From Bacillota bacterium (lineage in GTDB: Bacteria; Bacillota; Negativicutes; Sporomusales; CTSoil-080), in contig JAGGAC010000010.1 in NCBI GenBank assembly GCA_017889635.1, forward strand, positions 18,105 through 82,104: DNA of 64,000 bases. The letters run 5' to 3'. The translations under genes were made by a program, and so were the position numbers. Of the stretch, positions 1 to 64,000 are shown one piece after another (within the stretch, counting starts at the first letter, position 1; every line of letters begins with the position of its first letter). The notes below the pieces were generated by a model, which saw only the letters and a list, made by a program, of their open reading frames with translations, was not told the origin of the DNA and did no database searches.

Positions 1-1056
1 TGTTAATTCTCGCATCCAGCCAGCTACTTTGGCAGCATCGCCGTCGCTAACAAGATAAAGTAGGCGCTCCAAATTACTGGAAATCAAAATATCCATCGAT
101 GGTGACAACGTTTTATAAAAATCGCGTTCCCGATTATAAATGCCGGTACGCAAAAAGTCGGTCAGCACATTATTATTATTCGCAGCACAAATCAATTTAT
201 TTACCGGCAACCCCATTAACTTGGCATAATAACCAGCTAAAATATTGCCGAAATTTCCTGTTGGCACCACAAAATTAACCTTTTGCCCCGCCATAATATG
301 GCCGCCTTTTACCAAATCAGCATAGGAACTAAAGTAATAAACAATCTGCGGAAGAAGCCGTCCCCAATTAATAGAATTGGCGGATGACAGTTTGAAACCA
401 TTTGCTTCTAAATCAGCCCGATAATCACTGTCGTTAAATATATTTTTTACCCCAGTCTGAGCATCATCAAAATTACCTCTAACTGCTACTACTGCAACAT
501 TGCTACCTTCCTGAGTAACCATCTGTAATTCTTGGATAGCGCTCACGCCCTGATATGGATAAAAAACAACAATCTTAGTCTGCGCCACATCGCTAAAGCC
601 TTCAAGCGCCGCCTTGCCGGTGTCACCGGAAGTAGCTACCAAAATGACAATCTCAGCCTTTTCCCCTGTTTTCTTCAAAGCTAGCGATAAAAGCTGTGGC
701 AAAAGCTGTAACGCCATATCCTTAAACGCACTTGTCGGCCCGTGCCATAACTCTAATACACTTATATCGCCAACAAGTTTAACCACCGGAGCAATTGCTT
801 TATCATCAAACTTAACTGCACTGTAAGCTGCTTTAAGACAGGCGTCAATCTCTTCCGCACTATAATCATCCAAAAACAATTTCAAAATTCTGGCCGCCCG
901 CTGATGATAATCAAGTTCCACCAATTCAGTTAAAAAACCGCCGTCCAAGCACGGCAGTTTCTCCGGCACCAACAATCCCCCATCAGGCGCAAGCCCTGTT
1001 TTTATTGCCTCTGCTGCCGTAAACCGGCCCTTTCCGCCCCGAGTACTAATATACAT
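1..1056 (-). CDS. thrC: threonine synthase (C-terminus runs off window start)
   Basis: Translating the minus strand from ATG at 1056-1054 gives MYISTRGGKGRFTAAEAIKTGLAPDGGLLVPE.... It contains the PLP-lysine motif TSAFKDMALQ typical of threonine synthase. It is absent from the ORF track because it is open to the window edge. Confidence 0.8.
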   Translation of the reverse strand, partial: MYISTRGGKGRFTAAEAIKTGLAPDGGLLVPEKLPCLDGGFLTELVELDYHQRAARILKLFLDDYSAEEIDACLKAAYSAVKFDDKAIAPVVKLVGDISVLELWHGPTSAFKDMALQLLPQLLSLALKKTGEKAEIVILVATSGDTGKAALEGFSDVAQTKIVVFYPYQGVSAIQELQMVTQEGSNVAVVAVRGNFDDAQTGVKNIFNDSDYRADLEANGFKLSSANSINWGRLLPQIVYYFSSYADLVKGGHIMAGQKVNFVVPTGNFGNILAGYYAKLMGLPVNKLICAANNNNVLTDFLRTGIYNRERDFYKTLSPSMDILISSNLERLLYLVSDGDAAKVAGWMRELT

Positions 1057-1141
1057 AAAGCGCACATCCTTTTATGCTGATTTTATTTTACTATAATTGC
1101 CGAAAAATCTCCTGCATAGCTTACCTCGCCTTTTCACCCAG

Positions 1142-1615
1142 CTAATGATAACAGGCAATAGAACAAGTTTTTCCATCCACCGCTGCCAAAAGATTATCAG
1201 GACTAACAATAACCTGGCAACCGCGTATACCGCCGCTAACTGCTATAACAGGCCAAGATAAAGCGCTTTCGTCAAGATATACCTGAAAGCGCTTTTTAGT
1301 ACCAATCGGTGATACACCGCCGCGAATATAACCAGTCAGCGGCTGTACCTCCTTGAGCGCAACCAGCTCAGTCCTTTTATTGCCACTTATCATAGCAACA
1401 GCCTTAAGATCAAGCTCTGCCGCTCCTGGTACACAGGCCAAAAATACCCCTGTTTTATCCCCGCGTACCACCAATGTTTTAAATACCTGCGCTAGTGGCA
1501 TTCCCACTTTAGATGCAACATTCTCGGCACTTAAGTCATTTTCATCAACCTCATAACTTTTTAGTTCATAGTCGAAGCCTAACCCCGCCAAAATGCGAGC
1601 AACATTTGTTTTCAT
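1142..1615 (-). CDS. ybaK: YbaK/ProX-family Cys-tRNA(Pro) deacylase
   Basis: The 157-aa ORF has YbaK/ebsC-like sequence (…GYIRGGVSPIG…). It sits in the same orientation as the downstream thrC. Confidence 0.7.
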   Translation of the reverse strand: MKTNVARILAGLGFDYELKSYEVDENDLSAENVASKVGMPLAQVFKTLVVRGDKTGVFLACVPGAAELDLKAVAMISGNKRTELVALKEVQPLTGYIRGGVSPIGTKKRFQVYLDESALSWPVIAVSGGIRGCQVIVSPDNLLAAVDGKTCSIACYH

Positions 1616-1906
1616 CTTGACAACCTCATTTTATTACACTCAATCCCTACTCCAGTATCACCATAACCAACTTCAGCCGCATGACAAACTGAATAGTACT
1701 CTTATGTAAAATCCCGTCAATATATACCATTATTTTTCACAGTATATAGTGCTTTTTCGGCTTTGTCAACTAGTCTGTCTGACACGAAAAGACTTGGCTT
1801 ACGCCCTTTTTATCTTAGGCATAAGCCAAGTTCAAATCCCAAAATCTAAGTCTTCAACAAAAGTAACTATAAATTTTGCTATCGCAAAAAAACTCAAAAC
1901 AATTAA

Positions 1907-2173
1907 CTAAAAATCCAACATCATCGACTTTACTTTAACATGAGGAACAGCGGAAAGTTTTTCTTCCAACTCAGAAGTAGTTGCTTGGTCACCACAAAGC
2001 TGCAATAAAATAAGCCCTGAGTTGCTGCAACTATCCACTGCGGCCTCATGAAGACCAAGTCTCAGCCGAATATGGCATCCATACTTTGTAAGAAGTTCTT
2101 GAACCTTTGGAGCTGTGTCAACACGGTTTTCCTGAAGAATAGCCATTATCTTTGAACAATTAGCCATACTCAT
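1907..2173 (-). CDS. small ACT-like domain protein (regulatory, in aro operon)
   Basis: The 88-aa ORF has a beta-alpha-beta-beta-alpha-beta-like pattern. It lies immediately downstream of aroF in the same orientation. Confidence 0.45.
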   Translation of the reverse strand: MSMANCSKIMAILQENRVDTAPKVQELLTKYGCHIRLRLGLHEAAVDSCSNSGLILLQLCGDQATTSELEEKLSAVPHVKVKSMMLDF

Positions 2174-2295
2174 GTGTTAGATCACCTCACATAAAATTCC
2201 TATACTTATATATCTTTCCCCAAAAGTTCTTTAATCTAATCAATAACACAACAAAAAAGGAGCCGCTTTTAAATTAGCGCTCCCCTTAAGTAAAT

Positions 2296-3309
2296 TTATT
2301 TTAGTTGCGGCATGAACTCAATAAGTCGCTCCACCGCCTGCATTAAATTAAAATAATTGCTTGGATTTAAAGACTGCGGTCCGTCGGACAGAGCTTCGGC
2401 AGGATTAGGATGAACCTCTACCATCAGTCCATCAGCTCCGGCTGCCAATGCCGCCAGAGACATTGATTTAACCAGCTTCCATCTGCCAGTGCCATGGCTT
2501 GGATCAACAATAATCGGCAAATGGCTTAGCTCCTTTATCGCCCCAACCGCGCTCAAATCCAAAGTATTGCGGGTATATTCCTCATAAGTGCGAATTCCGC
2601 GTTCACACATAATAACATCATAATTTCCCTCATTAAGAATATACTCGGCAGCATGTAGCCACTCACTAATAGTCGCAGCAATACCACGCTTCAAGAGCAC
2701 TGGCTTTCCAGCCCGTCCCACCGCCTTTAGGAGCTGGAAATTTTGCATATTGCGAGCTCCAATCTGAAGTATATCAGCATATTCGGCAACCGCATCCACC
2801 GAAGTTACTTCTGTCACCTCAGTCACGATCTTAAGACCAGTTGCCTCGCGAGCCTCGGCCAGATACTCCAACCCCTTAAGCTCAAGCCCCTGAAAGGAGT
2901 AAGGCGAGGTTCTTGGTTTATAGGCCCCGCCGCGAAGCATTTGAGCGCCACCCTCCTTAACAAGCATCGCCGCTTCCATTAACTGTTCTCGGCTTTCTAC
3001 TGCACACGGCCCAGCCATAACCACAACATTGCCGCCACCAATCTTAACGCCGTCGACATCTACCACTGTAGAATCAGGCCGGAATTTGCGACTGGCCAAT
3101 TTATAACTTTCAGTAATCGGAATTACCCTCTCCACTCCGTCCAGAGCCTCAACAGGCATAGTAGCTATCATCCGTTTATCGCCAATCAAACCAATAATAA
3201 CCGGTCCTTGTTCACTTGAGACAAACGTTTTTAGTCCAGCGGCGTGAATGCGATCCACCACCTGCTTAACCTGAGAATCTGTGGCGTTTACATTCATTAC
3301 GATAACCAT
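2296..3309 (-). CDS. aroF: 3-deoxy-7-phosphoheptulonate (DAHP) synthase, type I-beta with N-terminal regulatory domain
   Basis: The 337-aa ORF has an N-terminal ferredoxin-like/ACT extension followed by a KDO8PS/DAHPS TIM-barrel core (…GPCAVES…IVDPSHG…). It follows pheA with an 11-nt gap. Confidence 0.8.
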
Positions 3310-3320
3310 GGTAAACCTCC

Positions 3321-4172
3321 CTATTCAACAGTATTAATTGGGTAAGACCCTAAATTTTTAAACCACAGGCTCTCAGCCTTAACCGCATTCAGTGCGTGAG
3401 CAACTTGCTCATCTTCCCAGGAACCTTCGAGATCAAAGAAAAAGACATACAAACCAAAACCACCACGGGAAGGACGCGATTCAATCTTTGTCAAATTGAC
3501 ACCACGTTTAGCAAATTCCCCCAGAATGGAGTACAAAGCACCTGCCTTTTCTCCGTTTATCTGGCAAACTATCGAGGTTTTACTCTTAACTCCGGCTGCA
3601 CTAACAGGTTCTTTCGACAACACCAAAAACCGCGTGGCGTTATTAGAATTATCCTGGATATCTTGATCCAAAACATCCAGACCATATATTTCCGCTGATC
3701 GCAAACTGCCAATTGCCGCATAGTTTTTCGCTCCGCTGGCAACCTTGTAAGCCGCAGCTGCAGTACTCTCTACTTCCACACGGTCGGTACCAGGATAATG
3801 TTTATCAAGATAATGACGACACTGGGCTAATGCCTGAGCATGAGAACAAATTACGTTTATATGCTTAGTACCTGGTTTTACAATTAAGTTATGCCGAATC
3901 GGTTTAACCATTTCCTTAATAACAAACAAATTCGCTTCATGAGCCAACGTATCCAGGGTTACATTAACTGATCCTTCAAGGGAATTCTCCACCGGTACAA
4001 TGCCTTCTGCTACTTCGCCTGAATCTACAGCCATAATAACTGAGCTAATGCTGGGATAAGGCGTAAAGCATCCTTCAACTCCACGATAAAAGCTAAGCGC
4101 AATTTCTTCGCTGAAAGTACCTCTCGGCCCTAGATAACCGACCTTTTTTTGAGCAGTTTTACACTCTGTCAT
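3321..4172 (-). CDS. pheA: prephenate dehydratase
   Basis: The 283-aa ORF has a PDT domain plus a C-terminal ACT domain (…[20 protein letters not shown]…). It is preceded by a T-box leader. Confidence 0.85.
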
Positions 4173-4194
4173 TAATCATTCCTCCGTTTACAAT

Positions 4195-4480
4195 AAAAAA
4201 ATAAAACCCTCATCCCCTAAAGGACGAGAGCTGTTCTCGCGGTACCACCTTTGTTACCTGCCCTAACAGTAGCAGGTCACTATTATGAAGTACGGGCTTC
4301 GTGCCGATACTCCCCTCCTTTTAACGGCAAAGGCAACCGTCATTACCTACCACCAACTTAAGGCTTCAGCATGCTACTCCAAAGAGAACTTCGGCATATC
4401 CCTTGTACCAGGCTCTCACCATCCCCGGCTCTCTGCACCTAAAGATTATGCTTACTTTTCTTTATCATCGTATTTTGAAC
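4195..4480 (-). promoter_or_regulatory. T-box riboswitch leader controlling the pheA-aroF operon
   Basis: The plus strand carries CGCGGTACCACC, the reverse complement of the conserved T-box GGTGGTACCGCG. On the minus strand it is followed by a terminator hairpin (AAAGGACGAGAGCTGTTCTC…GGGATGAGGGTTTTATTTTTTT). A Stem-I-like AGAGAG element lies upstream. The candidate specifier is UUC (Phe) or UAC (Tyr). Confidence 0.7.
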
Positions 4481-4542
4481 TGTTTATTTATTGATAGAAT
4501 TATACCACGCTGCCACAGTTAGCGCAATACTTTCCAGAAAAA

Positions 4543-5184
4543 TTATTGGTTATTAGTATCCGGTATGGCAATAACAGGCCAATTGACCGGATCAAGCCAA
4601 GCAATTAATTTAACAAGATCCTCTTCCGCCATAGCAATACATCCTCTAGTAGGCACACCGGAAGCTCGCCAAAGGTGGATAAAAATAGCGCTGCCCTTGC
4701 CACTAACAACTGGTGCGGTATTATATTCCACTACAACGCCATAGCGATATAACCCGTCAGCTCTAAGCATCGACTCATAAGATGCTGCTTTTGGCCGCCC
4801 GTGTACCCAATGATTATACTCCGGCGAAGCTGGATCATCAACCCAAAAGTCATCTTCTGATGTTTGACGATACGGCATATCAATTGCCACAATCGGCCTA
4901 CTGCCAAACACCATTCCCAGCGGATATACCCCCGTCGGTGTACAGCCGTCCCCCTCTTTTTTTCTTTCAGGCGACACCAAACCATTCCTTCCGATAGTAG
5001 CTGGTATCGGCCCATAGACAGTTCGCCAACTTTCCTGTTTGAATTCCCATAAAGAAACCTCTGCCAAATAACTTCCCGCCTCAGCCTTTACCAGCACTGC
5101 CTGAGTTATCTTTAAATCTACCGCCCTAACCATCTCTGGAAAAGTATTGTTCATGTCATCATCTCCAAGTGCATTTTCAAACAA
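4543..5184 (-). CDS. L,D-transpeptidase (YkuD-like) family protein
   Basis: The 213-aa ORF has the catalytic-type motif FIHLWRASGVPTRGCIAM (H…GC). Confidence 0.6.
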   Translation of the reverse strand: MFENALGDDDMNNTFPEMVRAVDLKITQAVLVKAEAGSYLAEVSLWEFKQESWRTVYGPIPATIGRNGLVSPERKKEGDGCTPTGVYPLGMVFGSRPIVAIDMPYRQTSEDDFWVDDPASPEYNHWVHGRPKAASYESMLRADGLYRYGVVVEYNTAPVVSGKGSAIFIHLWRASGVPTRGCIAMAEEDLVKLIAWLDPVNWPVIAIPDTNNQ

Positions 5185-6330
5185 TCACACATCAAGACGT
5201 TGCCGCACGGCCCCCGGCCCATCCTGGGCTATCGCAACCTTGGCCTCCCCGAAAGTTTTCATATCGTTTAACATGCCCAGACTGGCGTCAATCATCGATA
5301 TCCCCAAAGCTGCTCCCGTTCCTTCGCCCAACTGCAAATTAAGGTGTAGATAAGCTGGTATTCCAATAAGCTCCAGCGCCACGGAATGAGCTGGCTCACA
5401 GGAAAGATGGGACCCAACAAGATAATCCTTTACCTCCGGGGCCAATTTAACAGCTATAAGTGCCGCTGCTGCTGTAACTACACCGTCAATTACCACCACC
5501 GCCCGTCCGGCAGCGGCCGCTAAAATCACACCAACCAATCCGGCTATTTCCAACCCGCCTAATTTCGCCAACACCGCTAATGGATCACCAATATCAGGCT
5601 GATTTACCGCCAGTGCCTGTTCGATAACTTGGACCTTGTGTTTAAAACTGGCACTGGACATGTCATTATCTTTTCCAGCGAGCTTAACTATCGGCAAAGC
5701 CGCATAACAAGCGACAACCGCTGCAGCGGACGTCGTATTTGCAGTACCAAATTCGCCTAAACCAATTATCTGTATTCCCTTTGCCAGTTCATCACGGGCC
5801 ACACAAATGCCTCTTTCAATAGCCCTGAGAGTCTCTTCGCGAGTCATCGCCGGCCCCTTGATAATGTTGGCTGAACCATAGCGGACTTTTTCCCGCCGTA
5901 ATGTCGGTAAATCTGGCAAATCGGAAGCTATGCCGACATCCACCAGTACCAACTGAACATCAATATAATTAGCAAAACTATTAATCACGGCTTGACCATG
6001 ACAGCAATTAACAACCCGCCGCCAAGTAACTTCTGACGAAAAAGCTCCGACACCTTCCTCCGCTACCCCATGATCGGCGGCCATAAGAATAATGCTTCGC
6101 TTAATATTTCTCGGCTTGTCCTTCCTAGTGACACCAGCCACTTTTCGGGCCAAATATTCTAAACCATTCAAACTACCTAACGGTTTAGTTAAATTGTCAA
6201 GCCGCAACTGACACAAATCCATCGCCGCTTCGTCCAGTGGTTCGATTGCTGCTAACAAATCTACTAGCATCCATCCACCTCCATACTGATTTACCATGCT
6301 ACTTTTTATAGCACTTTTGACTCTGAGCAC
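5185..6330 (-). CDS. cobT: CobT-family nicotinate-nucleotide:base phosphoribosyltransferase paralog (ArsB-like)
   Basis: The 381-aa ORF belongs to the CobT family, but its core motif deviates to GEFGTANTT. It overlaps the upstream paralog by 25 nt and has a C-terminal QLGEGTGAAL. Confidence 0.75.
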   Translation of the reverse strand: MLRVKSAIKSSMVNQYGGGWMLVDLLAAIEPLDEAAMDLCQLRLDNLTKPLGSLNGLEYLARKVAGVTRKDKPRNIKRSIILMAADHGVAEEGVGAFSSEVTWRRVVNCCHGQAVINSFANYIDVQLVLVDVGIASDLPDLPTLRREKVRYGSANIIKGPAMTREETLRAIERGICVARDELAKGIQIIGLGEFGTANTTSAAAVVACYAALPIVKLAGKDNDMSSASFKHKVQVIEQALAVNQPDIGDPLAVLAKLGGLEIAGLVGVILAAAAGRAVVVIDGVVTAAAALIAVKLAPEVKDYLVGSHLSCEPAHSVALELIGIPAYLHLNLQLGEGTGAALGISMIDASLGMLNDMKTFGEAKVAIAQDGPGAVRQRLDV

Positions 6331-7403
6331 TTCACCATATCATCGTTCATTTTGATTGAAATATCTAATAAATGCATAGCGAGCGAAGCACCAGCCCCTT
6401 CACCAAGTCGCAACCCCATATCAATATACGCCTCAAGTCCAAGAACACGGAGCATTTTTGCATGTGCTGGCTCCGCGGAGAGATGCGATGCCAACATAAA
6501 GCCCTTACAAAGTGGACTTAAAGAATTAGCAATAAGCCCCGCCGCAGTAGCGTTGAAGCCATCAATGACCACAATACAGCGTTTAGCTGCCGCAGCTAAA
6601 ATAACGCCAGCCAAAGCGCCGAGCTCAAATCCGCCAACCTTGGCGAGAATATCAATACCATCTTCCGGGTCAGGGTTATTTATCGCTAATGCCTGGCGAA
6701 CAGCAGCAATCTTTACCCGCATACGCCTATCAGATATTCCGGTACCCCGACCAGTAGCTTCTTTTGGAGTTAATCCCTCAAAGGCTGCTGTAATTGCAGC
6801 GCTGGACGTTGTATTTCCGATCCCCATTTCTCCTAGGCTAAAACAGCGATACCCTCGTTCCACTAATTCATCAACAACTGTAATTCCTGTTTCTATAGCA
6901 CTAATGGCCTCCGTGCGAGTCATCGCTGGTCCTTCGGTAAAATTCTTCGTCCCCCAAGCAATCTTATGATGCAACAAACCTGGTACATCAGACATATCGC
7001 CAGCAATTCCCATATCAATCACAACCATGTCGGCTTTCGAAAACTTAGCCATAGCATTGGCTCCGGCTCCTTTAGACACGAGATAATTGCGAGTCATCTG
7101 CATCGTTGTTTCAACAGGATAAGCGCTAATGCCAAGTTTAGCCACACCATGATCGGCGCAAGCCAATACCATGCATTTTCGCGGAATACTTGGTCGTTCA
7201 TCACCAATAATACCGGCATACTGTACAACCATGTCTTCCAGCCGTCCTAAGCTCCCCTGGAGCTTCGACAGATTGTCAAACCTCTTTTCCACCACTTGCA
7301 TAACCGCCGCATCAAGTGGTGCTATTTCCGACAAGGTTTCTGCCAACAACGCCCTAATCCCTCCTGCACAAAATGAAAAGGCCTTTTTGATGAGCACCAC
7401 CAA
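6306..7403 (-). CDS. cobT: CobT-family nicotinate-nucleotide:base phosphoribosyltransferase paralog (ArsA-like)
   Basis: The 365-aa ORF has the canonical GEMGIGNTT and LGEGAGAS CobT motifs. The true start may be at an internal Met. Confidence 0.8.
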   Translation of the reverse strand: MVVLIKKAFSFCAGGIRALLAETLSEIAPLDAAVMQVVEKRFDNLSKLQGSLGRLEDMVVQYAGIIGDERPSIPRKCMVLACADHGVAKLGISAYPVETTMQMTRNYLVSKGAGANAMAKFSKADMVVIDMGIAGDMSDVPGLLHHKIAWGTKNFTEGPAMTRTEAISAIETGITVVDELVERGYRCFSLGEMGIGNTTSSAAITAAFEGLTPKEATGRGTGISDRRMRVKIAAVRQALAINNPDPEDGIDILAKVGGFELGALAGVILAAAAKRCIVVIDGFNATAAGLIANSLSPLCKGFMLASHLSAEPAHAKMLRVLGLEAYIDMGLRLGEGAGASLAMHLLDISIKMNDDMVKCSESKVL

Positions 7404-7559
7404 AAAAGCCCTAGTCTTCCAGGCATTACTCGCCTTATAATCATTTTACCTCATTATACCAGTCGACTATTTGGATCGTCAACCCATACGCACACCTCAG
7501 CAAACCACTGCGTAATATATTATGACTACAGTTCTAAAAATTTTAAAAGGGGGATAGCA

Positions 7560-7679
7560 ATGAATATTCGAAATTTTGGGTGCGGATGGGGTTTTGGTAG
7601 TGGCTTTATTATATTTATTATTATCATCATCATACTTCTATTGTTTTTTACATTTGAAGAAGAATCCGGCACAATATGA
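7560..7679 (+). CDS. YjcZ-like tiny transmembrane (sporulation-associated) protein, 39 aa
   Basis: It is not in the ORF track because it is under 60 aa. An ATG at 7560 is preceded by AAAGGGGGATAGCA (RBS, 7-nt spacer). The product is MNIRNFGCGWGFGSGFIIFIIIIIILLLFFTFEEESGTI. The Gly/Cys-rich N-terminus followed by a single hydrophobic helix resembles the YjcZ/tiny_TM_bacill family. Confidence 0.4.
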   Translation: MNIRNFGCGWGFGSGFIIFIIIIIILLLFFTFEEESGTI

Positions 7680-7873
7680 CAAATCCAATATAATAATTCA
7701 AATGCCAACTTTATTAGCCGGGTTTGTCCCGGTTCTTTTGTTTTACCGATACATAAAAGACCTACTGATCAGCAACCAAAAAAAGAAACGGCAACTCAAA
7801 GGCTACCGATTCTTTCAAAGTTTAAGTTATAACATTCCAGACATATTACATTTCACCATAAAAACCATCACAC

Positions 7874-8071
7874 CTATACCATTTCATGATGTGGCATGCC
7901 GCATCGAGGACAATAATCATGGTGATGATGTTTATACTCGTGACCGCAGTAAGAACATACCCTTACAACATGATAGCAACAATCTTCATAAATCTTATAT
8001 TTTATTTCACCAACGCATCTTCTCATGCACTTAGGCTTGCAGTAATGGCCGCAACCTTCATATCGATCCAT
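7874..8071 (-). CDS. Cys/His-rich small protein (candidate spore coat / metal-binding protein)
   Basis: The 65-aa product has about 11 Cys and 10 His, including HHHH. A perfect RBS AAAGGAGGT lies 9 nt before the ATG. A sigma-K-like promoter lies upstream. Confidence 0.55.
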   Translation of the reverse strand: MDRYEGCGHYCKPKCMRRCVGEIKYKIYEDCCYHVVRVCSYCGHEYKHHHHDYCPRCGMPHHEMV

Positions 8072-8095
8072 TATTCAAATACCTCCTTTCTACTA

Positions 8096-8123
8096 TACGA
8101 TATGCACAATGGCGACAACATGT
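8096..8123 (-). promoter_or_regulatory. sigma-K-type promoter (AC-17 nt-CATATCGTA) for the Cys/His-rich gene
   Basis: The minus strand reads AC ATGTTGTCGCCATTGTG CATATCGTA, which fits AC-17-CATAnnnTA. The RBS begins about 9 nt downstream of the -10, so the leader is very short. Confidence 0.4.
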
Positions 8124-8183
8124 TATGTTTTGCATTACTTTTTTGATTATTTGCTTCTTAGTTAGAGATAGGTGTAAACAGTA

Positions 8184-8211
8184 ACACTATTTACCGATTA
8201 TTCATACTGTA
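8184..8211 (+). promoter_or_regulatory. sigma-K-type promoter (AC-17 nt-CATACTGTA) for the 8251 gene
   Basis: The plus strand reads AC ACTATTTACCGATTATT CATACTGTA, which fits AC-17-CATAnnnTA. It is followed by an RBS GGAGG and the ATG at 8251. Confidence 0.45.
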
Positions 8212-8250
8212 TAGTAAGCTAAATTCAATCCCAGAAGGAGGTAATATTAG

Positions 8251-8838
8251 ATGAGTATTTTTCGGGAACTTTGTAATTGTGCTCTAATTAGGGAATTAGG
8301 GCGTGAACTTAACACTGATGTTCTTTTATTTGGGTTCGACGGCTTTACTTATTTTGGTACCTTACAGGCAATCGACGATTCACGAATTGCCATTCTTTCA
8401 CCAGCAGTTGAAGCTGAAACCAGCAATGTTGAAATTCTTTCGCCAGGCGGAGAACTTGTCGAAGTAAAATTTGCCCGCGTAGATCTATGGCAGATAGTTG
8501 CAAAGGGTACAGGAATAGTAACTGACCCTATCGATCCTCCGCGGCCGCCAGGTCCAGCCGTTGTCCTCCAGGAAGCATCATTAGGAACTACCGAGCGACA
8601 GGAAAGTTGCGATTTAATTCGCTGGCTCGCCCGTCAAGTAGGTGATGACGTTGCAATAACTACTCTCGGTGGGTTCCTCTTTGAAGGAACTCTCAGCGAA
8701 CTTGATGACTGCTTAGCGATTCTGTCGGTAGACGACATTTTTGTCCCTGGTACCAGTTCCAGCATTTCAAGTAACAATCTGAGATCGGTAGTAATCAATC
8801 TTAACGCCATTACGTCAGTGTCCGGGGCCACGAGCTAA
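8251..8838 (+). CDS. hypothetical protein with two tandem Sm-like/small-barrel repeats
   Basis: The 195-aa product has a strong RBS (AGAAGGAGGT). It shows an internal duplication: LLFGFDGFTYFGTLQAIDDSRIAILS versus ITTLGGFLFEGTLSELDDCLAILS. Confidence 0.6.
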   Translation: MSIFRELCNCALIRELGRELNTDVLLFGFDGFTYFGTLQAIDDSRIAILSPAVEAETSNVEILSPGGELVEVKFARVDLWQIVAKGTGIVTDPIDPPRPPGPAVVLQEASLGTTERQESCDLIRWLARQVGDDVAITTLGGFLFEGTLSELDDCLAILSVDDIFVPGTSSSISSNNLRSVVINLNAITSVSGATS

Positions 8839-8916
8839 CAATCCATCTTATGTAAAAGGACCCGGTTCAATAACTACCGGGTCTTTGTTAATTACAAAAT
8901 TGAGGAGGTTAAAACC

Positions 8917-9768
8917 ATGCTTATAGCCGTAGAACATCTTGGCGAAGTCGGGGTAGGAATAACTACACCGCATTTTTTTCGTGCTGACGATGACAATACT
9001 TATGTAGTTAAACTGCAAAACAATCGGCTTGGTCCCAAAGTTTTAGTAAGCGAGTTTCTAGCAGCGAGAATTGGAAAAATTATGAGACTATGCTTTCCTC
9101 CTAGCAGCTTAATTTTAATACCCAAGGAATTATTAGAGAAAAATCAACAATTGGCCATTACCGGTGTGCAACCAGGATTACATTTCGCATCACAATATTT
9201 GAACAATGCCGAATATCTTGATAAAAACAATTTATCCAAGGCAACTAATATAAAAGAAATGGCAGGAATAATGCTATTCGACCATATGTTCCATAACCTA
9301 GACCGTTCCGGCAACAAAAAAAACCTTTTGCTGTGCCGCGAAGAAGATGCGTTCAAAATATATGCAATTGATAACTCGCATTTATTTAAAGCTGGGCGCT
9401 GGACAGTTAAGTCCCTTGAAAAATTGGCAAACAATAAAAAAATTTATTATCGGCGTAATTTCGGGCTATTACTCAAAGACTGTCTTACCCCCGATGACTT
9501 TCTATCATATCTTGAAAACTTAAAAAAGCTTACCGATAGCGAGATTACCAACATAATTAACGATATCCCTGCTGAATGGTTAACAGATGAAACCGAACGG
9601 CAGGCATTGGCTCAGCACATCAAAATTCGGCGAGACGTTGTCACGCAGCTCTGGCAAAAACTGTGCAACAACATCCCGCGAAAACGCGGCGGACGAAAAC
9701 CAATTAATAGCAAAGTAATTCGCTTGACTAATCACAACAATAATTTAACCAGCACTCCGCTCAAGTAA
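8917..9768 (+). CDS. atypical protein-kinase-like fold protein (PI3/4K- / HipA- / spore-kinase-like)
   Basis: The 283-aa product has a strong RBS (GAGGAGGT). It has a Gly-rich N-terminal stretch and a catalytic-loop-like FDHMFHNLDRSGNKKNLLL followed by a DFG-like AIDNS. The family assignment is uncertain. Confidence 0.6.
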   Translation: MLIAVEHLGEVGVGITTPHFFRADDDNTYVVKLQNNRLGPKVLVSEFLAARIGKIMRLCFPPSSLILIPKELLEKNQQLAITGVQPGLHFASQYLNNAEYLDKNNLSKATNIKEMAGIMLFDHMFHNLDRSGNKKNLLLCREEDAFKIYAIDNSHLFKAGRWTVKSLEKLANNKKIYYRRNFGLLLKDCLTPDDFLSYLENLKKLTDSEITNIINDIPAEWLTDETERQALAQHIKIRRDVVTQLWQKLCNNIPRKRGGRKPINSKVIRLTNHNNNLTSTPLK

Positions 9769-9791
9769 ATTAGCATACCTCCTGGATATAA

Positions 9792-9834
9792 GTAAACCTC
9801 GGCCTCCGCTTAGTTAACGGCGGCCGAGGTTTAC
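9792..9834. terminator. bidirectional hairpin between convergent genes
   Basis: GTAAACCTCGGCC…GGCCGAGGTTTAC forms a 13-bp stem between the 8917 gene (+) and fcl (-). Confidence 0.45.
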
Positions 9835-10800
9835 TTATGTATTCGCCCTATACCAATTAATAGTCTGAGCCAACCCAACCTCTAGCGGCGTTGTTGCTAT
9901 AAACCCAAACAACTGATTGGCTTTACTTATATCAAGAGCACGTCGTGGCTGACCGTTAGGTTTGTCTTTATCCCATAAAACCAAACCTTCAAAACCAGTC
10001 AGTTCTTTAATTTTTTTAACCAACTCTTTGATTGTCACTTCCTGTCCAGTCCCCAAATTAACTGGCAAACATCCGTTATATTGTTCTGTGGCCAACACAA
10101 TTCCTGTTGCAGCATCAGTAACATATAAAAACTCACGGCTAGCCGATCCATCACCCCAAACCGCTATTTCTCTAAGGCCAGAACGTTTTGCCTCCAAACA
10201 TTTTCTAATAAGGGCTGGAATCACATGTGAAGTAGACAAATCAAAATTGTCACCAGGACCATATAAATTAACCGGCATTAAAAATATAGCATTAAACCCG
10301 TACTGATCACGATAAGCTTGGCTTTGCACAAGCATCATTTTCTTGGCCAATCCGTACGGAGCGTTAGTTTCTTCTGGATAGCCGTCCCAAAGACTTTCTT
10401 CTTTAAATGGCACTGGACAGTGTTTAGGATAAGAACAAACTGTTCCGATAGCTACAAACTTCTCAATACCATAAAGTCTACCGTACTCAATAAGCTGAGT
10501 CCCCATCATAAGATTATCATAGAAATACTTGCCCGGATTTTCTCGATTGGCCCCAATACCACCAACCACTGCCGCCAGATGAATAACTATATCCGGTCGG
10601 AACGTCTCATACATTCTGATAATACTCTGTTCTTTAGTTAAATCATAGTCGACGCTTCGAGGAACAAAAAGTTCTGTGCACCCGCGCTCTTTAAGGGTTG
10701 CCACCACCTTTGATCCAAGAAACCCCGCCCCTCCAGTAACAACAATCCGGCGCTGCCGATAAAAATCCACATCAATCCCTCCTGCCCTTTTATTCAGCAT
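9835..10800 (-). CDS. fcl: GDP-L-fucose synthase
   Basis: The 321-aa ORF has an SDR-extended fold with the N-terminal [10 protein letters not shown] motif and belongs to the GDP-fucose synthase family. Confidence 0.85.
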
Positions 10801-11875
10801 GATTGTGGATACTAAACCCCTTGCTAAGACACAATAAGTCTTTTTCGGTCCGTTTTATATCCTCTTCAACCATCATCCGAACAAGTTCGGCAAAGGACAC
10901 CGACGGCTGCCAACCCAGCTTATCGGCAGCCTTACTCGAATCAGCTACCAATAGATCCACCTCTGTTGGTCGGAAAAAACGGCGGTCTATTTTAACAAGC
11001 ACTTTACCAGTAGCCATATCTATACCTTGTTCATCAAGACCCTCGCCCTGCCATTCAATATCAATGCCAACTCTTTGGTAAGCCAACTCCACAAACTCCC
11101 TCACCGAGTGAGTCTCGCCTGTACCAATTACATAATCATCCGGCACAGGCTGCTGTAACATCAGCCACATAGCCCGCACATAATCTCCGGCGTACCCCCA
11201 GTCGCGTTTGGCATTCAAATTACCCAAATACAAAGTATCTTGCAAACCCATTTTAGTCCGTGCGGCACTGCGGGAAATCTTTCGGGTGACAAAAGTCTCG
11301 CCCCGCAAAGGTGACTCATGGTTAAATAAAACGCCGTTACAAGCAAAAAAATCATAAGCTTCACGATAATTTACCGTTATCCAATACGCATAAAGTTTTG
11401 CAACACCATAAGGGCTGCGAGGATAAAAAGGAGTTGTTTCCCGTTGAGGTATCTCCTGTACCTTTCCAAATAATTCACTAGTAGACGCCTGATAAAATCT
11501 TGTACTTTTCTCCATTCCCAATAGCCTGACAGCTTCCAACAATCTAAGCGTTCCAATAGCATCAGTATTAGCAGTATATTCAGGAGACTCAAACGAAATC
11601 TTGACATGAGATTGAGCCGCTAAATTATATATTTCATCAGGCTCAGCAATTTGTAAAATACGCCCTAAATTGGCCCCATCCGTCAAATCCCCGAAGTGAA
11701 GAAAAAACCGGCCTTCCAACTGATTAACACGTTGATACAACTCATCAATACGCTCGGAATTTGGCACCGATGTTTTGCGCATAATTCCATGCACCTGATA
11801 ACCATGCCGTAACAAATAATCAGCTAAGTAAGCACCATCCTGGCCAGTTATGCCGGTTATTAAAGCCTTTTTCAC
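10790..11875 (-). CDS. gmd: GDP-mannose 4,6-dehydratase
   Basis: The 361-aa ORF starts [17 protein letters not shown]…. It overlaps fcl by 11 nt, which is the classic gmd-fcl pair. Confidence 0.85.
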
Positions 11876-12058
11876 ACTGTTCCTCCTTTGCCTCTTGTCA
11901 ATCCATTACCGTATGTTATTCAGTCATTAATAGCGATGTTACACCAGTAAAGGTTGCCAGTAAGAAAAGACCTCAGTTCACAGGCTTACACCTTGAACTG
12001 AGGTCTTTCAACGTTATGTATTTTTTCAGACTTCCTGGCATGTATCCAATCACACCAA

Positions 12059-12658
12059 TTATTCAGGAAGCCAAAACTCTCGCCCAAACCTTTGCAGATC
12101 TTTTTCCAGCGCCCGCCGAACTGCATTAGACTGCTTAACAAAGCCAACCAACGCCTGATGTTCGCCACTCTCGGTTATCACCGAATCATACAGATTAGTT
12201 CCATTATTGACATCTGCTACAATCATATACAACGGTACAGTTGCCGTCCAACGCTTAAGTAATATCAGCGCATTTGGAAAATCCAGCTGCTGCTCAGTGA
12301 CAACAAATAGTACTTCCGCTCGAACACTGTAATCCACCATCATAGCACGAAAAGCTGCCAGAAGCGCAGACGAGTCCGCCGTCGAATAATCTTCCACCCC
12401 CTCCATCCTCAACTTATCTAACAGATTTTGTCCGGACAGTACAATATACCTATCAGCAGGAAATTTAGCAGCCAAGGCTTCATTGACCATTTCAGCCGTA
12501 TACTGGCCACCCCGTAATCCAGAATTGTTAATAGCCGGCAAAACGGCAACTACTGCTTTCGCACCATACTGGTGGGCATTAGCAAGTGGTGGCGCAATAG
12601 TCATAAAAGAAACGAATGTGAAAATAAACCACCAAACAATAAATACTATTTTGCGCAT
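12059..12658 (-). CDS. hypothetical secreted protein (N-terminal signal/TM segment)
   Basis: The 199-aa ORF has a hydrophobic N-terminus (IVFIVWWFIFTFVSFMTIAPPLANA). Confidence 0.45.
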   Translation of the reverse strand: MRKIVFIVWWFIFTFVSFMTIAPPLANAHQYGAKAVVAVLPAINNSGLRGGQYTAEMVNEALAAKFPADRYIVLSGQNLLDKLRMEGVEDYSTADSSALLAAFRAMMVDYSVRAEVLFVVTEQQLDFPNALILLKRWTATVPLYMIVADVNNGTNLYDSVITESGEHQALVGFVKQSNAVRRALEKDLQRFGREFWLPE

Positions 12659-12974
12659 TGTTAAACTTCACTCCTTGGGAAATTATAAGAAACTCAGTAA
12701 AATAAGTGCTATATGCCTAAAAAATAGGCTACATATATATTATTTTGCTTTTCAGCCGAAAATACCTTTTATATTCTCTTCTTTTATAACCCTTAAGTTA
12801 AGAAAAACCTTTTAACTCTACCTTCTAACCTAAATAACCATGGCAGTTTTTCTCCTGACTAGAGGAATAACCTCCCAAAAAACGAATATTATAAAAGTTA
12901 ACCTTGGTAAACCATACATACTTAAACATTATTCCAACATTCACGGCTACGCCGCCACAGAGGTGACATTGACA

Positions 12975-14873
12975 ATGATTAGAATTGCTTTGAGCCAACT
13001 AGAGGTCATACCCGGACGTCCGGATCTAAATACTGCCACCATGATGGCCTTGATTGAAAAGGCCCGCAGTCAGCAGGCTCATATTATTATTTTTCCTGAA
13101 ATGGCTATCCCAGGCTATCTGCTTGGCGACACGTGGGAGCAAAGGGCATACTTGCGCGAATGTGAAGAATTCGGACGCCAAGTAATTGCCGCCTCCACCG
13201 GACTGAGCGTGATCTTCGGCAATGTTGGGGTTGACTGGGAAAAACGCGGTAACGACGGACGCGTTCGAAAGTATAACGCCCTGTTCACCGCCCAAAATGG
13301 CCGGTTATGCAGCACCGACAAATCCCCATATCCGTTTTGCATCAAGACTTTGCACCCTAACTACCGGGAATTTGACGACACGCGGCATTTCTACAGCCTG
13401 CGTAAGCTGGCTCAAGATATGGGCAAATCCATCGGTGAACTATTACAGCCAATTAATATAACAATCGATGGGAAACTATTTAAAATTGGCGGTATTCTTT
13501 GCGAAGACGGTTGGAGCGACGATTACTCATTTGACCCTCTAGCGGCACTTCATGCAAAAGGTCCGCTAGATCTCGTGGTTAATATTTCCAGTTCCCCTTT
13601 TACCTTAGGTAAAAATAATAAACGCAACCGGGTCTTTTCTAAGCAAGCCAGAGTAACTGGAGTTCCATTAGCCTATGTAAATAATGTTGGTCTGCAAAAT
13701 AACGGCAAAACTGTCTACACCTTTGACGGCTCCAGCTCCCTTTATGACGCTCAGGGAAATATCGTGGCCCAGTGTCCGTCATTCCAGCCTGATCTAAAAA
13801 TTGTTGATATTGGCTCTAATGCCAATGCTTCCACGGCTGTCATAATTCCAGAAACCCAGGAAATAGGCAGTATTTACCAAGCATTGACTTATGGCGTTAA
13901 CAATTTTATGCAACAAATCGGCATGAAAAAGGTGGTCATCGGCGTTTCTGGCGGCATCGATTCAGCAGTAAACGCTGCTCTGTTTACCTGCGCCGTAGGT
14001 CCGGAAAATATTCTCTTAGCCAATATGCCCAGTATCTATAACTCCCAAACAACAAAAGGACTGTCCGAGAAGCTAGCATCCAACCTAGGCTGCCAGTATA
14101 CCATAATACCCATTCAAGAAACGGTAAATCATACTGTAAGCCAAATTACCACCTCTCCGATTATCGATCTTAAAACAGGACAAGAGTCAAAACTAGCCGT
14201 CTCATCATTCATGACTGAAAACATTCAAGCCCGTGACCGATCTGGCCGTATACTGGCCGGACTGTCCGCTGCCTTTGGCGGCGGCTTTACTTGTAACGCC
14301 AATAAAACTGAACTTACAGTCGGCTATTCAACACTGTATGGCGACCAAGCAGGCTTTATCGCCGCCATTGGAGACCTTTGGAAACACCAGGTTTATGCCT
14401 TAGGCCAGTATCTAAATGCCCATATTTTTCAAAGCGAAGTCATTCCACAAGGCATCTTTGATATAGTGCCCAGCGCCGAGCTTTCCTCAGAGCAAGCGGT
14501 GGACGAAGGCAAAGGCGACCCTCTTATATATCCTTACCATGACTATCTTTTCCGGTCCTTTATGGAGTGGTGGAATCGTGCTACACCGGAAGATATACTA
14601 ACATGGTACGCTGCCGATGAACTTGATAAACAGCTGGGATGTAAAATTGGACTGACCAAGCAAATTTTTGCGACCCCCGAAGATTTTATTCGTGATCTTG
14701 AACGATGGTGGAAACTATACACCGGAATGGGGGTTGCTAAACGTATCCAAGCCCCGCCAATATTGGCGATCAGCCGCCGCGCCTACGGTTTTGATCATCG
14801 TGAAGCCCAAAACCCTCCATACTTCACCAGCGCCTACCGCAAACTAAAAAGCAAGTTGCTTTCCGGTAGATAA
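12975..14873 (+). CDS. nadE: glutamine-dependent NAD+ synthetase (nitrilase + NAD synthase domains)
   Basis: It has an N-terminal CN-hydrolase domain and a C-terminal PP-loop SGGIDSAV. The start is moved to ATG 12975 (RBS GAGGTGA), and the track ORF start at 12840 is read as an upstream extension. Confidence 0.85.
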   Translation: MIRIALSQLEVIPGRPDLNTATMMALIEKARSQQAHIIIFPEMAIPGYLLGDTWEQRAYLRECEEFGRQVIAASTGLSVIFGNVGVDWEKRGNDGRVRKYNALFTAQNGRLCSTDKSPYPFCIKTLHPNYREFDDTRHFYSLRKLAQDMGKSIGELLQPINITIDGKLFKIGGILCEDGWSDDYSFDPLAALHAKGPLDLVVNISSSPFTLGKNNKRNRVFSKQARVTGVPLAYVNNVGLQNNGKTVYTFDGSSSLYDAQGNIVAQCPSFQPDLKIVDIGSNANASTAVIIPETQEIGSIYQALTYGVNNFMQQIGMKKVVIGVSGGIDSAVNAALFTCAVGPENILLANMPSIYNSQTTKGLSEKLASNLGCQYTIIPIQETVNHTVSQITTSPIIDLKTGQESKLAVSSFMTENIQARDRSGRILAGLSAAFGGGFTCNANKTELTVGYSTLYGDQAGFIAAIGDLWKHQVYALGQYLNAHIFQSEVIPQGIFDIVPSAELSSEQAVDEGKGDPLIYPYHDYLFRSFMEWWNRATPEDILTWYAADELDKQLGCKIGLTKQIFATPEDFIRDLERWWKLYTGMGVAKRIQAPPILAISRRAYGFDHREAQNPPYFTSAYRKLKSKLLSGR

Positions 14874-14898
14874 CCCTATTACAAGGAGGCTTTCAATT

Positions 14899-15789
14899 AT
14901 GTTTTTTGACAATGCAGAAGGTATGGTTTTTCGCCCGCCTAGCGAAGCTAACAGTCTGATTCTACGAGTTACAATCGGCTGCTCACACAATACCTGCACC
15001 TTTTGCGGTATGTACCATAACACTGCGTTTCGGATAAGACCGGATGCTGAAATCACCGGGCTCATCCATAAAACAGCCAGATTATATCCTGATCAACGAC
15101 GGGTTTTTCTCGCTGACGGCAACGCATTAGTACTGCCAACCAACCGGCTGCTCGAAATAATGCGTCAGCTTCACGAAGCCTTTCCTAAATTAGCACGCAT
15201 CACTTGCTATGGCGGTCCTCATGACATCCTTCGCAAAACGCCGGAAGAGCTTGAGACCTTACATAAGGCCGGACTGCAAATAATTTACCTAGGAATCGAA
15301 AGCGGTGACGATATTGTCTTAACCAATGTCCATAAAGGAGTAACCGCTGCTGAAATGACCGCCGCCGGTCAGAAAGTTTTAGCTGCTGGCATCAAACTAT
15401 CTGCCATGGTTATTCTCGGACTTGGCGGCAAAACCCGAACCGCTGAGCACGCCCTAAATACCGCCAAAATCGTAAATGCTATCAATCCTACCATGCTTGG
15501 TGCACTAACTTTGATGCTGCACCAAGGGACAGCACTAAGAGATAGCGCCGAGCGTGGCGAATTTTTTCCCTTATCCCCTTACGAAATACTGCAAGAAATA
15601 AAAATGCTGGTTGAAAACATCGACGTTACCCATCCATGTCTCTTCCGCAGCACTCATGTATCTAACTTCTTGCCGCTAGCAGGAACGCTGCCGAAAGACA
15701 AAGCCAGGCTTCTGGACGACATAGACAAAGTTCTCTTGATATTCCAGAATCAGACAGATCCAACCTATAATGCTAGAAACCAATATTAA
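14899..15789 (+). CDS. radical SAM domain protein
   Basis: The 296-aa ORF has a Cys cluster CSHNTCTFCG near the N-terminus and a TIM-barrel-like remainder. The specific family was not resolved. Confidence 0.6.
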   Translation: MFFDNAEGMVFRPPSEANSLILRVTIGCSHNTCTFCGMYHNTAFRIRPDAEITGLIHKTARLYPDQRRVFLADGNALVLPTNRLLEIMRQLHEAFPKLARITCYGGPHDILRKTPEELETLHKAGLQIIYLGIESGDDIVLTNVHKGVTAAEMTAAGQKVLAAGIKLSAMVILGLGGKTRTAEHALNTAKIVNAINPTMLGALTLMLHQGTALRDSAERGEFFPLSPYEILQEIKMLVENIDVTHPCLFRSTHVSNFLPLAGTLPKDKARLLDDIDKVLLIFQNQTDPTYNARNQY

Positions 15790-15822
15790 AAGCCGCCCAA
15801 TTTGGGCGGCTTTCATTTTTTA
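15788..15822. terminator. bidirectional rho-independent terminator
   Basis: The stem AGCCGCCCA / TGGGCGGCT is flanked by T-runs on both strands. Confidence 0.55.
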
Positions 15823-15831
15823 TTTGCTTTT

Positions 15832-16191
15832 TCAGTGCCGGATATAACGCAGTAATAACCAGACTAAACTTGCAACAACAACAACAAAAATAGCCAATGG
15901 TAAAAAAACTAATACTACGATGGTAAAAATCCCCGCAATAAGTAATTTCGTAGACCACTTCATCCGCCCTGAACCAAAGGTCATTTGGCGAATATGAATC
16001 CGCTGGTTCGCCCCACGCTCCTGGTACTCGTAATAGCTGCCAGCAGATTGACTTTCTGCATTAGACTCCACAGTAATTCCCTGGAAATTTTCTCGCTCCT
16101 CAGGTGGTAGTATCGTTACCTCATTCGGTAATTCGCGGCACTCACATTTTTCATCCAGACCTAAATCCTTACCACAGCTTGCGCAACGCAA
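15832..16191 (-). CDS. zinc-ribbon plus single-TM membrane protein
   Basis: The 119-aa ORF has an N-terminal CxxC…CxC ribbon and a C-terminal hydrophobic helix. It lies 15 nt downstream of the 505-aa gene. Confidence 0.5.
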   Translation of the reverse strand: MRCASCGKDLGLDEKCECRELPNEVTILPPEERENFQGITVESNAESQSAGSYYEYQERGANQRIHIRQMTFGSGRMKWSTKLLIAGIFTIVVLVFLPLAIFVVVVASLVWLLLRYIRH

Positions 16192-16205
16192 TATACTACC
16201 CCCCT

Positions 16206-17723
16206 TTACGGCGTAAACAACGAATAAATCAAGCCTTCTGCGCTTAAATATCGCGGATCATACTTCGCGAGTTCCAGAGACTTAAATATTTTGTCCCTGT
16301 TAGCATACACGCTGCTTGTAGAAACATCCAAATCCGCCGCCAGTTGTTCCACCGAAATACCTTGCGGCGAATTAATCTGGGCAAAACTATATATAACAGC
16401 CGCCGCCCAAGCTCCGGCTTTCCGTACCGTCACAACAGTTACCTGACAATAATCATACCATAGCCGCATTGCCAAATCTTGATCATGCTTAGAAAATCCA
16501 TACTCTGGCATAATCTTGACAAACAATTTAGTAACCGCTTCGTTAGGTTCACGATTTTGAGCAATAATCGGAAAAGTACGCTCCATCTGGTCAAAAGGTG
16601 TAACATTCACTTTAGCCATATTCAATAAAATATCCACTGTGTGGCGGAAAGCCAGCGCATGACGGTTAAAGAACTCTTTCCAGGTCGCTCCCGGTTGTTG
16701 AATATCAAAAATCGCTTTTTGTCTTTGCGCTTCTTCCTTAATGCGACGACAAAGATTAGGACTTAGCTTAATACTAGTAATACAATTTACCAACACTGTA
16801 TCTCGTGAAAAAATATGGCCGAAAAAAAGCATCTGCTTCATTCCCTTATAATCAAACTCAGGATGGGGCAAGCGGAATATTTCTTCCGTAAACAGATTTA
16901 CGCATTCAATCCACTCCGGATTTATTACCCGGCTCACAGTAAACACAGTAAATTCAGTATTCAAGAGATCCGCTATAACTTCACGTTCCTCAGCACTAAG
17001 TTCTTTTCTACATGTCACAGCAAATTGCTTCATCGGAGTTTCATCATTAGCCAAGAGACGGTAATCAAATAAAAAATAATCCCAAAACTCTTGCCAGAAC
17101 ATGCTAAATTCGTCCGGTTCCGGCTCCGGAATGGGATTAAGCGGTCCCGCAAACAAAAATAACGCCCGCTGAAAATCGTCATTAAACTCTTTTTTTTGAA
17201 AAAAACTCCCTAGTTTCAACATCAAACCTTCGACAATCTCGCCCACCACACCGGCAAATTCCTCTGATAAAACAGATGAACTGCGCCTTAACATAAAACT
17301 GTTATCATCAATAAGCTTTACTTTATTGCCACCAGCAATCTCTTGCGCTGCCTGTTCAAGTTCAGTAGTATCAGCCACAATCTTCTTTAATGCCAAATAA
17401 CGATAAAACTCAAGCAGCACGTTGAAAAAACTGCGCACCGGTTTCAATGTCGCCTTAAACCCTTTGATATGATCAGCTAGCCATTCGATCACCCTGCTAT
17501 ATTCTTGATAAGAAATTTCTTCTAAACAATCTGCGTTCACATGCTCCAAATAAGCCAAAAACATTTTTAGATAACGCCATACTTCCCTGAGTTCATCATC
17601 GCTACTGCCTTGCCAGGCTTTCTGTCGTAAATAACCTTCTACCCAATCACGGCTAATCGCCAATTCTTGAGTTGTTTCCTGTTCATAATAAACACGGACT
17701 TCTTCATAAACATTTTTCATCAA
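16206..17723 (-). CDS. large hypothetical protein (N-terminal recombinase core-binding-like helices, C-terminal HTH-like segment)
   Basis: The 505-aa ORF has no recognisable catalytic motifs. The C-terminus …ISVEQLAADLDVSTSSVYANRDKIFKSL… resembles a sigma region-4/HTH. Confidence 0.5.
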   Translation of the reverse strand: MMKNVYEEVRVYYEQETTQELAISRDWVEGYLRQKAWQGSSDDELREVWRYLKMFLAYLEHVNADCLEEISYQEYSRVIEWLADHIKGFKATLKPVRSFFNVLLEFYRYLALKKIVADTTELEQAAQEIAGGNKVKLIDDNSFMLRRSSSVLSEEFAGVVGEIVEGLMLKLGSFFQKKEFNDDFQRALFLFAGPLNPIPEPEPDEFSMFWQEFWDYFLFDYRLLANDETPMKQFAVTCRKELSAEEREVIADLLNTEFTVFTVSRVINPEWIECVNLFTEEIFRLPHPEFDYKGMKQMLFFGHIFSRDTVLVNCITSIKLSPNLCRRIKEEAQRQKAIFDIQQPGATWKEFFNRHALAFRHTVDILLNMAKVNVTPFDQMERTFPIIAQNREPNEAVTKLFVKIMPEYGFSKHDQDLAMRLWYDYCQVTVVTVRKAGAWAAAVIYSFAQINSPQGISVEQLAADLDVSTSSVYANRDKIFKSLELAKYDPRYLSAEGLIYSLFTP

Positions 17724-17901
17724 AACTAAGAATCTCCTTTAAGTCATGACAACACTCCGAGTTTAATTATAACATTTTTCATCACATGCTACTACCCGTC
17801 ATCTCCCATTTACTGGTTGCAGAATTCGCAGCAACTTATTAAGCTAATTGTGCAATCATAATATTCGTCATTTATCCCGCCTAGCACGCCTTTATGTTTA
17901 C

Positions 17902-18567
17902 CTACAGATATTTACTTCCTTCTCGCACACTTAGCGGCTGCAAAGTATTTTTAGCAATAAACGCTGTAACCCATTCCCTATTGGTCTTCGAATACTCCCG
18001 CAAAGCCCAGCCTATAGCCTTATTAATAAAAAACTCTCTGGTAGTACTATTTTTTCGAATAACATCGCCAAGCACTTCAGTATTAGTTTTAGTCTTATAC
18101 CTGAGCTGAAATATTATTGCTATTCGTACCAGCCATATATTCTCCCCCTCAGCCCACTGCAAAATATGACTAACAATAAGCTCAGGATATTTAGCGCACA
18201 GCAACCCGACAAGGTTTTCTGCAATAGAGTCAACACTATCCCACCATGATTTTTGAGTAACAAGCTTAGCCAATTTATCAATATCTCCAGGACCAAGCAA
18301 TTCTTTTAGCGCCAATAAGTAATCTATCGCCAAATACTGGAACTCACGCTCCGGCAAATCCCACAGCATAAAAATAAACTTCCAGTCAATCGCCACAGAC
18401 TTTCTAAGCTGCTTGATAAAATCTCGGGCTAAAGCTGTTCTGGCCGGTTTTTGTATTCCCAGAAAAGGAAACTTATTTTTCATGTAGGCCGCCATTTTTT
18501 CGCTTAGCTCGGCATTTTTGTTCTGATAAAACACTTCAATCAATTCAGACCGAATGTCCAACCTGAC
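17902..18567 (-). CDS. DNA alkylation repair enzyme (AlkD-like HEAT-repeat glycosylase family)
   Basis: The sequence …EKMAAYMKNKFPFLGIQKPARTALARDF… matches the N-terminus of the DNA_alkylation family. The proposed start is GTG 18567, just after the upstream gene's stop. ATG 18495 is an alternative start. Confidence 0.6.
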   Translation of the reverse strand, partial: VRLDIRSELIEVFYQNKNAELSEKMAAYMKNKFPFLGIQKPARTALARDFIKQLRKSVAIDWKFIFMLWDLPEREFQYLAIDYLLALKELLGPGDIDKLAKLVTQKSWWDSVDSIAENLVGLLCAKYPELIVSHILQWAEGENIWLVRIAIIFQLRYKTKTNTEVLGDVIRKNSTTREFFINKAIGWALREYSKTNREWVTAFIAKNTLQPLSVREGSKYL

Positions 18568-18568
18568 A

Positions 18569-18844
18569 TCAATCCTTCCAGTTCCACCATTTAAGCTTTT
18601 CTGGCTCAAGCACCTCATTCGAAGCAAAATAAACCGCACACCGAAAAACATATAAAACACACCGGTCAACACAGCAGCCCTTTAACTCACAGTGCCGATT
18701 ATACATCTTTTCCGGGTCTTGGTTCTTCAGCGACGCAACTGTTGTATAACCAAGTTCAATCAAATCCCCAGCCATACTCTTGCCAATACCAGGTATTCTC
18801 TCTAGCTCGGATTTATTATTTCTTTTAGTTCCCGACTTCATCAC
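18569..18844 (-). CDS. helix-hairpin-helix small protein (Cdd1/pathogenicity-locus-like)
   Basis: The 91-aa ORF has the HhH motif ELERIPGIGKSMAGDLIELGY. Confidence 0.5.
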   Translation of the reverse strand: MMKSGTKRNNKSELERIPGIGKSMAGDLIELGYTTVASLKNQDPEKMYNRHCELKGCCVDRCVLYVFRCAVYFASNEVLEPEKLKWWNWKD

Positions 18845-18850
18845 ACCCGC

Positions 18851-19132
18851 TTACCTTGCTAACCTTAATTTTGCCGCTCGGTCAGCAATAGATTTTTGGT
18901 GTTCATCATCGCTCCAGTCAGGATCTTTTAAAGAAAACCATACTTCACAAGGCATTTTGTTGCAATCACCGCAAGTTGTAAACCCTTTCTCACTGACACA
19001 TTTAAAAATCGGGCAACAATCGGCGCCAATATACTGCGCCCAATAAACCTTCCCCAAAATAGCGCTGCACCCTGGACACTCAATCGAAAAATGAGGACAT
19101 TCCTCACAGCAGACTCCGCAGACACTAACCAT
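18851..19132 (-). CDS. Cys-rich small protein (DUF3795-like)
   Basis: The 93-aa ORF has about 13 Cys in CxxC-type spacing. Confidence 0.45.
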   Translation of the reverse strand: MVSVCGVCCEECPHFSIECPGCSAILGKVYWAQYIGADCCPIFKCVSEKGFTTCGDCNKMPCEVWFSLKDPDWSDDEHQKSIADRAAKLRLAR

Positions 19133-19165
19133 ATTTACAAACCTCCCTAACTAATTTAATGCAGC

Positions 19166-19651
19166 CTACAAACGCAACGAAATATAAATATCAATTACCT
19201 GATCATTCATATCTTCTGAATTATTGTGATATACCTCAAAATCGCAATCGTAGGCCCGTTCCAGATTCAACGACCATATTATCTGCCACAACTCAACTAC
19301 CGCTTGCTGATAATGCCCTCTAGTGGTAAACATCGCATACTTTCCGGCAGGAATTTTTCTTGCAGCTAATGGTGCATTAACCGTATTAAATGAAGTAACC
19401 TCACAGCAAGCCATAAAATTATACGGCATCGTAAAGTCACCCTCGTAGTCAGTGTATAATCCTATCGTCTTACCATCAACCCGCCGTTCAATTTGAGCAT
19501 AAACACCGCTGAGAAACTGCTGCCAAGTCGCACCTATATCCCCCACTGCCTGCATATTTTGATTGGTGGTCTTCTTGCTCAGGCCCTCGACCATCTTTTC
19601 ATTAACATGTACAATCTCATACTTCACACTATCACCTCGTGTTTTTTTCAA
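19166..19651 (-). CDS. GyrI-like small-molecule-binding domain protein
   Basis: The 161-aa ORF has the GyrI/AraC-effector-binding fold pattern. Confidence 0.6.
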   Translation of the reverse strand: MKKTRGDSVKYEIVHVNEKMVEGLSKKTTNQNMQAVGDIGATWQQFLSGVYAQIERRVDGKTIGLYTDYEGDFTMPYNFMACCEVTSFNTVNAPLAARKIPAGKYAMFTTRGHYQQAVVELWQIIWSLNLERAYDCDFEVYHNNSEDMNDQVIDIYISLRL

Positions 19652-19692
19652 TTATATACCAGGCAATAAGACAACAGTATGTCATATTTAGC

Positions 19693-20604
19693 TCATAGCT
19701 CGTAAACTTGTAGTGCCGCTCTCATTCTGGCAACAATGATTTCTCGAATATGCTCTGGCTCCACCACCTCAACAAAGGCACCAAAAGAGAGTATATAGCC
19801 GTAAACCCATTCGTCCTCAGGAAAAACAACCTCAACCGTAAAACTTCCGTCATCATTTTTTACAATAAAAGAATCATCAAAGTCGTCATAAAGTCTATTT
19901 AAAACCTTGGCCGAAAACCGCAATTTTAACTCAACAAGCGGTCTAGAGAAGCCCTTCATTTTCTCTTTTTCCGCTTCTGACATTACTCGCGGTAAAAATT
20001 TTTCAGCAATCAAGGTCACATTTTTCACCCGGGAAATGCGAAAAATTCGGTAGTCTTGCCGTTGTCGACAATAGCCAATTAAATACCATGAACTGCCTTT
20101 AAACAAAAGCTTTTCTGGTTCAACATAACGACTGGTGCGATTACCATTAACATTTATGTATTCAAAATGAATAACCTGCCGTTCAAGCATAGCCTGCTTG
20201 ATTGTGCCGAACTTGTTCCTTTCGTTGGGCGAACTTCCCCAGTAAGAAAAATCAATTTCAATCCAATCATTATCAGCAGTGTTCTTAAATACGGCACCCA
20301 GTTTCTCAATAATACTATCAACTTCCGGATACTGCGTCACCGCCAAAGTTTTAACCGCTAAGAGCAGTCTTTCGCTTTCTGTCGATGAAATTAGCGTTCT
20401 ATTTAACGCATAGTTTTCCGCTAAATAAATCCCGCCCCTATTGCCCTTATTCATATAAAGCGGCACACCTGCCGAAGAAAGAACGTCAACATCACGATAA
20501 ATCGTTCTTGTTGACACCTTAAACCGTTCAGCTAGCTCTTTAGCTGTAACCGATCCTTGGTTAAGCAAAATTGTCGTTATCTCAAACAAGCGATTAAGTT
20601 TCAT
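19693..20604 (-). CDS. YafY-family transcriptional regulator (HTH + WYL domain)
   Basis: The 303-aa ORF has an N-terminal HTH (…TAKELAERFKVSTRTIYRDV…) and a WYL-like segment (SSWYLIGYC). Confidence 0.7.
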   Translation of the reverse strand: MKLNRLFEITTILLNQGSVTAKELAERFKVSTRTIYRDVDVLSSAGVPLYMNKGNRGGIYLAENYALNRTLISSTESERLLLAVKTLAVTQYPEVDSIIEKLGAVFKNTADNDWIEIDFSYWGSSPNERNKFGTIKQAMLERQVIHFEYINVNGNRTSRYVEPEKLLFKGSSWYLIGYCRQRQDYRIFRISRVKNVTLIAEKFLPRVMSEAEKEKMKGFSRPLVELKLRFSAKVLNRLYDDFDDSFIVKNDDGSFTVEVVFPEDEWVYGYILSFGAFVEVVEPEHIREIIVARMRAALQVYEL

Positions 20605-20957
20605 TTCATCACCATCTATTGTTATGCTCCACTTTTTCTTGCTTAAATACGCAAATTATTGACGTCTGTATATCAAGAATACTATAATAAATTACGAACC
20701 TTACAAATATTTCATGTTTTCGACTTTTAATCTTAAAAAAAGAGGAATGATCGTCGAAGTTATCTTTGCTATAGTAACCGCTAGAGACTCTCAATTACTC
20801 TTCAATTAGCAAATAGCTTGATTGCTTTCTCGTCTCAATTTTGATCGCCTTAAGTCTAAGGCTAGCCTTGTCAGATAAAAGTTAGCTGCAGTAATCACAA
20901 ATTGCAGCTAACTATTATAATTTTATACACATTATAATATCACAAGGAGAACTAACA

Positions 20958-22904
20958 ATGAACACAAAGTACAATCATCTTTTATCACCATTAGAAGTTG
21001 GCGGCTATGTTTTAAAGAACAGAATGTCCTCATCCAATTCTTTGCCCCACTTTTTACAGGGCCCGGAACCCTATCCCGCAGATTCCGTAATTACACATTA
21101 TGCAAACAGGGCCAAGAGCGGTGCCGCAATCGTCACCTGCATGGGTATCAATAATGGCACCCGAGGAGTAAAGATTCCCATGGAATTAGATTTTGCCCAT
21201 TTTCCTGACTATGACCTCTATGACCCGACCTGCCAAAACTATTTAATACAGCTAGCCGATGCGATCCATTATTATGATTCCATCGCCTGTATGGGCTTCT
21301 TTGTCGGACCGGCCTCCGGCTATCCTCTGATGGACGGAGACTCCATCAAAATCATCGATTCTCATAAGGACGTTAGCGAGTACGATGAAGCAACCCTGGA
21401 GCTGATCGCCGATAGCTATGCAGAACAGGTCAGCATCCTTAAGCGCTTGGACTTTGATATGGCATCGATCCATTTTGCCTATGGCATACAACTGCCTGCC
21501 CAGTTCCTGTCTCCTTTGACAAACCATCGCGTTGATAAATTCGGTGGAAGCTTTGAAAATCGAGCCCGTTTCCCGCTAATGATCTTGGAACGCATCAGAA
21601 AAGCAGTTGGTCCCGACTTCATCATTGAGTGCCTTATGAGTGCTGAAGAGCTTACTGGTGGTTATACTTTGGACGATACAGTTGCTTTTCTGAAGATGGC
21701 TGAGAACTATATCAATATCGTTCAACTGCGCGCACCGGAAATTGACCCTGCCCATCCAACCGGATTTACTCTGGAAGAAATCCCCTTCGTCCATTATGCC
21801 GAGTATGTAAAGAAAAGCGGTACTAAAGTTCTTGTTTCTACAATTAGCGGCTATCATGATTTTGATACTTGCGAAGAAGTTCTGGCATCCGGAAAAGCTG
21901 ATATCATATCTATGGCCAGAAGTTGGATTAGCAACCCTAATTACGGTCAATTAGCTTATGAAGGAAACAAAGAAGATCTTGTTCCCTGCTTAAGATGTAA
22001 TAAATGCCACGGCCGCGGCAAGAATGATCCATTTGTCAGCGTATGTTCTGTCAATCCAATCATCGGATTAGAGCATATGATTGATAAGCTCGTTACTCCT
22101 CCTATCGCCTCTAAAAACATTGCCATTATTGGCGGCGGACCAGCTGGTATGAAGGCTGCTATGGAACTTTATGACAGAGGACACAAGGTCACTCTGTATG
22201 AAGCAACAGATGCGCTTGGCGGCGCGATCAAACATTCTGACTATGTCGATTTTAAATGGCCACTGAGGAAATTTAAAAATTATTTGATTAATCAGGTTAC
22301 AAAGCGCGACATTACTGTTCATTTAAATAGAAGAGTAACACCAGAGATGCTCAAAAATCAGAATTACGATGTCATCCTGGCTGCACTTGGAGCCCAACCC
22401 ACTAAACCGCCGCTTCCCGGAATTGACAATGAACATGTTGTTTTTGCAACAGATTCTTTCATCAACCCCGATAATTTGGGCAAGAATGTTGTAGTCATCG
22501 GCGGCGGAGAAGTCGGTGTAGAAGCTGGCATTAATCTGGCCCAAAAGGGCCACAACGTTACGGTTTTGGAAATGCGTGATACTTTAGCGGCAGATACCAC
22601 GCTCATCCATTATCGTTCTATGTTTGAAGCGGCCTGGGAAAAACTCGATAACTTCAGCTACATTCTGAATGCACGCTGTTCAGGTATCAAAGATACTGAA
22701 GTTACCTACATAGATGTAAATGGTGATGAAAAATCTATTTCAGCAGACAGCGTTGTTATATCTGCCGGAATGAAAGCTAAAAAGGCTGAAGCGTTGAAGT
22801 TTTACGGAATCGCTGACAGATTCTATATGATTGGCGACTGCAAAAAACCTGCTACCATTCAGCAAACAATGCGGAGTGCATTCTCAACCGCATCCACAAT
22901 CTAA
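20958..22904 (+). CDS. Old-Yellow-Enzyme family NADH:flavin oxidoreductase / 2-enoate reductase (FMN TIM barrel + 4Fe-4S + FAD/NAD domain)
   Basis: The 648-aa ORF has an OYE-like N-terminal half, a Cys cluster CLRCNKCHG…C, and a GGGPAG dinucleotide-binding motif in the C-terminal half. Confidence 0.8.
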   Translation: MNTKYNHLLSPLEVGGYVLKNRMSSSNSLPHFLQGPEPYPADSVITHYANRAKSGAAIVTCMGINNGTRGVKIPMELDFAHFPDYDLYDPTCQNYLIQLADAIHYYDSIACMGFFVGPASGYPLMDGDSIKIIDSHKDVSEYDEATLELIADSYAEQVSILKRLDFDMASIHFAYGIQLPAQFLSPLTNHRVDKFGGSFENRARFPLMILERIRKAVGPDFIIECLMSAEELTGGYTLDDTVAFLKMAENYINIVQLRAPEIDPAHPTGFTLEEIPFVHYAEYVKKSGTKVLVSTISGYHDFDTCEEVLASGKADIISMARSWISNPNYGQLAYEGNKEDLVPCLRCNKCHGRGKNDPFVSVCSVNPIIGLEHMIDKLVTPPIASKNIAIIGGGPAGMKAAMELYDRGHKVTLYEATDALGGAIKHSDYVDFKWPLRKFKNYLINQVTKRDITVHLNRRVTPEMLKNQNYDVILAALGAQPTKPPLPGIDNEHVVFATDSFINPDNLGKNVVVIGGGEVGVEAGINLAQKGHNVTVLEMRDTLAADTTLIHYRSMFEAAWEKLDNFSYILNARCSGIKDTEVTYIDVNGDEKSISADSVVISAGMKAKKAEALKFYGIADRFYMIGDCKKPATIQQTMRSAFSTASTI

Positions 22905-22910
22905 TTAACA

Positions 22911-22960
22911 AGAAAGAACCCATGGCTAAATCATCACTGATTAAGTCATGGGTTCTTTCT
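22911..22960 (+). terminator. rho-independent terminator after the enoate reductase gene
   Basis: GAAAGAACCCATG…CATGGGTTCTTTC forms the stem, followed by a T-rich tract. Confidence 0.5.
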
Positions 22961-22990
22961 TATCACCCTGCTACTATTACGCATCACCCT

Positions 22991-23401
22991 TTAATGCAGA
23001 AATTTTACCGTCATCTCCGGTAAATACCGGGCAACGGTGGGAAACAATTCATTTTCAAAACTTTTCTCATCGGAGATAACTTTCTCTAAAATCTTTCGCT
23101 CGATACTCGCATAAGGTTTTATCACTCCCATAAACGGATGATGGATTTCCGAATCCAGTTTGCCGTTTTCGACGTCTTCCACTCTTAGTCCACTAAGATA
23201 AAGAACATATTCCCCAACGACTCGTCCGTTTTCCAACACTTGCAGGCCGAATTTATTTTTTTTGTTGGCTAATATTGGATTCATTACTGAAAAAATCTGC
23301 GGATGTTTTTTTTCAAGAGCATCAAGCACCCGATTTCGCATCGGTACTAATTTGTCTTTAATCAAAGCATCGATATCTGTCATGATCGCTGCCGGACTCA
23401 T
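22991..23401 (-). CDS. hypothetical protein
   Basis: The 136-aa ORF has no recognisable motif. Confidence 0.4.
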   Translation of the reverse strand: MSPAAIMTDIDALIKDKLVPMRNRVLDALEKKHPQIFSVMNPILANKKNKFGLQVLENGRVVGEYVLYLSGLRVEDVENGKLDSEIHHPFMGVIKPYASIERKILEKVISDEKSFENELFPTVARYLPEMTVKFLH

Positions 23402-23673
23402 ACAGGAACACCTCTTTCAATTAATGGTTCTACTCTACAACTTTAATATCTGACTATAATGGAAATATTATTCCTCCATTAATTTTCTAAACAAGTACCC
23501 CATTTATTCAAATCACTGCTGGCTCATGTTTATATTAAAAATATGTTAACATCGGCAAAAAGGATTGAATAAAACCATTTATAGTAATACAATTATTACT
23601 ATAAATGGTTTTATATTGAAATTACAATGTGAAATGCTTAATCAAAAAATAGCAGAAAGGGATAGGTGTTATT

Positions 23674-24306
23674 ATGCCGCTAGCATCATATGGGGTTCTT
23701 AAATGCCAGCCTATTAAAGGAATGCACGCCGCTGACACGTCTCATTATGAGGTTCATGTTGTAGATGACGATTCTGATTATCGGATTGCAATCAATGTTA
23801 AATCTCAACAATCTCCACCAGAATTGCTTTACTATATCGACGAAAACTACCAAAATAATATTTTAGCCCAACTTGAAGATCTTCCTTTAGGATTTACAGC
23901 TCTACAAAGCACACCGGAAAGTATAGCGCTGGATTATCTCCGCAAAAACCTTTTTGATTACCACAAAATGCAAACTGCTCATCACATTATAGGAGCGGAC
24001 AATGAATTAGCCGAACTCATTGAAAAGTATATTGATCTAGCAATTCGGACAAGCAATTCAACCATATATGCCTTTGGACAAAAATGGGGGCCTGAGACTG
24101 GAAAGCGCGATCAGTACTTTGGATTCAAACCTGGAAATGGTATACACGATATCCATATGAACCAAGGAAACACCGGACGATTCGAAAAAGACAATGGCCC
24201 TTATCAGGACGGTGGACTTTTCATTCACTTTCCGGTAAAAAATCAACTAGTAGCCATATTTCTAGCCTTTCAATCCCAATCCTTTGACCTAGATAAAACT
24301 AAATAA
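23674..24306 (+). CDS. DUF2278/YukJ-like protein
   Basis: The 210-aa ORF has an RBS AAGGGATAGG. The sequence pattern (…YRIAINVKS…GIHDIHMNQGN…) resembles the YukJ family. Confidence 0.5.
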   Translation: MPLASYGVLKCQPIKGMHAADTSHYEVHVVDDDSDYRIAINVKSQQSPPELLYYIDENYQNNILAQLEDLPLGFTALQSTPESIALDYLRKNLFDYHKMQTAHHIIGADNELAELIEKYIDLAIRTSNSTIYAFGQKWGPETGKRDQYFGFKPGNGIHDIHMNQGNTGRFEKDNGPYQDGGLFIHFPVKNQLVAIFLAFQSQSFDLDKTK

Positions 24307-24355
24307 TTATTACTAAAATTGGTATTTCGAAAGATAATTTTGATATCTAAATAAT

Positions 24356-24385
24356 AAACACCTGCTACTGAGTTGGCAGGTGTTT
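24356..24385. terminator. bidirectional terminator hairpin
   Basis: AAACACCTGC…GCAGGTGTTT lies between convergent genes. Confidence 0.5.
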
Positions 24386-24403
24386 ATTATTTCAACTAAC
24401 TTC

Positions 24404-24748
24404 CTAGTCATCAAAAACAATGGAGTCAAATGACTTGTCAATAACAGCTCCAAATAACTTTTGTCCCTCTATATAACTTCTAAGAATTATTTGCCCATAT
24501 TCAGACTCAGTTTCAGCTTTTTCAAGATTAGCTGCAATATCAGGTTTATTCATTTTTTGTAGTGTCTCTATAATCTCTGTCAATTCTTTCTTTGCCCTCT
24601 TAATAATAGCACTATCCATTATCCCATAGACTTTTTCCTTATACTCATGCCGTCGATCACGGTATTCTTGTACAGCCAGATATGTTGTAACAACAGAGCA
24701 TGCCGCTTCTACTACCTTTAGCCAGTCGCTCTCTCCCATTCTCCCCAC
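24404..24748 (-). CDS. hypothetical protein
   Basis: The 114-aa ORF is charged and helical with no recognisable motif. Confidence 0.4.
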   Translation of the reverse strand: MGRMGESDWLKVVEAACSVVTTYLAVQEYRDRRHEYKEKVYGIMDSAIIKRAKKELTEIIETLQKMNKPDIAANLEKAETESEYGQIILRSYIEGQKLFGAVIDKSFDSIVFDD

Positions 24749-24994
24749 TCCCTGAAATATAATAGCTAGTACAACATATGCACCAGAGAGCGGTTTATTA
24801 CAGAATAAGCCTCATGACTTAAAGTGCTCAGACTAAAATAATTATCACATTCACTTATCAATTAACATAACACTTTCATATTATATACAAAAGCCAGAAT
24901 CTTCTTCGTACATTATATATATCTATAAACCTTACCTTAAATATCATCGGCGCTTTAGAACGCCTTGAAACAACCGGAAGGAAGTGCAGTACAA

Positions 24995-25156
24995 ATGCCG
25001 TCCAAAGAAATACTGATGTTGTCAATCCTCGAATGGATACCAAGTCGATTATGGCTATATCTCATTATACTAATCTTTCTACTTTTCGTTTGGCTGTTTT
25101 TTCCGGTTATTTTTCTATTTATCATAATCATTTTCTTTCTTTGGCTCATCACCTAA
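24995..25156 (+). CDS. small hydrophobic peptide (53 aa), putative membrane peptide
   Basis: An ATG at 24995 is preceded by GGAAGGAAG (10-nt spacer). The product is MPSKEILMLSILEWIPSRLW + LYLIILIFLLFVWLFFPVIFLFIIIIFFLWLIT. Confidence 0.3.
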   Translation: MPSKEILMLSILEWIPSRLWLYLIILIFLLFVWLFFPVIFLFIIIIFFLWLIT

Positions 25157-25504
25157 TAGCCGCCACCTATGAAACTGTTTTATGTTCCAGCTAAGATAAG
25201 ATTTGCATAGATATAAACCGTATATCCCAAGCTTCAAAAGCAGCGGAGCAATATAATTCGGCTATAGACTCAAGGCTAACGACGCGCTGATTTACCAAGA
25301 AATAATGCCTTGAGTTACAATGTTATCGGGTATGATATTCGGACAATCTGCGATCTATATCAGTTTCTAGTAAATAGTAGTAAAAATAAGTATAATTGGA
25401 AAACTAATAGATGAGCGACAGTCACTTCGATAAATGAAATACACTTTGGAATCTGCTTGATTCTTATTTTTGTATTATTTCTGAAACTATTGGGAGGTGC
25501 GTAA

Positions 25505-27175
25505 TTGGATACGAATATGGAAACCGATAAACTTTTAATCATTCCGCTAGGCGGTCTCGGCGAGATCGGCAAGAATTTAACGGTGTTCCGCTATGGCGAA
25601 GATATCGTCATACTTGACTGCGGACTAGCATTCCCTGAAGAAGATATGCTAGGTATTGATCTAGTAATACCTGATATGACTTATTTAATGGATAACAAAG
25701 ATAAAATCCGCGCAGTTGTTCTAACCCATGGTCATGAGGATCATATTGGTTCTTTATTTCATCTGCTAAGACAAGTTGATGTACCTGTTTACAGTTCCAG
25801 GCTTACTCTAGGATTAGTAGAGGGGCGGTTGAAAGAATATAATATCTCCGAAAGCAAGCTGATTCCGGTTGCTCCTGGAGATTCTATCGTAATAGGACAA
25901 TTCAAAATTGGTTTTATTCGGGTTAACCATTCAATTTCGGATGCTCTAGGAGTTTATTTCAAAACACCAGTAGGAACTGTTGTTCATACCGGAGACTTTA
26001 AAATTGACCAGACCCCAGTTGATGGCAAATTGATTGATATTCATAAATTTGCTGAACTTGGAGAACAGGGAGTATTAGTGCTTCTATCCGATAGCACTAA
26101 CGCCGAACGGCCTGGCTATACCAAATCTGAACAAACTGTCACCGATTCATTAAATCAGCATTTTCACGCGGCAAAGGGACGCATTATCCTAACGACTTTT
26201 GCCTCCAATGTATCAAGACTACAGCAAGCAATTAACTCGGCATGCGAGTATGGACGTAAAGTTACCCTTCTTGGACGAAGTATGGTGACGGTTGTAACTA
26301 AAGCCACAGAACTTGGTTATATGAATATTCCCGATGGCGTGCTGATAGATGTTGATGAAATTAGGAACTATCCTGATAATCAGATATTAATTCTGACCAC
26401 TGGAAGTCAAGGTGAACCCATGGCGGCGCTGAGCCGTTTGGCATCGCGAAGTCACAAGAGTATTGAATTAACTCAAGGGGATATGGTGCTTATAGCGGCA
26501 ACTCCTATACCGGGAAACGAACGTTCAGTTGGCAGAACCATTGATGCACTAATACGCCAAGGAATAGATGTAATATATGAAAGGTCATCCGGCATCCATG
26601 TTTCCGGGCACGGCAGTCAAGAAGAACTTACGCTAATCTTAAACATAGTTCGTCCCAAATTTCTAATTCCTGTGCATGGTGAGCATCGAATGTTGAAATC
26701 TCATGGAAAGCTCGCAAATAAACTTGGAATACCAAAGGAGAACATCTTCATCGGCGAAAACGGCCATATTTTTGAATTTACAGCAGAAACCGGTCGCTTT
26801 GCCGGAAAGGTTACAGCCGGGAAAGTTTTTGTAGACGGGTTGGGTGTCGGCGACATTGGCAATATTGTATTACGCGATCGACGGCAATTATCTCAGGATG
26901 GAGTAGTAATTGTTGTTGTTGCGTTAGACAAGCAGCGAGGCTGTGTACTAGATGGTCCAGACATTGTCTCGCGTGGATTTGTATACATACGAGACTCAGA
27001 TGAATTGATAAGCGAGGCACGAAACATAGTCAAGGGTGTTTTAGAACGTCTTGAAAATGGACCGGTAAGTCAATGGGCACCTTTAAAAGCCGGTATCCGC
27101 GATGCTTTAACTAAGTATCTAATCGCCAAAACCGGACGCAAGCCCATGATTTTGCCAATTATCGTAGACATATAA
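25505..27175 (+). CDS. rnj: ribonuclease J (metallo-beta-lactamase / beta-CASP)
   Basis: The 556-aa ORF has the HGHEDHIG motif. A TTG start at 25505 lies 7 nt after GGAGG. Confidence 0.85.
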   Translation: MDTNMETDKLLIIPLGGLGEIGKNLTVFRYGEDIVILDCGLAFPEEDMLGIDLVIPDMTYLMDNKDKIRAVVLTHGHEDHIGSLFHLLRQVDVPVYSSRLTLGLVEGRLKEYNISESKLIPVAPGDSIVIGQFKIGFIRVNHSISDALGVYFKTPVGTVVHTGDFKIDQTPVDGKLIDIHKFAELGEQGVLVLLSDSTNAERPGYTKSEQTVTDSLNQHFHAAKGRIILTTFASNVSRLQQAINSACEYGRKVTLLGRSMVTVVTKATELGYMNIPDGVLIDVDEIRNYPDNQILILTTGSQGEPMAALSRLASRSHKSIELTQGDMVLIAATPIPGNERSVGRTIDALIRQGIDVIYERSSGIHVSGHGSQEELTLILNIVRPKFLIPVHGEHRMLKSHGKLANKLGIPKENIFIGENGHIFEFTAETGRFAGKVTAGKVFVDGLGVGDIGNIVLRDRRQLSQDGVVIVVVALDKQRGCVLDGPDIVSRGFVYIRDSDELISEARNIVKGVLERLENGPVSQWAPLKAGIRDALTKYLIAKTGRKPMILPIIVDI

Positions 27176-27256
27176 AAAAGATTCAACTCTATACACCAAT
27201 TAGAGACTAATAGCGAAAAATCACTACGCCATTATCTGGGTAGTGATTCTCTGCTA

Positions 27257-27679
27257 TTAGTTATTTGATAGTCGTTTTGCGTAGTACTCAATAATCTCCC
27301 GCCGTCGAATGATTCCAATAAAAATTCCATTGTCATCCACAACTGGAACAAAGTTTTGAACAATCGCCAACGATAGTAATTCTTCCATTTCTGAGTTAAT
27401 TTTTACCGGTGTGTTGATCATCCTGAGGTAAATATCTGTAATCGTAATCCGTTCAGTATCTGCAAAGGTTAACCCTGGCGTATTCTTCATTTTCCAGAGT
27501 AAATCCCCTTCAGTAATTGTCCCGGCATATTTACCAAGTTCATCAACAAGTGGAATTGCCGTATAACGATGATACTCCATCTTCTCAAGCGCTTGCCGCA
27601 TAGTACAATTTATTGGTAAATAAATCACTTCATTTTTCGGAACTAGAAAAAAGGCAATATTCATAAACTGCTCCTCCAA
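27257..27679 (-). CDS. CBS-domain pair protein
   Basis: The 140-aa ORF has two CBS motifs. Confidence 0.6.
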   Translation of the reverse strand: MEEQFMNIAFFLVPKNEVIYLPINCTMRQALEKMEYHRYTAIPLVDELGKYAGTITEGDLLWKMKNTPGLTFADTERITITDIYLRMINTPVKINSEMEELLSLAIVQNFVPVVDDNGIFIGIIRRREIIEYYAKRLSNN

Positions 27680-28018
27680 TATTTTTCGAGCAATAATCGT
27701 ATTTGCAATGAGAAAAAGAAAGTCCCGCGACTTTCTTTATGGAAGACACCAAGTCTGATATCCCCTATATATTATACACTAATGCAAACGGCACTACAAT
27801 CAGCTTCCATTAGCAGCGCCCTATCTCCTGCAGCGGTTTCAAAACTGCTATAACCTCACTTAAGCTATTATACACTTACCGAAACCGCACTATTCTCTGT
27901 AAAATAAGTATAGACCACCTAGAGCTCTAGGCGGTCTATACTTATTTCTTTCCCAATAGCGCATCAAAGTGAGCATGACTCAAATCGCACTTATTTTACT
28001 TGTTTAACTTAATTTTTT

Positions 28019-28756
28019 CTATACTTCAGGCATTTTGTTAATTATGTAATCTATGTTAAGAAACATAATAGTTACAAAAATGTGCAGAAATACCTCCACG
28101 ATAGAAATAAGACTCTTTAATATAATATTTACATTAGAAGGAAAATATTTTCCAATTAAAACTAAACCAATACACAAAACCAGATATATCAACCCGATCA
28201 CCAATAATTTCCCGAACGTTCTCCACCAGCGTCCCTTAACCAAAGACTTACTATATACCAGCGCTTTTTCTGAGTTAACACCGCGCAAAACAACAGCCTG
28301 TTGAACAAAAACATAATATAACATCCATACTATTCCTGGTATTATCAAGAGAAACGAGAGTCCAAAACATATGAACATGCCTAAATATATCGCAAATATG
28401 CAGCTACCAACCCGGAAAAATCCAATTTTTAAAATAGATTTTACTTTTAGCTTGGCGTTCTCACCGTCAACAGCTTTTTCCACCAGTAGTAAAATAATGT
28501 TTTTCCAGGCTATTCCAATGAAAATCATAAATATTCCCAGGGAAATCAATGCAAGCCCGATTACAATACTTTGTTCGGGAGGGGTCGACTGTTGATAAAT
28601 AAGATATTCTTCACAGAAATACGACATTGCATTTATTGGTATAAGCATAATAAGCGTAATCAATAATATTGATTTAATTTGCTTTCCATAAACCATAAAA
28701 CTAGTTTTAATAATATCACCTAACCCAAATTCTCGCTGCCTAATTGCATCAAACAT
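28019..28756 (-). CDS. multi-pass membrane protein (unknown function)
   Basis: The 245-aa ORF has about 6 hydrophobic helices. Confidence 0.5.
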   Translation of the reverse strand: MFDAIRQREFGLGDIIKTSFMVYGKQIKSILLITLIMLIPINAMSYFCEEYLIYQQSTPPEQSIVIGLALISLGIFMIFIGIAWKNIILLLVEKAVDGENAKLKVKSILKIGFFRVGSCIFAIYLGMFICFGLSFLLIIPGIVWMLYYVFVQQAVVLRGVNSEKALVYSKSLVKGRWWRTFGKLLVIGLIYLVLCIGLVLIGKYFPSNVNIILKSLISIVEVFLHIFVTIMFLNIDYIINKMPEV

Positions 28757-28885
28757 TTTAGCATATCCTCCATTACTATTTATAATAAACTAGCAAGAGC
28801 ATACTCCATCGTTTCGAATGAAGTATGCTCCCACCCAAAAATTCGATATCCATATAGCTAAACAACAAAATAAAAGGTTATTTTC

Positions 28886-29833
28886 TCAACTATCTTTTGA
28901 TTCCGTTTTTGTTTCAGGTTCATCTACCTTTTCAGCTACATCTTCAGTGTTATCTTTCTTTCTCCTGAAAAATTTCGCTATCCCTGCCCCTAGCGCCACA
29001 ACAGCAACAATAATTACTTTAATAAATTTCAAGCAAAAGGCGCCGACAATAGCAAGAATCCCTAATTTCTTCGCAGCAACCCCACCAACAAGAGCTGCCA
29101 AACCGTATTCAGCAATCTTATCTGTAGAAGAATTAAAATCTTCATAGCGTTTTCCTGGTACATACTCAATCGCTTTCAGAAGATCAAGCGCCGCTGGTTT
29201 GTCACGCTCAATTTCTTTTAAATCAGTAACTAAGCACATATCGATGTAGCCTTCGCGCCCAAGTACATAGGTATTATAGTTTATTGTGTTGTCATCGCTG
29301 GTATCGCCTTTGTCGCGGGAAGATATCGACCAAATAAGCTGTCTTTTGGCCTGGTCATATTGCGGCTTTTCTACCCAACCGATTATTTCCATCTCTTTGA
29401 AGCCCTTTTTTGTCCGCTCTTTATTCAGTTCTTCCGTACCCTCTTTTAATTCCTTAAATAAATCATCTATATTCCAACTTTTAGCATCATCATCTTTTAT
29501 GTAACCTTCCGGTCTAAATTCGATAACAATATACCAATTGTCATCAGAATTTTTACTAACAACCATACCAAGCAAATCTTTGCTGTCGCCATTACCCATG
29601 GCTTTCATAATATTATTTGCTTCATTTTTAGGAATAAAAATATATTTATCAGGCAAGTTCAACTTAGCTTGATCACCCAAAGAAACTTCTTTAGGCCCAT
29701 CAATTGCTGCCTTTTCAGCCTGCTTCCAGGCTCGTTCAAGAGTGGCTTGGTTTGAAGTCGTTGCCGCTTCACCTACTACAGCAAAATTTAAAATAAATAA
29801 TAAAATTAACCCGATTAAATACCTCTTACTCAC
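28886..29833 (-). CDS. membrane-anchored secreted protein (DUF2167-like)
   Basis: The 315-aa ORF has a signal peptide, a soluble domain, a C-terminal TM helix and a charged tail. Confidence 0.45.
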   Translation of the reverse strand: MSKRYLIGLILLFILNFAVVGEAATTSNQATLERAWKQAEKAAIDGPKEVSLGDQAKLNLPDKYIFIPKNEANNIMKAMGNGDSKDLLGMVVSKNSDDNWYIVIEFRPEGYIKDDDAKSWNIDDLFKELKEGTEELNKERTKKGFKEMEIIGWVEKPQYDQAKRQLIWSISSRDKGDTSDDNTINYNTYVLGREGYIDMCLVTDLKEIERDKPAALDLLKAIEYVPGKRYEDFNSSTDKIAEYGLAALVGGVAAKKLGILAIVGAFCLKFIKVIIVAVVALGAGIAKFFRRKKDNTEDVAEKVDEPETKTESKDS

Positions 29834-30168
29834 AACTTCACTCCTATTTATAATGTTATTTCTTGCTTACAAAAACTACATAAAATTCTCCGTTCGCTTT
29901 GCTATAGCCCTTACTTAATTTATTCTAGCTAATATAAATTCTCCACTACCAACAAATCACCTTTTAAGGCAATTGCATTATTTATAAACTTTATATAAAC
30001 AAATGTTCTACCAATAATACATAACATAATTTCAACCACAAATCAGGCAACAATATGATAAAATCATACTACAATCAAAATTTTCTAGCACCTTTACGAA
30101 ATATCACCGTAGCGGTGCCACAAACAAGTTCAAAATAACATCGTATTAACAGAAATTAAGGAGCAAAT

Positions 30169-30876
30169 ATGGATCAGATGAGCCTTTCCTATCTTACGGT
30201 ATTCATAGCCGGAATAGCGTCCCTTTTTTCCCCCTGCGTATTACCACTGCTGCCAACCTATCTCGCTTTTTTGGGCGGCAACAGTAATACACCGAACCAG
30301 CAGACAACGTCTCGGCTGCGCCTATTAGTCAACACAAGCTTTTTCCTTATTGGATTCACCACAGCATTTATCCTAATGGGAGCCAGTGCGTCTTATCTTG
30401 GACAGCTGTTTTTGAATTACCATTCCGTTATTCGCAAATTCGGTGCCGTTTTTATAATACTCATGGGACTACAACTTTCAGGACTCTTGCCACTACCCAT
30501 CTTATACCAGGAACGCCGTCCCTTGTTAAAATACACCTTCCAAGGTCCGTTTGGAGCTTTTATCTTAGGAATTGCCTTAACCGCCGGCTGGACGCCGTGC
30601 ATCGGCCCGATTTTAGCCACTATTCTTATGTACGCAGGCACCGAGACAACAATCAATCAAGGAGCCTTGTTGTTGTTCGTTTACGCGCTTGGCTTTTGTC
30701 TCCCGTTTCTGGCAATCGCCGCCTTTTGCAATCAACTTTTGAAACACTTATCCCTGTTCTATTCCTGGCTGCCATTAATTCAGCGAGTTTCCGGAGTTGT
30801 GATCATTCTCAGCGGCCTCGCCATCTATTTTGATATAATGAACAAATTTCTGGCATTCTTATTAAGCCTCTCATAA
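30169..30876 (+). CDS. ccdA: cytochrome c-type biogenesis / thiol-disulfide transporter CcdA (DsbD family)
   Basis: The 235-aa ORF has the motif SPCVLPLLP in TM1 and a second Cys in TPCIGP. Confidence 0.75.
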   Translation: MDQMSLSYLTVFIAGIASLFSPCVLPLLPTYLAFLGGNSNTPNQQTTSRLRLLVNTSFFLIGFTTAFILMGASASYLGQLFLNYHSVIRKFGAVFIILMGLQLSGLLPLPILYQERRPLLKYTFQGPFGAFILGIALTAGWTPCIGPILATILMYAGTETTINQGALLLFVYALGFCLPFLAIAAFCNQLLKHLSLFYSWLPLIQRVSGVVIILSGLAIYFDIMNKFLAFLLSLS

Positions 30877-30970
30877 AGAAAAATACCGTCTAAGCCTTTC
30901 TGCTTTAGACGGTATTTTTCTTTTCATTCACACGCAGCCAATATATTAGCTTATCAGCTCAAAACAAAAA

Positions 30971-33031
30971 TCATATTTCAGGTGTAACAATCGGTTTATC
31001 ACTATTAGTCCTGCTCACCATGTTTTGGGTCAAATACGCCGAGAGCAAACCTCCCAAATTTTCATTTCCTTGCACTAAGAAATCCGGCGTCACCTTAATA
31101 TTACCGGCGGCAATCTGTTTAGCTATCTCAATCGAGACAACGCCCTCTTCGCCGATAGCCCTATTTTGTAGTTCGTAGGACTCCGCCGTAGCTTTCCCGA
31201 TTGCCAAGATTCTTTCGCCTTCAGCCTTACCTACTGCAGCAATGCCCTTGGCCTCGCCTTCTTTTTTGAGTCGGATAGTTTCAGCCTCACCTTCAGCAAA
31301 CCGGATGGCCTTCTCTTTGTTTTGCACAGCAATCTTAACCCCAATTTCTGCTTCTACAAGATTCTTTTGCTGATCAGCTTCCGCCCGCGTTTTCTCTGTC
31401 GCAATCCGTTTCGATTCAGCCTGTTGCTGGGAATAATACATCTCCATCTGCTGTTCAGCAATAATTCTTTCTGTTTGAGTTTTCATCAATTCCTGCGGCA
31501 GATTTATTTGACAGATCAGAACGCTTACACATTCCACATGATATCGTTCTAATTCCAACCTAGCTGCTTCCTCAGCTTTCTTCTGTTCGCTCTGCCGATC
31601 CTGCATAAAATTCATGGCCGATGTCGAAGAAGCTTGATTACGGAAAGAACTATCAATCATCGGATGAATAACATGGTTAATAAGATTTTCTATCGAACCG
31701 ATCTTGGAAACCATATACGGCGCTTGGTCAGGCCGGACCCTAATTATAACTTTTACAGATATCCCCATTTCAAAGCCGTCTTTCGAAACAACTTTTAGCG
31801 GATCGAATTTGGTTTCCTTACTTTCATCCCAATCAATAGTAATATTTGTAGTATCAATCATATAAGCTATGAAGGCCATTCGATTCAGATAATATGTACC
31901 CGGTCCAACAACTTCCTGTTGGATGCCGCGAAATCCCGCCGGTACAACATATCGTTCAATACCCGACCGCAGCCGTGCTTCAACGGCATTCTGCGTATCA
32001 TCAGATAACTTCCCGTCAGCTGCACTCTCATCAACAGCCTGTTTTACATGTTTAGGCTCCTCACCAACATTGGAGACCACCACCGCAACCTGTCCCCGTT
32101 CAACAACAGCAACATCATCTAAAGTCACAGAAAACATCATCGGATTGATATAGTAAGTACCTGGTTTAAGCACATCAAACTGCGGTCCTCGTTGTCCATC
32201 ATTAGCTAAAAAGGCCGATGCGTCCTGAAAATCACGGTGTCCGTCAATATGACTTGCGACAAACTCATGCTCCGGCAGCGCCATACCATCCTTTGCTGTA
32301 ACCAAGCCAATCTTATTTGCCGGCACTACAGTCGCCTCTTTTAGCTCCACCTTAAACAAATCTCTATTTATTCGATAAGTACCAGGCAGCAAAATATCAA
32401 TCTGAGGCCCACGTTGCCCGCCTTGATCCAAGAAAGCCTGCCCATTTTCAAAACTTGAATGTCCCACAATCCGTTCCGCCAAAAGTCGTCCCGGCTGGAT
32501 TTGCTGACCATCCATGGAAGTAACGACCCCAATCTGCCCAGTTGGAATCACCGTAACCGGAACAACCCTTACATTAAACAGAACTGGATTAATCCGATAA
32601 GTTCCTGCTGGAATTACAGGAATCTGAGGCCCCTTTTCTCCATTATTTGCTAAAAAAGCCGACCCATCTTGAAAAGTATTATGGCCATCGACAGTACGCC
32701 CGAAAATCTTTCCCGGCGGGATAGAATTGCCGTCAATACTTTCTACAAGGCCAATTTCATTTTCCTTAATTAGCGTAAACTGCTGCTTTTTCGTTGAATA
32801 AATAAACGGCACCAAGAAGTGAAGTCCGGGTCCCAAAGTCTTTGCCTGAATCCCAATCTCCTTTTCTTGCGCAATTACCCTCCCTTGAGGCATTGCCTTA
32901 CCAAAATATTTGCGCTCCAAAATTGCTATCTCATTACCACCGACAATTACTATCGACTTATAAAAAACAATAAGCACAATAACGATCCCAAGCGCAATCA
33001 ACAAACCCTTGACTAAACCAAGTTCAAGCAT
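30971..33031 (-). CDS. flotillin/SPFH (band-7) family protein with three N-terminal ~73-aa tandem repeats
   Basis: The 686-aa ORF has an N-terminal TM, three repeats (IG[LV]V.S.DG…GH..FQ.G.AFL…GPQ…PGTY.IN), then an SPFH-like domain and a coiled-coil flotillin C-terminus. Confidence 0.7.
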   Translation of the reverse strand: MLELGLVKGLLIALGIVIVLIVFYKSIVIVGGNEIAILERKYFGKAMPQGRVIAQEKEIGIQAKTLGPGLHFLVPFIYSTKKQQFTLIKENEIGLVESIDGNSIPPGKIFGRTVDGHNTFQDGSAFLANNGEKGPQIPVIPAGTYRINPVLFNVRVVPVTVIPTGQIGVVTSMDGQQIQPGRLLAERIVGHSSFENGQAFLDQGGQRGPQIDILLPGTYRINRDLFKVELKEATVVPANKIGLVTAKDGMALPEHEFVASHIDGHRDFQDASAFLANDGQRGPQFDVLKPGTYYINPMMFSVTLDDVAVVERGQVAVVVSNVGEEPKHVKQAVDESAADGKLSDDTQNAVEARLRSGIERYVVPAGFRGIQQEVVGPGTYYLNRMAFIAYMIDTTNITIDWDESKETKFDPLKVVSKDGFEMGISVKVIIRVRPDQAPYMVSKIGSIENLINHVIHPMIDSSFRNQASSTSAMNFMQDRQSEQKKAEEAARLELERYHVECVSVLICQINLPQELMKTQTERIIAEQQMEMYYSQQQAESKRIATEKTRAEADQQKNLVEAEIGVKIAVQNKEKAIRFAEGEAETIRLKKEGEAKGIAAVGKAEGERILAIGKATAESYELQNRAIGEEGVVSIEIAKQIAAGNIKVTPDFLVQGNENLGGLLSAYLTQNMVSRTNSDKPIVTPEI
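31906..32764 (-). repeat. diverged ~219-bp coding tandem repeats inside the flotillin gene
   Basis: Three protein-level repeats are visible in the translation. Confidence 0.5.
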
Positions 33032-33353
33032 CCTCTTCCTCCTCCAAAAACATTATCATTACTATATGTATCGCACCCCAACTTCAGACGTCCTATTATC
33101 CTCCCCTTCGAGTTGCTACCTATTATAATCTTATTACATAATATCATTCTGTAGTAAATTAAAATTACCTTTGTATTAATTAATTTTTCATCATTTTTAG
33201 CTAAAATTACAATAACATTTAATTTATATCGTGGAAAAGCAGCTCTAAAAAAGAAAAACTCAAGGACATTGAGCATCCTTGAGCAACACTAATTCTATTT
33301 TACAAATTACTTAATATAGTATTTCTCAACGCCATCAGCCGCTCAATACTTTA

Positions 33354-33998
33354 TTAACTAAAAGTATTCTCCCGCAAACCTGGCAACAAATCATATATCG
33401 ATCCACCAATTTTTTGTTCAACCTTATCCTTGTTTTCAAACAATAGTTTCCACTTCACCGCAGTATGCTCGGTTGTTCCATATCTAATAGCAGCTTCAAC
33501 TAATCTTTTTTCCAATAAGCAAAATCCACTAGGCAGCGCCAAACAATCACACAACTGAATAAGCCGATCGTATTCATTGTATTCAACAGACGCTATATAT
33601 GACTCCAAAAAACTTATCTCATCAGCCGAACAATCCCATTTACCCGAATACTCTTCTAATCCCTTAAGCCAAAAAGTATGGGTAATACAAATCCTTGCAG
33701 CGTCATCATACCCCCGCTGCTGCAAAAAGCGATATCCGTCAAAGGAGTGACGCATATAGGTTATACCCTCCCGTCTGCCAATATCATGCAAACAGCCCAC
33801 TACATAGGCCACTTCGCTATCAAGTTCAGGATGCTCTTTGGCAATAGCCTCGGCAGCCTGAGCTACAAACAGCGAATGCGGTACCCATCTTCCTGGATTC
33901 AGTTTTTCCGCCTCCATTAAAAACTTTTTAGCAGTATTCCTATCCGGAATTTTAATCAATACGATCCTTCCTTTCATTTCACCAAGCACACCAAACAT
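33354..33998 (-). CDS. HD-domain phosphohydrolase
   Basis: The 214-aa ORF has the HD motif (…VVGCLHDIGR…). Confidence 0.6.
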   Translation of the reverse strand: MFGVLGEMKGRIVLIKIPDRNTAKKFLMEAEKLNPGRWVPHSLFVAQAAEAIAKEHPELDSEVAYVVGCLHDIGRREGITYMRHSFDGYRFLQQRGYDDAARICITHTFWLKGLEEYSGKWDCSADEISFLESYIASVEYNEYDRLIQLCDCLALPSGFCLLEKRLVEAAIRYGTTEHTAVKWKLLFENKDKVEQKIGGSIYDLLPGLRENTFS

Positions 33999-34211
33999 TA
34001 TTGATTTTTACTATCTATTATAAACCATTTTTGCTCGAACATAGGCTTTTCAAAATCATATCCGATATTTCTCCATCGTTCCAAACTTTAATATCGGTAT
34101 AACTCAAGGCTTATACCGATATTAATATTTCATATTTTGTACAAGCTGAAAGCATGTATATAATTAAAGTAAAAGTAATTATCAAAACAATCGAAAGGCG
34201 GCGATTTAGAA

Positions 34212-36176
34212 TTGTGTGCAATTAGAAATGATAGATATCCGCATGTATTCCAGCCACTCAAAATTCGGGGAACCACATTGAAAAATCGGCTCCAATATTC
34301 ACCAACCGTAGTGTTAAAATGCAGTCCCGAAGGCGATGTTACCCAGGATATGATGGACTATGTCAAATGGCAAGCCCGGACAGGAGCAGCCTATGTAACC
34401 ATCGGAAACAGCCCCGTAGTCCATTCAGACAGTTCCGCATGGGTATGCGAACTTAACGTGACTCAGGATCGTTGCATACATGGCATTAATCAATTGGTTA
34501 TTGCTGCCCGGGAAAACGGCGCGGAACTTTCAATCGAACTTTCCCACGCCGGACGTGGCTCGGCCACTTCTTCGGAAACTCCAGCGCTGGCTCCTTCCGA
34601 TGTCCCCCTTAACGGCGGGCCTCTTGGCCATATCAAACCCATGAATTACGAAGACATGGCATATATTAAGAAACAATTTGTTGACTGCGCGGTTCGCTGC
34701 GAGCACGCCGGCCTCCGTATGATCATGCTTCACTGTGCCCACAACAACCTTTTGGCCCAGTTCATTTCGCCCCTCAGCAACAAACGCACCGATGAATACG
34801 GCGGAAGCTTTGAAAACCGCATACGTTATCCGCTGGAAGTACTTGCCGCAGTAAGGGCGGCTGTACCATCCATGATCATCGAACTCCGCGTCAGTGCCCA
34901 GGAAGACATCGAAGGCGGCCTAGAATTCGACGAATCCCTTGAATTTATGAAGATAGCACAACAATATGTGGATATCATGCATGTCTCCAGAGGCAACATC
35001 TTTTTCAATTACGGTTCGACTTGCACCATTCCTACCTATTTCAAAGGCCGACAGCTAAATATACCTTTTGCCCAGGAAATCAAAAAACACCTCAGGATTC
35101 CTGTGGCAGTAGTCGGCAATATCACCTCCCTGACAGAGGCGGAAGACATCATCGGAAATGGGAAGGCTGATATCGTTGTAATGGCAAAATCTTTCATGGC
35201 CGATGGAGACCTGGTCCGTAAATCTCTCCTGGACCAGGCCGGAGATATCCGTCCCTGCACCCGTTGCGACTGGTGCGGCAATGCTAACGTATATGGGACA
35301 AGCATGCGTTGTGCCGTCAATCCCAGGCTGGGAATTAATATTAATATCGCCGACACGATCCCTTCTGATAAAGCCAAAAACGTCATGGTTATCGGAGGCG
35401 GCCCCGGTGGTATGATGGCTGCGCAGACCCTATGTGAGATGGGACACAATGTTACCCTTTACGAAAAATCCGATAAACTCGGCGGCCTTGTCAAAGATGC
35501 CATCGCAGCACCGTTCAAAGAATACTTAAGACTATACCATGAGTGGAATGTCCGTCAGACCGAAAAATGCGGCGCAAAAATCATTTATAATACCGAAGTC
35601 ACCCCAGAACTCGTTGAAAAAACTAACCCGGATGCCATTATTGTAGCTACCGGTTCAAAATATATAAAGCCGAATATCGAAGGCATTGACAATCCCAAGG
35701 TCAAAATGGTCAGCGATGTTGAAAACCATAAAGTAAACGTCGGTCAAAAGGTCGTTGTCTGCGGCGGCGGGATCGTCGGACTGGAATGTGCTATCATGCT
35801 GGGCATGGAAGGCAAAGAAGTCACCGTCATCGACATGATACCTGCCAAAGATTTTGGAAAAGGTATGCCGGTATTCAACCACATCGAAGTCATGTACCAG
35901 CTTGAAAAATATGGCGTAAAGCTGCAGGGAGACCTCAAAATCAAAAAATTCACCGTCGAAGGCGTGGTAGCTACCGACTCGGAGAACAAAGAACATATTG
36001 TTCACGGCGATACATATGTCATTGCCCTCGGAGTCGAACCCGACGACGCTCTGGCACACACGCTTCTCTCCATGTATGCCGATGGAGTATATATAATCGG
36101 TGATTGTGTATCCACAGGACGTCTGATTGCCGATGCCAACCAAGAAGCCTTCCATGCTGCACTGCGAATAAAATAA
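34212..36176 (+). CDS. Old-Yellow-Enzyme family NADH:flavin oxidoreductase / 2-enoate reductase (paralog of 20958-22904)
   Basis: The 654-aa ORF has the same three-module architecture as the paralog (CTRCDWCGN…C cluster; GGGPGG). It has an in-frame TTG start. Confidence 0.8.
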   Translation: MCAIRNDRYPHVFQPLKIRGTTLKNRLQYSPTVVLKCSPEGDVTQDMMDYVKWQARTGAAYVTIGNSPVVHSDSSAWVCELNVTQDRCIHGINQLVIAARENGAELSIELSHAGRGSATSSETPALAPSDVPLNGGPLGHIKPMNYEDMAYIKKQFVDCAVRCEHAGLRMIMLHCAHNNLLAQFISPLSNKRTDEYGGSFENRIRYPLEVLAAVRAAVPSMIIELRVSAQEDIEGGLEFDESLEFMKIAQQYVDIMHVSRGNIFFNYGSTCTIPTYFKGRQLNIPFAQEIKKHLRIPVAVVGNITSLTEAEDIIGNGKADIVVMAKSFMADGDLVRKSLLDQAGDIRPCTRCDWCGNANVYGTSMRCAVNPRLGININIADTIPSDKAKNVMVIGGGPGGMMAAQTLCEMGHNVTLYEKSDKLGGLVKDAIAAPFKEYLRLYHEWNVRQTEKCGAKIIYNTEVTPELVEKTNPDAIIVATGSKYIKPNIEGIDNPKVKMVSDVENHKVNVGQKVVVCGGGIVGLECAIMLGMEGKEVTVIDMIPAKDFGKGMPVFNHIEVMYQLEKYGVKLQGDLKIKKFTVEGVVATDSENKEHIVHGDTYVIALGVEPDDALAHTLLSMYADGVYIIGDCVSTGRLIADANQEAFHAALRIK

Positions 36177-36265
36177 TCGACTCCCGGGATACAAAAAATC
36201 ATAGTCCTGAAAATACTAAAAGATCAAAGCACAACGCCTTGATCCATTATAGGAGGAACTCATCT

Positions 36266-37045
36266 ATGGAAAAACGCTTTACAGGAAAATCTGTCATCAT
36301 CACAGGTGGTGCCTCAGGCATCGGCAAAGCTACAGCCTTCGCCTTTGCTAAAGAAGGTGCCAATGTCCTCATCGCCACCTCCAGCAGCGAAGATAAGGCT
36401 CGTGCCGTCGCCGAAGAGATCCGAAACACATACGGTGTGATTACCGCCGGCGTCCGCTGTGATGTTCGAAATGAGGCCGATGTGAAAACAATGGTTGCTA
36501 AAGCCACCGAGTGCTTTGGCACTATCGACTTTGCCTTCAACAACGCCGGTGTCGGCCCCGACGGCGTAACCATCCCCATTGCCCCATTATGCGAAGTCAC
36601 AGAAAAGGACTGGGATTGGGTCATGGATGTCGATCTTAAGGGCGTGTTCCTCTGCATGAAGCATGAGCTTAAGCAGATGGAAAAACAGGGGAACGGCTGC
36701 ATTATCAACACCGCATCTACCGCAGGCATGAAGCCAATGGCAAACTTAGGTGCCTACAGCCCTGCCAAAGCTGGTCTCATCCACTTAACAAAGGCAGCTG
36801 CTGTAGAGTGCTTTGGGAAGAACATCCGCTGCAACGTCGTCTGCCCAGGCCCGACATTAGGTACCGGAATGGCTGACCGCTTGTTCGGAAAACCCGGCGA
36901 ACAAGACCCTAACAACCCTTCCCTGCCGCCGCAGTTCTGTAAACCAGAAGACATCGCCACCGTAGTGCTCTGGCTCTGCTCTGATGCCTGCGCCAAAGTG
37001 ACTGGCAACGTGGTTACTGCCGACGGCGGTCTTGACGTCATATAA
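36266..37045 (+). CDS. short-chain dehydrogenase/reductase (SDR)
   Basis: An ATG at 36266 follows AGGAGGAACT. It has TGGASGIGKA and YSPAKAG (YxxxK). The track ORF is extended upstream of the real start. Confidence 0.8.
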   Translation: MEKRFTGKSVIITGGASGIGKATAFAFAKEGANVLIATSSSEDKARAVAEEIRNTYGVITAGVRCDVRNEADVKTMVAKATECFGTIDFAFNNAGVGPDGVTIPIAPLCEVTEKDWDWVMDVDLKGVFLCMKHELKQMEKQGNGCIINTASTAGMKPMANLGAYSPAKAGLIHLTKAAAVECFGKNIRCNVVCPGPTLGTGMADRLFGKPGEQDPNNPSLPPQFCKPEDIATVVLWLCSDACAKVTGNVVTADGGLDVI

Positions 37046-37100
37046 TTTACTACCCGTATATCAAAACATTCATTTTTCATATCAACTATACACATAAAAA

Positions 37101-37137
37101 TGACACGGCATAAATCCGTGTCATTTTTATGTTTTTT
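37101..37137. terminator. terminator hairpin (copy 1; part of the left direct repeat)
   Basis: TGACACGGCATAAATCCGTGTCA followed by TTTTTATGTTTTTTT. Confidence 0.55.
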
Positions 37138-37213
37138 TGGCAGGGGCAGTAGGACTTGAACCCACAACCAACGGTTTTGGAGACCGCTACTCTACCAATT
37201 GAGCTATACCCCT
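37102..37213. repeat. left copy of ~110-bp direct repeat (tRNA-Trp + terminator)
   Basis: It is near-identical to 44932-45043 and differs at a few positions in the T-arm half. Confidence 0.7.
37138..37213 (-). tRNA. trnW: tRNA-Trp (CCA), copy 1
   Basis: The minus strand reads AGGGGTATAGCTCAATTGGTAGAGTAGCGGTCTCCAAAACCGTTGGTTGTGGGTTCAAGTCCTACTGCCCCTGCCA. The anticodon loop CTCCAAA gives CCA. Confidence 0.9.
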
Positions 37214-37468
37214 ATGACCGCGAATTTACAAGCCTTGTAGACCTATGTATATATTGTAGTACAATTCAGGGTAACAAGTCAAACGTTAATATCTTATGTT
37301 GCATTTTCAGGGTAAGACTTAAGCCCTCACCTATATAAAAAAGCAGTCAAATTATATACCTTTCCTAATCCAAAAACATCATATTTATACCAGCGTTCAA
37401 CAAGACAACTTCAGGTGTTTAAGAAGCTACTACTTAGCTTGCAATTTACCGACACAACGATACTCCTT

Positions 37469-37891
37469 TTAACTATATTTAGGCAATTCCTTGCCACAAT
37501 TTATACAAACTATTGCTTCTTTCTTTATACCATCTGCACAAAATGGACATTTTATTATGCCACTAATAAACTGCTTTTTAGTGGGCTTATATCGAATAAT
37601 GCGATATCCAATATAAAATATCACCCAAAAAGCAAAATAACACGCATCGAAATTATTCCATCCATTTTTATTAATGTCCGTGATAGGGCGGCTCAATATC
37701 ATTATCATAAAAACCCGTTCTCCCCAGTCTTCATATCCAAATAGCCTATCAACGACAGCCAGTATTCCAAAAACAGAGAATATTACTAAATCCGGTAATA
37801 AGCTAAACCCTTGTGGATCTAGATACCAACCAACAGCTTCAAAAATACCGAGTATTAGTAAACCTTTGAACCAACGTGAATTTACTCTCAC
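37469..37891 (-). CDS. membrane protein with C-terminal zinc ribbon
   Basis: The 140-aa ORF has hydrophobic helices and a C-terminal CPFC…CINCG. Confidence 0.45.
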   Translation of the reverse strand: MRVNSRWFKGLLILGIFEAVGWYLDPQGFSLLPDLVIFSVFGILAVVDRLFGYEDWGERVFMIMILSRPITDINKNGWNNFDACYFAFWVIFYIGYRIIRYKPTKKQFISGIIKCPFCADGIKKEAIVCINCGKELPKYS

Positions 37892-38017
37892 CTTTCTTAA
37901 TCCCTTCTTAGATAATTCCTTTTATTACGCCACCAAGTGCTTAACGACAGGTACTTCAATCTTCTTTTAAATCATGTAGCCTAACTACTCTATTATTAAT
38001 AATCACTCAGCAGTAAT

Positions 38018-38647
38018 TTAACTTCCGCTCAAAGTATGCAGTTCGTTAATAAAATTATTTTCTTCAGCATTACGCCGACTTTTCTTAGCTTCATCAGTTT
38101 CTACCACTTCGACTTTGATACCACGCTTATTAAACTCCTTGATCAATACAGGTGCCTTAGCTTTCAAAACCTGGTCATTGACAATTCCAAACAAGTCAAG
38201 ATTCTCCTCCCCATTTTCTTCTTTTATAACAACTTTGCAACTATACGAATAACGCCCGCGATATGCATTAATAGTAATAATCGCAGGACTCTGTATACTA
38301 TCCAAAGATACTACTTTAGTAACAAATAAATTTCTGGCACTACGGTAACTAATTTCTTTATCCGTAATATGTCCGTAACCAAAGCTCCAAAAAAACACCT
38401 GGCACAAAGTAAATAATATAAGATATACGATGCCATCAATATTACGTCGATACTTACCCACAACTACTATTAGAAGAATTAATTGAGTTAACAAATAAAA
38501 TGTTTTAGTAAATGTAGGAAACACCAAAATATACTTATAGCTATTATTTAGGAATTCTAATAAACCCGGCATTGCAATAACCAGAAATATCCATATAACA
38601 AACAGAAACATCCTTAGAATTTTTTCCATCACTGTATTAACTCCCAA
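38018..38647 (-). CDS. membrane protein with C-terminal soluble domain
   Basis: The 209-aa ORF has 3-4 TM helices followed by a ~110-aa charged domain. Confidence 0.45.
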   Translation of the reverse strand: MGVNTVMEKILRMFLFVIWIFLVIAMPGLLEFLNNSYKYILVFPTFTKTFYLLTQLILLIVVVGKYRRNIDGIVYLILFTLCQVFFWSFGYGHITDKEISYRSARNLFVTKVVSLDSIQSPAIITINAYRGRYSYSCKVVIKEENGEENLDLFGIVNDQVLKAKAPVLIKEFNKRGIKVEVVETDEAKKSRRNAEENNFINELHTLSGS

Positions 38648-38700
38648 GTTTATGAAGTTCTTCTCCTCTTCCTATCTTTCATTTTGCCATTTAATGCAGT

Positions 38701-39129
38701 TTATAACTGCTTCTCAACAAACTTATGTGCTATTTTACTAGGAAGGATTCGCATGTAACCTTTAGTCCCTTTATTAAAGTGTTTATAATTAATTTTACCT
38801 TTCAAATTTCTTATTGGAACTTTCTCCATAGCAAAAAAGCAAAATCTCACAATGCCTACAATAATTGCACATAATATGAGGCCAAAAAGCAATAAATTAT
38901 CTATACCGTAATAATATTTAATAATGCCGTTAACAACAATATATAGAGAGAACAGAAGAAAGCATAATACTAATACTTTTGCCATTTCTTTTTTGCTTTC
39001 TTTTCTATTATCAAACATACATAATAAAATCATTCCTACTATCGAAAACCAATACTCATAATAATAGGCTTTTATAAAAGTTAATAGTTCCGATGATATC
39101 AATCTATCTCTCCTTCCAAGCAAATACAA
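38701..39129 (-). CDS. small membrane protein
   Basis: The 142-aa ORF has about 4 hydrophobic helices. Confidence 0.4.
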   Translation of the reverse strand: MYLLGRRDRLISSELLTFIKAYYYEYWFSIVGMILLCMFDNRKESKKEMAKVLVLCFLLFSLYIVVNGIIKYYYGIDNLLLFGLILCAIIVGIVRFCFFAMEKVPIRNLKGKINYKHFNKGTKGYMRILPSKIAHKFVEKQL

Positions 39130-39173
39130 CTATCATATAATAAGCAATATTCATAGTTAAAAGTATCGTATTA

Positions 39174-39896
39174 TCAACTTGAGTTTTTTCCCTGTCCGTT
39201 CGCTAGAACCGCCTTTATTTCTCGTTGCAGCCAAATAAACTCAAATAAATAGTAGAAACCAAAGCTTTCACCGCCAGCTATACACGCTGCAAATTCCCAG
39301 CCAAGTCCCAAAAAACCTGGTACAATCCCAGATATCATCCAAAAAGCCAGACATAGCCAACGCAGATAATTGAATCTTTTTTTATCTCTTACTTTATCGC
39401 AAACTACTGCAATAACTGCTGTTATTACCGCAGAAACTATTATCACGCCTAGCGCTTTCAACATTAGATTAGGAACTAGAGCTGTTTTAGAATTTTGACC
39501 ACCTAAAATAAAACTCGCCAATAAACTAACTGGAATTAATACTAGTGCCAGCATAAACTTCCAAGCGAATCCTTTTGGCAGTTCTTCTTTTACTCCAACT
39601 TGTGATACCACTTGCTTTTGTGACGTTTTCAACGTTTTACTCAAGAGATAATAAAGCCCCATTATAGTGATTGCTCCACCAACGGAGAAAATCCATCCCA
39701 AACTGCTACCTACAATTACTATAAAAATTCCGCATCCAATGCAGCACCACTTGAAAAGTTTTATACTCACCGCTTTCCGGCGATAGGCAAAATTGTGTAA
39801 GCACCCAACGATAAAAAACGCAAAGAAAATAGTTACTTTAAAAATTAATAAGCTATGCTGTCGTAATTCAACCGGCATTGCTAGATATTGTTCCAC
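39174..39896 (-). CDS. multi-pass membrane protein
   Basis: The 240-aa ORF has about 6-7 hydrophobic helices. Confidence 0.45.
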   Translation of the reverse strand: MEQYLAMPVELRQHSLLIFKVTIFFAFFIVGCLHNFAYRRKAVSIKLFKWCCIGCGIFIVIVGSSLGWIFSVGGAITIMGLYYLLSKTLKTSQKQVVSQVGVKEELPKGFAWKFMLALVLIPVSLLASFILGGQNSKTALVPNLMLKALGVIIVSAVITAVIAVVCDKVRDKKRFNYLRWLCLAFWMISGIVPGFLGLGWEFAACIAGGESFGFYYLFEFIWLQREIKAVLANGQGKNSS

Positions 39897-39918
39897 CCTA
39901 ACGCCCCATTCTCAATAA

Positions 39919-40293
39919 TTAATCAAACTTTTTACCACAGTTATAACAAAACTTATGCGACCGTTCGCATAGTTCAATTAAACACCAAGAACATCGCTTA
40001 TTCTTTATGTACATAATTAAACTTACAATTAAATACATTACGAAAACTAAACTAGCAAAAATGGCCTTTACAAACAATGTACTCTCAGGACCAAAAACCA
40101 TAACAATTACAAAAAGTCCAATGAAAAACAATTCTTTAGTCCATTTATTTAATGGTCCACATTTCACTGTTTTCATACCAGGATTGTTATTCGCGCCACA
40201 CAGAGGGCAATATTTATATATAGTTCTAACTCGTCCGACGTACCCGGTAAGGTCATAATGGCAAACGCGGCAGACTTTATTTTGTTCTTCCAT
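39919..40293 (-). CDS. double zinc-ribbon membrane protein
   Basis: The 124-aa ORF has CRVC…CPLCG at the N-terminus, two TM helices, and CSWC…CYNCG at the C-terminus. Confidence 0.45.
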   Translation of the reverse strand: MEEQNKVCRVCHYDLTGYVGRVRTIYKYCPLCGANNNPGMKTVKCGPLNKWTKELFFIGLFVIVMVFGPESTLFVKAIFASLVFVMYLIVSLIMYIKNKRCSWCLIELCERSHKFCYNCGKKFD

Positions 40294-40606
40294 GTTTTCT
40301 CCTTATTAAGTTCCGAAACTTCCTATCCATAAGTACAGCTACAATGTTGGTTCTTCCGCAGATGCAATTTTCACCTCATTACTGGCAATCAGCTGGCTAC
40401 CGTCAAAAGCCATTACAGGTATAGTAATTAAGAGCGGTAACATAAAAAAGACAAAACGGCATTTACCCAGAAATTCTTGCCAAGCCTCTAAGCTATATTT
40501 CCATACAGCCAAGCCTTCACTAATAAGTTAAGCAAAATCATTAAGCCAAGCAACACGCCTTCGTAATGCTAGTAAACAAAGCAGAAACTTATTAATCTAT
40601 TTCTGA

Positions 40607-41068
40607 TTAATTCAAGACGAAACGAAAGCTTAATGTATAAGTGCGATCATTTCCATCAAAAGCGCAATTAAGATTATATTTCCCTTTGGAAAAGTTTATT
40701 GACTTTTTGGTTTTAGTTTCTTCTAGTTTAGTAATTTGCCATCCGTTTTTTGAAGTTTCGTTCAAATAGAAATCGCGAATATCTTCCCATGGTTTGTCAG
40801 TTAAATAATTGAAATCAATATGACCTTTTAAAGATTTGTCTATGTCGTAAGTTTTTGAATTAACCAGAGTTGCATCTGGCAAAGGAGAAAGATTATTATA
40901 TTCTTTTTGTATGGTTTCTTGAGCAATTATTTTTTCTTCAGCTAATTTTTCATGGCGAGATTGTAATTTGGAAGAAATTATAATCTGCGCTACAGTTATA
41001 ATAACTAAGATTACTAGTAATGGGAGTATGAACTTTTTTGACATCAATAAAACTTGTTTTAGCTTCAT
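40607..41068 (-). CDS. membrane-anchored/secreted protein
   Basis: The 153-aa ORF has an N-terminal signal/anchor helix. It lies 2 nt downstream of the 41070 gene. Confidence 0.45.
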   Translation of the reverse strand: MKLKQVLLMSKKFILPLLVILVIITVAQIIISSKLQSRHEKLAEEKIIAQETIQKEYNNLSPLPDATLVNSKTYDIDKSLKGHIDFNYLTDKPWEDIRDFYLNETSKNGWQITKLEETKTKKSINFSKGKYNLNCAFDGNDRTYTLSFRFVLN

Positions 41069-41069
41069 A

Positions 41070-41777
41070 TTACTCTTCTTTCAATTTACGAAGAAAATCT
41101 AGAATCTCAAGGTATAACCAACCGAGCGTAACAAGAAGACCAAAAGCGCAATACCACTCATATTCTGCGGGTAGTCCTTGTTGTACACTTTTATTGATCT
41201 TCTCGTAATCGATAAACAAATATAAAGTTATTATACATATAACTACCAAACTAAATATTATACCAACGACTCCACCTTGATGTATCATGGAAATGTTTAC
41301 ACCAAAAAACCTTAAAACGAATTCAAGCAAATACGTTAAAAATATACCAAGTGTGGCCATAGAGACTGCCCGCATATAACCATCGTTAACTTTCACATAT
41401 CCTTTTGCGTAAATGAGCGCTGAACTAATTGCAATGCCACAGGTTATCATTACAGCGTTAATTACAATACCAGGATAGATTTTTTCAGATATTACTGCTA
41501 TTGATGCAAAAACTATACCGTCTAACATAGCGAATAGCGGCGATAAAAAACCAGCCCACTCCGGGGCAGAGATTATGGCAAGAGCTACAAAGAATCCCAT
41601 TATTACGGCAACACTTCCCGTTTCTTCGGTTGCATAACCCATTACCCAAGTTATTAGTGCCGATACTGTTACAATCCCTACTAACACCAGACTCTTTATC
41701 GCTACGCCCTCATAAGTTGCAGCATCGCTGCCATAGGTATGAAATTCTCCAACTTTTGAAATCACAGGATTTGCCAC
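41070..41777 (-). CDS. multi-pass membrane protein
   Basis: The 235-aa ORF has about 6-7 TM helices. Confidence 0.45.
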   Translation of the reverse strand: MANPVISKVGEFHTYGSDAATYEGVAIKSLVLVGIVTVSALITWVMGYATEETGSVAVIMGFFVALAIISAPEWAGFLSPLFAMLDGIVFASIAVISEKIYPGIVINAVMITCGIAISSALIYAKGYVKVNDGYMRAVSMATLGIFLTYLLEFVLRFFGVNISMIHQGGVVGIIFSLVVICIITLYLFIDYEKINKSVQQGLPAEYEWYCAFGLLVTLGWLYLEILDFLRKLKEE

Positions 41778-42043
41778 AACAAATCAGCTCCTTTTAAAAC
41801 TTACACGCACTTCCCATAACTTTTAAAAAAATTTGCAAACTTACGTGCTTACTATTATAATTTATTTGTATTTCATACTTTTCTACAATATATATAAATA
41901 TCCTTTTTACATATTGTTTTTTGTATTTCAGTATATAAATAATTCCAATTGAAGATTACACCAAGGCTTTATAGACAATAAAAGAGGCACCATAAGATGC
42001 CTCATACTTTTTCAGCCAATATAAATATTAAAACATCCATCTT

Positions 42044-42235
42044 TCATTTTTTACGCACAAATGCCGCCTTGCAGTTAGGGCATTGTACTTCGTATTCTTT
42101 ACCAAAAGGAATATCTGCGTCATTGAAATAAAATTCAACTTCACATACACTACATTTGATTATTTCGCAATATGTTCCTTTTAGATGCATATTACACATA
42201 ATCTCTTCGTAAGCTAATCTCCATAAATAGCCCAT
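42044..42235 (-). CDS. small zinc-ribbon protein
   Basis: The 63-aa ORF has CSVC…CPNC. Confidence 0.35.
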   Translation of the reverse strand: MGYLWRLAYEEIMCNMHLKGTYCEIIKCSVCEVEFYFNDADIPFGKEYEVQCPNCKAAFVRKK

Positions 42236-42300
42236 TTTTACATTTGAGAAACCATTAAGTAAACTGGTATCGCGCGGAACATCTTCATAAGCACGTTTTG

Positions 42301-42654
42301 TTAATTTATATGGAGTATAGTTAAAAACACCACTCCTTGACCATCATAATATTCTTTTGCGTAAACGCCAGATCTCCACAAGGATTTATCTTTCTTTTTC
42401 TGTTCTATTTCTGCATCAGTAAGAATCATAGAAACATCAATCTCTGCATTTCCCTTATATCCAGAACACAATGTCTTACGTTCACCAAAATCACAGTTGC
42501 CAGTAAAATCATCAAATTCTTTTTTGGTTATTTGAATGTAAGCGGGTATATCTGCAAAGCCTGTCAAAACTTCAAACGCATAAATATTATCTCCGAACAT
42601 CCCCACTGAGCAATAATTGCCTACTTTAAGCATTTTATAGTCTTTATAATTCAT
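42301..42654 (-). CDS. hypothetical protein
   Basis: The 117-aa ORF has no recognisable motif. Confidence 0.4.
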   Translation of the reverse strand: MNYKDYKMLKVGNYCSVGMFGDNIYAFEVLTGFADIPAYIQITKKEFDDFTGNCDFGERKTLCSGYKGNAEIDVSMILTDAEIEQKKKDKSLWRSGVYAKEYYDGQGVVFLTILHIN

Positions 42655-42867
42655 CCATATCCTCCTTTTCGACTTTCGAAATCATTAGAATCAATATCAC
42701 CTAACAACCTCCTCAATGATTTTGCCTTCTTTTTACATTTCTCAACCTGTGTATAAGAGTTACCGTTTTGCAAGAGATGTAAAACGTTCTTTAGCTGATA
42801 CTCAGTATATTTCTTAGGTCTGCCATCCTTAAATCCTGCCTTCGTTCTGACAATTTCCTTTAATGAT
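42654..42867 (-). pseudogene. frameshifted 3' remnant of a serine recombinase (resolvase/invertase C-terminal HTH domain)
   Basis: The minus strand encodes …AGFKDGRPKKYTEYQLKNVL, then a 1-nt frameshift, then HLLQNGNSYTQVEKC…. This resembles the Gin/Hin/resolvase C-terminus (GGRPpKlt…LL..G.s..QVA). There is no start codon and no catalytic domain. The stop overlaps the ATG of the 42301 gene. Confidence 0.45.
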
Positions 42868-42952
42868 TATAAAATGAAAAGCAAGGAAATAACCACTGTT
42901 CAATTTCGTCGGAATTACCCTTAGTAATGAGATGTTTTGAAAATAATAAAGG

Positions 42953-43345
42953 ATGGGGATTTATATGAAAATTGACCATATCGCTTTATACACCAACAGT
43001 TTAGAGAAATTGAAGGAATTTTATACCCACTATTTTAACGGTAAACCAAATGATAAATACGTAAATCCCCTTAAAGGATTCGAGTCTTATTTCATTACAT
43101 TTGAGTCAGGTGCTAGGTTGGAACTCATGCAGCAAAATGGAATTATAGAACATAACTCAAATTCTTTCACAGGTTTGATTCACTTAGCATTTTCGGTAGG
43201 CAGTAAAGAAAAAGTCGATGAACTAAGCCAAAGGCTTGAAAAGGAAGGGTTTAAAAAAATTAGCGGCCCACGCCTAACAGGAGATGGTTATTACGAGAGC
43301 TGTATTATGGACCCCGATGGCAATATAGTGGAAATAACAATATGA
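42953..43345 (+). CDS. glyoxalase/bleomycin-resistance (VOC) family protein
   Basis: The 130-aa ORF shows a VOC fold pattern (KIDHIALYT…HLAF…MDPDGNIVEI). Confidence 0.6.
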   Translation: MGIYMKIDHIALYTNSLEKLKEFYTHYFNGKPNDKYVNPLKGFESYFITFESGARLELMQQNGIIEHNSNSFTGLIHLAFSVGSKEKVDELSQRLEKEGFKKISGPRLTGDGYYESCIMDPDGNIVEITI

Positions 43346-43786
43346 GTTTATAGCAACTAAAAGTTACAATTTACCGGTGTTATAAGTAGCTTTTCAACAC
43401 CGATAATATTCAGCTCTTATACATCCTATTTAACACCATCAATAATGCCCTTGAAGTCTTACAATTGCCTATACTATCGGCCTTTTTCGAGCCATCCATT
43501 GTTTAACATTTAATTCGTACTATTTCAGTGTAGTTTTTGGTGATTTAAGTTACGACTAATTGTGGACACTTCGTTGCTTAGATATTTCCTTTAGTCTGCT
43601 AAAGTGGCACCTTGGTAGTATTTTAACGTTTAAAAGTGTAATGGTATATGTATATAAAAGCAGCATTACATTCAAGATATAGGTTAATGTTTGCCGCAAT
43701 GGGTTTTTAGGTAAAAATTATTATCGCAGGAAATAAGTATAAAACCTAGAAATAAAACATCAGTTTGATATTGGAGGAAATAATTA

Positions 43787-43972
43787 ATGACACGTAACCC
43801 ATTAGAAATTCTCATTATATTTTTTATCATTCTTACAATAATTTCTGTGATTCTTGATAGTTTCGTTTCTTCCGGTAGTCACATATTTGCACTACTAGCC
43901 GGATTATCAGTTTTAGTGCTTATTATCTTAGGATTTATCCATAAACTAAGTCATGGACATTGGGATTGGTAA
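43787..43972 (+). CDS. small two-helix membrane protein
   Basis: The 61-aa ORF has an RBS TTGGAGGAAAT. Confidence 0.4.
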   Translation: MTRNPLEILIIFFIILTIISVILDSFVSSGSHIFALLAGLSVLVLIILGFIHKLSHGHWDW

Positions 43973-44080
43973 GCTTATCAACAGTCTACCCTTACCTAAC
44001 GATATACTTAAAAAAGGTCGCCTAAAAAGCCTAAACGCTTTTTGAGGCGACCTTTTCTTTAACAATATAAAACTCTTAGC

Positions 44081-44392
44081 TCAAGCCTTGGCTATCATTG
44101 TTTCTAAAAGTTTTTGGAGTTGGTTTCTTTGCTCCGCGGTTAGCTTCATTACAGTTTCTAACAATCGACGAAGTTCCGGTGTAAACTCCGGTTCCGCTTC
44201 AGCAAAAAAATCGGCAAGAGTAATACCCAAACCATGGCATATCTTTTCAATTGTTTTATATTGCGGATTCGGATCACTATTATTCATAATGCTATTCAGT
44301 GTTGACTGCGTAATATCCGATAACTCAGCTAATCTATTAATACTGATATCTCGCTGATTGCTTAACTCTAAAATACGGTTTGCTATGTTCAT
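44081..44392 (-). CDS. XRE-family HTH transcriptional regulator
   Basis: The 103-aa ORF has an N-terminal HTH_3-like segment (…RLAELSDITQSTLNSIMN…). Confidence 0.6.
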   Translation of the reverse strand: MNIANRILELSNQRDISINRLAELSDITQSTLNSIMNNSDPNPQYKTIEKICHGLGITLADFFAEAEPEFTPELRRLLETVMKLTAEQRNQLQKLLETMIAKA

Positions 44393-44613
44393 ATTTCATC
44401 CTCTTATTAACGGCGATTCATTATTCTGAGTATAGCAAGAATAGTAAAGAATAATTAACGATGAAGCGTTGACTTTTTAACCATGTATCGTTATAATATC
44501 TTTGAGATGGTACTCATTTAGTAGTTTGAGCAAAAACTACGCTATATTTGCTTTAGTATGACTAAAATCAGTTATTAATTAAATCCAGTTATTGCTCGAC
44601 AAAAGAAAGAGGA

Positions 44614-44811
44614 ATGATAACATTGTTATGGTACATCCGAGATGGGCACGTCGAGGAATATTGCGGCCAAGAAGCCAACTGGAATAACGAGACAATAGTA
44701 ATTGCCGACTTACCGGAAGATGCGCTAATCAAGGTTCTACTGTATTATCGTAAAGAATTGAAACGCCAGAATATATTCTACAATGGCACTATAGTTTCTG
44801 TAATCCCTTAA
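44614..44811 (+). CDS. hypothetical small protein
   Basis: The 65-aa ORF is followed directly by the terminator CCGCCTCCGGGCGGTTTTCGC. The start may be the TTG at 44623. Confidence 0.35.
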   Translation: MITLLWYIRDGHVEEYCGQEANWNNETIVIADLPEDALIKVLLYYRKELKRQNIFYNGTIVSVIP

Positions 44812-44931
44812 CCGCCTCCGGGCGGTTTTCGCATTACCCAGGGTAATTGTTTGATTCAGCAAAGGTCATCAGCACGCATTAGCATAGATCTACATCCAAT
44901 CGTTCAACTCTCATGTAGACAAAAGAAAAAT

Positions 44932-45043
44932 AACACGGCATAAATCCGTGTCATTCCTTGTTTTTTCTGGCAGGGGCAGAAGGACTTGAACCCTCAACCA
45001 ACGGTTTTGGAGACCGCTACTCTACCAATTGAGCTATACCCCT
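44932..45043. repeat. right copy of ~110-bp direct repeat (tRNA-Trp + terminator)
   Basis: It matches 37102-37213. Confidence 0.7.
44968..45043 (-). tRNA. trnW: tRNA-Trp (CCA), copy 2
   Basis: It is the same as copy 1 except for a few T-arm substitutions. Confidence 0.9.
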
Positions 45044-45048
45044 ATAAA

Positions 45049-45106
45049 TGGAGCGGAAAAACCCTCGCCTTGGCAAGGCGATGCTCTACCACTGAGCTAT
45101 TTCCGC
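45049..45106 (-). pseudogene. truncated tRNA-Gly(GCC) lacking the T-arm
   Basis: The minus strand reads GCGGAAATAGCTCAGTGGTAGAGCATCGCCTTGCCAAGGCGAGGG-TT-TTTCCGCTCCA. The ~18-nt T stem-loop present in the intact copy at 53930-54004 is replaced by 2 nt. Confidence 0.6.
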
Positions 45107-45112
45107 ATACGC

Positions 45113-45189
45113 TGGCGACCCCGAAGGGATTTGAACCCTCGATCTCCGCCGTGACAGGGCGGCATGTTAGACCACTACACCATGGGGCC
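45113..45189 (-). tRNA. trnD: tRNA-Asp (GTC), copy 1
   Basis: The minus strand reads GGCCCCATGGTGTAGTGGTCTAACATGCCGCCCTGTCACGGCGGAGATCGAGGGTTCAAATCCCTTCGGGGTCGCCA. Confidence 0.9.
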
Positions 45190-45396
45190 TTGCAAGATAT
45201 TATATTACCACGCTTTTAAATACTAAGCAAGACTAACAAACAGCGTTTTATGTAGATTATCACCGATAAGCTCGCAAACCATCTTGTTTACAATAATTTA
45301 CGCCATCTTTTAACCAAAACACACTCCGCATATCTCCCGTTCAACCACAATACATATTTAATGACGTTACAGGCGAAATAAGCGGAGGAGAAAAAA

Positions 45397-46452
45397 ATGA
45401 TACTGAACTGCAACGCTGTATTCGAAGGTGGCGGAGTCAAAGGGATTGCAATAGCAGGAGCAGTTTTAGCCATGCAAAAAGCCGGGTACACATTTGAGAA
45501 TATGGCCGGCACTTCGGCAGGAGCAATTGTAGCCGCACTGCTTGCCGTCGGATATTCAGGCGCCGAAATCTACGAAATATTGCGTACTATAAATTATAAA
45601 GATTTTAGAGATAGTACCTACCTCTTCGGCCTGCCCGGAAAAATCTTCAGCCTTTCCTTACACTACGGACTATACCAAGGCGACTACTTTACTCACTGGC
45701 TTGATACACTGCTTAAAGCCAAAAGCAAAACTACCTTTGGCGATATTAAACAGGAAAATCCCGCTATTGATAAATACACCTATAAGTTTCAGGCCATCGC
45801 CTCAGATATCAGCGCCAAGAAGCTGTTAGTACTGCCCGGCGACTTAAAAAACTTCGGTCTCGACCCCGATACCTTCAGCATTTCGCATGCCGTAAGAATG
45901 AGCATGAGTATACCACTAATTTTCGTTCCCTTTAGATTAACAGACACAAGTGGTGAAGAACATCTAATCGTTGACGGCGGAGTACTCAGCAACTACCCCA
46001 TCTGGCTGTTAGATGACGGCACCATCGATCCCCTGCAGCCCACTTTCGGATTTAAACTGCTGGAATGCAACGATCCCCTTGCCGCCCAGTGCCGTCAACA
46101 CCAAATTCAAAGTCTCCTAGATTATCTCAAAAACCTGCTAACCACCATGCTTGACGCCCATGATAACTATCATATTGCCCACACCAAGGGCGACTTTGAG
46201 CGGACAATCGCAATTCCAACCACAATCAATCTCCATGGCGAACTCAAAAACATCAGCGCCATCGATTTTGACATTAGCCCAGAAGAAAGCACCGCCTTAT
46301 TTAACAACGGACTTTCTGCCGCTAACGCCTTTTTAGAGCACTGGGACTTTTCAGTATGGAAAAATAACCACCGAGAACTTCTCCGAAACCGCTTCACCAT
46401 AAGCCCTCCAGCTACCTTACATCCAAGGCCTGGCAGCCATTACATTCGATAG
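45397..46452 (+). CDS. patatin-like phospholipase
   Basis: The 351-aa ORF has GGGVKG (oxyanion) and GTSAG (nucleophile elbow). The RBS is GGAGGAG. Confidence 0.8.
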   Translation: MILNCNAVFEGGGVKGIAIAGAVLAMQKAGYTFENMAGTSAGAIVAALLAVGYSGAEIYEILRTINYKDFRDSTYLFGLPGKIFSLSLHYGLYQGDYFTHWLDTLLKAKSKTTFGDIKQENPAIDKYTYKFQAIASDISAKKLLVLPGDLKNFGLDPDTFSISHAVRMSMSIPLIFVPFRLTDTSGEEHLIVDGGVLSNYPIWLLDDGTIDPLQPTFGFKLLECNDPLAAQCRQHQIQSLLDYLKNLLTTMLDAHDNYHIAHTKGDFERTIAIPTTINLHGELKNISAIDFDISPEESTALFNNGLSAANAFLEHWDFSVWKNNHRELLRNRFTISPPATLHPRPGSHYIR

Positions 46453-46499
46453 CACACTGCACTCGTGGCACAGCTTCGAAAACAACTAAATCGAACATC

Positions 46500-47423
46500 T
46501 CACTTTAGTTTCGCCGCCTGTTCCCGTGTTTTTAGAGCCAACAACAACGTTTCATTCACCGGGGTAGGAACACCAAACATCTTTCCCAGGTTTACCACCG
46601 AACCATTAATAGCCTCGACCTCCATCTTCCTTCCATGCAAAAAGTCATCAAGCATCGGCGAAGACTGCTCCCGCATCGCTTCAGCATATGCCATCATTTC
46701 TTCGGCGCAATTAGGATAAAGCAACGGAATTCCGGCCACAGTTGCCACTGCTACCACTTCCCCCACCGCCATTCGCGCCAACCGGACAGCATCAGAACTA
46801 TTAATAAACGCCTCATTATTCAGACCCGTCAAAGCCGTTACTGCATTTATTCCTGCGTGGATAGACAACTTACTCCACAATAACGAATGGACATTACTTT
46901 CTACAACAGTCGGAAGTCCTGCCTTATTAAACATTTTTACAATTTTGTCGACTCGGCAATCGTCATTCTTCGTCCATGATGCAATACGGGTTTCCCTCAG
47001 ACCACCGTGAACCACAAGCCCCGGCTCTAAGATTTTCGCCCCCATCAGCGTCATACCAACCAATAAACGTTCATCCCCTACCACTTCGGCCAATTGCTCA
47101 ATATTTCCCAAACCATTCTGCAACGTCAGCACTACCGAATCTGGCTTTAAGAAATACTCCGCCACTAAAGCAGCTTCCGCTGTATCATTGGACTTTACAG
47201 CAACAATAATTAAATCTGCCGGACCAATATTGCTGGCCAACATCGTAGCACGAGGACGCGCCAGAAATTCACCAGTCGGCGAAAGCAAAGTAACGCCATC
47301 CGCTTCAATTTTCACCACATGTTCTTGCCACATATCCAGCAGCCATAAATCCTCATAGCCATTAGCTAGATAACTTCCATACAAGCAACCCATTGCCCCT
47401 GCTCCAATTATGGCAATCTTCAT
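46500..47423 (-). CDS. panE: 2-dehydropantoate 2-reductase
   Basis: The 307-aa ORF has an N-terminal MKIAIIGAGAMG Rossmann motif and belongs to the ApbA/PanE family. Confidence 0.75.
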   Translation of the reverse strand: MKIAIIGAGAMGCLYGSYLANGYEDLWLLDMWQEHVVKIEADGVTLLSPTGEFLARPRATMLASNIGPADLIIVAVKSNDTAEAALVAEYFLKPDSVVLTLQNGLGNIEQLAEVVGDERLLVGMTLMGAKILEPGLVVHGGLRETRIASWTKNDDCRVDKIVKMFNKAGLPTVVESNVHSLLWSKLSIHAGINAVTALTGLNNEAFINSSDAVRLARMAVGEVVAVATVAGIPLLYPNCAEEMMAYAEAMREQSSPMLDDFLHGRKMEVEAINGSVVNLGKMFGVPTPVNETLLLALKTREQAAKLK

Positions 47424-47901
47424 GTTTACACCCCAATTTCTTGTTTTTGCAATATTTCGCCAACAAGAAATTAGCTTCCTCTTTGTGCAAAAAATAACTT
47501 ACGCAGACCTATAAAAACAACAAAACAGCCGAAAACTAAAGTTCGACTGCTTCTCGCAAATAATAAACAAAATACTTGGCCATACTACCATTTAGCCGCA
47601 ACCCACATCTTGGTATTAATTAAACACCATAGAATACATACGCAGAAATAGTCCTATTGATACAACGGCCATAAATCCTAAGCCACCAATTATGTATTGC
47701 ATAAATTCACCTCAGCTTTAAACCACGCAGCATCGCTCCAGAGATTAGGCAACCTCGCGCTTTCAGTAGTTACTTTATATAATTGTATACCACAATTATG
47801 GCAACCCTATGACATAATTGTGAAAAATTCGTGAACTTAAATATACTCCCCATGTAATGCTAATAAAAAGAAGGCGCTACGAAGGCACCTTCTTTAACTT
47901 A

Positions 47902-48246
47902 TTATATATACACATGTATTGTACTAGGTGCTTTTGTTGCAATAACTTTAAACCATAACCTATTTTGGGATTTAATAAATGTATCATCGACCCATGAAAC
48001 AGGCATTTTTTTCGAAGAAGGCACGTATACATCGAACGCCAACGAATTGCTATTAATTAATTTACTAGGAAACCCGTCTTTACTCGCTAACTTAACCTCG
48101 ACATTAGAATTATTTCCTTTTTCCGCCAATCGCTCTAAAGTTGCCTTAACGCTCAAATTGGCATCTTTTTCAATCATCATTTGTATTTGCTCGTCAGGAA
48201 CATCGCCATCTTTTTCAACCAAAATACTATACACATGTAAAAGCAC
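47902..48246 (-). CDS. hypothetical protein
   Basis: The 114-aa ORF has no recognisable motif. Confidence 0.4.
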   Translation of the reverse strand: MLLHVYSILVEKDGDVPDEQIQMMIEKDANLSVKATLERLAEKGNNSNVEVKLASKDGFPSKLINSNSLAFDVYVPSSKKMPVSWVDDTFIKSQNRLWFKVIATKAPSTIHVYI

Positions 48247-48623
48247 TAAATCACCCCTTTTATTATTTTATACATACTTCGTCAAAACAGAATATCTTCC
48301 TGCAATAATTCCTAACCATCATATTAGATAAAGAAATATAAAATATAATTCCAGATGGAAGCAACTAATTATCCTTTTTACTATATCTTTTGAAATTAGC
48401 AGCAATCTCCAAACAATATTCTGCCAATTTATAAAATTGTCTGGAAACAAGGTGAATATGGTGGTAAAATGTTACTGTAAGGTAACCAAGCACTTTTCAG
48501 CAGAACTTAAGCCAAACCGCCCTCCGAGCGGAAATAAGCGGTGCCGGAAGTAATATTCCAGCATTTAAATAATCTATTGTTGAAGGGTGTTAGTTTAAAT
48601 TAAAATTTTAAAGGAGAATTAAA

Positions 48624-48971
48624 ATGAGCTACAAAATTACAAAAGCAAGTGAAGCTACCCCGTATGAAGCTCCAGGACATTACGACATGCGTGCTACAAG
48701 ACTCCACAATCCAGCAGATGTCAACGATGGTAAGGTTATTATGGGTCTATCGCACTTCCTCCCAGGCGGCGGTGCAAAATACAATGCAATTCCTGTTGAA
48801 TTCATTTATTATATTGTAAGCGGCGAAATGACAGTCACTATCGATGGCAATACTTTTGTCCTCGGCGCTGGCGATTCTGTTCATGCCGGACCGAACACAG
48901 GCAAAGAGATCATCAACAACGGCAAAGTTACTGCTACCATGCTGGTAACAATCGTTCCAGCAGCTCAATAA
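48624..48971 (+). CDS. cupin-domain protein
   Basis: The 115-aa ORF has two beta-barrel cupin motifs (…GLSHFLPGGGA…GDSVHAGPNTGKE…). Confidence 0.6.
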   Translation: MSYKITKASEATPYEAPGHYDMRATRLHNPADVNDGKVIMGLSHFLPGGGAKYNAIPVEFIYYIVSGEMTVTIDGNTFVLGAGDSVHAGPNTGKEIINNGKVTATMLVTIVPAAQ

Positions 48972-49164
48972 TAAAGTTTTATTATTTACACAAGGCCGTT
49001 TAAGAATACGGCCTTAATAAGCCACTTAAAACAATAAGTTTTAAGTGGCTTATTAATTTATCCAAAAGCAGTATAATATATCGATAAGCGAAAGATCAAA
49101 TCAATGCAATTGTGTTTATCGATCACGACATCAAATCCTGCCAATAGTAAAACCAAGCTCTATT

Positions 49165-49458
49165 TTACATCAAAAACACTTCTTTGATGAATTGGTTAAT
49201 TGCCATCGGTGAATCTACAACATATACTTTAAAACCCAATGCCTCAAACTCAGCTTTTCGTTTTTCTTGTATCGGCCCTAGATCCCCCCCCGGCTGTTTC
49301 ATCTCTACAAATAAAGCTTGACCTCCCTGCATAAGAACCATTCGGTCTGGTACTCCCCGCAAGCCGCGAGAGAAAAATTTACAAAACATCGCGCCTTTGG
49401 CTTCTACCCGTCTTTTTAACTCCCGTTCTAAAAAACTTTCAGGCATATCTAACGCCAT
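49165..49458 (-). CDS. VRR-NUC domain nuclease
   Basis: The start is taken at Met32 (RBS GGAAGGAG, 7-nt spacer). The motif …GVPDRMVLMQGGQALFVEMKQPGGDLGPIQEKRKAEFEALGFKVYVVDS… matches VRR-NUC. Confidence 0.6.
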   Translation of the reverse strand: MALDMPESFLERELKRRVEAKGAMFCKFFSRGLRGVPDRMVLMQGGQALFVEMKQPGGDLGPIQEKRKAEFEALGFKVYVVDSPMAINQFIKEVFLM

Positions 49459-49998
49459 CCCAAAAACTCCTTCCAAACTTTTAGGTGTACCATCATTCCA
49501 ATATATAAGAGCATATATGTTTTTACATGTTGAAAAACTCAGGGACCTCATCTCCAGAACCTTACCTAAGCAATCACTGCAATAAACATTTTACGCATGA
49601 CAACTCGTACATATTCGATTGATCCCCATATATTCTACGAGCGACCAAGCTAATTCGTTCTACGGCATCCAGCCATAGAAAATCCCCTAAAACAACTCCC
49701 GGCAACAGCTAATGGCCTCCTACTATACACCCGCACACCATAACTACCCAAAAAAAAAGCTTGAGCTTGTTAATTACGCATTCAACAAGCTCAAGCTTTT
49801 TTACATAAGTGTCAATCCCGTTTACGATTAGCAGACGCTCCCTCACAGCTGCTGCACCAGGTGTTTTCCTACAATTGCCCCTTAGACACCTCTTTAACTT
49901 TCCCATTAGTAGTCACAAACTTATACACCTGGTTTCACTCCCAAACATACACTGTTAACATAGAAGTACTCCATAATCTTAATAAAGGAGCAATATTA

Positions 49999-50589
49999 AT
50001 GATGATGCTTGAGAATACCGATATTTCCGAAACCCCAACTCGCGACTGCTACCGTTTTATCTACGTGCCGCTGTGCAAACAAGAAACCGAATACACTTGC
50101 GGCATAGCCTGCGTACAGTCGATATTAGGATACTATGGCATCGATTACCGTCAGGACGAATTAGCCCAAATACTAGATTCAAAACCAATACTCGGGACGG
50201 ACTATCAAAAAATCCTCTCTTTTATGAAGATGCTTGATTTCGAATCATCATTCATTGATTCTATGAGCATTGATGATATTAAGAGTTTTATTAATGATGG
50301 AATAACCCCTGTACTTCTACTCCAAGCTTGGGCAGAAAACGGCGTTGACTATGCTTCAGACTGGAAAGACTCTCACTACGTGATCGCCTGCGGATATAAT
50401 GATGACCAGATATTTTTCATGGACCCTTGGACGCTCGGAAACTACACATATCTCTCTGCCGAAGAGTTATTGAAGCGCTGGCACGTCCCCGATGTGCATT
50501 TCAGTCGTTGCTACCGCAGCGGATTGATTATTAAAAACAATAACATCACACCCGAATACAGCCCCCGAAACTTGAAAAACCTAGGCTAA
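49999..50589 (+). CDS. peptidase C39-like (papain-fold) domain protein
   Basis: An ATG at 49999 follows AAAGGAG. It has the ETEYTCGIACVQSILGYYG Cys motif and a later His (DSHYVIACGY). Confidence 0.55.
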   Translation: MMMLENTDISETPTRDCYRFIYVPLCKQETEYTCGIACVQSILGYYGIDYRQDELAQILDSKPILGTDYQKILSFMKMLDFESSFIDSMSIDDIKSFINDGITPVLLLQAWAENGVDYASDWKDSHYVIACGYNDDQIFFMDPWTLGNYTYLSAEELLKRWHVPDVHFSRCYRSGLIIKNNNITPEYSPRNLKNLG

Positions 50590-50718
50590 TTGTTTCTTAT
50601 AATTCATTAATTGCCCCCTTTATTTTAGTAATTTGGTTTTATTGACATAGCTGATATGCTATACTTATAGGCATTATATTTTTAACAATTAGGCTTTCCA
50701 ACATAAGGAGAAATACAA

Positions 50719-51492
50719 ATGGACTTATTTAGCATACCGGACATGAATATGTTACTATTTTTATTGATTTCAAGTTTTATTGCTGCCTTTATTGATTCTG
50801 TCGTCGGCGGAGGCGGTTTGATTTCACTACCAGCCCTTTTGGCAACCGGCATGCCGCCAAATTTTGCATTAGGCACTAATAAAATGGCTTCAGCAATGGG
50901 AAGTCTAACCAGTACTCTATCTTTCTTACGTGCCGGTAAAATAAATTTCCATTTGGTAAAATATCTATTCCCTATTGATTTTATCGGTTCTATACTGGGG
51001 GTTTATGCTGTACAGCAAATTCCGACCAGTTTTCTTAAACCATTGGTAGTTCTTATGTTAGCGCTAGTTACCATTTATACTTTTTGCAAAAAAGATTGGG
51101 GAGCAAGATCTACTTATAGCAGTATAACTAAGCGTGTAGCTTTATTAAGTGGTCTAGCAACTTTTATTCTTGGATTTTATGACGGTTTTTTTGGACCGGG
51201 TACCGGTTCTTTTTTAATTTTTTCGTTCTTACTCATTGGCTTTGACTTTATAGTCGCCGCAGGTAACGCCAAAGCACTAAATTTCGCCAGCAACATTGCA
51301 GCAGTACTAAGCTTTGGCTATTTGGGGACTATCAACTATGCTTATGGCATCCCCATGGGCATTGCCATGATTATCGGAGCTATGGCCGGTTCACGCATGG
51401 CAATCACTAAAGGTACAGCGTATGTACGCCCCCTGTTTATAACCATATCTGTGACGCTCATTGGCAAACAACTATGGGATGTGTTGAGATAA
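50719..51492 (+). CDS. TauE/SafE (TSUP) family anion exporter
   Basis: The 257-aa ORF has about 8 TM helices with a duplicated GGG…G pattern. Confidence 0.7.
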   Translation: MDLFSIPDMNMLLFLLISSFIAAFIDSVVGGGGLISLPALLATGMPPNFALGTNKMASAMGSLTSTLSFLRAGKINFHLVKYLFPIDFIGSILGVYAVQQIPTSFLKPLVVLMLALVTIYTFCKKDWGARSTYSSITKRVALLSGLATFILGFYDGFFGPGTGSFLIFSFLLIGFDFIVAAGNAKALNFASNIAAVLSFGYLGTINYAYGIPMGIAMIIGAMAGSRMAITKGTAYVRPLFITISVTLIGKQLWDVLR

Positions 51493-51756
51493 CCCCTAGA
51501 TTTTCCAAGCAAGAATTTAGTCAGTTTGATTTATGTCACAGTTAGCAATCAATGTTTTAATCAAACTTTCAATATAAATAATCACTCATTCTTATCTTTT
51601 CACACTGTATAAACCCACCATCTACCGGGTATAATATTATCGTTCGGACATTCATAAGCTCCTACTCCTTATAGAACAAGGTCGCTATGACCTTGCTCTT
51701 TTTTGCATCCTAACATGGATGTCTCTGGCGTTTTGCCAAAATCATCATAATAAAAC

Positions 51757-51795
51757 AAGGCTTTTGGGATAATTCCCAAAAGCCTTGTTTTATTA
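51757..51795 (-). terminator. terminator for tRNA-Leu
   Basis: ACAAGGCTTTTGGGA…TCCCAAAAGCCTTGT forms the stem, followed by a U-tract on the minus strand. Confidence 0.55.
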
Positions 51796-51884
51796 TGGTG
51801 CCGAGGACCGGAATCGAACCGGTACGGATGTTTCCATCCGACGGATTTTAAGTCCGTTGCGTCTGCCTGTTCCGCCACCCCGGC
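51796..51884 (-). tRNA. trnL: tRNA-Leu (TAA)
   Basis: This is an 89-nt class II tRNA with a long variable arm. The anticodon loop is CTTAAAA. Confidence 0.9.
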
Positions 51885-52036
51885 ATTTACTTTTTGTGTA
51901 TCGCTTAACAACACAACAAGATTATTATACACCAAATAAGAAACTATGGCAAGACTATTTTTACAATCTATTTTTAAAATTATATGAAATAGCCTGTACC
52001 GCAAAAGACAATGCTTCTGCAGTACAGGCACACAAT

Positions 52037-53692
52037 TTACTTAAGTACAGCTCCAGTATTAGCTGAAGTAACTAATTTTGCATAACGAGCCAAATACCCA
52101 CTGGTAACCTTAGCCGAAGGTTTTACCCATGCGGCCTTGCGGCGCGCAAGTTCCTCATCGCTAAGCTTGACATTCAGTTTACGGCCCGGAATATCAATTG
52201 AAATAATGTCGCCTTCCTCAACCAAAGCAATTGGACCACACTCCATCGCTTCAGGAGAAATATGACCAATACAAGCACCCCTAGTCGCACCACTAAAACG
52301 TCCATCCGTAAGAAGCGCCACCTTAAGTCCCATGCCGGTAATAACCGCTGTAGGATTCAACATTTCCCGCATTCCCGGTCCTCCCTTAGGACCTTCATAA
52401 CGGATGACCACTACATCTCCATCTTTAATTTTTTTGGCCAATATATCCTCTATAGCCTCATCTTCAGAATTAAACACTCTGGCAATTCCCTCGAATACAA
52501 GCATATCCTCGGCAACCGCACTTTCCTTAACCACAGCGCCATCAGGTGCAAGATTGCCCTTAAGAATTGCAATCCCCCCAGTCTTACGATATGGCTCTTC
52601 CACAGTATGAATAACGTCCGAACACATCGTGGCGGCATTTTCAATACGCTCAGCTACTGTACCAGTAACAGTAACTGCATTCGTATGAATAATACCGGTT
52701 TTGGCCAGTTCCTTCATGACTGCCGGTATGCCACCAGCTTCATTTAAATCCTGCAAATGATGAATGCCACCCGGACTAAGTTTAGTAATATAAGGGGTCT
52801 TAGCACTGATTTTATCAAACAACTCCAACGGCAGTTCAATCCCAACTTCATGGGCGATAGCCGGCAAATGTAATACTGTGTTACTAGAACCACCGATCCC
52901 CATATCCACAGCAATAGCATTCTCAAACGCCTGAACAGTCATAATATCCCTAGGCCGAATATTTTTTTCCACCAATTCAACAACAACTGCCCCAGCATTT
53001 TTGGCCAAAGCACGCCGCGCTCCCGTATATGCTGCGGGAATAGTACCATTGCCAGGCAAACCTAACCCCAGCGCCTCAGTAAGGCAATTCATAGTATTAG
53101 CCGTAAACAAACCAGCACAAGAACCACAGCCAGGGCAAGCGTCCTTCTCCATTGAGTCAAGTTCAGCAGCATCAATCTTGCCAGCCTCATACAATCCAGC
53201 GGCCTCAAACATACTGCTAAGGCTGACATCTTTACCATTATGACGACCAGCCATCATCGGTCCTCCGCTAACCACCACAGCTGGCAGATTCAGTCGCGCC
53301 GCCGCCATCAGCATACCCGGAATAATTTTATCGCAATTCGGAATTAGTACAAGCCCGTCAAACGCATGAGCCATCGCCATCGCCTCAGTCGAATCAGCAA
53401 TTAACTCCCTGCTTGCAAGTGAATACTTCATCCCTTCATGCCCCATAGCAATACCATCGCAAATGCCGATAGCCGGAAATTCTACCGGAGTGCCGCCTGC
53501 AGCAGCAACTCCAAGCTTTACCGCTTCAGTTATTTCCCGCAAATGAAAATGGCCGGGAATAATTTCATTAAACGAATTCACTATACCAATCAGCGGCTTT
53601 TCCAAATCCTCCGGTCGATAACCCATGGCGTAAAATAACGAGCGGTGTGCCGCCCGTGTTGAGCCTTTCTTTACAACATTGCTCTTCATCAA
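52037..53692 (-). CDS. ilvD: dihydroxy-acid dehydratase
   Basis: The 551-aa ORF belongs to the ILVD/EDD family (…[11 protein letters not shown]…, CPGCGSC). Confidence 0.9.
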
Positions 53693-53810
53693 ACTCTCCC
53701 TTTCCTGGCATAACTAAAATTTATTCTCAATTAATTCGCCGTTTTAACGATTGAATCCTCTACCGTTAGACGACAACGTGCACTAAATGCTATATTTTTT
53801 CCGACATAGT

Positions 53811-53840
53811 AAAAAAACCACCATATAAGGTGGTTTCTAA
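53811..53840 (-). terminator. terminator for the tRNA operon
   Basis: AGAAACCACCTTATATGGTGGTTTTTTT on the minus strand. Confidence 0.6.
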
Positions 53841-53847
53841 TAATCAT

Positions 53848-53922
<75 letters not shown>

Positions 53923-53929
53923 AATTAAG

Positions 53930-54004
53930 TGGAGCGGAAGACGAGATTCGAACTCGCGACCCTCGCCTTGGCAAGGCGATGCTCTACCACTGAGCTACTT
54001 CCGC
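53930..54004 (-). tRNA. trnG: tRNA-Gly (GCC)
   Basis: GCGGAAGTAGCTCAGTGGTAGAGCATCGCCTTGCCAAGGCGAGGGTCGCGAGTTCGAATCTCGTCTTCCGCTCCA. Confidence 0.9.
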
Positions 54005-54008
54005 ATAA

Positions 54009-54084
<76 letters not shown>

Positions 54085-54098
54085 ATTACATTATAAAA

Positions 54099-54175
54099 TG
54101 GCGACCCCGAAGGGATTTGAACCCTCGATCTCCGCCGTGACAGGGCGGCATGTTAGACCACTACACCACGGGGCC
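54099..54175 (-). tRNA. trnD: tRNA-Asp (GTC), copy 2
   Basis: Same as copy 1, except the acceptor reads GGCCCCGTGG. Confidence 0.9.
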
Positions 54176-54336
54176 ATTTGAAACTGCATAATCTAGTATA
54201 ATACATCACAGTTATTAAGTCAAGTACTATTTTATCAATATAAAAGCACTATTAGATAAAGTTTATTTGCAATAACCGTCATAAATTGCATTATATCATA
54301 ATAAAAACAGTTGTCAATACCATTCATTGTACATTA

Positions 54337-54696
54337 TTACGTCAACAAGTTATTGACAACTTCCAATATTCTTTCAGGTTCAAAAGGCTTTACAATAAAA
54401 TCAGCCGCACCGGCTTTAATAGCTTCGGTCACAACACCCTGCTGGCCAATAGCACTAACCATAACAACCCTCGCCTGAGCATCTTCAAGTAGAATTTCCT
54501 TCAGTGCTGAAACACCGTCCAACTCAGGCATTGTAATATCCATTGTGACAACGTCAGGTTTATGTATCAGAAAAAGCCTTACAGCCTCATGACCAGTTCC
54601 TGCCTCCGCCACTACCTTATGTCCACTTTCTTCAAAAATTCTCTTTAACATCATCCTCATAAACAACGAGTCATCGCAAATCATAATCTGTGCCAT
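54337..54696 (-). CDS. single-domain response regulator (CheY-like receiver)
   Basis: The 119-aa ORF has the receiver motifs DD…MDITMP…K. Confidence 0.75.
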   Translation of the reverse strand: MAQIMICDDSLFMRMMLKRIFEESGHKVVAEAGTGHEAVRLFLIHKPDVVTMDITMPELDGVSALKEILLEDAQARVVMVSAIGQQGVVTEAIKAGAADFIVKPFEPERILEVVNNLLT

Positions 54697-54754
54697 ATCA
54701 AATCTCCTTATCTTAGAACAAATCAGTCTTTTACTAAAAAAGTCTTCATTTTAG

Positions 54755-55444
54755 TTATTCCTCTACTTCCGCCTTAACGATCATATCGCGAAGCGAATCT
54801 AACGAACTAATAAGATTTGTATCCATTTTGTTTGCTAATTCATCAAGTTCTCTTGCATCAAAAAGTCCAGTCATCATTGGTGTCATTCTTAATCTAAGCT
54901 CACCAAAAAATTCATCCCGATATACATTATAATAGATAAGCAAATTGCTGGCGGCAGTAAAATCACTATAATCCACAATAATATAAGAGCCGTTAATCGC
55001 TTTCAATGCCTGCTGCGGATTAATAAATAGTTTAAACCCTGCAACTTCATCAGGCAACTTAGCAGTATATGGCCACTCCAGAATATTTTTAGCCCGAAAA
55101 ATGCTCTCGTACTCCCGTTCCTGAGTACCACTTAAATCCAAAAGAGTCGGTTCCAAGCGCATTCTTAAATTCTTTTCCATTACATTGATGTCTGGTGTAA
55201 TAAAACTTATATCATAAAACTCAGTTAACCCCACCTTCACCAGAACCAGAAAATCCTTTGTAGCGTTATCATATAAAAGCGAAAGACTTCGCTTCATCTC
55301 ATCATTAGTATAAGAACAAATATTATACTGCTCACCGCATAATTTTTGTTCCATCACCAAAGTGAACCCAGCATTTCTATCCGGCAAGCTTTGTAGATAT
55401 ACCCAATCAGTTACCTGTTCAATAATTTTATCCACTATGACCAT
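54755..55444 (-). CDS. hypothetical protein upstream of the receiver gene
   Basis: The 229-aa ORF has no recognisable motif. Confidence 0.4.
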   Translation of the reverse strand: MVIVDKIIEQVTDWVYLQSLPDRNAGFTLVMEQKLCGEQYNICSYTNDEMKRSLSLLYDNATKDFLVLVKVGLTEFYDISFITPDINVMEKNLRMRLEPTLLDLSGTQEREYESIFRAKNILEWPYTAKLPDEVAGFKLFINPQQALKAINGSYIIVDYSDFTAASNLLIYYNVYRDEFFGELRLRMTPMMTGLFDARELDELANKMDTNLISSLDSLRDMIVKAEVEE

Positions 55445-55541
55445 CCATTTCTTTTACCATATATATATTATCTACTATAAACCTCGCCTCTGCAATATTT
55501 ACAAAGACGACCAAGTCACCTCACTAAGATATACCTTTACA

Positions 55542-55862
55542 TTACATATGTTGTTCTCCCCACTGACTCATAGCATTTAAAATTGGAATAAGCGTCATGC
55601 CTTTTTCCGAAAGACAATATTCCACCTTAGGAGGAATCTGATGGTATTCCTTCCGATGAATAAGTTTATCCTCCACCAGTTCTTTAAGTTGCTGGCTAAG
55701 CATTTTATGGGTAATCGCTCCGACCCCTCTTTTCAGATCGCCATATCTCTGCACCCCATCATTCATTAAATGCCATAGGATAATAGCCTTCCACTTTCCG
55801 CCCATTATGGATAGAACATATGTTAACGGACAAACTTGCTTATCCTTTAAACATTTTTCCAT
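55542..55862 (-). CDS. HxlR-family transcriptional regulator
   Basis: The 106-aa ORF has the pattern CPLTYVLSIMGGKWK…. Confidence 0.7.
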   Translation of the reverse strand: MEKCLKDKQVCPLTYVLSIMGGKWKAIILWHLMNDGVQRYGDLKRGVGAITHKMLSQQLKELVEDKLIHRKEYHQIPPKVEYCLSEKGMTLIPILNAMSQWGEQHM

Positions 55863-55974
55863 ATTATCCCTACTTTCCCTATGTATAGTATCTCACAAAA
55901 AAGTGCATACTTTATTTTCATCTAATATACTATATAATTTTAGTAAAGAAATCAATAAATGGGAGGAATATAAA

Positions 55975-56538
55975 ATGTCCAACGCTACTTTACAAACACT
56001 TAAAAATCGCCGGGCTATTAGAAGCTTTGATAACAAACAAATTAAATCTGAAGATCTCAACACAATTCTCGAAGCCGCACGCTATTCACCTTCAGCAAGA
56101 AATGGCCAACCTTGGCATTTCACAGTTATCCAAAACGAAGATCTCCTTAAAGCTATGAACAAAGATGGCAAGGAAGGCGCCATAAAAACCGCTCCTGATT
56201 TTATGCGCGAAAAAATGCAGGCTGATAACTTTAGTTTTTGGCACGGTGCTCCAACAGTAATCATTACATCAGGATCTGATGAAAACCGGTTTGCAGCAGC
56301 TGATTGTGCCATAGCAAATTATAGCATGATGCTAGCTGCAGAAGCTCTTGGACTCGGTTCCTGCTGGATAAATTCCGGTCTAATGCTATTTGAAGGATCG
56401 AAAGGCAGTGTTTACAAAGAGCGCCTAAGCATTCCTTCCGGCTACACCCCGCTTTATTCTGTAGCACTTGGCTATATTAATGGTGATAAACCAGCGGCTC
56501 CTGAGCGAAAAACCGATGTTATCACCTACTTCAAATAA
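55975..56538 (+). CDS. nitroreductase-family protein
   Basis: An ATG at 55975 follows GGGAGGAAT. It has the pattern …RRAIRSF…SARNGQPW…, and the track ORF is extended upstream of the real start. Confidence 0.7.
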   Translation: MSNATLQTLKNRRAIRSFDNKQIKSEDLNTILEAARYSPSARNGQPWHFTVIQNEDLLKAMNKDGKEGAIKTAPDFMREKMQADNFSFWHGAPTVIITSGSDENRFAAADCAIANYSMMLAAEALGLGSCWINSGLMLFEGSKGSVYKERLSIPSGYTPLYSVALGYINGDKPAAPERKTDVITYFK

Positions 56539-56676
56539 AAATTACTTTCAAAAGACCTGTCGCTTAGGCGTCAAGTCTTTTTTTATGCTTAATAGTCCCT
56601 TATAATCATTCACCCTCCCCAGGCGCACCACATAAAATAAAGAAAAGCCTAGAAAACTAAAACAGGAGATGATTAA

Positions 56677-57216
56677 GTGCCCAAACCTCTTAATTCCCAC
56701 AATCCCCGAAGCTATTTCGCAACTTCAACCACTTGTAACAACTATACCCCATGCGTTGCGGTTGCTGAAATCATGGGTAGCCCTCTCGCCCCAAAGCTAA
56801 GAGGACAGGTTTTTTTCACCGCCGTACCAGGTGGAACCGAGGTCTGTGTTGAAATCTGCAATCTACCGCCTTATCACCCTGCCCAAGGCGATAACCCTCA
56901 AGTCGGGCCACACGGTTTTCACATTCACGAATGTGGCAACTGCGAAATATGCGATCCAACTAATCCATTCACCTCAGCGGGCGGCCACTGGAACCCAAAC
57001 AAGCAACCACACGGCAACCACGCCGGTGATTTTCCCGCATTATTCTCTAACCACGGTTATTCGTGTATGACCTTTTTTACTGATAAATTTTGCGTCCCGG
57101 ATATTATCGGAAAATCGGTCATAATTCATCAAAGCCCCGACGACTATCGAACCCAACCAGCAGGAAACTCTGGCAAGCGTCTAGCTTGCGGCATAATTAA
57201 ATCTTCTCATAACTGA
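56677..57216 (+). CDS. Cu/Zn superoxide dismutase-like family protein
   Basis: It has a GTG start after AGGAGAT. It has HGFHIHE, GGHWNP, HGNHAGD and C-terminal GKRLACGII motifs, with no signal peptide. Confidence 0.6.
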   Translation: MPKPLNSHNPRSYFATSTTCNNYTPCVAVAEIMGSPLAPKLRGQVFFTAVPGGTEVCVEICNLPPYHPAQGDNPQVGPHGFHIHECGNCEICDPTNPFTSAGGHWNPNKQPHGNHAGDFPALFSNHGYSCMTFFTDKFCVPDIIGKSVIIHQSPDDYRTQPAGNSGKRLACGIIKSSHN

Positions 57217-57263
57217 AACTGTCGCAGCCATTAATATTGTCAATATTAATGGCTGCGACAGTT
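57216..57263. repeat. perfect 48-bp palindrome (24-nt arms) between convergent genes
   Basis: AAACTGTCGCAGCCATTAATATTG / CAATATTAATGGCTGCGACAGTTT. No clear U-tract is present on either strand. Confidence 0.6.
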
Positions 57264-57292
57264 TCCAATATTTACCACTCAGGCATCAACTA

Positions 57293-57967
57293 TCACTCAG
57301 GCATCAACACTTGTCTGGCAAGCATAGTGCCACTTTTATCCTCAAAAAGAATGTCAATTCTCCTACGAAAATCCAACGTACCCCGCGGAATCCGAACAAA
57401 ATCATCAGTCTTAACAATGGCAGGTGTACCTTCCAAACCAGGACTTTTAAACCTTACCGCAACAGTCAAATTATTGCCTGTCTGAACTACTTTAGATATT
57501 CCGATTCCATACCCTTGTCCCGTCGTTGCACCCAAGTGCGCAAAAAGAATCACGTTACGGGTAAAGTCAACTCCATTAATAAGGCTTAGCGAATTTGCCG
57601 ACAAGTCAACAATACTGCCACTTATTCTCGGGTCACTAGCCAAGATGCCCAACGCCATATCCCGTGGAAAAGCAGTTTCACGCCATTGCCATCCTTCATA
57701 AATGTCAGTATTAAACAACAGTAATCTAACAACCTCGATTTTTTCCGGATTTAAGCCCAACTGCACTATATTATGCATCGGTGTTGGCAAAGTATTGCCC
57801 GTAGCTTCACTGGACTTGCCGATATCAGCCCCCCGACTATACGCATAAACACGCTCAACAGGTATACCCTGAAGTGCCGCCGAAGATACAAAAGTTGCAC
57901 CAACCAGCGCCGCAGCCAGCCTCCTATATCTTCTTTTTCCAGTTTTTTTTCGCCAATCTATACTCAT
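57293..57967 (-). CDS. hypothetical secreted protein
   Basis: The 224-aa ORF has an Arg-rich N-terminus followed by a signal-like hydrophobic segment. Confidence 0.45.
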   Translation of the reverse strand: MSIDWRKKTGKRRYRRLAAALVGATFVSSAALQGIPVERVYAYSRGADIGKSSEATGNTLPTPMHNIVQLGLNPEKIEVVRLLLFNTDIYEGWQWRETAFPRDMALGILASDPRISGSIVDLSANSLSLINGVDFTRNVILFAHLGATTGQGYGIGISKVVQTGNNLTVAVRFKSPGLEGTPAIVKTDDFVRIPRGTLDFRRRIDILFEDKSGTMLARQVLMPE

Positions 57968-58138
57968 AGCAATACCTCCTTGCGAGGTTATTAATTATAT
58001 TTTTGTGCAAACCATCAACGTGAATACTATGTATTTGTTGGGATATGAACTATACGCTTACAAATATAACATTAAACCAAACAATAGCCGCATACTTTGG
58101 ACGAACCAAGTACACGGCTATAAACAATTAGTGAATTG

Positions 58139-59302
58139 CTAACACTTCATAATTTTTCCGGCAAGTAAAGTAAAGGTGAAGACTGCCACCATTAGAATAG
58201 CTACAAAGCCCATAGTTGCTATCATACCTAAAACTTGTTTTAGATAACTTGAAACCACGAACGCTAAAACTCCAGCTCCAGCACCAATAGTTAAAAAGAA
58301 TGTTGTCAACTTAGACGAAGGATGATTCAGAAGTTCCGTACCATAAGCAACTAATGTAGCGTATATACCAGAATAGCCCAATCCCATTACCGCAGCTATG
58401 ACCATAGACAAGTACAACTTGTTAGATACTACCAAAGCAAAAGCCGCTAAAGAGGACAAACCTGAGGCCCAAAGAAGATAATTCACAATGTTCACTTTTG
58501 CTATAAATACACCAGCCAAAAACCTTCCTATTGCCATAAAGACCCAAAAAATTGATAAAAACGAACTAGCTACATCTAAACCCACTGTTAGTTTTTCCAT
58601 TATATACATTACCACCCAGTAACCGTAAGACATCTCTGACACTACATAGCATAGAATTGCCAACCCTATAACATAAATTTTTGCATTCCATACCTCAGCA
58701 TCACTTGAATCTTCAATTATGTGATCACCGCGAAACTTCATCTTGAGCTGCTGACTATAAGCGAAAAAAGCCACCGCCAAAACAGGTATTAATGTTCCTA
58801 ACATAACCAATTTCCAACCCATTCCCCGCGCTAATGCCGCCCCCGCTAAGATAGGGGTAACAATTGCCCCGACACTGAAAAAGAAGTTGAGAATATTAAG
58901 TTTTGCTGTACGCTGCACCTCTTCGGTATATAAGTTGATAATCAGATAATAACTTATCGAACACAAAACACCGCTACCTAAACCATATAAAAAGATAAAA
59001 ATAGCAAACGCCACTAACGATGATTGACTTACAGCACCCAACACTGCAATAACAATCAGAGCTGTCGCTGTCAGCAGCTCTTTGCGTACATCAAATTTAT
59101 TCAGAATAAAACCATTTCCTAAAATAGCTATAGCGTAGCCGACTGAAAAAAATGTAAAGCAATAGCCAACTATTGCTGTATCGACCTTAAACCCAGCGGC
59201 AACATCATTTGTAACTACTCCAGCCAAACTTAATGCCGAGCCAATAGTCAAAAGCAACAAATAGGCCAGCATAGTTAATCGCCCGATCGCCATGTCAGCC
59301 AA
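58139..59302 (-). CDS. MFS transporter
   Basis: The 387-aa ORF has 12 predicted TM helices. Confidence 0.7.
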   Translation of the reverse strand: MADMAIGRLTMLAYLLLLTIGSALSLAGVVTNDVAAGFKVDTAIVGYCFTFFSVGYAIAILGNGFILNKFDVRKELLTATALIVIAVLGAVSQSSLVAFAIFIFLYGLGSGVLCSISYYLIINLYTEEVQRTAKLNILNFFFSVGAIVTPILAGAALARGMGWKLVMLGTLIPVLAVAFFAYSQQLKMKFRGDHIIEDSSDAEVWNAKIYVIGLAILCYVVSEMSYGYWVVMYIMEKLTVGLDVASSFLSIFWVFMAIGRFLAGVFIAKVNIVNYLLWASGLSSLAAFALVVSNKLYLSMVIAAVMGLGYSGIYATLVAYGTELLNHPSSKLTTFFLTIGAGAGVLAFVVSSYLKQVLGMIATMGFVAILMVAVFTFTLLAGKIMKC

Positions 59303-59616
59303 TATAAATTACCTCCGGTTTAATCCGTCCAATTTTTACCAACGGTTCGATACGAACGCCTTCATTACATAAAATACACTAACTAATTCGTAACTGCCCT
59401 TCAATAAAATAACCGTAACTGCCAGCGACATTGCAATCAGCTATTTCTATACTATACAGTTTTTACATCCTTAGTCCTGATCATTCAACTTATTGTCTGC
59501 AACCCTAACAGAATCTATAACAATAACTAAAAAATTCTACCTCCTGAAACTAATTAGTATTGCAACTAGATTAACAATAAGTAAAAGCACCAGAAAAAAT
59601 CCGGTGCTTTTACTTA

Positions 59617-60474
59617 TTAATGAATTGATTTTTTCTTTACTCTACCGCCCAATACTTCATGAACATCATTTATAGTTACAAACGCCATTTCATCCTTTTC
59701 ATAAACTATAGCCTTCAATTTAGCTATCTCCAATCGAGTCAATACTGAATACAGTACCTTCTTCTGTTCTCCGCTCCAGCCCCCTTCGCCATGAAGCACA
59801 GTAACTCCCCGTCCTAACCTAGCCATAAGGGCATCGGCGATTTCCTCCGGACGTTCCGATACAATCATAACACCTTTAGATTCGTTCAACCCTTCGATAG
59901 TCAAATCAATCACCTTGAATGCCACAAAATAAGCTACCAGTGAATACATCGCCTTATCCCAACTGAAAACCAGTCCGGCACTACCAAGAATAAAAAGATT
60001 AAAAAGCATGATTGTTTCTCCTACCGAGAAACCGGATTTCTTATCCATTAAAATAGCAACTATTTCAGTTCCATCAAGCGATCCACCACTGCGTATAATA
60101 AGGCCAACCCCTATTCCAACAACAATTCCGCCAAAAACTGCTGCCAGAAATAAATCGTTAGTCAGCTCTGGAATTGGATGAAAAAAAGAAACCCAATATG
60201 ATAAAGATACTACCGAAAACATCGTAGCTATTGCAAATGACTTCCCGATCTGCTTGTACCCCAAATAAAGAAATGGCAAATTTAAAACAACGAGGAATAA
60301 ACTTAATGGCAGCTTGGTAATATGACTAGCCATAATTGAAATGCCAACTATTCCACCATCAATAATCTGGTTAGGAATCAAAAATATTTCCAACCCAACG
60401 GCGGCCAGGATTGAACCAATAAAAAGAAAAATATACTTTTCTGCTCTACGCAATAGCATTTTGGATTTTTTCAC
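59617..60474 (-). CDS. YitT-family membrane protein (DUF161 + DUF2179)
   Basis: The 285-aa ORF has TM helices and a C-terminal soluble domain. Confidence 0.65.
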   Translation of the reverse strand: MKKSKMLLRRAEKYIFLFIGSILAAVGLEIFLIPNQIIDGGIVGISIMASHITKLPLSLFLVVLNLPFLYLGYKQIGKSFAIATMFSVVSLSYWVSFFHPIPELTNDLFLAAVFGGIVVGIGVGLIIRSGGSLDGTEIVAILMDKKSGFSVGETIMLFNLFILGSAGLVFSWDKAMYSLVAYFVAFKVIDLTIEGLNESKGVMIVSERPEEIADALMARLGRGVTVLHGEGGWSGEQKKVLYSVLTRLEIAKLKAIVYEKDEMAFVTINDVHEVLGGRVKKKSIH

Positions 60475-60557
60475 CCAAAATTGCCTCCTTCAATAATACT
60501 CCTTACTATTATTGGGACTATAAGGTATTATATTAATAAAACATAAGGTGATTAGTT

Positions 60558-60881
60558 ATGAAAGATGCCCTGTTTATAATAGCAGAACAAAAGATCCTTG
60601 AAGCCATTGAGAATGGTGAACTTAATAATCTTCCAGGCAGCGGTAAACCGCTCAATCTTGACGCCGAAAAAAATGTACCGCCCGATCTTCGTCTAGAATA
60701 CAAAATCCTAAAAAATGCCGGAATGCTTCCTGAAGAAGCAAGCCTAAAAAAAGAAATTGCCATCTTACAAGAAATGCTACGCCACTGTCAAAACCACGCT
60801 GTAGAAACTAGTCTAAAACAAAAACTAACGCAAAAAATCTTGCAATACGATCTCTTAAAAGAAAAGCGGAAACGGCGATAA
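60558..60881 (+). CDS. DUF1992 (DnaJC28-like) domain protein
   Basis: The 107-aa ORF has the pattern …IIAEQKILEAIENGELNNLPGSGKPL…. Confidence 0.5.
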   Translation: MKDALFIIAEQKILEAIENGELNNLPGSGKPLNLDAEKNVPPDLRLEYKILKNAGMLPEEASLKKEIAILQEMLRHCQNHAVETSLKQKLTQKILQYDLLKEKRKRR

Positions 60882-60892
60882 TATCTTATATT

Positions 60893-61678
60893 CTATTTCT
60901 TCCCCGACTTTAGTTTTTGATACAAAGCATATGTCAAACATTCGGCATCTTCCACTAAGCCGCCGGAAGTAACCTCTGCAATAAATAAAGAATGGGTTCC
61001 CACATCAACTGTTTTTTCAGGAATAATTCGAGCCTCCAAGTACGCAACACATTCTTTCAATATTGGGCAACCTTCACGCCCAATAATAAATCCACCCGCT
61101 TCAAATTTATTACGCTCCCGCCCGGAACTAAAGCCAAAATTACGCACAGCAGCAATATCATTTTCCCGTAAAATTGATATCGCAAGTACTCCGTTTTTCA
61201 TCACATACTCATGGGTTAGATTGCGTTTGTTGATGCCCACAGCTATAATCGACGGCTGATTGCTTATCTGGAAAACAGTATTAGCACATTGACCGTTGAT
61301 TTTATTTTCATCCTTACTTGTCACAATATAAAGACCATAGCTGATTTTTTCCAGAGCTGCTCTGTACATCCCTTCGTCTGCAGCAGCAACCGTCTTTTCG
61401 GTAAGCGCACCAGCCAAATTGGTTATCAAAACAAATTTATCAGGCCCTACCCCACATATCGGGCACACCTCTGGTGGATCATCTCCGTCATGAATATAGT
61501 CACAAACCGTACACTTCCATTGTTTTCCAGGAACAACATCTGTTTTAAGAGTATTCACTTCCGTTAGAAGCATAAAATTTTCTGGCCCTACCCCACATAT
61601 CGGGCAAACATCAGGCGGCGTGTCGCCAGTATGTTCATAACCGCAAATTTTGCATACCCATTTCTTCACAATAATCAC
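60893..61678 (-). CDS. rubredoxin-flavin reductase fusion (two rubredoxin-like CxxC…CxxC modules + flavin-reductase-like domain)
   Basis: The 261-aa ORF has two WxCxxCGY…CPxCG modules followed by an FMN-binding split-barrel pattern. Confidence 0.6.
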   Translation of the reverse strand: MIIVKKWVCKICGYEHTGDTPPDVCPICGVGPENFMLLTEVNTLKTDVVPGKQWKCTVCDYIHDGDDPPEVCPICGVGPDKFVLITNLAGALTEKTVAAADEGMYRAALEKISYGLYIVTSKDENKINGQCANTVFQISNQPSIIAVGINKRNLTHEYVMKNGVLAISILRENDIAAVRNFGFSSGRERNKFEAGGFIIGREGCPILKECVAYLEARIIPEKTVDVGTHSLFIAEVTSGGLVEDAECLTYALYQKLKSGKK

Positions 61679-61789
61679 TCCTTTTTAATATAATTTCTAC
61701 TCTTCACAATAAATTCCTTTAACACACATCTTAGCCTCCCCTATTGACAATACCATAGGTTACTGCTATATTACATATAAATGAATTTC

Positions 61790-62045
61790 GTTTAAATGCG
61801 ATGCGCGGGATAAGTAAGTCATTTTTGTTTTTCAGAGAGCCGAGGGAACGGTGCGACTTGGCAAACCGATTGACTGAAATACACCCGCAAGCTGCAGGCT
61901 GAAGGTAATAGTAGGCCGAGTCGGTAGCCGCCGTTACAGGCTTGAAGGGTTTGACCCTTCGTTAAGCGGCTTTGTATTGGCAACAAGGGTGGTACCGCGG
62001 GTTTTAAGCCCGTCCCTCATTAGGAGGGACGGGCTTTTATTTATT
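61790..62045 (+). promoter_or_regulatory. T-box riboswitch leader (Tyr) upstream of tyrS
   Basis: It has a Stem-I AGAGAG element, a likely specifier GAAAUACA (UAC), the conserved AACAAGGGTGGTACCGCGG, and a terminator AAGCCCGTCCC…GGGACGGGCTTTTATTT. Confidence 0.75.
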
Positions 62046-62074
62046 TAGTTTTCATTATAAGGAGGCTATTAATT

Positions 62075-63292
62075 GTGTCTGTTTTTGACGTTTTAAAAGA
62101 ACGCGGTTTTATTCAACAACTAACCCACGAAGATGAAATTCGCGAGCTATTCGCAAACGAAAAAGTCACCTTCTACATTGGCTTTGATCCTACAGCCGAC
62201 AGCCTACATGTCGGCCACTTCCTTGGCATGATGGTCATGGCTCATATGCAACAACATGGCCATCGCCCCATCTGTCTTATTGGCGGTGGCACGGCTATGG
62301 TTGGTGACCCCTCCGGCAAAACTGATATGCGCAAAATGATGACCCAAGAACTTATTAGCCAAAACGGCGAAAGATTCAAAACTCAAATGCAAAAATTCAT
62401 CGACTTTTCGGATGGAAAAGCACTGATGATGAACAATGCCGACTGGCTGCTCGGTCTTAATTATGTCAACTTTCTTAGGGATATCGGCGTTCACTTCTCT
62501 GTAAATCGAATGCTCACCGCCGAATGCTTTAAGCAGCGACTAGAAAAGGGCCTATCCTTTCTGGAGTTCAACTATATGCTAATGCAAGCCTACGATTTTC
62601 TTGAACTCAACCGCCGCGTTAACTGCATAATGCAAATGGGCGGCGACGATCAATGGTCCAACATTATTCAAGGCGTCGAGCTTATCCGCCGTAAAGAAAG
62701 CAAACCTGCCTACGGCCTCACATTCACCTTACTTACCACAAGCGACGGCCGGAAAATGGGTAAAACCGAGAAAGGAGCCCTTTGGCTGGATCCGGCAAAA
62801 ACCTCTCCATATGACTTCTACCAATACTGGCGCAACATTGACGATGCCGATGTAGAAAAGTGCCTGGCCCTCTTGACATTCCTGCCGATGGATGAAGTCC
62901 GTAAACTTGGAGCACTTAAGGACAAAGAAATTAATATCGCCAAAAAAGCCCTAGCCTTTGAAATTACAAAAATCGTCCATGGCCAGGAAGAAGCAAACAA
63001 AGCTCAGCAGGCAGCCGAGGCCTTGTTTGGAGGAACAGGAGCCTTAGAGAACGCCCCTACCGTTACAATTACCCTAGCCGAAGCGTCCGCTAAACTAATT
63101 GACATCCTGACAGCCAACGGAATCATTGCTTCAAAAAGCGAAGGACGACGACTCATTAGTCAAGGCGGCCTATACCTTGGTGACATCAAAATTACTGACC
63201 CAGATTTCAGTCTGAGCGCCAACCTATTTATCGACGGAAGTATACTTGTCCGTAAAGGCAAAAAGACATATCACCGCTTAGTAATTGAATAA
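62075..63292 (+). CDS. tyrS: tyrosine--tRNA ligase
   Basis: The 405-aa ORF has the HIGH-type motif [11 protein letters not shown], the KMSKS-type KMGKT, and a C-terminal S4 domain. Confidence 0.9.
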
Positions 63293-63295
63293 AGC

Positions 63296-63332
63296 AAAAT
63301 GACTGCTCAAGCTACTAGCTTGGCAGTCATTT
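63296..63332 (+). terminator. terminator after tyrS
   Basis: AAATGACTGC…GCAGTCATTT followed by TAT. Confidence 0.45.
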
Positions 63333-63546
63333 TATATCTCGTCCAGCATATCGTCATACATCAACTTTTTCCTTTGCAAATCGATATTTTTCGACAAAAA
63401 TCTTTTATTTTATTAACCCAATAACACAAACTTACTAAATTTATTAACAGCATACCCCTTTTTTATTAATTTTAATTTGATTTCTAGATTGATTTTTGTT
63501 AATCTATTTAAAGGATCATTGAATTAATGGAGGACATAATAATAAG

Positions 63547-64000
63547 ATGAACTACTTTATGACGCTTTTGTTAATGGGTTTGGTAATATTAATACACGAA
63601 TTCGGCCATTTTGTAGCTGCTTATTGGGCAAAAATTCCGATCAGAATATTTTCTATTGGCTTTGGTCCTACACTATGGAAAAAAAAGATCGGAGCAACCG
63701 AATACCGCCTGTCTTTATTACCTTTTGGAGGCTATGTATTACCTAATATCGAAACCCAAAAAGAATTTTTCCAAATTTCCCCATGGAAACGAATTATCAT
63801 GGCAGCTGGAGGACCTATTGCCAGCGCAATCTTGCCTCTCCTCTGCCTTGCCATAATAAATGTATATTGGCACGGTTTTTCCGTAGACAATTTTTTATTT
63901 AAACCTGTACTCCAATCGCTTTCGGTACTTAATAACATGGCCGCTTCACTGCACTTGATGGTTTCCCAACCTGATCAACTTACCGGCATCGTCGGCATAG
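63547..64000 (+). CDS. site-2 protease (M50 family) N-terminal part; runs off window end
   Basis: The sequence …ILIHEFGHFVAA… has the HExxH motif in TM1. The RBS is AATGGAGGA. Confidence 0.7.
   Translation, partial: MNYFMTLLLMGLVILIHEFGHFVAAYWAKIPIRIFSIGFGPTLWKKKIGATEYRLSLLPFGGYVLPNIETQKEFFQISPWKRIIMAAGGPIASAILPLLCLAIINVYWHGFSVDNFLFKPVLQSLSVLNNMAASLHLMVSQPDQLTGIVGI

What the first reader, a model, noticed from the sequence alone, without database searches (positions are those of the whole stretch)
5185..7403. Tandem overlapping CobT paralogs, one with a degenerate GEFGTANTT motif: ArsAB-type phenolic lower-ligand activation?
Two full-length CobT-family genes sit head-to-tail with a 25-nt overlap. 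The upstream copy keeps the canonical GEMGIGNTT motif and the downstream copy does not. This matches the heterodimeric ArsA/ArsB arrangement described in Sporomusa ovata, which activates phenol and p-cresol for phenolyl-cobamide synthesis. It would place the organism among producers of phenolyl cobamides. No cobalamin riboswitch is obvious upstream.
Basis: partly seen in the sequence, partly recalled or inferred. Interest (0 to 1): 0.55.

Follow-up and report, generated by a model that had tools for sequence, protein, structure and literature searches.

The report
ArsAB phenolic lower-ligand activation genes
Two neighbouring CobT-like genes in an uncultured spore-forming Negativicutes bacterium are orthologues of ArsA and ArsB, the two-subunit enzyme that activates phenol or p-cresol for attachment to vitamin-B12-type cofactors, so this is a new but predictable member of a known gene pair.

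Summary
Two full-length CobT-family (PF02277) genes lie head-to-tail on the minus strand. They are arsA (6306-7349, 347 aa) and arsB (5185-6270, 361 aa). The reported 25-nt overlap comes from using the longest ORFs. With the supported start codons there is a 35-nt spacer and a GGAGGTG ribosome-binding site.

The upstream protein's best solved-structure match is S. ovata ArsA (440 bits; best CobT 231). The downstream protein's best match is ArsB (384 bits; best CobT 227). In a bootstrapped tree with 45 diverse CobTs, the ArsA clade has 100/100 support and the ArsB clade 88/100. All 35 loci that carry an ArsB orthologue at 50% identity or more, with enough upstream sequence to judge, also carry arsA upstream on the same strand.

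ArsA keeps every catalytic motif. ArsB keeps the catalytic Glu and GEFGTANTT, which is barely degenerate because Salmonella CobT has GELGMANTT. Its second phosphate loop has decayed (GRGTGIS to GKDNDMS).

Across 35 genomes, ArsB's own active-site loops vary while its N- and C-terminal segments are nearly invariant. ArsA shows the reverse. This is the pattern expected for one composite active site.

No cobalamin riboswitch is present. The leader does keep the terminator hairpin that follows the aptamer in S. ovata.

Verdict: the ArsAB reading is supported. This is a new member of a known kind. Phenolyl-cobamide production is untested.

The parts
7453..7482 (-). Sigma-70-type promoter-like site, TTGACG-N18-TATAAT with TG before the -10 hexamer. 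It is the likely arsAB promoter.
   Evidence: 11 of 12 matches, the best in the region; sequence. A near-identical promoter is at the same place in L023. It is a consensus match only and has not been tested.
7368..7412 (-). Leader hairpin (15-16 bp, -19.7 kcal/mol) followed by a U-rich tract. It looks like an intrinsic terminator and matches the expression platform of the cobalamin riboswitch that precedes arsA in relatives. No aptamer is present here.
   Evidence: fold z = -4.3; local alignment to the post-aptamer hairpin of S. ovata L032, L003 and L012 gives z of about 10, with 0 of 1000 shuffles reaching it; no aptamer; the aptamer is present in 8 of 14 relatives.
7359..7365 (-). arsA ribosome-binding site AGGAGGG, 9 nt before the TTG start.
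   Evidence: sequence. The start agrees with the 347-aa gene call.
6306..7349 (-). arsA, 347 aa with a TTG start; the predicted catalytic subunit. Motifs by residue: SAYP 75-78, GEMGIGNTT 173-181 (E174), GRGTGIS 200-206, LGEGAGA 315-321 (E317).
   Evidence: ArsA 4hdk_A 440 bits, E = 4e-131. (PF02277, TIGR03160). (ArsA clade 100/100). (148 of 157 clade-conserved columns kept; 9 of 10 discriminating columns in the ArsA state). (motif positions).
6271..6305 (-). 35-nt arsA-arsB spacer containing the arsB ribosome-binding site GGAGGTG (6276-6282).
5185..6270 (-). arsB, 361 aa with an ATG start; the predicted partner subunit.
   Evidence: ArsB 4hdk_B 384.5 bits, E = 4e-114, aligned from residue 1. 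(100% identical to NCBI MBP2653693.1, annotated as CobT in a MAG). (ArsB clade 88/100). (124 of 131 clade-conserved columns kept; 10 of 10 discriminating columns in the ArsB state).
5731..5757 (-). ArsB phosphate loop 1, GEFGTANTT (residues 172-180). The Glu (E173) and NTT are retained.
5656..5676 (-). ArsB phosphate loop 2, decayed to GKDNDMS (residues 199-205). ArsA and the intact ArsB orthologues have GRGTGIS here.
   Evidence: conservation in this segment is 0.05 in ArsB against 0.86 in ArsA. The loop's role is inferred from MjCobT Gly177 binding the NaMN phosphate (PMC9561151).
5209..5268 (-). ArsB C-terminal tail NDMKTFGEAKVAIAQDGPGA (residues 335-354), almost invariant across ArsB orthologues.
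   Evidence: most positions 0.94-1.00 conserved; the matching ArsA segment is 0.54.
4543..5154 (-). YkuD-domain (L,D-transpeptidase-like) gene, 203 aa, with no obvious signal peptide by eye. It starts 31 nt after arsB with no terminator between, so it is probably co-transcribed. No known link to cobamides.
   Evidence: It is adjacent in L022 and L023, and lies 1.4-2.7 kb further downstream in L004, L011 and L020.
4217..4477 (-). T-box leader that begins the next operon (pheA 3321-4172, DAHP synthase 2296-3309). It marks the downstream limit of the arsAB unit.

Best explanation
The two genes are the arsA and arsB orthologues of an uncultured endospore-forming Negativicutes bacterium.

Proposed mechanism:
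- They most likely encode a pseudosymmetric ArsA-ArsB heterodimer with one working composite active site.
- The large domain of ArsA binds nicotinate mononucleotide (NaMN) and carries the catalytic Glu174 and Glu317.
- The N- and C-terminal small domain of ArsB closes the base pocket of ArsA.
- The enzyme transfers phosphoribose from NaMN to phenol or p-cresol, and probably to benzimidazoles if they are offered. The product is the alpha-O-riboside phosphate that cobamide synthase joins to the corrin ring.

What is shown here:
- Orthology of both genes.
- Conserved gene order.
- An intact catalytic set in ArsA.
- A decayed second phosphate loop in ArsB.
- A reciprocal conservation pattern in the two subunits.

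What is inferred:
- Heterodimer formation.
- The phenolic substrate.
- That ArsB is catalytically silent here.
- That the cell makes a complete cobamide.

Expression appears to come from a plain sigma-70-type promoter. The leader has kept only the terminator hairpin of the ancestral cobalamin riboswitch.
For: 1. Reciprocal best matches to the solved S. ovata enzyme: ArsA 440 bits against 231 or less for CobT; ArsB 384.5 bits against 244 for ArsA and 227 for CobT.
2. NJ tree with 45 diverse CobT cluster representatives: ArsA clade 100/100 and ArsB clade 88/100. The window groups with L022 and L023 in both trees (98 and 62), so the pair was inherited together.
3. All 35 loci with an ArsB orthologue at 50% identity or more and enough upstream sequence to judge have arsA (60-70% identity to the window's ArsA) upstream on the same strand. 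In 34 of them arsA is immediately adjacent. S. ovata DSM 2662 is among them.
4. The window proteins keep 148 of 157 (ArsA) and 124 of 131 (ArsB) clade-conserved columns, and 9 of 10 and 10 of 10 discriminating columns.
5. ArsA motifs are invariant across genomes. ArsB's own active-site segments (residues 71-90, 171-180, 191-220) are variable (0.05-0.70), while its residues 11-30 and 321-357 are more conserved than in ArsA (0.77-1.0 against 0.53-0.64). In SeCobT the base pocket is built from both chains (PMC9561151).
6. ArsA is more conserved than ArsB in 99.4% of 630 genome pairs.
7. Single-ORF ArsA-ArsB fusions of 678 aa occur in L058 and L068. Proteins of 590-700 aa with several matched stretches are common among the cluster representatives. 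Both argue for a physical complex.
8. Phenolic activation is reported for ArsAB of S. ovata and V. parvula (PMC6461909; PMC4657239; PMC8123684). Veillonella proteins belong to the Dialister-type ArsB group, which branches at the base of the ArsB clade, so the window pair lies between the two tested enzymes.
Against: - No enzyme assay and no cobamide analysis were done.
- No other cobamide biosynthesis or cobamide-dependent gene lies in the 64-kb window. S. ovata arsAB is equally isolated, so this is weak evidence either way.
- The window ArsB keeps the catalytic Glu, the NTT loop and a full-length second loop. Its inactivity is therefore less certain than for S. ovata ArsB, which has an 11-residue deletion.
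- The primary ArsAB papers (PMC3182833, PMC3548962) could not be read. Statements that only ArsA is catalytic, and about the small-domain architecture, rest on my recollection of their abstracts.
- The leader carries a terminator-like hairpin with no obvious antiterminator, so expression may be low.
Confidence: 0.8

Rival explanations
1. The pair is orthologous to ArsAB, but in this lineage it is not a dedicated phenol or p-cresol enzyme. ArsB may still be active, giving two active sites. Alternatively the complex may mainly activate benzimidazoles or purines taken from the environment, so the cell's cobamide is not phenolic.
For: - The window ArsB keeps E173, E316 and NTT.
- Many ArsB orthologues (L003-L007, L011, L012, L020, L038) keep every CobT motif.
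- S. ovata ArsAB is reported to activate DMB and other benzimidazoles as well, and cobamide structure depends on which bases are available (PMC8123684).
- No source of phenol or p-cresol was identified in the window.
Against: - Two acidic residues replace glycines in the window ArsB second phosphate loop.
- The ArsB active-site segments are the least conserved parts of the protein across genomes.
- Both tested ArsAB enzymes prefer or accept phenolics.
Confidence: 0.12
2. The operon is a relic. Losing the riboswitch aptamer left a constitutive terminator in the leader, the genes are barely expressed, and arsB, perhaps with arsA, is drifting towards pseudogenisation.
For: - A terminator-like hairpin sits between the promoter and arsA, and no aptamer is present.
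- arsA has a TTG start.
- ArsB is only 57-59% identical to that of L022 and L023, whereas the flanking DAHP synthase is 91% and PheA 85% identical.
Against: - Both ORFs are intact and have strong ribosome-binding sites.
- The window ArsB keeps 124 of 131 clade-conserved columns, and all seven changes are conservative. ArsA keeps 148 of 157.
- The promoter-plus-hairpin architecture is shared with L023, so it has been maintained since the two lineages split.
Confidence: 0.05
3. The genes are two ordinary, independently acting CobT paralogues (homodimers) with different benzimidazole or purine specificities, like the duplicate CobTs reported in some other bacteria.
For: - NCBIfam calls both proteins cobT_DBIPRT above its cut-off.
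- Public annotation names both as CobT.
- Duplicate CobTs exist in other taxa (PMC4657239).
Against: - Both proteins sit in the ArsA and ArsB clades, away from 45 CobT representatives.
- The pair is conserved and co-inherited.
- The two subunits show reciprocal conservation.
- Natural ArsA-ArsB fusions exist.
Confidence: 0.03

Closest known systems
Sporomusa ovata ArsAB (NaMN:phenol/p-cresol phosphoribosyltransferase; PDB 4HDK, 4HDM, 4HDN, 4HDR, 4HDS)
   Same: - Same two CobT-derived subunits, in the same gene order and on the same strand.
- ArsA is about 60% and ArsB about 55% identical to the window proteins.
- ArsA motifs are identical in type (SAYP, GEMGIGNTT, GRGTGISD, LGEGxGAS).
- ArsB shares the conserved N-terminal segment and the NDMKTFGEA..AQDGPGA tail.
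- In both genomes the operon stands apart from other cobamide genes.
   Different: - S. ovata arsA and arsB overlap by 8 nt; the window has a 35-nt spacer.
- S. ovata ArsB has GEMGLGGLA and an 11-residue deletion of the second phosphate loop. The window ArsB has GEFGTANTT and a full-length but acidified loop, GKDNDMS.
- S. ovata has a cobalamin riboswitch aptamer directly upstream (L032 8667-8851, 81 bits). The window has only the terminator hairpin.
Veillonella parvula ArsAB and the Veillonellaceae/Dialister-type pairs
   Same: Tandem arsA-arsB of the same two clades. The enzyme is reported to prefer phenolic bases (PMC4657239).
   Different: The ArsB partners of this group are far more degenerate: 33-41% identity to the window ArsB, the NTT loop lost, large deletions, and the catalytic Glu replaced in some. 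V. parvula also has a separate cobT (PMC8123684). Whether the window genome has one is unknown.
Salmonella enterica CobT (NaMN:DMB phosphoribosyltransferase, homodimer)
   Same: Same fold family (PF02277) and the same catalytic residues in ArsA (E174 and E317 by alignment). The active site is built from two chains.
   Different: - Only 34-38% identity to the window proteins.
- It is a single gene whose product forms a homodimer with two equivalent sites.
- It uses nitrogenous bases. It is reported not to use phenolics; this rests on my recollection of the Newmister 2012 abstract, which I could not read here.
Tandem-cobT rule for predicting phenolyl-cobamide producers (Shelton et al. 2019, ISME J)
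   Same: The window pair meets the published criterion of two adjacent cobT annotations of 300-800 aa, found almost only in Negativicutes (PMC6461909).
   Different: That survey found 27 species. This MAG lineage is not a named species and its proteins are publicly annotated simply as CobT.

Membership tests
ArsAB (heterodimeric NaMN:phenolic-base phosphoribosyltransferase) | Both subunits belong to the CobT/DBI_PRT family. | tested here: met
   PF02277: 394.7 bits (on the 365-aa longest-ORF translation of arsA) and 373.1 bits (arsB), full-length. TIGR03160 and NF000996 score above their cut-offs.
ArsAB (heterodimeric NaMN:phenolic-base phosphoribosyltransferase) | Genes adjacent and co-oriented, arsA upstream of arsB. 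| tested here: met
   arsA is 6306-7349 and arsB is 5185-6270, both on the minus strand with a 35-nt spacer. S. ovata and the other related loci with an ArsB orthologue at 50% identity or more show the same order, with spacing from -38 to +36 nt; one locus is an outlier at 773 nt.
ArsAB (heterodimeric NaMN:phenolic-base phosphoribosyltransferase) | The upstream protein is orthologous to S. ovata ArsA rather than to CobT or ArsB. | tested here: met
   440 bits to 4hdk_A against 231 (CobT) and 212 (ArsB). ArsA clade 100/100 bootstraps. 9 of 10 discriminating columns are in the ArsA state.
ArsAB (heterodimeric NaMN:phenolic-base phosphoribosyltransferase) | The downstream protein is orthologous to S. 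ovata ArsB. | tested here: met
   384.5 bits to 4hdk_B against 244 (ArsA) and 227 (CobT). ArsB clade 88/100. 10 of 10 discriminating columns are in the ArsB state.
ArsAB (heterodimeric NaMN:phenolic-base phosphoribosyltransferase) | ArsA keeps a complete catalytic and NaMN-binding set (equivalents of SeCobT E174 and E317, and both phosphate loops). | tested here: met
   GEMGIGNTT (E174), GRGTGIS and LGEGAGA (E317) are present. The roles of E174 and E317 are taken from PMC9561151.
ArsAB (heterodimeric NaMN:phenolic-base phosphoribosyltransferase) | ArsB is the non-catalytic partner, with its own NaMN site degraded. | tested here: inconclusive
   The second phosphate loop is GKDNDMS and the base loop is GAFS instead of SAYP. 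However, E173, E316 and NTT are retained. Loss of activity is plausible but cannot be decided from sequence.
ArsAB (heterodimeric NaMN:phenolic-base phosphoribosyltransferase) | The two proteins form a heterodimer. | not testable with these tools
   Indirect support only: reciprocal conservation of the ArsB termini and the ArsA active-site loops, and natural ArsA-ArsB fusions.
ArsAB (heterodimeric NaMN:phenolic-base phosphoribosyltransferase) | Transfers phosphoribose to phenol or p-cresol, forming an O-glycosidic bond. | not testable with these tools
   Inferred from orthology and from the pair's position between the S. ovata and Veillonella enzymes.
ArsAB (heterodimeric NaMN:phenolic-base phosphoribosyltransferase) | Occurs in Negativicutes. 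This is a typical feature, not a strictly defining one. | tested here: met
   Closest loci are Sporomusaceae, Selenomonadales, Pelosinus and unnamed Bacillota MAGs. Spore germination genes lie next to the locus. The source protein is labelled Firmicutes MAG.
Ordinary homodimeric CobT (DMB- or purine-activating) | Groups with single-copy CobTs and is not part of a conserved arsA-arsB pair. | tested here: not met
   Neither protein groups with the 45 CobT representatives or the three solved CobTs. The pair is conserved in all close relatives.
Cobalamin-riboswitch-controlled arsAB operon (as in S. ovata) | An RF00174 aptamer lies between the promoter and arsA. | tested here: not met
   No RF00174 hit in the window at the gathering score or at E<=10. 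It is present upstream of arsA in 8 of 14 relatives, including S. ovata. Only the terminator hairpin remains.

The most novel reading that the evidence does not exclude
ArsB may not have become a pseudoenzyme once. It may have started as a fully CobT-like, possibly active, partner, with its own NaMN site then decaying independently several times.

Evidence so far:
- By the ArsA tree and by flank synteny, the window lineage is closest to genomes whose ArsB keeps every motif (L004, L007, L011, L020).
- The window, L022 and L023 each carry a different pattern of decay.
- Sporomusa, Pelosinus and the Acidaminococcaceae/Veillonellaceae lineages lost the site by other routes.

On this reading the window ArsB is a transitional form: Glu and loop 1 intact, loop 2 acidified. 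Lineages with an intact ArsB may have two active sites with different base preferences.

In parallel, this lineage removed the aptamer of its arsAB cobalamin riboswitch and kept the terminator as a fixed attenuator.
Probability: 0.45. Interest if true: 0.45.

Novelty: new member of a known kind. Interest (0 to 1): 0.27.

Why it matters
Phenolyl cobamides cannot use a base-on form. They support only some cobamide enzymes and are poorly sensed by many riboswitches, so knowing who can make them matters for models of corrinoid exchange in anaerobic communities.

This locus adds an uncultured soil or sediment-type Negativicutes lineage to the set of predicted producers. It also shows that public annotation as CobT hides the pair.

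The comparative by-products are useful to specialists. The reciprocal conservation pattern identifies, from sequence alone, which parts of each subunit build the single working site. The series of ArsB decay states, with this window as an intermediate, offers natural variants for testing when the second site was lost. The aptamer-less leader gives a natural test of what a riboswitch terminator does on its own.

None of this overturns current understanding.

Tried and rejected
- Primary papers. I tried to read Chan & Escalante-Semerena 2011 (PMC3182833), Newmister 2012 (PMC3548962), Claas 2010 (PMC2798273), Mok & Taga 2013 (PMC3624591) and Chan 2014 (PMC3900240). None is held. Statements about ArsA being the only catalytic subunit, and about the CobT small-domain architecture, are therefore from memory and are marked as such.
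- Other cobamide genes. Pfam scans of about 39 ORFs found none: no cbi, cob, btu or cobamide-dependent enzymes. The "producer" claim could not be tested.
- Link to neighbouring genes. I considered a functional link between arsAB and the adjacent pheA/DAHP-synthase genes (aromatic precursors). I rejected it as unsupported, because those genes have their own promoter and T-box leader, and the synteny is confined to one sub-lineage.
- Horizontal replacement. I considered it as the reason ArsA and ArsB are much less similar to L022/L023 than the flanking genes are. I rejected it because the window groups with L022 and L023 in both the ArsA tree (98/100) and the ArsB tree (62/100).
- Overlap. The 25-nt overlap was rejected as a longest-ORF artefact.
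- Source genome. The window's own genome was not in the species-representative collection; the best ArsB hit was 62% identical. The organism could not be named beyond a Firmicutes/Bacillota MAG.
- Sister relationship. ArsA and ArsB as sister clades (a single duplication) received only 11/100 bootstraps, so the origin of the pair is unresolved.
- Structure prediction was not run. Sequence E-values to the solved ArsAB chains already settle the fold, and the tool returns no coordinates for ligand-site inspection.
Full report
**What is in the sequence.**
The interval 5185-7403 holds two long minus-strand ORFs (6306-7403 and 5185-6330), and both are full-length members of the CobT/DBI_PRT family PF02277.

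It does not survive a check of the start codons. The downstream gene has an ATG at 6270, 5 nt after GGAGGTG. From that ATG the protein aligns from residue 1 of crystallised S. ovata ArsB: MLVDLLAAIEPLD against MLEELIAAIKPLD. The same homologous ATG, preceded by GGAGG, starts arsB in every related locus with an ArsB orthologue at 50% identity or more.

The upstream gene most likely starts at TTG 7349, 9 nt after AGGAGGG. Independent gene calls on the public contig give 347 and 361 aa with a 35-nt gap. So arsA is 6306-7349 and arsB is 5185-6270. The source is a metagenome-assembled Firmicutes/Bacillota genome, and both proteins are publicly annotated as plain CobT.

**Orthology.**
- Against all solved structures, the upstream protein scores 440-442 bits to S. 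ovata ArsA (4hdk_A), 231 bits or less to any CobT, and 212 to ArsB.
- The downstream protein scores 384.5 bits to ArsB (4hdk_B), 244 to ArsA and 227 or less to CobT.
- A first NJ tree of 240 sequences put the two window proteins in separate clades with S. ovata ArsA and ArsB.
- A second tree used 20 genome-matched ArsA/ArsB pairs, the solved proteins and 45 single-domain CobT cluster representatives from an exhaustive HMMER search. It gave ArsA monophyly in 100/100 bootstraps and ArsB monophyly in 88/100.
- In that tree the window groups with the MAGs L022 and L023 in both subunit trees (98 and 62). The pair was therefore inherited together, not assembled by gene replacement.
- The window proteins keep 148 of 157 and 124 of 131 of the columns that are at least 90% conserved in their clades. 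They also match 9 of 10 and 10 of 10 columns that discriminate ArsA from ArsB.
- A scan of species-representative genomes returned 35 loci with an ArsB orthologue at 50% identity or more and enough upstream sequence to judge. Every one has an ArsA orthologue upstream on the same strand, and in 34 it is immediately adjacent. S. ovata DSM 2662 (L032) is among them.

**The motifs.**
GEFGTANTT differs from Salmonella CobT's own GELGMANTT at only two positions (one search shows the L175M variant). Among the top 120 ArsB-clade proteins, most have GEMGI[GA]NTT.

The informative difference lies about 25 residues downstream. ArsA, and the ArsB orthologues whose motifs are intact, have GRGTGIS there. 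The window ArsB has GKDNDMS. In the archaeal CobT structure, the NaMN phosphate is held by backbone amides and a Thr of the first loop and by the amide of Gly177 in the second loop. Glu150 there corresponds to Glu174 of SeCobT (PMC9561151). By homology, which is an inference, both loops form the phosphate site. The window ArsB has put two aspartates into the second loop.

The window ArsB still has the equivalents of E174 and E317 (E173 and E316). Its inactivity is therefore plausible but not established.

**Comparative anatomy of the pair.**
Across genomes ArsA is invariant at SAYP, GEMGIGNTT, GRGTGISD and LGE[GA]xGAS. ArsB shows a graded series of states:
- fully CobT-like (L003-L007, L011, L012, L020, L038);
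- the window;
- L022 (GEIGTGNTM / RPDASCY);
- L023 (GDIAVAGTT / GRSAGIS, with the catalytic Glu replaced by Gln);
- Pelosinus (NTIS / KTADSS-type);
- Sporomusa (GLGGLA plus an 11-residue deletion);
- Acidaminococcaceae, Veillonellaceae and Dialister types, with large deletions.

ArsA is more conserved than ArsB in 99.4% of 630 genome pairs, with means of 69.3% and 60.2%.

A 10-residue sliding comparison over 35 genomes shows a reciprocal pattern:

| Segment | Conservation in ArsB | Conservation in ArsA |
|---|---|---|
| Active-site segments (71-90, 171-180, 191-220) | 0.05-0.70 | 0.73-0.98 |
| N-terminal segment (11-30) and C-terminal region (321-357, NDMKTFGEA.VA.AQDGPGA..Q) | 0.77-1.00 | 0.53-0.64 |

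In SeCobT the base pocket is built from both chains (PMC9561151). As I recall from Cheong et al. 1999, it is built by the N/C-terminal small domain of the neighbouring subunit. The pattern is what one expects if the only working site is made of the ArsA large domain plus the ArsB small domain. That agrees with my recollection of Newmister et al. 2012, that only ArsA is catalytic.

Natural single-ORF ArsA-ArsB fusions support a physical complex. They are 678 aa in L058 and L068, and proteins of 590-700 aa with several matched stretches are common among the cluster representatives.

**Regulation.**
This is a departure from the norm rather than a neutral fact. An RF00174 aptamer sits immediately upstream of arsA in 8 of 14 relatives scanned, including S. 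ovata (77-93 bits). It is absent in L007, L010, L020, L022, L024 and L038.

The window has these elements instead:
- a strong promoter-like site, TTGACG-N18-TGgTATAAT, at 7482-7453;
- then, about 35 nt downstream, a 15-16 bp hairpin with a U-tract at 7412-7368 (-19.7 kcal/mol, z = -4.3).

That hairpin is nearly identical to the one that follows the aptamer in S. ovata, L003 and L012. The window reads GGCTTTTTTGG...CAAAAAGGCCTTTT.ATTTT, with z of about 10 and 0 of 1000 shuffles matching. L023 shares the promoter-plus-hairpin layout. I read this as an aptamer-less remnant of the riboswitch expression platform. Whether it attenuates transcription is untested.

**Context.**
- A YkuD-domain gene (4543-5154) follows arsB after 31 nt with no terminator, so it is probably co-transcribed.
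- Next comes a T-box leader with pheA and a DAHP synthase.
- This order is shared with L022 and L023. With insertions, it is also shared with L004, L011 and L020.
- Nothing else in the 64-kb window is cobamide-related. S. ovata arsAB is equally isolated.
- Spore germination genes nearby, and the nearest relatives, place the organism among endospore-forming Negativicutes.

**Mechanism and confidence.**
The best explanation (about 0.8) is a heterodimeric ArsAB enzyme. It would transfer phosphoribose from NaMN to phenol or p-cresol at a single ArsA-centred site completed by ArsB.
- Shown here: orthology, gene order, the intact ArsA site, the decayed second loop of ArsB, and the reciprocal conservation pattern.
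- Inferred: dimerisation, the phenolic substrate, ArsB inactivity, and cobamide production by the cell.
- The substrate inference rests on reports for S. ovata and V. parvula ArsAB. It also rests on the window pair lying phylogenetically between the Sporomusa pairs and the Dialister-type pairs, a group to which Veillonella ArsB homologues belong.
- Rivals: same family but a different in vivo ligand or two active sites (0.12); a silent, decaying operon (0.05); two independent ordinary CobTs (0.03).

**Novelty.**
The tandem-cobT rule for arsAB has been published and has been applied to 11,000 genomes (PMC6461909). This locus is therefore a new member of a known kind, in a lineage not yet named. 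The side results appear not to be described in the papers I could search. These are the independent, graded decay of ArsB, the reciprocal conservation pattern, the fusions, and the riboswitch remnant. They are of moderate specialist interest.

Noticed in passing
window 7368-7482 (-); L023 1815-1915; L032 8852-8905: The arsA leader has a strong promoter-like site followed by a terminator hairpin. The hairpin is nearly identical to the one downstream of the cobalamin aptamer in S. ovata, L003 and L012, but no aptamer is present here. It looks like a riboswitch that lost its sensor and kept its terminator. L023 has the same layout.
   Followed up: partly
L058 10001-12037; L068 1467-3503; proteins P0241, P0242, P0111 and others: In some Veillonellaceae and Massilibacillus MAGs, ArsA and ArsB are fused into one ORF of about 650-680 aa. 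Many 590-700 aa multi-stretch CobT proteins appear among the cluster representatives.
   Followed up: partly
L003-L038, L053-L082 (arsB genes): The ArsB active-site loops decay in different ways in different lineages: intact, acidified, Glu replaced by Gln, 11-residue deletion, large deletions. ArsA stays invariant. By the ArsA tree and flank synteny, the decays appear independent.
   Followed up: partly
L078, L079, L082: ArsA/ArsB-like tandem pairs occur in MAGs labelled Oscillospiraceae, Lachnospiraceae and Acholeplasmataceae. Either the pair has spread outside Negativicutes or the contigs are mis-binned.
   Followed up: no
window 4543-5154 (-): A YkuD (L,D-transpeptidase catalytic domain) gene with no obvious signal peptide by eye lies 31 nt after arsB and is probably co-transcribed. 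The adjacency is conserved in L022 and L023. No known connection to cobamides.
   Followed up: partly
window 7874-8071 (-): A 65-aa Cys/His-rich ORF (MDRYEGCGHYCKPKCMRRC...HHHHDYCPRCGMPHHEMV) has a strong ribosome-binding site and its own terminator-like hairpin (7808-7789). It has no Pfam match and is called as a gene on the public contig.
   Followed up: no
window 7560-7679 (+): A 39-aa Gly/Phe-rich then hydrophobic ORF (MNIRNFGCGWGFGSGFIIFIIIIIILLLFF...) has a ribosome-binding site and a terminator at 7716-7734. By eye it resembles small sporulation-type peptides.
   Followed up: no
window 4217-4477 (-) and 61792-62020 (+): Two T-box leaders: one before pheA and DAHP synthase, one before tyrosyl-tRNA synthetase (62075-63292). 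Specifier codons were not read.
   Followed up: no
window 37100-45200: A low-GC stretch (0.34 against about 0.42 elsewhere) of mostly unannotated small ORFs is bracketed by tRNA genes (37141-37213; 44971-45189). It may be an integrated element.
   Followed up: no
window 20958-22904 (+) and 34212-36176 (+): Two paralogous Oxidored_FMN plus pyridine-nucleotide-disulphide oxidoreductase fusion enzymes (enoate or 2,4-dienoyl-CoA reductase type) lie within 13 kb of each other.
   Followed up: no
L022 8468-8822; L023 about 1500-1720: In the two closest relatives the RNase P RNA gene lies directly upstream of arsA. In the window that position is occupied by the two small ORFs instead.
   Followed up: no

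Follow-up and report, generated by a model that had tools for sequence, protein, structure and literature searches.

Which genes form the functional unit around positions 7,874 to 8,838 of the 64,000-nucleotide stretch analysed here (the window), and does this unit serve the building of the spore envelope? A preliminary description had placed a candidate spore coat locus at this site, in which divergent sigma-K-type promoters drive a Cys/His-rich 65-aa protein (CH65) and a protein with two Sm-like repeats (Sm195). Both divergent ORFs, each with a good ribosome-binding site (AAGGAGG), were recovered in our analysis. The unit itself had been drawn wrongly, because the Sm gene has its conserved partner downstream, in a HipA_2-type kinase gene, and the CH65 gene was found only in the window and in two other loci (L001 and L002). 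We see about an even chance that the Sm-kinase cassette consists of late-sporulation genes of spore-forming Negativicutes, probably expressed in the mother cell, with Sm195 as a structural protein of the spore envelope and the kinase as its modifier. The features of the locus are as follows.

7789..7808, minus strand: terminator-like hairpin with T-run, 3′ of the CH65 gene (consensus scan only)
7874..8071, minus strand: CH65, Cys-rich zinc-ribbon-like mini-protein of 65 aa (ORF list)
8082..8088, minus strand: Shine-Dalgarno sequence of CH65, AAGGAGG (sequence reading)
8091..8125, minus strand: putative sigma-K-type promoter of CH65, TAACA-N16-CATATCGTATAGTA (motif scan; L001 and L002 homologues alike)
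8181..8216, plus strand: putative sigma-K-type promoter of Sm195, GTAACA (8181-8186), 16-nt spacer, CATACTGTATAGTA (8203-8216) (motif scan and conservation)
8235..8242, plus strand: Shine-Dalgarno sequence of Sm195, AAGGAGGT (sequence reading)
8251..8838, plus strand: Sm195, 195 aa, two Sm-fold domains (ORF list and AF2 model)
8855..8889, plus strand: leaky intrinsic terminator in the gap between Sm195 and kinase genes, GGACCCGGT...ACCGGGTC then TTTGTT (folding and conservation)
8917..9768, plus strand: HipA_2-family atypical protein kinase, 283 aa, conserved partner of Sm195 (Pfam)
9791..9837, no strand assigned: palindromic hairpin in the gap where the kinase gene and the GDP-fucose synthase gene converge (sequence reading)

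The last hairpin probably acts as a bidirectional terminator closing the operon. It gave a spurious symmetric Rfam match on both strands, and the Rfam search of positions 7400-9900 revealed no real RNA family. Two cobT genes adjoin the cassette in the window and in L004.

Across the orthologous loci, the Sm gene and the kinase gene go together. A HipA_2 kinase gene lies downstream of the Sm gene in 24 of the 25 loci of our genome scan, and also in L026, L034 and L035. These 25 loci came from 24 genomes, and the pair was present in every species-level genome with a relative of Sm195. Only Lucifera showed a second Sm copy, which is without a kinase. Sequence divergence of the pair tracks taxonomy. 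Among 1.84 billion proteins, 54 representative clusters matched, three of them spuriously; the giant proteins among the representative matches (P0137, P0144 and P0172) are TIG-repeat proteins with short spurious matches and were discarded. The genus-named matches were limited to Sporomusa, Pelosinus, Thermosinus, Sporolituus, Lucifera and Propionispora, all of which we take to be spore-formers or carriers of sporulation genes, and the other named matches were metagenome-assembled genomes labelled to phylum, class or order. The Sm195 family is uncharacterised and confined to one clade.

The sigma-K consensus of coat genes in B. subtilis and Clostridia is AC-N16-17-CATAnnnTA (compilations of Eichenberger and Helmann). 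As previously described, AC-N17-CATAnnnTA elements occur upstream of both genes, at 8184..8211(+) for the Sm gene (ACACTATTTACCGATTATTCATACTGTA) and at 8123..8096(-) for CH65 (ACATGTTGTCGCCATTGTGCATATCGTA), with the -10 elements CATACTGTA (8203-8211, plus strand) and CATATCGTA (8104-8096, minus strand). In both promoters the -35 element includes AACA followed by a 16-nt spacer, and across loci its consensus is GTAACA. Both thus share AC, the 17-nt gap and CATAnnnTA with the known sigma-K coat promoters, and in the -35 they have ACA where sigma-E promoters have ATA. The minimal consensus by itself is weak evidence and not significant: the 64 kb contain six matches where 2.57 are expected, and a count of six was also reached by 8 of 100 shuffled sequences. 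AACA-N15-17-CATAnnnTA matched four times against 0.79 expected, the other two matches being antisense inside ORFs. The extended -10 element CATAnnGTATAGTA matched only at these two promoters (2 versus 0.28 expected).

Conservation of the promoter over orthologous loci is well beyond chance. About 30 orthologous loci from the six genera named above retain GTAACA-N16-CATAnnGTATAGTA ahead of the Sm gene. A profile of 25 unique upstream regions revealed that the -35 and -10 blocks are kept and that the spacer is variable in sequence and fixed in length at 16 nt. Visual inspection of four further loci showed the promoter in L034, an orthologous locus, and in the divergent L028 and L029; L035 has GTGGCA instead of GTAACA. 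The element is kept in most loci, with the last two bases of CATAnnnTA altered in L022, L023, L025 and the second paralogue of L029. The most divergent orthologue, L025, has GTATACA...CATACATT, which is more sigma-E-like; the -10 elements of sigma-E and sigma-K resemble each other. The Bacillus and Clostridia promoters differ from the element described here, GTAACA-N16-CATAnAGTATAGTA, which is longer and more rigid and for which sigma-K is assigned from the motif and sigma-E may act instead. The sigma-K-type assignment proposed earlier is therefore well supported for the Sm gene, by the fixed spacing across genera and by the start site and SigK motif of an orthologue described below. At CH65 the same architecture was found, kept in the two other CH65 loci (L001 and L002).

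Published dRNA-seq, Term-seq and RNA-seq data are available for KIAC18_000877 of Sporomusa sphaeroides KIAC, the syntenic orthologue of Sm195 (PMC12456013), and the start site, 3′ end and induction pattern of the gene come from this orthologue. Transcription of this gene begins from a primary start site at 840960, where the authors flagged both a SigK and a SigA motif, and the 3′ end is at 841757 (PMC12456013). We placed these sites on L026 by a single coordinate offset supported by four independent sites. The start site falls 7 nt past the -10 element CATACAGTA, within the 6-9 nt expected of a sigma-K-type promoter, and the 3′ end falls at the end of the T-run of the terminator. The same offset puts the start site and 3′ end of the neighbouring gene on sensible features of L026 as well, and the placed 3′ ends are U-tracts after hairpins. 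In the window, the start site is correspondingly predicted at 8216-8218 for the Sm gene, and at CH65 it is predicted near 8089, with a leader of about 18 nt.

Normalised counts of the Sm orthologue were 73 on CO2, 303 on formate, 5523 on methanol and 14138 on betaine (PMC12456013), a rise of about 190-fold that is confounded with methyl-group metabolism. The gene for a small acid-soluble spore protein (SASP), 001117, a late sporulation gene, rose alongside it (585, 1602, 5165 and 12392 on the same substrates; PMC12456013), with an identical ranking of conditions. The peak count of the Sm orthologue equals that of spoIVA (14275). The sigK gene also rose (1068 in methanol and 790 in betaine), and the yabG orthologue falls in the same SigK motif class (PMC12456013). 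The Sm orthologue is not discussed in that paper.

These data also bear on the possibility that the cassette is not specific to sporulation and is transcribed from a weak SigA-type promoter, induced on methyl-group substrates such as methanol and betaine or in stationary phase. Besides the SigA motif flagged at the start site, GTAACA-18-TACAGT could serve as a weak sigma-70-type promoter, and the adjoining cobT genes are in line with this idea. The RNA was taken from mid-exponential cultures, and the authors called cluster C7 methanol-specific, a cluster that includes genes unrelated to sporulation, among them one for a zinc ABC transporter (PMC12456013). However, the conserved block CATAcAGTATAGTAA exceeds the need of a SigA -10 element, because it extends over 15 nt, with an invariant CA lying 5′ of any sigma-70 hexamer, and TATAGT is too near the mapped start site to be a SigA -10. 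Sporulation genes were high in the same samples with conditions ranked alike, the cobT neighbourhood is not kept in Sporomusa, Pelosinus and Thermosinus, and the genera among the matches are all known as spore-formers or carriers of sporulation genes. We therefore regard a SigA-driven, sporulation-independent cassette as unlikely and favour late-sporulation expression.

The terminator between the two genes is both conserved and leaky. The hairpin folds with -24.3 kcal/mol (z -4.1), and its stem sequence is the same in 22 of 23 loci. Counts of the kinase orthologue were 10, 46, 319 and 588 on CO2, formate, methanol and betaine, respectively (PMC12456013), giving a kinase-to-Sm RNA ratio of 0.04-0.15 in S. 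sphaeroides. A plausible course of expression is that RNA polymerase with a sigma-K-class factor binds the promoter and starts about 7 nt downstream of it, which would give a transcript with a leader of about 35-40 nt and a strong ribosome-binding site, encoding Sm195. Most transcripts would end at the terminator past Sm195 and a few percent would read through into the kinase gene; the cell would therefore make much Sm195 and little of the kinase.

The two Sm-like repeats of the earlier description are evident in Sm195. The single-chain AF2 model (pLDDT 82, pTM 0.81) shows twice over the arrangement that defines the Sm fold, an N-terminal helix and then a strongly bent five-stranded beta-barrel, and the two halves are mutually homologous (BLASTP E 2e-8). 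The domains span about residues 10-89 and 118-192, and the linker is disordered and variable. Most orthologues carry a Cys-rich C-terminal tail, and the Sm195 of the window is without this tail. A Ser-rich loop, a possible phosphorylation site, is not kept in distant homologues. The N-terminus of a 547-aa protein in L029 was also considered as Sm-like, and the comparison was not significant. In agreement with the earlier statement that neither product resembles a characterised coat protein, Sm195 and CH65 matched none of the curated coat and exosporium families of Pfam and NCBIfam. In NCBIfam as a whole, CH65, Sm195 and the kinase all returned no match, and a literature search on Sm-like coat proteins found nothing relevant.

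The structure matches of Sm195 were all RNA-binding Sm/LSm/Hfq proteins, and its transcript is as abundant in sporulation as that of a SASP. Both observations would suit a sporulation-specific Sm/Hfq-type RNA-binding protein that stores or protects RNA in the mother cell or spore, with the kinase regulating it. However, Sm195 scored only 16.6 bits against Pfam LSM (PF01423), below the threshold of 23.4, with the C-terminal domain alone matching. At the RNA-contact positions (Asn of Sm1, Arg-Gly of Sm2), the canonical residues appear to give way to invariant non-canonical ones, R45-I46 and D78-L79 in the first domain and N183-L184 in the second, positions read from an hhalign alignment to SmD1 that was not significant and was extended by hand. 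Sm195 also differs from Sm/LSm/Hfq proteins in that it fuses two Sm domains in tandem through a variable linker, and the Cys-rich tails of most orthologues are unusual in cytoplasmic RNA chaperones. RNA storage thus seems an improbable role. An envelope role is the reading we prefer: Sm195 may be a pseudo-dimer of two Sm-fold barrels that self-assembles in the spore envelope (coat or outer layer), and it is a candidate major component of the envelope because its late-sporulation promoter is strongly conserved.

The kinase matched HipA_2 (PF20613) at residues 10-231 with 87.6 bits (threshold 27), and its kinase fold was confirmed. The catalytic residues of the protein-kinase-like fold, K32, E46, D129, N133, N136 and D152 (within IDNSH), show no variation among 17 sequences. 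Searching PDB sequences with this protein returned nothing useful, and a literature search on the HipA_2 family in sporulation found nothing relevant. In Bacillus, CotH is an atypical protein kinase of the spore coat with CotB and CotG as substrates (B. subtilis, B. cereus; PDB 5jda). The kinase described here may act on Sm195 or on neighbouring envelope proteins as CotH acts on coat proteins. It differs from CotH in having only 13% sequence identity and no Pfam match to the CotH family (PF08757), and in its partner, which has an Sm fold rather than Ser/Lys/Arg repeats; its kinase activity is a prediction.

A toxin-antitoxin or anti-phage module, in which an abundant Sm-like protein neutralises or senses a HipA-like kinase toxin, is highly improbable: although the kinase falls in a Pfam family related to HipA, also matches the phage family phrog_3162 (E 4e-37) and the candidate defence-cluster model PDC-M66A (E 2e-16), and is expressed far below its upstream partner as toxins are below antitoxins, it has only 283 aa without the N-terminal domain of HipA, is structurally closer to CtkA and PI4KII-alpha, and has neither an upstream HipB-type helix-turn-helix protein nor a HipS partner, while the occurrence of the pair in every species-level genome with an Sm195 relative and its taxonomy-tracking divergence are unlike the spread of toxin-antitoxin modules or patchy mobile elements, no mobile-element genes were found flanking the cassette in the window, and the conserved promoter is of sporulation type with an Sm transcript that equals structural spore genes in abundance.

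CH65 appears to be a real zinc-ribbon-like mini-protein of a single lineage. A homology search returned only CH65 itself, and tblastn on the fetched loci uncovered homologues of 72 aa only in L001 and L002. The reported content of about 30% Cys and His held (fraction 0.29), whereas the HHHH run, previously taken as a coat-like mark, is not conserved among the homologues. Ten Cys are invariant in the three sequences, including CxxCG...CPRCG, with C39-x2-C42 and C54-x2-C57 among the invariant positions. The match to the zinc ribbon DZR_2 in Pfam was below threshold (17.5 bits versus 27). The family showed pN of 0.22 against pS of 0.76-0.85; therefore, CH65 is under purifying selection. Outer spore layers are cross-linked by disulfides and contain Cys-rich coat and exosporium proteins such as CotY/CotZ/ExsY and CdeC. 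CH65 and most of the Sm195 orthologue tails are Cys-rich as well, but we detected no sequence or family relation of the window proteins to them, and the Cys pattern of CH65 (CxxC...CxxC) rather resembles zinc knuckles. CH65 may be an extra, lineage-only Cys-rich protein, probably made at the same time as Sm195 because its back-to-back promoter is of the same type. A location of CH65 and Sm195 in the spore coat is our working hypothesis. The idea that CH65 substitutes for the absent Cys tail of Sm195 was dropped, because in Thermosinus and Sporolituus, where the tail is likewise absent, there is no ORF resembling CH65.

For Acetonema longum, published stage-resolved proteomes compare vegetative cells, sporulating cells, dormant spores and germinating spores (PMC13018214). 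The promoter and terminator of the cassette are clearly defined, and with the sharp GTAACA-N16-CATAnAGTATAGTA motif the late mother-cell regulon of this group could be mapped. Negativicutes are endospore formers with an outer membrane. To our knowledge, their outer spore layers are almost uncharacterised at the molecular level, and orthologues of most Bacillus coat proteins are absent from this group. The cassette provides a concrete, clade-wide and very highly expressed candidate, composed of a predicted structural protein with a fold novel for this role and a dedicated kinase. Sm-fold proteins are otherwise known as RNA-binding rings. We tentatively suggest, as a possibility that we hold with some doubt, that outer-membrane endospore formers have recruited the Sm fold as a major self-assembling block of the spore envelope, and that a CotH/PI4KII/HipA-related kinase, kept at a low level through terminator read-through, controls the assembly. 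Such a way of building a coat, if true, has not been seen in Bacillus or Clostridium.

The divergent arrangement of the genes for the 65-aa Cys-rich mini-protein (CH65) and the two-Sm-fold protein (Sm195) stood as first described, but the locus comprises three genes rather than two:
7874..8071, minus strand: CH65, a 65-aa ORF
8251..8838, plus strand: Sm195, a 195-aa ORF
8917..9768, plus strand: kinase gene, 283 aa, 78 nt 3′ of Sm195

Identical copies of all three proteins are encoded by a 'Firmicutes bacterium' MAG (H6Q73_1265, 1266 and 1267), and the window DNA is chromosomal, from a Sporomusaceae-like member of the Negativicutes. Neighbours in the window include two CobT paralogues, a GDP-mannose dehydratase, a GDP-fucose synthase and an NAD synthase. 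The kinase gene and the GDP-fucose synthase gene converge on a palindromic hairpin (9791-9837), which is predicted to close the operon against the latter. Other features recorded nearby were:
5185-7403, minus strand: CobT-family gene pair (nicotinate-nucleotide--dimethylbenzimidazole phosphoribosyltransferase paralogues)
7560-7679, plus strand: 39-aa ORF (MNIRNFGCGWGFGSGFIIFIIIIIILLLFFTFEEESGTI) with a strong ribosome-binding site (AAAGGGGGA)
12059-12658, minus strand: gene for a 199-aa protein, conserved and syntenic in the related loci L001 and L002

The CobT ORFs were called at 381 and 365 aa and overlap by 25 nt; the pair also adjoins the Sm/kinase cassette in related locus L004, and resembles ArsAB of Sporomusa ovata, which activates phenolic lower ligands of cobamides. 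The 39-aa ORF is accompanied by a terminator-like hairpin (7716-7734), and its product, a tiny Gly-rich membrane protein without a significant match in NCBIfam or Pfam, is reminiscent of YjcZ-type sporulation mini-proteins. The 199-aa protein, also without a match in Pfam and NCBIfam, shows 67-72% identity in L001/L002 and 39% in L004.

An AAGGAGG ribosome-binding site precedes both CH65 and Sm195, and both proposed AC-N17-CATAnnnTA elements were found at their reported positions. Taken alone, this minimal sigma-K consensus is weak evidence: six matches occur in the window where 2.57 are expected, and 8 of 100 shuffled sequences also have six. The two promoters share a longer architecture (TAACA, a 16-nt spacer and CATAyyGTATAGTA), whose extended -10 element occurs twice in the window (0.28 expected), only at CH65 and Sm195; the remaining AACA-N15-17-CATAnnnTA matches are antisense, within ORFs. 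One minimal match, ACCCTCCCCAGGCGCACCACATAAAATA (56612-56639, plus strand), lies upstream of a Cu/Zn superoxide dismutase gene (56677-57216; Pfam Sod_Cu, E 4e-30), with 38 nt between its end and the start of the gene; the extended motif is missing there, and the match could be due to chance.

The comparison used 25 orthologous loci taken from species-level genomes and others retrieved by exact protein look-up. Nearly all Sm195 orthologues are preceded by the same promoter element, in Sporomusa, Pelosinus, Propionispora, Lucifera, Thermosinus, Sporolituus and unnamed MAGs. When 25 unique upstream regions were anchored on the -10 element, two high-information blocks appeared, AGTAACAC and CATACAGTATAGTAA, separated by a spacer of variable sequence and fixed length, with 48-59 nt from the -10 element to the start codon. 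In B. subtilis consensus compilations, ATA in the -35 region marks sigma-E promoters; the Sm195-family promoters read ACA instead, except in L025, the most divergent of the orthologues, whose GTATACA...CATACATT has a more sigma-E-like appearance. The promoter type is retained in divergent family members (L028, L029, L031 and L032). In L028 the two Sm domains are split into a pair of genes. In L031 (2849-3889) and L032 (1015-2040) a metallophosphoesterase gene (Pfam Metallophos) comes after the promoter-bearing homologue, taking the place of the kinase gene 3′ of the tandem-Sm gene, and a DUF3231 gene lies upstream. L029 (1421-8431) carries two tandem-Sm paralogues with this promoter type around a 547-aa protein with no Pfam match on record, directly 3′ of dTDP-rhamnose-biosynthesis-like genes (epimerase/dehydratase, NTP_transferase, dTDP_sugar_isom and RmlD_sub_bind). 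This neighbourhood is reminiscent of the spore-polysaccharide (sps) genes of B. subtilis, which are under sigma-K control; GDP-fucose genes likewise adjoin the cassette in the window.

Published transcript data for Sporomusa sphaeroides KIAC (PMC12456013) were read through synteny with the DSM 2875 locus (L026), where the order is IMP dehydrogenase, 3D-domain protein, hypothetical, tautomerase, Sm193, HipA_2, VTT-domain protein, hypothetical and RecG. The annotation order of KIAC18_000873 to 000881 is the same, which identifies 000877 as the Sm gene and 000878 as that of the kinase. For the former, the tables give a transcript 3′ end at 841757(+) and a primary start site at 840960(+) that the authors flagged with SigA and SigK motifs; among the rows listed there is none for the start of 000878, and the main text mentions neither locus tag (PMC12456013). 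A single offset of 831,000 put KIAC coordinates onto L026, assuming an indel-free region, which is likely because four sites agree on sensible features. The Sm start site is an A 7 nt after CATACAGTA, the distance from the -10 element that had been predicted, and the Sm 3′ end is the last T of a T7 run behind the intergenic hairpin. The tautomerase gene's start site is an A with a SigH-like element before it, and its 3′ end lies in a U-tract that follows a hairpin. The yabG orthologue belongs to the authors' SigK motif class (PMC12456013).

Normalised counts in S. sphaeroides KIAC (CO2 / formate / methanol / betaine)
Sm gene (000877): 73 / 303 / 5523 / 14138
Kinase gene (000878): 10 / 46 / 319 / 588
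sigK (000231): 75 / 314 / 1068 / 790
Small acid-soluble spore protein gene (001117): 585 / 1602 / 5165 / 12392
spoIVA: 4457 / 10619 / 3115 / 14275

Constitutive transcription would have spoken against the preliminary description, and expression of this orthologue is strongly conditional. The Sm transcript equals those of major structural sporulation genes in abundance, and the counts of sigK, 001117 and spoIVA indicate that sporulation was under way in the cultures. A less likely reading is a gene pair driven by SigA and induced by methyl-group substrates: the RNA came from mid-exponential cultures, and the authors' cluster C7, described as methanol-specific, contains non-sporulation genes (PMC12456013).

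CH65 had been proposed as the partner of Sm195; by tblastn with the window proteins, its homologues were found only in L001 and L002, and the kinase gene lies directly 3′ of the Sm gene in 24 of the 25 loci, and the two are likewise paired in Thermosinus and Sporolituus. The sole unpaired case among the 25 is the second paralogue of Lucifera butyrica (L022, L023), whose two Sm195 paralogues have the same promoter type. In Sporomusa, the divergent neighbour is the tautomerase gene with its SigH-type start site. Between the Sm and kinase genes stands a hairpin with a T-run (window 8855-8889; -24.3 kcal/mol, z -4.1). Of 23 loci, 22 have it, and the sequence of its stem, GACyCGGT...ACCGrGTC, is unusually well conserved. 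The Term-seq 3′ end and a kinase-to-Sm RNA ratio of 0.04-0.15 in S. sphaeroides indicate that the terminator is leaky and keeps the Sm-to-kinase ratio high. The stem sequence is conserved across genera (window and equivalent site in L001-L024) without compensatory drift, a hint of some constraint exceeding plain termination. In L026 (10640-10850) the terminator loop carries an insertion of ~110 nt, after which the same short repeat (tataactttc...ggataag.gcaaca.cg...) occurs a second time, resembling a small MITE-like element; the 3′ end remains at the original T-run.

Sm195 belongs to a small family confined to one clade, with 193 matches among 5.8 billion proteins and 54 matching clusters among 1.84 billion representatives, three of which, TIG-repeat proteins, were rejected as spurious. 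No Pfam family scored above threshold for Sm195. As first proposed, it contains two Sm-like repeats: the AF2 model (pLDDT 82, pTM 0.81) shows a helix and five-strand barrel twice, joined by a disordered linker, and the halves are homologous (E 2e-8). Linkers vary among orthologues, some being Cys/Pro-rich, and most orthologues have Cys-rich C-terminal tails; the window copy ends in SGATS. An RNA-binding Sm chaperone of sporulation is a less likely reading. The canonical RNA-contact residues appear to be replaced, in a non-significant register against an SmD1 reference sequence.

The kinase is a clear PF20613 (HipA_2) member with invariant catalytic Lys, Glu, Asp and Asn and a metal-binding Asp. 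Further matches are to a phage protein family whose function is unknown and to a candidate defence-cluster model; a kinase-based toxin-antitoxin or defence module is an unlikely alternative. CH65 is a real gene, with a pN of 0.22 against a saturated pS of 0.76-0.85. Its Cys and His content is 29%, HHHH run included, as described; that run is not conserved in its relatives, which have His/Met-rich tails and share with it ten invariant Cys, CxxCG...CPRCG among them.

The best-supported reading of the locus is a late-sporulation operon, most likely sigma-K-dependent in the mother cell. The operon would yield a very abundant tandem-Sm protein and little of a dedicated atypical kinase, with CH65 as a co-regulated accessory specific to this lineage. 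From its expression level, its promoter class, its restriction to one clade and the Cys-rich tails of most orthologues, we infer that Sm195 plays a structural part in the spore envelope; analogy with CotH suggests a CotH-like role for the kinase. We found no description of the Sm-kinase pair in the literature. It resembles known late mother-cell spore envelope protein genes accompanied by a coat-associated kinase; in a lineage whose coat is scarcely characterised, what is new for such genes is the fold, together with the combination of partners.

Follow-up and report, generated by a model that had tools for sequence, protein, structure and literature searches.

The window, which is the whole 64,000-nucleotide stretch of DNA that was analyzed, comes from a spore-forming Negativicutes bacterium and carries a conserved two-gene unit on the plus strand that encodes a tandem Sm-fold protein of 195 amino acids (positions 8251 to 8838) and a Ser/Thr-kinase-fold protein of 283 amino acids of the HipA_2 family (8917 to 9768), and this pair suggests that a toxin-type kinase may have been reused in spore building. 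Reading of the sequence places a ribosome-binding site before each gene, AAGGAGG at 8235 to 8241 (plus strand) for the Sm-like gene and GAGGAGG at 8902 to 8908 (plus strand) for the kinase gene. Reexamination of the sequence bore out both ORFs, the internal duplication of the upstream protein, the kinase motifs, and the intergenic hairpin, and the first-pass annotation, which had described the two genes as a co-oriented unit across that hairpin, was correct in this respect. A bidirectional terminator hairpin (AAACCTCGGCC...GGCCGAGGTTT) at 9794 to 9832, also read from the sequence, is shared by the end of the operon and the convergent GDP-fucose synthase gene (fcl).

The downstream protein, previously described as a kinase of unclear family, is by profile comparison a divergent member of PF20613 (HipA_2; clan CL0016), with a score of 87.6 bits against a cutoff of 27 and with residues 10 to 231 matching positions 7 to 216 of the 240-position profile. 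The PF20613 domain is present in all 120 of the 120 kinase homologs listed, for which the NCBI name is "HipA family kinase," and the protein also matches the PADLOC model PDC-M66A (1.9e-16, 58 bits) and phrog_3162 (3.6e-37). It had been thought to be much shorter than its relatives, but PF20613 kinases are about 250 to 290 amino acids long. The AF2 model of the kinase (pLDDT, 84.9; pTM, 0.82) shows a bilobal protein-kinase-like fold, and its top Foldseek matches are PI4KIIalpha, CtkA, Fam20C, and HipA, with a probability of 1.00, in agreement with the earlier suggestion of a fold like those of PI3/4-kinases and HipA; a sequence search against PDB chains returned only noise (E ≥ 0.7). The likeness to CotS/BSK kinases that had also been proposed did not hold, as Pfam searches of the kinase at E ≤ 1 gave no match to CotS/BSK, CotH (PF08757), or APH (PF01636). 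K32 (codon at 9010 to 9012), E46, D129 (9301 to 9303), N136 (9322 to 9324), and D152 (9370 to 9372) are invariant among 19 aligned sequences and align with the same five residues of a canonical phage HipA_2 kinase, in the roles of the ATP-binding Lys and its Glu partner, the catalytic Asp, and the Mg-binding Asn and Asp, respectively. The Lys, Asp, Asn, and Asp named in the first-pass annotation are thus part of the conserved catalytic set. Judged by these residues, the kinase appears to be catalytically intact, and phosphotransfer is predicted. It is also basic (pI about 9.3), with a disordered basic tail at residues 251 to 283.

Canonical PF20613 kinases are the toxins of the HipA-DUF3037 antiphage system (HipAD/DS-6/PDC-M66), a toxin/antitoxin defense pair by experiment, and the experimentally characterized members of the family are toxins only. 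The kinase described here shares with them the compact size, the Pfam family, the Lys/Glu/Asp/Asn/Asp set, and a C-terminal IPxEW helix region, and each system consists of two genes, with probable binding of the kinase by its partner. However, a canonical phage member scores 258 bits against PF20613, the partner here is encoded upstream and has an Sm fold, and the locus has a sigma-K-type promoter and conserved chromosomal synteny rather than a cI-adjacent or defense island context. The bidirectional terminator and then the convergent fcl gene come directly after the kinase gene, with no DUF3037 gene in between, and the idea that the Sm-like protein is a disguised DUF3037 was rejected, the two being unrelated (hhalign probability, 0.6%). 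Among the features of the HipA-DUF3037 system, the kinase homology is present here, but the DUF3037 partner and the mobile, patchy context are not. Distant relatives of the kinase were found five times in IMG/VR (24 to 26% identity) and once in a phage collection (26% identity over 232 amino acids, with all catalytic residues in common). All six of these viral or phage relatives (6/6) have DUF3037 directly downstream and none (0/6) has an Sm-like gene, so that an origin of the pair from phages or mobile elements was rejected; neither the Sm-like protein nor the pair was found in viral contigs.

The HipBA and HipBST systems are related through the same kinase clan, with the HipA structures 4pu4, 3dnt, and 3tpv among the fold matches, and KINtaro treats PF07804 and PF20613 as one kinase-like family. 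The partner gene comes first and the kinase gene second in these systems as well, but HipA has about 440 amino acids compared with the 283 found here, and Pfam searches at E ≤ 1 gave no match to HipA_C (PF07804), HipA_N, Couple_hipA, an HTH antitoxin, or a HipS-like protein. CtkA of Helicobacter pylori and the type II PI4-kinases are the best Foldseek matches (E values of 9e-7 to 4e-6; TM scores of 0.50 to 0.56), and CtkA is similar in size to the kinase, but the identities are 14 to 16%, and CtkA is a secreted effector and PI4KII a lipid kinase.

The upstream protein has the Sm fold, with an N-terminal helix and a strongly bent five-strand sheet, and its description as a tandem Sm-like protein is confirmed by both the fold and the duplication. 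It is an undescribed family by sequence, without a Pfam or NCBIfam model, and NCBIfam has no model for the kinase either. Only 58 clusters among 1.84 billion representatives match the family, and the Pfam LSM profile (PF01423) reaches only the C-terminal barrel, at 16.6 bits against a gathering threshold of 23.4. The protein is acidic (pI about 4.3; 4.0 to 4.3 for the two barrels; family median, 4.3) and has a variable disordered linker at residues 97 to 116, and many orthologs have a Cys-rich C-terminal tail. Small beta-barrel spore proteins used for comparison were MnxE/F, which form an exosporium Mn-oxidase ring, and GerQ, which forms coat filaments; as structural matches, GerQ and MnxF are weaker than ordinary LSm proteins. 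A search of the literature on Sm-like spore proteins in Negativicutes found nothing relevant. A Ser-rich loop in the second barrel, FVPGTSSSIS, is a candidate phosphoacceptor and is confined to the kinase-linked subfamily, and it contains no invariant Ser/Thr position, the wider set varying at 168 (T/S/A/N), 169 (S/C/N), and 173 (S/T/C). In several lineages, Sm-like genes occur without a kinase gene, in N-C, N-C-C', and N-C-N-C-N-C arrays, and Sm-like genes that lack a kinase share the site and the promoter of the pair. Because these genes stand alone in several lineages, the Sm-like protein probably has its own function, to which the kinase would be an add-on.

The Sm-like gene is preceded by a putative sigma-K-type promoter at 8181 to 8216 (plus strand), recognized by motif match and conservation, with the −35 element GTAACA at 8181 to 8186, a 16-nt spacer, and the −10 element CATACTGTATAGTA at 8203 to 8216. 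In short form, the promoter reads GTAACA-N16-CATAcAGTATAGTA and fits AC-N17-CATAnnnTA, and the published sigma-K consensus has AC at −35, a spacing of 16 to 17 nt, and CATA...TA (CATAnnnTA) at −10, compared with ATA at −35 for sigma-E (PMC3789822, PMC517825). The extended pattern GTAACAcT-N14-TCATAcAGTATAGTA is kept upstream of 30 of 32 Sm-like family members, and the promoter also precedes kinase-less members with only about 28 to 45% identity (L030, L034, L038, L047, and L048). GTAACA-N16-CATAcAGTATAGTA stands out as conserved from variable flanks and a spacer of low information. The window contains the strict pattern two times, compared with 0.2 times expected, and 26 of the 28 matches to this pattern in 344 kb lie upstream of an Sm-like gene or of a divergent Cys/His-rich ORF. 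Recognition by sigma-A with TATAGT as the −10 element was rejected, as it would leave GTAACA, which is conserved, 23 nt upstream, with no conservation at the 17-nt position, and the promoter scan found no sigma-70-like site or operator upstream of 8251. The −10 element fits both sigma-E and sigma-K, but the conserved −35 element is of the AC type and not the ATA type, and sigma-E was set aside in favor of sigma-K; two loci (L028 and L040) carry CATACATTG and are ambiguous between the two factors. By its motif, the promoter is predicted to be sigma-K dependent. The −10 block is conserved for 5 nt past the sigma-K consensus, and another factor could thus be involved.

An intrinsic terminator lies between the two genes at 8856 to 8889 (plus strand), with the stem AAGGACCCGGT/ACCGGGTCTTT, a 9-nt loop, and a T-rich tail. 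Of the 26 pair loci scanned, 24 have it; it is absent from L028, where the intergenic spacer is only 28 nt, and was not resolved in L001. An alignment of 19 loci gives 95.7% paired cells and four pairs with compensatory changes, and the covariation score was reached by none of 500 shuffles. The distance from the terminator to the kinase ATG is 29 to 41 nt in 19 of the 23 loci where it was reliably measured, and three loci (L009, L015, and L017) have insertions of 130 to 165 nt there. In the window, the terminator and the ribosome-binding site of the kinase gene are too close together for a separate promoter to fit. A search of the whole window against Rfam gave no match within 7.4 to 10 kb, and the intergenic hairpin is thus not a known riboswitch or leader.

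The pairing itself is conserved. The Sm-like gene precedes the kinase gene in 26 of 26 other kinase-carrying loci examined, and gene order and orientation are kept in all 27 pair loci (27/27), in at least three distinct flanking contexts; the kinase gene lies directly 3' of the Sm-like gene in 24 of 25 genome loci as well as in Thermosinus and Pelosinus IPA-1, and no kinase of the subfamily without an upstream Sm-like gene was seen in the loci examined. The named hosts (Sporomusa, Pelosinus, Propionispora, Lucifera, Thermosinus, and Sporolituus) are Negativicutes of the Sporomusaceae type, the family to which the spore-formers of the Negativicutes belong, with the exception of one divergent kinase-less member of the Sm-like family in a Clostridiales MAG (L046). 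Flanking genes are kept within genera, and an rpmB-recG...tautomerase site is common to many loci, indicating core chromosome synteny, while no conserved gene was found downstream of the kinase across the loci compared. At single or few loci, the neighbors include a protein with a SPOCS (SipL) domain, encoded after the kinase gene in Pelosinus IPA-1, a collagen-like BclA-type protein adjoining L040, and GT41 glycosyltransferases adjoining kinase-less Sm-like arrays.

We favor, with a confidence just short of even, a late mother cell operon that would supply an abundant Sm-fold spore layer protein and a little read-through kinase that modifies this protein or other coat proteins. The sigma-K-type promoter would drive strong, sporulation-specific transcription of the acidic tandem Sm protein late in the mother cell, and this protein probably self-assembles to serve as a block or scaffold in the outer layers of the spore, either the coat or the exosporium. 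The conserved terminator would end most transcripts, and the read-through fraction would yield a small amount of a HipA family Ser/Thr kinase that may have been recruited from the HipA-DUF3037 toxin kinase lineage. In the Bacillus spore coat, which also contains CotS/BSK family proteins, CotH phosphorylates CotB and CotG. By analogy, the kinase may bind the Sm-like protein or other spore surface proteins and phosphorylate them, and the proposed logic would be that of CotH, i.e., an atypical mother cell kinase encoded beside the abundant coat protein on which it acts; CotH-related Fam20C-like folds are among the fold matches of the kinase. The coat kinase that the first-pass annotation had proposed as one possibility finds some support in the conserved promoter of sigma-K type, in the confinement to spore-formers, and in the neighboring genes. 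What counts against the late mother cell operon is the toxin function of every characterized PF20613 kinase and an excess of the upstream partner that would also be expected of a toxin-antitoxin pair. An extended form of this explanation, which we regard as rather doubtful, is that a HipA family toxin kinase was captured by diderm Firmicute sporulation and, under sigma-K control, modifies a hitherto unrecognized class of acidic Sm-fold envelope blocks and that GT41 enzymes substitute for it elsewhere. The Sm-fold proteins would form N/C hetero-rings or lattices, fused in tandem here and laid out as N-C-N-C-N-C arrays elsewhere, kinase-less lineages would modify them via the adjacent GT41 (OGT-like) glycosyltransferase, and the locus would record alternative Ser/Thr modifications, phosphate or O-glycan, of a spore surface scaffold.

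The chief alternative, which we consider unlikely, is that the pair forms a domesticated toxin-antitoxin or abortive infection module of the HipA type. The kinase would arrest growth by phosphorylating an essential translation factor, and the acidic tandem Sm protein would be a stoichiometric inhibitor in place of DUF3037, HipB, or HipS; even then, a role in the mother cell could be imagined, such as phage defense in sporulation or the timing of mother cell shutdown. The toxin-antidote pair raised in the first-pass annotation retains its basis in homology, as the kinase matches the PDC-M66 toxin gene (1.9e-16) and shares all catalytic residues with the distant phage HipA_2 kinase, and HipA-DUF3037 is an experimentally proven toxin/antitoxin defense pair. 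In addition, a partner gene placed first with a terminator-attenuated kinase gene behind it would give an excess of antitoxin over toxin, and the acidic partner and basic kinase suggest direct binding. However, the DUF3037 partner that accompanies all six distant relatives is replaced by an unrelated protein, and HipB, HipS, any DNA-binding antitoxin domain, a sigma-70 promoter, and an operator are all absent. The core genome synteny and apparently vertical inheritance differ from a patchy distribution, the pair was not found in viral contigs, and it would be unusual for a dedicated antitoxin that Sm-like genes keep this site and this promoter where the kinase is missing.

It is improbable that the tandem Sm protein serves the sporulating cell as a kinase-regulated RNA chaperone of the Hfq/LSm kind, acting, for example, in RNA storage or protection for the spore. 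In contrast to Sm, LSm, and Hfq proteins, it is a tandem fusion without recognizable RNA-binding motifs, the canonical Sm1 Asn and Sm2 RGD-type motif not being kept in an alignment by eye, both barrels are strongly acidic, the LSM score is subthreshold, and neither variable low-complexity linkers nor Cys-rich tails characterize RNA chaperones; a pI of 4.1 to 5.0 argues against RNA binding. It is similarly improbable that the genes are functionally independent, with the terminator splitting two units and the kinase gene having its own unrecognized promoter. The strong terminator, the kinase-less Sm-like genes, and the long insertions before the kinase gene in three loci would fit such independence, but the adjacency and orientation kept at every pair locus, the constant presence of an upstream Sm-like gene at the loci examined, the short terminator-to-ATG gap of 24 to 41 nt in most loci, and the 28-nt terminator-free spacer of L028 count against it.

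If the late mother cell operon is real, this kinase would place the HipA/HipA_2 toxin kinase lineage for the first time in a developmental (sporulation) program rather than a conflict system and would be a concrete, easily testable case of toxin domestication. The work would then also define a new, unannotated Sm-fold family that goes with a clearly delimited promoter motif in the spore-forming Negativicutes. If the pair is a toxin-antitoxin system instead, its Sm-fold member would represent a novel class of HipA kinase antitoxin. The extended motif GTAACA-N16-CATAnnnTATAGTA could likewise be used, if the sporulation reading is true, to mine the late mother cell regulon of diderm spore-formers. 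A second putative sigma-K-type promoter, TAACA-N16-CATATCGTATAGTA, lies divergently at 8091 to 8125 (minus strand) ahead of a 65-amino-acid Cys/His-rich small ORF (7874 to 8071, minus strand), which has at most a weak zinc ribbon match and may be a coregulated neighbor, its membership being uncertain. This ORF adjoins the pair in three closely related MAGs only, and the divergent arrangement of promoter and ORF is also found in the sister MAG loci L004 and L005.

The 195-aa Sm-like ORF (8251-8838, +) and the 283-aa kinase ORF (8917-9768, +) each have a strong ribosome-binding site and, as the first-pass annotation had described, are separated by a hairpin, which lies in a 78-nt spacer and is GC rich with a T-rich tail. 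Identical copies of both proteins are on record in a Negativicutes metagenome-assembled genome ("Firmicutes bacterium" H6Q73_1266/1267). The kinase exceeds the curated Pfam threshold for PF20613 (HipA_2, "HipA-like kinase"; 87.6 bits, cutoff 27) and matches PADLOC PDC-M66A (1.9e-16) and phrog_3162 (3.6e-37), with the PI3/PI4-kinase Pfam signal being only a subthreshold echo; NCBIfam has no model for it, and no relative is detectable in the PDB by sequence search. Its AlphaFold2 model, built on 19 homologs, is confident (pLDDT 84.9, pTM 0.82) except for a disordered basic tail (residues 261-283), and a Foldseek search of the PDB ranks type II PI4-kinase, H. pylori CtkA, Fam20C, and HipA highest (E values down to 9e-7, TM about 0.5-0.56). 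G14, K32, E46, D122, H126, D129, N136, and D152-N-S-H are invariant among homologs and have aligned counterparts in a canonical HipA_2 kinase from a phage, to which the protein is 26% identical over 232 aa. PF20613 sits in the Pfam kinase clan, and the KINtaro classification merges it with HipA_C. The family, fold, residue, and clan matches thus bear out the initial guess of a fold reminiscent of PI3/4-kinase and HipA, and the residues picked out at that stage are the conserved catalytic set. The family, which had been called unclear, is a known one, and the protein is not unusually short, since 283 aa is a normal length for PF20613. On sequence and model, it is very probably an active kinase of this family.

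Canonical PF20613 kinases have a gene for a DUF3037 protein directly downstream, a pairing present in all five distant kinase relatives found in IMG/VR. In the lambdoid E. coli phage PhiR5_1 (L029), the kinase, at 258 bits, and its DUF3037 partner (2962-4535), named HipA/HipD by the depositors, lie directly downstream of cI, in the moron position where lambda has rexAB. HipA-like plus DUF3037 (PADLOC PDC-M66, DS-6, or "HipAD") is a standalone anti-phage system in which defense requires the kinase, a catalytic mutant being defense negative, and in which deletion of DUF3037 is toxic (PMC12548924, PMC13092281). Whereas HipAD has its DUF3037 partner downstream of the kinase, the window pair lacks DUF3037 and has the Sm-like partner instead.

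Neither Pfam nor NCBIfam places the Sm-like protein in a family, its Pfam LSM score being 16.6 bits (cutoff 23.4); on comparison, it is unrelated to DUF3037, and a relationship was rejected. Its AlphaFold2 model (pLDDT 83.8, pTM 0.82) comprises two barrels of a helix and five strands joined by a disordered linker, which is hypervariable among homologs (GS rich, Cys/Pro rich, or NTNSH repeats), and the C terminus frequently ends in CC or CCC. It is strongly acidic (median pI 4.3, each barrel about 4.0-4.3), unlike the basic kinase (median pI 9.3, tail about 12). Searched against 1.84 billion cluster representatives, its profile matched only 58 clusters; the family is small and undescribed. The second-barrel loop FVPGTSSSIS is limited to the kinase-linked subfamily and is a possible phospho-acceptor, but it has no invariant Ser/Thr.

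A search with the Sm-like profile, in which a single genome represented each species, identified 25 loci. Their hosts are all Negativicutes of the Sporomusaceae type (Sporomusa, Pelosinus, Propionispora, Lucifera, and related MAGs), and the kinase lies immediately 3' in 24 of the loci, the exception being a second Lucifera copy. The pair is also present in Thermosinus and in Pelosinus IPA-1, where the 246-aa Sm-like protein was split by the gene caller and the gene after the kinase encodes a protein with a SPOCS (SipL) domain. Flanking genes are kept within genera: a tautomerase...recG-rpmB neighborhood is common to Sporomusa, Propionispora, and a rumen "Selenomonadales" MAG, and the Pelosinus loci have a different one in common. 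IMG/VR contigs contain no relatives of the Sm-like protein. By these genomic comparisons, inheritance is vertical with the core chromosome, not the patchy mobile pattern of defense or toxin-antitoxin modules. We are highly confident that the two genes form a functional pair.

The intergenic hairpin is a canonical intrinsic terminator (AAAGACyCGGT-loop-ACCGrGTCTTTTT). Of 26 pair loci scanned, 24 carry it; in an alignment of 19 loci, 95.7% of cells are paired and four pairs have compensatory changes. Where its distance to the kinase ATG could be measured reliably (23 loci), it ends 29-41 nt ahead of that codon in 19, which leaves no space for a separate promoter; the kinase would therefore depend on transcripts that read through the terminator and would be far scarcer than the Sm-like protein. 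Upstream of the Sm-like gene at each locus, about 50-60 nt ahead of the start codon, is the motif GTAACAcT-N14-TCATAcAGTATAGTA, with low information in its spacer and flanks. This agrees with the consensus for sigma-K of the mother cell (-35 AC, 16-17 nt, -10 CATAnnnTA); sigma-E was rejected because its -35 differs (ATA). These consensus forms are documented in B. subtilis and C. difficile and argued to be conserved across all endospore formers (PMC3789822, PMC517825). No sigma-70-like promoter occurs in the Sm-like upstream region. The 64-kb window has two strict matches to the sigma-K pattern, versus 0.2 expected, both in the intergenic region upstream of the Sm-like gene, and 26 of 28 strict matches in 344 kb of loci precede the Sm-like gene or a 65-aa small ORF. 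In the window, the second match (8091-8125, -), opposite in orientation and with the same extended -10 (CATATCGTATAGTA) as the Sm-like promoter, serves this divergent Cys/His-rich ORF (7874-8071, -), which contains …CPRCGMPHHEMV, has only a weak zinc-ribbon match, and is a candidate small coat protein; the arrangement is repeated in two sister-MAG loci (L004 and L005). Sigma-K-type control of the pair is probable. In another comparison locus (L006, 6580-7139, +), an extended-motif promoter (…CATAATATATAGTAG) directly 3' of the kinase gene precedes a gene for a 163-aa acidic, Cys-containing low-complexity protein.

Distant family members show that the Sm-like protein is independent of the kinase. 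Split single-barrel genes occupy the rpmB-recG...tautomerase site as N-C (L030/31, with L030 at 5001-5579) or N-C-N-C-N-C (L038, 4001-5831), an N-C-C' array lies at a different site (L034, 4691-5576), and a divergent fused paralog occupies the former site in L047, from a sister MAG of the window's organism, and in L048. None of these loci has the kinase, and all are under a GTAACA/GGAACA-N16-CATAnnnTATAGTA promoter, with one sigma-K-like promoter for each array of alternating N-type and C-type genes. GT41 (OGT-like) glycosyltransferases adjoin two kinase-less arrays. In L040, a tandem-Sm gene is convergent with a gene (1581-2816, -) for a collagen-like GPP/GPS-repeat protein that has a beta-helix-like C-terminal region, resembles BclA-type exosporium proteins, and has no Pfam match. 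A separate, more divergent branch forms a tight FRG-domain/tandem-Sm/calcineurin-like metallophosphoesterase operon (L032, 4098-6667; L036, 1090-2808) without the sigma-K motif, which looks like a conflict-system context; a direct repeat (ATAATGTACTGA, two copies) precedes the branch member in L032.

Every statement on function here is an inference from the sequences, predicted structures, and comparisons of loci. The simplest account is an operon expressed late in the mother cell, in which the abundant acidic Sm-fold protein would belong to the outer spore layers as a structural element or scaffold, and a substoichiometric HipA_2 kinase, whose lineage of recruitment would be that of the HipAD toxins, would bind or modify it or other coat proteins. 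CotH acts on CotB and CotG, and the proposed kinase action would be analogous. This reading as a whole has slightly less than an even chance of being correct; a spore-layer role for the Sm-like protein is possible, if tentative, and the Sm-like protein as the kinase substrate is rather doubtful.

The main rival, a domesticated toxin-antitoxin pair with the Sm-like protein as a new type of antitoxin, draws on homology and gene order, but the missing DUF3037/HTH partner, core-genome synteny, sporulation-type promoter, and free-standing Sm-like genes make it unlikely. The acidic surface argues against an RNA chaperone, which is improbable, and the invariant adjacency makes functional independence of the two genes improbable as well. 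The kinase belongs to a known family, but its partner, regulation, and biological setting are new, and the Sm-like family and its promoter-defined sporulation link appear undescribed in the searched literature.

Convergent with the kinase gene are GDP-fucose synthase-like epimerase and GDP-mannose 4,6-dehydratase genes (9835-11875, -), and one bidirectional terminator (9794-9832) serves both these and the kinase gene; a tie to spore-surface glycans is speculative. Elsewhere in the window, a looser sigma-K-like match (AC-N17-CATAAAATA) lies ahead of a 179-aa ORF (56612-57216, +) with putative Cu/Zn-superoxide-dismutase-like motifs read by eye (HGFHIHE…GGHWNP…HAGDFP…ACGII). Rfam identifies T-box leaders at 4217-4477 (-) and 61792-62020 (+), both over the gathering score, and tRNA clusters or single genes at 44971-45189, 53851-54175, 37141-37213, and 51799-51884, all on the reverse strand.

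Follow-up and report, generated by a model that had tools for sequence, protein, structure and literature searches.

How a 7.7-kb AT-rich interval came to lie between two complete tRNA-Trp genes is the question raised by this locus, which belongs to a bacterium of a group probably related to the Negativicutes. A preliminary description of the window, by which we mean the whole 64-kb stretch of DNA analysed, had read the interval as the decayed footprint of an old integrative element targeted to a tRNA gene, with the two tRNA copies as its attachment sites. We examined the repeat, the interval and its genes, and compared the locus with that of related lineages.

The repeated tRNA-Trp genes and the interval between them

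ARAGORN and Rfam both identified two full tRNA-Trp(CCA) genes on the minus strand, a distal copy at 37138-37213 (66.7 bits) and a proximal copy at 44968-45043 (66.3 bits), the latter being the final gene of a tRNA Asp-Gly-Trp operon. A repeat search placed them in a single 120-nt direct repeat (37096-37215 and 44926-45045) with 93% identity, confirming the direct repetition of full genes that had been described. The accompanying statements that the downstream hairpin is identical in the two copies and that the differences are confined to the T-arm proved inexact. Nine mismatches are found across the 112 nt previously considered, and because seven of these fall 3' of the tRNA, in the adjoining 36 nt, the downstream hairpin is not identical; one of the seven lies in the hairpin stem and the others between the hairpin and the tRNA. 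The two mismatches within the tRNA (window positions 37150 and 37164, tRNA positions 64 and 50) form one T-stem pair, which is U50-A64 in the distal and A50-U64 in the proximal gene. They are compensatory, and both genes retain the cloverleaf fold. Other Firmicutes (IMG/VR loci L100 and L102) have a tRNA-Trp that matches the distal gene at 100% identity.

Downstream of the proximal gene is an intrinsic terminator hairpin (44926-44958, minus strand; 13 pairs and a T-run, -16.1 kcal/mol), followed by a post-terminator motif, TCTTTTGTCTACATGAGAGTTGAACGA on the minus strand (44893-44925), which was identified by blastn and alignment and past which the variable DNA starts. The distal gene is accompanied by a perfect 17-bp hairpin with flanking A- and T-runs (37092-37132, -24.0 kcal/mol), the core of which is nearly identical to the proximal hairpin. 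This hairpin looks like a bidirectional terminator common to the distal tRNA-Trp (minus strand) and a convergent short-chain dehydrogenase (SDR) gene in the left flank (36266-37045, plus strand; GC 0.54). About 40 nt upstream of the distal gene lies a promoter-like site, TTGACT-18-TACAAT (37253-37282, minus strand), recognized by its match to the consensus. Both tRNA-Trp genes appear functional, and the distal copy is probably expressed. Beyond the proximal gene, the operon comprises a tRNA-Gly(GCC) found by Rfam (45052-45106, minus strand), which has a T-arm short by 17 nt and is complete in L003, a public contig that otherwise shows no difference, and a tRNA-Asp(GTC) found by ARAGORN (45113-45189, minus strand), which opens the operon. 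A patatin-like phospholipase gene (45397-46452, plus strand) follows as the conserved right-flank marker and served to locate syntenic relatives.

The interval itself (37214-44892) has a GC content of 0.34 (against 0.42). Among blocks of 7.7 kb, the GC of the window reaches its lowest value here (0.342, for the block starting at 37001; window median for blocks of this size, 0.41), in line with the earlier description of the interval as AT-rich. Elsewhere in the window, AT-rich patches with GC 0.33-0.37 occur at 23-25 kb and at 28-30 kb. The interval contains 14 ORFs, of which 10 are on the minus strand, in agreement with the strand-biased gene block noted previously. Mean GC3 is 0.31 in the island genes and 0.41 outside (Mann-Whitney p=3e-5), and in every island gene it is lowered along with the amino-acid-driven GC1 and GC2. 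The composition check that had been proposed thus sets the island apart by GC3, but not by GC skew, which like the strand bias is the same as in the surroundings. The GC transitions lie at most ~200 nt from each tRNA-Trp copy. Together, these data support an interval that is compositionally foreign and bounded exactly by direct tRNA-Trp repeats.

Gene content of the interval

Pfam searches of every island ORF for recombinases, integrases and transposases (including Phage_integrase, Resolvase and rve) gave no match, and the six-frame translation of all intergenic gaps contained no remnant of such genes at E<=0.1. The reported lack of an integrase in the interval was therefore borne out, whereas the recombinase pseudogene was not found. 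An ORF of 65 aa (44614-44811, plus strand) may have given rise to that call; it was rejected as a recombinase fragment, being a conserved partner gene of the XRE regulator. It is divergent from the gene for this XRE-family HTH protein, whose presence had been stated correctly (103 aa, 44081-44392, minus strand; Pfam HTH_3; homologues of 62-81% identity), and partners 46-51% identical to it stand beside XRE homologues in at least three other contexts.

Most of the other genes described here, all on the minus strand with one exception, encode small membrane or zinc-ribbon proteins. These are a 140-aa membrane protein with a C-terminal zinc ribbon (37469-37891; weak Pfam Zn_ribbon matches below the gathering cutoff and weak PHROG matches to the zinc ribbon only), orphan membrane proteins of 209 aa (38018-38647) and 142 aa (38701-39129), a 240-aa orphan multi-pass membrane protein (39174-39896; the public gene call takes an internal start, giving 162 aa), a 124-aa protein with a zinc ribbon at both ends and a hydrophobic middle (39919-40293; Pfam DZR, E=7.7e-5, below cutoff), a 153-aa protein with an N-terminal transmembrane segment (40607-41068; precomputed match to PF27226, AF_1845) and a 63-aa zinc-ribbon protein (42044-42235; Pfam Zn_ribbon_4, below cutoff). 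A further protein, of 117 aa (42301-42654), is an orphan. A homologue search with the 209-aa protein among 1.84 billion representative proteins retrieved, besides itself, six matches at E<=0.001 and just two at E<=1e-10. Better-known families are represented by a Bax inhibitor-1/YccA-like membrane protein (BaxI_1, 41070-41777; Pfam E=2.3e-57), the closest homologues of which (68-72% identity), from Sporomusa species and soil MAGs, have unrelated gene neighbourhoods with no tRNAs nearby, and by a glyoxalase/bleomycin-resistance (VOC) family protein encoded on the plus strand (42953-43345; Pfam E=1.2e-18). Within the island, similarity at the DNA level to phage or plasmid records (~70-75% identity) is confined to the glyoxalase gene. 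Orphan small membrane and zinc-ribbon proteins, BaxI/YccA-like and glyoxalase-family proteins and the XRE plus 65-aa module make the cargo a mosaic. Since the BaxI gene and the XRE plus 65-aa pair are each found alone elsewhere, in unrelated contexts, the interval may have been assembled piecemeal.

Three familiar types of gene cluster were considered and rejected. For a prophage or phage satellite, PHROGs returned only generic XRE and zinc-ribbon matches, and for an anti-phage defence island, PADLOC returned only generic HTH matches to the XRE protein. An integron cassette array or CALIN would have attC-type imperfect hairpins of ~60-140 nt between co-oriented small ORFs; here most spacers between co-oriented ORFs measure 22-53 nt, and there is no repeated hairpin family.

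The locus in related lineages

The comparison covered three lineages, namely the window and two relatives, L001 and L088, which share the locus consisting of patatin and the tRNA Asp-Gly-Trp operon; the flanking patatin is ~70% identical. In all three, unrelated low-GC DNA (GC 0.31-0.38) is followed by a further full-length tRNA-Trp in the same orientation, and the relatives carry two or three full-length tRNA-Trp copies with differing AT-rich DNA between them. None of the 14 island proteins was present in L001 or L088 by tblastn, and genes or remnants of integrases, excisionases, transposases, phages or conjugation systems were found neither in the window island nor in the inter-tRNA segments of the two relatives. 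All public contigs of the species contain the island, and a single-tRNA-Trp empty site was seen neither in these six contigs nor in any relative.

The preliminary description had expected relatives without the interval to retain a single tRNA-Trp; the content is indeed absent from L001 and L088, but two or three full-length copies are there instead. It had also named, as evidence against itself, relatives carrying the same content and two tRNA-Trp genes in a conserved context, of which we found the two genes and the conserved context, with different content. The same right flank (patatin plus Asp-Gly-Trp) thus adjoins unrelated content in three lineages, the pattern of a hot spot for horizontal gene transfer (HGT). 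As the relatives hold different DNA in the same slot, the locus is probably an ordinary, recurrent insertion hot spot, and the differing copy numbers and contents argue for such a hot spot rather than for the footprint of one element. What stands of the integrative-element reading is the foreign composition, the bounding repeats and the absence of the content from the relatives; the repeat of a whole gene, the mosaic cargo, the recurrence and the lack of integrase or recombinase remnants do not fit it.

The copies themselves bear traces of turnover. The window proximal sequence is identical to the L088 proximal copy and to the L001 distal copy. The distal copies of the window and L001 have a -10/-35-like site upstream and differ from the proximal copy by compensatory stem changes; the third copy of L001 and the distal copy of L088 are decayed. 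Decayed copies predating the split of lineages with ~70% identical patatin would no longer be recognizable, which suggests that copies are born and lost at this site. Outside the tRNA, nothing upstream or downstream of the distal copies can be aligned between lineages, whereas proximal copies keep the post-terminator motif. Counted on the alignment, this motif is conserved with the L088 proximal copy (23/27 nt) and weakly so with the window's own distal copy (16/27 nt). Near-identity of the hairpin core is restricted to the pair of window copies, many positions being different in the L088 orthologue, and this likeness points to an event, or to gene conversion, after the lineages split. On the left, L001 and L088 have a common core flank (aminotransferase and TauE), with which the window's left flank is not syntenic, and their variable zone extends 5-6 kb beyond the distal tRNA-Trp.

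Origin of the interval and comparison with known systems

The explanation we favour, and to which we give about an even chance, is a recurrent insertion hot spot at tRNA-Trp, where Campbell-type insertions duplicate the whole tRNA and terminator and where the insert is now integrase-less, mosaic and fixed. A circular, AT-rich foreign DNA would have brought its own tRNA-Trp and terminator. Its Campbell-type recombination with the chromosomal tRNA-Trp would have been the work of an integrase, later lost or acting in trans, or of homologous recombination over the ~120-150-nt shared block. The outcome would be an insert between two complete tRNA-Trp genes, with the proximal copy remaining in the operon and the distal copy possessing its own promoter-like site and sharing the putative bidirectional terminator with the SDR gene; the insert would at present be fixed and incapable of moving itself. 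This model is favoured because the 120-nt repeat of whole tRNA and terminator falls exactly at the GC transitions, because the distal T-stem variant is a natural tRNA-Trp sequence in other Firmicutes, and because an integrase-bearing element in IMG/VR targets a tRNA-Trp with the same 3' half. The low GC and GC3 of the island, the unrelated low-GC DNA beside extra tRNA-Trp copies in the relatives, the turnover of copies, the likeness of the window hairpin cores and the accretion known from other tRNA sites count in its favour too. The model is weakened because the repeat is a whole gene rather than an integrase-type 3' fragment (PMC4383910), and because mobility genes or remnants are absent in all three lineages and no empty site with one tRNA was found. 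The separate occurrence of the cargo modules elsewhere, which may mean piecemeal assembly, also speaks against it. Moreover, conservation of the proximal post-terminator motif with L088 is the opposite of what a crossover inside the tRNA would leave, so that under this model the crossover has to be placed at the extreme 3' end of the shared block.

A possible but doubtful alternative is an ancestral duplication, in which a stand-alone tRNA-Trp gene with its own promoter has long existed in the clade beside the one in the Asp-Gly-Trp operon, and no integrative element was ever involved. The spacer would be a permissive slot, filled and emptied by ordinary horizontal transfer (for example, flank-anchored homologous recombination, insertions and deletions), with gene conversion keeping the copies alike. 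This would account for the presence of two or more full-length copies, alike in order and orientation, in all three syntenic lineages, for distal copies in the window and L001 that look like independent genes, for intervals devoid of mobility genes, for separately travelling cargo modules and for an island in all public contigs of the species. However, distal flanks that cannot be aligned between lineages contrast with the shared motif of the proximal copies, the still-recognizable pseudo-copies imply recent births or loss of constraint, and the near-identical window terminators, set against the diverged L088 orthologue, require the extra assumption of gene conversion past the tRNA. Nor do the two tRNAs delimit the slot in L001 and L088, given the variable zone beyond the distal copy. 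In our view it is very unlikely that the interval was inherited vertically as native DNA, with a low GC that merely reflects long intergenic stretches and orphan genes that are short, hydrophobic and quick to evolve, and with a second tRNA-Trp from an unrelated local duplication. The other AT-rich patches of the window, the unexceptional GC skew and strand bias, and a BaxI protein that has diverged from its Sporomusa homologues (~70% identity) as far as the flanking patatin has from its relatives are compatible with native DNA, but the depression in every gene of GC3 and not only of GC1 and GC2, GC steps coinciding with the repeats, the unrelated contexts of BaxI homologues in relatives and the lack of all 14 proteins at the locus in L001 and L088 speak against it. 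We consider it equally improbable that the interval is a CIME- or satellite-type element that lacks an integrase but can still be mobilized, for which the tRNA-Trp copies would be live attL and attR sites acted on by an integrase whose gene lies at another place in the genome or arrives with another element. The bounding repeat block is intact, environmental elements have integrases targeting the 3' half of tRNA-Trp, and the CIME concept is documented (PMC5704250); against this, six independent public contigs contain no excised or empty form, remnants of ICE, IME or phage genes are absent, and Pfam scans revealed no cognate integrase in the 64-kb window.

A further reading, which we regard as unlikely, is a class of integrase-less islands whose self-carried, promoter-equipped complete tRNA-Trp and terminator recombine, homologously or by catalysis in trans, with the chromosomal tRNA-Trp. 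If so, every insertion would add one more functional tRNA gene and make the locus a self-renewing landing pad with older copies decaying outward (compare the three copies of L001), and island acquisition would be tied directly to the birth and death of tRNA genes.

Among known systems, tDNA-integrated islands as defined for Islander (Hudson, Lau and Williams, 2015; PMC4383910) likewise have foreign-composition DNA immediately 3' of a tRNA gene, a directly oriented tRNA repeat at the boundary and an intact target tRNA. They are defined by a displaced 3' tRNA fragment, usually starting from the anticodon loop or T-stem (PMC4383910), whereas the far repeat in the window is no displaced fragment but a complete 76-nt tRNA gene with ~44 nt downstream and a promoter-like site; the interval also has no tyrosine integrase gene and would therefore be rejected by the Islander filters. 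Elements without an integrase and elements that have accreted in tandem have both been documented at tRNA sites (PMC5704250, PMC2440964, PMC4383910). Examples are cis-mobilizable elements (CIMEs) and the tandem accretion of elements at a single att site (Pavlovic, 2004; Bellanger, 2011; reviewed in PMC5704250) and tandem AICEs at one tRNA-Arg in S. avermitilis (PMC2440964). The interval resembles a CIME in having no integration and transfer genes while being flanked by direct repeats at a tRNA 3' end, and the serial repeats of L001 resemble an accretion array; it differs in that the repeats are whole genes, the att sites are putative and no ICE or IME remnant genes are recognizable, phage or plasmid similarity being limited to the glyoxalase gene and cargo homologues lying in non-element contexts.

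Another comparable case is the element on IMG/VR contig 3300033145_003417 (loci L107 and L109), which is of similar size (~9.9 kb) and whose target tRNA-Trp has a T-arm and acceptor end identical to the window proximal copy. In contrast to the interval, it encodes a D5-type primase, capsid and tape-measure proteins and, at a distance of 126 nt from one repeat, a tyrosine integrase, and its bounding repeats are 48-nt tRNA-Trp 3' halves beginning at the anticodon loop. Hot spots of HGT and integration between conserved flanking genes, without an identifiable mobile element, have reportedly been described by Oliveira et al. (2017, Nat Commun), and our locus resembles them in that the accessory genes beside a conserved flank (patatin and the tRNA operon) are unrelated from one lineage to the next and include no mobility genes. 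It differs in that copies of the whole tRNA-Trp gene mark the slot, suggesting that recombination uses a specific substrate and not just any homology in the flanks. The observation is probably of a known kind, its distinctive feature being the repeat of a whole gene with its own promoter-like site in place of the usual 3'-fragment signature.

Two tRNA-Trp genes in direct repeat

All eight tRNA genes that ARAGORN called in the window lie on the minus strand. Two of them are tRNA-Trp(CCA) genes: a distal copy at 37138-37213 (Rfam 66.7 bits), on the side of the SDR gene (36266-37045, plus strand), and a proximal copy at 44968-45043 (Rfam 66.3 bits), preceded by tRNA-Asp (45113-45189, minus strand) and tRNA-Gly on the side of the patatin gene (45397-46452, plus strand). 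Both fold as cloverleaves. A repeat search returned a single direct repeat, 120 nt long and 93% identical, at 37096-37215 and 44926-45045, and the paired tRNA-Trp genes of the preliminary description are thus real. No further tRNA-Trp remnant, internal or extra, was found in the window, and only tRNAs exceeded the Rfam threshold in the interval. That description also had identical hairpins downstream of the genes and differences confined to the T-arm, both of which are only approximate: of nine mismatches across the 112 nt it delimited, two fall in the tRNA (positions 50 and 64, a single T-stem pair swapped from A-U in the proximal to U-A in the distal copy) and seven in the 36 nt downstream, one of them in the hairpin stem.

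Each copy is followed by a hairpin that resembles an intrinsic terminator (-16.1 kcal/mol for the proximal, -24.0 for the distal copy). The distal hairpin (37092-37132) consists of a perfect 17-bp stem between an A-run and a T-run, and looks like a bidirectional terminator common to the convergent SDR gene and distal tRNA-Trp. A good promoter-like site (TTGACT-18-TACAAT) lies upstream of the distal gene, whose sequence also occurs, at 100% identity, as tRNA-Trp in other Firmicutes. We therefore rejected the idea that its T-arm variant is element-specific; both variants are natural, functional sequences. In annotation, the second tRNA-Trp merits the status of a real gene, not of an att scar.

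The tRNA-Gly(GCC) between tRNA-Trp and tRNA-Asp (45052-45106, minus strand) lacks 17 nt of its T-arm (CGAGATTCGAACTCGCG) and was not called by ARAGORN, while still scoring 46 bits with Rfam. The stretch is present in the ENA contig L003, which otherwise equals the window across 21 kb, and the gap may be true variation between strains or an error made in assembly at a hairpin. Another tRNA-Gly(GCC), at 53930-54004, is intact, and a second tRNA cluster, Asp-Phe-Gly-Cys (53848-54175, minus strand), means that tRNA-Asp and tRNA-Gly(GCC) are also duplicated within 9 kb. A tRNA-Leu(TAA) lies at 51796-51884 (minus strand). Elsewhere in the window we observed two T-box leaders, one at 4217-4477 (minus strand, 126 bits) upstream of the ORF at 3321-4172 and one at 61792-62020 (plus strand, 125 bits) upstream of the ORF at 62075-63292.

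Composition and gene content of the interval

The DNA between the tRNA-Trp genes is as AT-rich as had been described: it is the lowest-GC 7.7-kb block of the window (GC reaches its minimum, 0.342, in the block that starts at 37001; the median of same-size blocks is 0.41). The rise in GC falls within ~200 nt of either tRNA copy, and GC3 is low in all 14 ORFs (mean 0.31 vs 0.41 outside, p=3e-5). Two other AT-rich patches (GC 0.33-0.37) occur at 23001-25000 and 28001-30000, the latter with DUF7847 and DUF2167 genes. The strand bias previously seen was also borne out, with 10 of the 14 ORFs on the minus strand.

Only three of these ORFs had solid Pfam matches: BaxI_1 (41070-41777, E=2e-57), a glyoxalase/VOC protein (42953-43345) and the XRE HTH regulator already recognized in the preliminary description (44081-44392). 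The others encode small membrane or zinc-ribbon proteins, including a near-orphan 209-aa membrane protein (38018-38647, minus strand) for which a search of 1.84 billion representative proteins gave, beyond the self-match, six hits at E<=0.001, only two of which reach E<=1e-10. With cargo of orphan membrane and zinc-ribbon proteins that lack a predicted function, the biological pay-off is not visible yet, and the interval is of interest chiefly for annotation.

Pfam searches of the island ORFs and of six-frame translations of all intergenic gaps (E<=0.1) found no integrase, recombinase or transposase domain. The interval thus has no integrase, as had been stated, and integrase-based island finders would miss it; the recombinase pseudogene also reported there has no counterpart in the same searches. 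That call may have been prompted by a 65-aa ORF (44614-44811), which we rejected as a pseudogene since it is a real gene, conserved as the divergent partner of XRE homologues in other loci (L103, L104/L105 and L110-L114). The XRE gene and its divergent small partner recur together, as a conserved two-gene module, in several places whose genomic surroundings are unrelated (44081-44811 in the window, 9667-10309 in L103, 9662-10309 in L104 and 3665-4310 in L110), with XRE proteins 72-81% identical and partners 46-51% identical, the latter called at 64-86 aa in the loci outside the window.

This module is found alone elsewhere, as is BaxI, whose homologues in Sporomusa and soil MAGs (68-72% identical) are solitary and lie in unrelated contexts; we therefore rejected BaxI as the marker of a conserved element, and the interval is a mosaic rather than such an element. 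In Sporomusa sp. KB1 the BaxI homologue adjoins a Y2_Tnp transposase fragment (L092, 10848-11195), which hints that the BaxI gene moves as a solitary unit. We also rejected a prophage or satellite and a defence island, as PHROGs and PADLOC gave only generic HTH or zinc-ribbon matches, and an integron or CALIN cassette array, as spacers are too short and an attC-like repeat family is absent. The glyoxalase gene was the sole match in phage and plasmid collections, at ~70-75% identity.

The locus in relatives and the origin of the repeat

Every public contig that encodes exactly this patatin or SDR protein shows the same gene neighbourhood and carries the island, so that no empty site is on record among them for the species. 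Synteny of patatin and the tRNAs is kept in only two other lineages. In MAG CTSoil_081 (L001/L086; patatin 70% identical), patatin and Asp-Gly-Trp are followed by 1.05 kb of GC 0.31 that encodes a single unrelated orphan of 241 aa, then by another intact tRNA-Trp and, about 1.2 kb further, a third, full-length but decayed pseudo-copy (L001 ~7195-7270, minus strand, ~80% identical), which overlaps the mechanically longest ORF of a Mem_trans gene. In the other lineage (L088-L091; patatin 69% identical), patatin and Asp-Gly-Trp are followed by 1.33 kb of GC 0.38 with DoxX and small ORFs, and then by a decayed full-length tRNA-Trp. None of the window's island proteins occurs at either locus, and the core genes that the two share, an aminotransferase and TauE, lie 5-6 kb beyond the distal copy, indicating that their variable zone runs past it. 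An 87%-identical relative (P0002) lies on a 2-kb contig. A search for outgroups with a single tRNA-Trp yielded none: P0027 and P0005 lack tRNA synteny, as did all 49 metagenome loci scanned for tRNAs (of 80, at <=63% patatin identity), and the more distant patatin relatives have no nearby tRNAs.

The interval had been interpreted as an old tRNA-targeted integrative element, which is supported in part. Foreign-looking, AT-rich DNA between direct tRNA-Trp repeats fits this reading; the lack of any integrase or recombinase remnant does not, nor do the two syntenic relatives, neither of which has a single tRNA-Trp (three copies in L001, two in L088). The most likely account, which we hold with evenly balanced confidence, is that this tRNA-Trp is a recurrent insertion hot spot at which insertions duplicate the whole tRNA and its terminator, the present occupant being a mosaic island that is fixed and has no integrase. 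A Campbell-type crossover, if one produced the repeat, would have taken place where the shared block ends on its 3' side, which would make the proximal unit host-derived and the distal unit incoming. The main alternative, that an ancestral tRNA-Trp pair brackets a permissive slot and is kept alike by gene conversion, appears to us possible but rather doubtful. The two are weighed here on three lineages, none of them with an empty site.

In sequence, the proximal copies of the window and L088 match the distal copy of L001 exactly. The proximal copy of L001 differs by a compensatory change in the anticodon stem and the window's distal copy by the T-stem change; nothing in these differences points to orthology by position. 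Only the two window copies have a near-identical hairpin core, and a 27-nt motif after the hairpin matches at 23/27 positions between the proximal copies of the window and L088 vs 16/27 between the window's own copies. Together, these comparisons indicate that the tRNA and hairpin block was duplicated or homogenised after the lineages split. The still recognisable pseudo-copies in L001 and L088 argue for an ongoing birth and decay of copies at the site, and disfavour a single ancient duplication, since they would be unrecognisable at ~30% patatin divergence. Under the hot-spot reading, one tRNA-Trp locus in an uncultured Firmicutes clade would have repeatedly gained unrelated AT-rich DNA and whole tRNA-Trp copies in the three lineages compared.

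Comparison with known tRNA-targeted elements

The att site of SLP1, on which the readings given here do not draw, is reportedly 112 bp long and covers a whole tRNA-Tyr gene. At tRNA-Trp, an IMG/VR contig (3300033145_003417; L107/L109) carries, as a natural positive control, a phage-like element of ~9.9 kb that encodes a tyrosine integrase, D5 primase, capsid and tape-measure protein. Direct repeats of 48 nt, which cover the 3' half of tRNA-Trp from the anticodon loop, flank it (L107 683-730; L109 5852-5899); neither repeat is a full tRNA, suggesting a tandem array. Such 3'-half repeats are the classic signature of tDNA islands (PMC4383910), whereas the window has a whole-gene repeat and lacks an integrase. 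Remnants that retain att repeats but have no integrase are known as cis-mobilizable elements (CIMEs), and tandem accretion at one tRNA has been documented (PMC5704250, PMC2440964). Should the whole-gene repeat reflect how the DNA was inserted, it would vary tRNA-targeted integration modestly and offer tRNA genes a way to duplicate, and the promoter-bearing repeat described here is possibly a mechanistic variant of this known kind of island.
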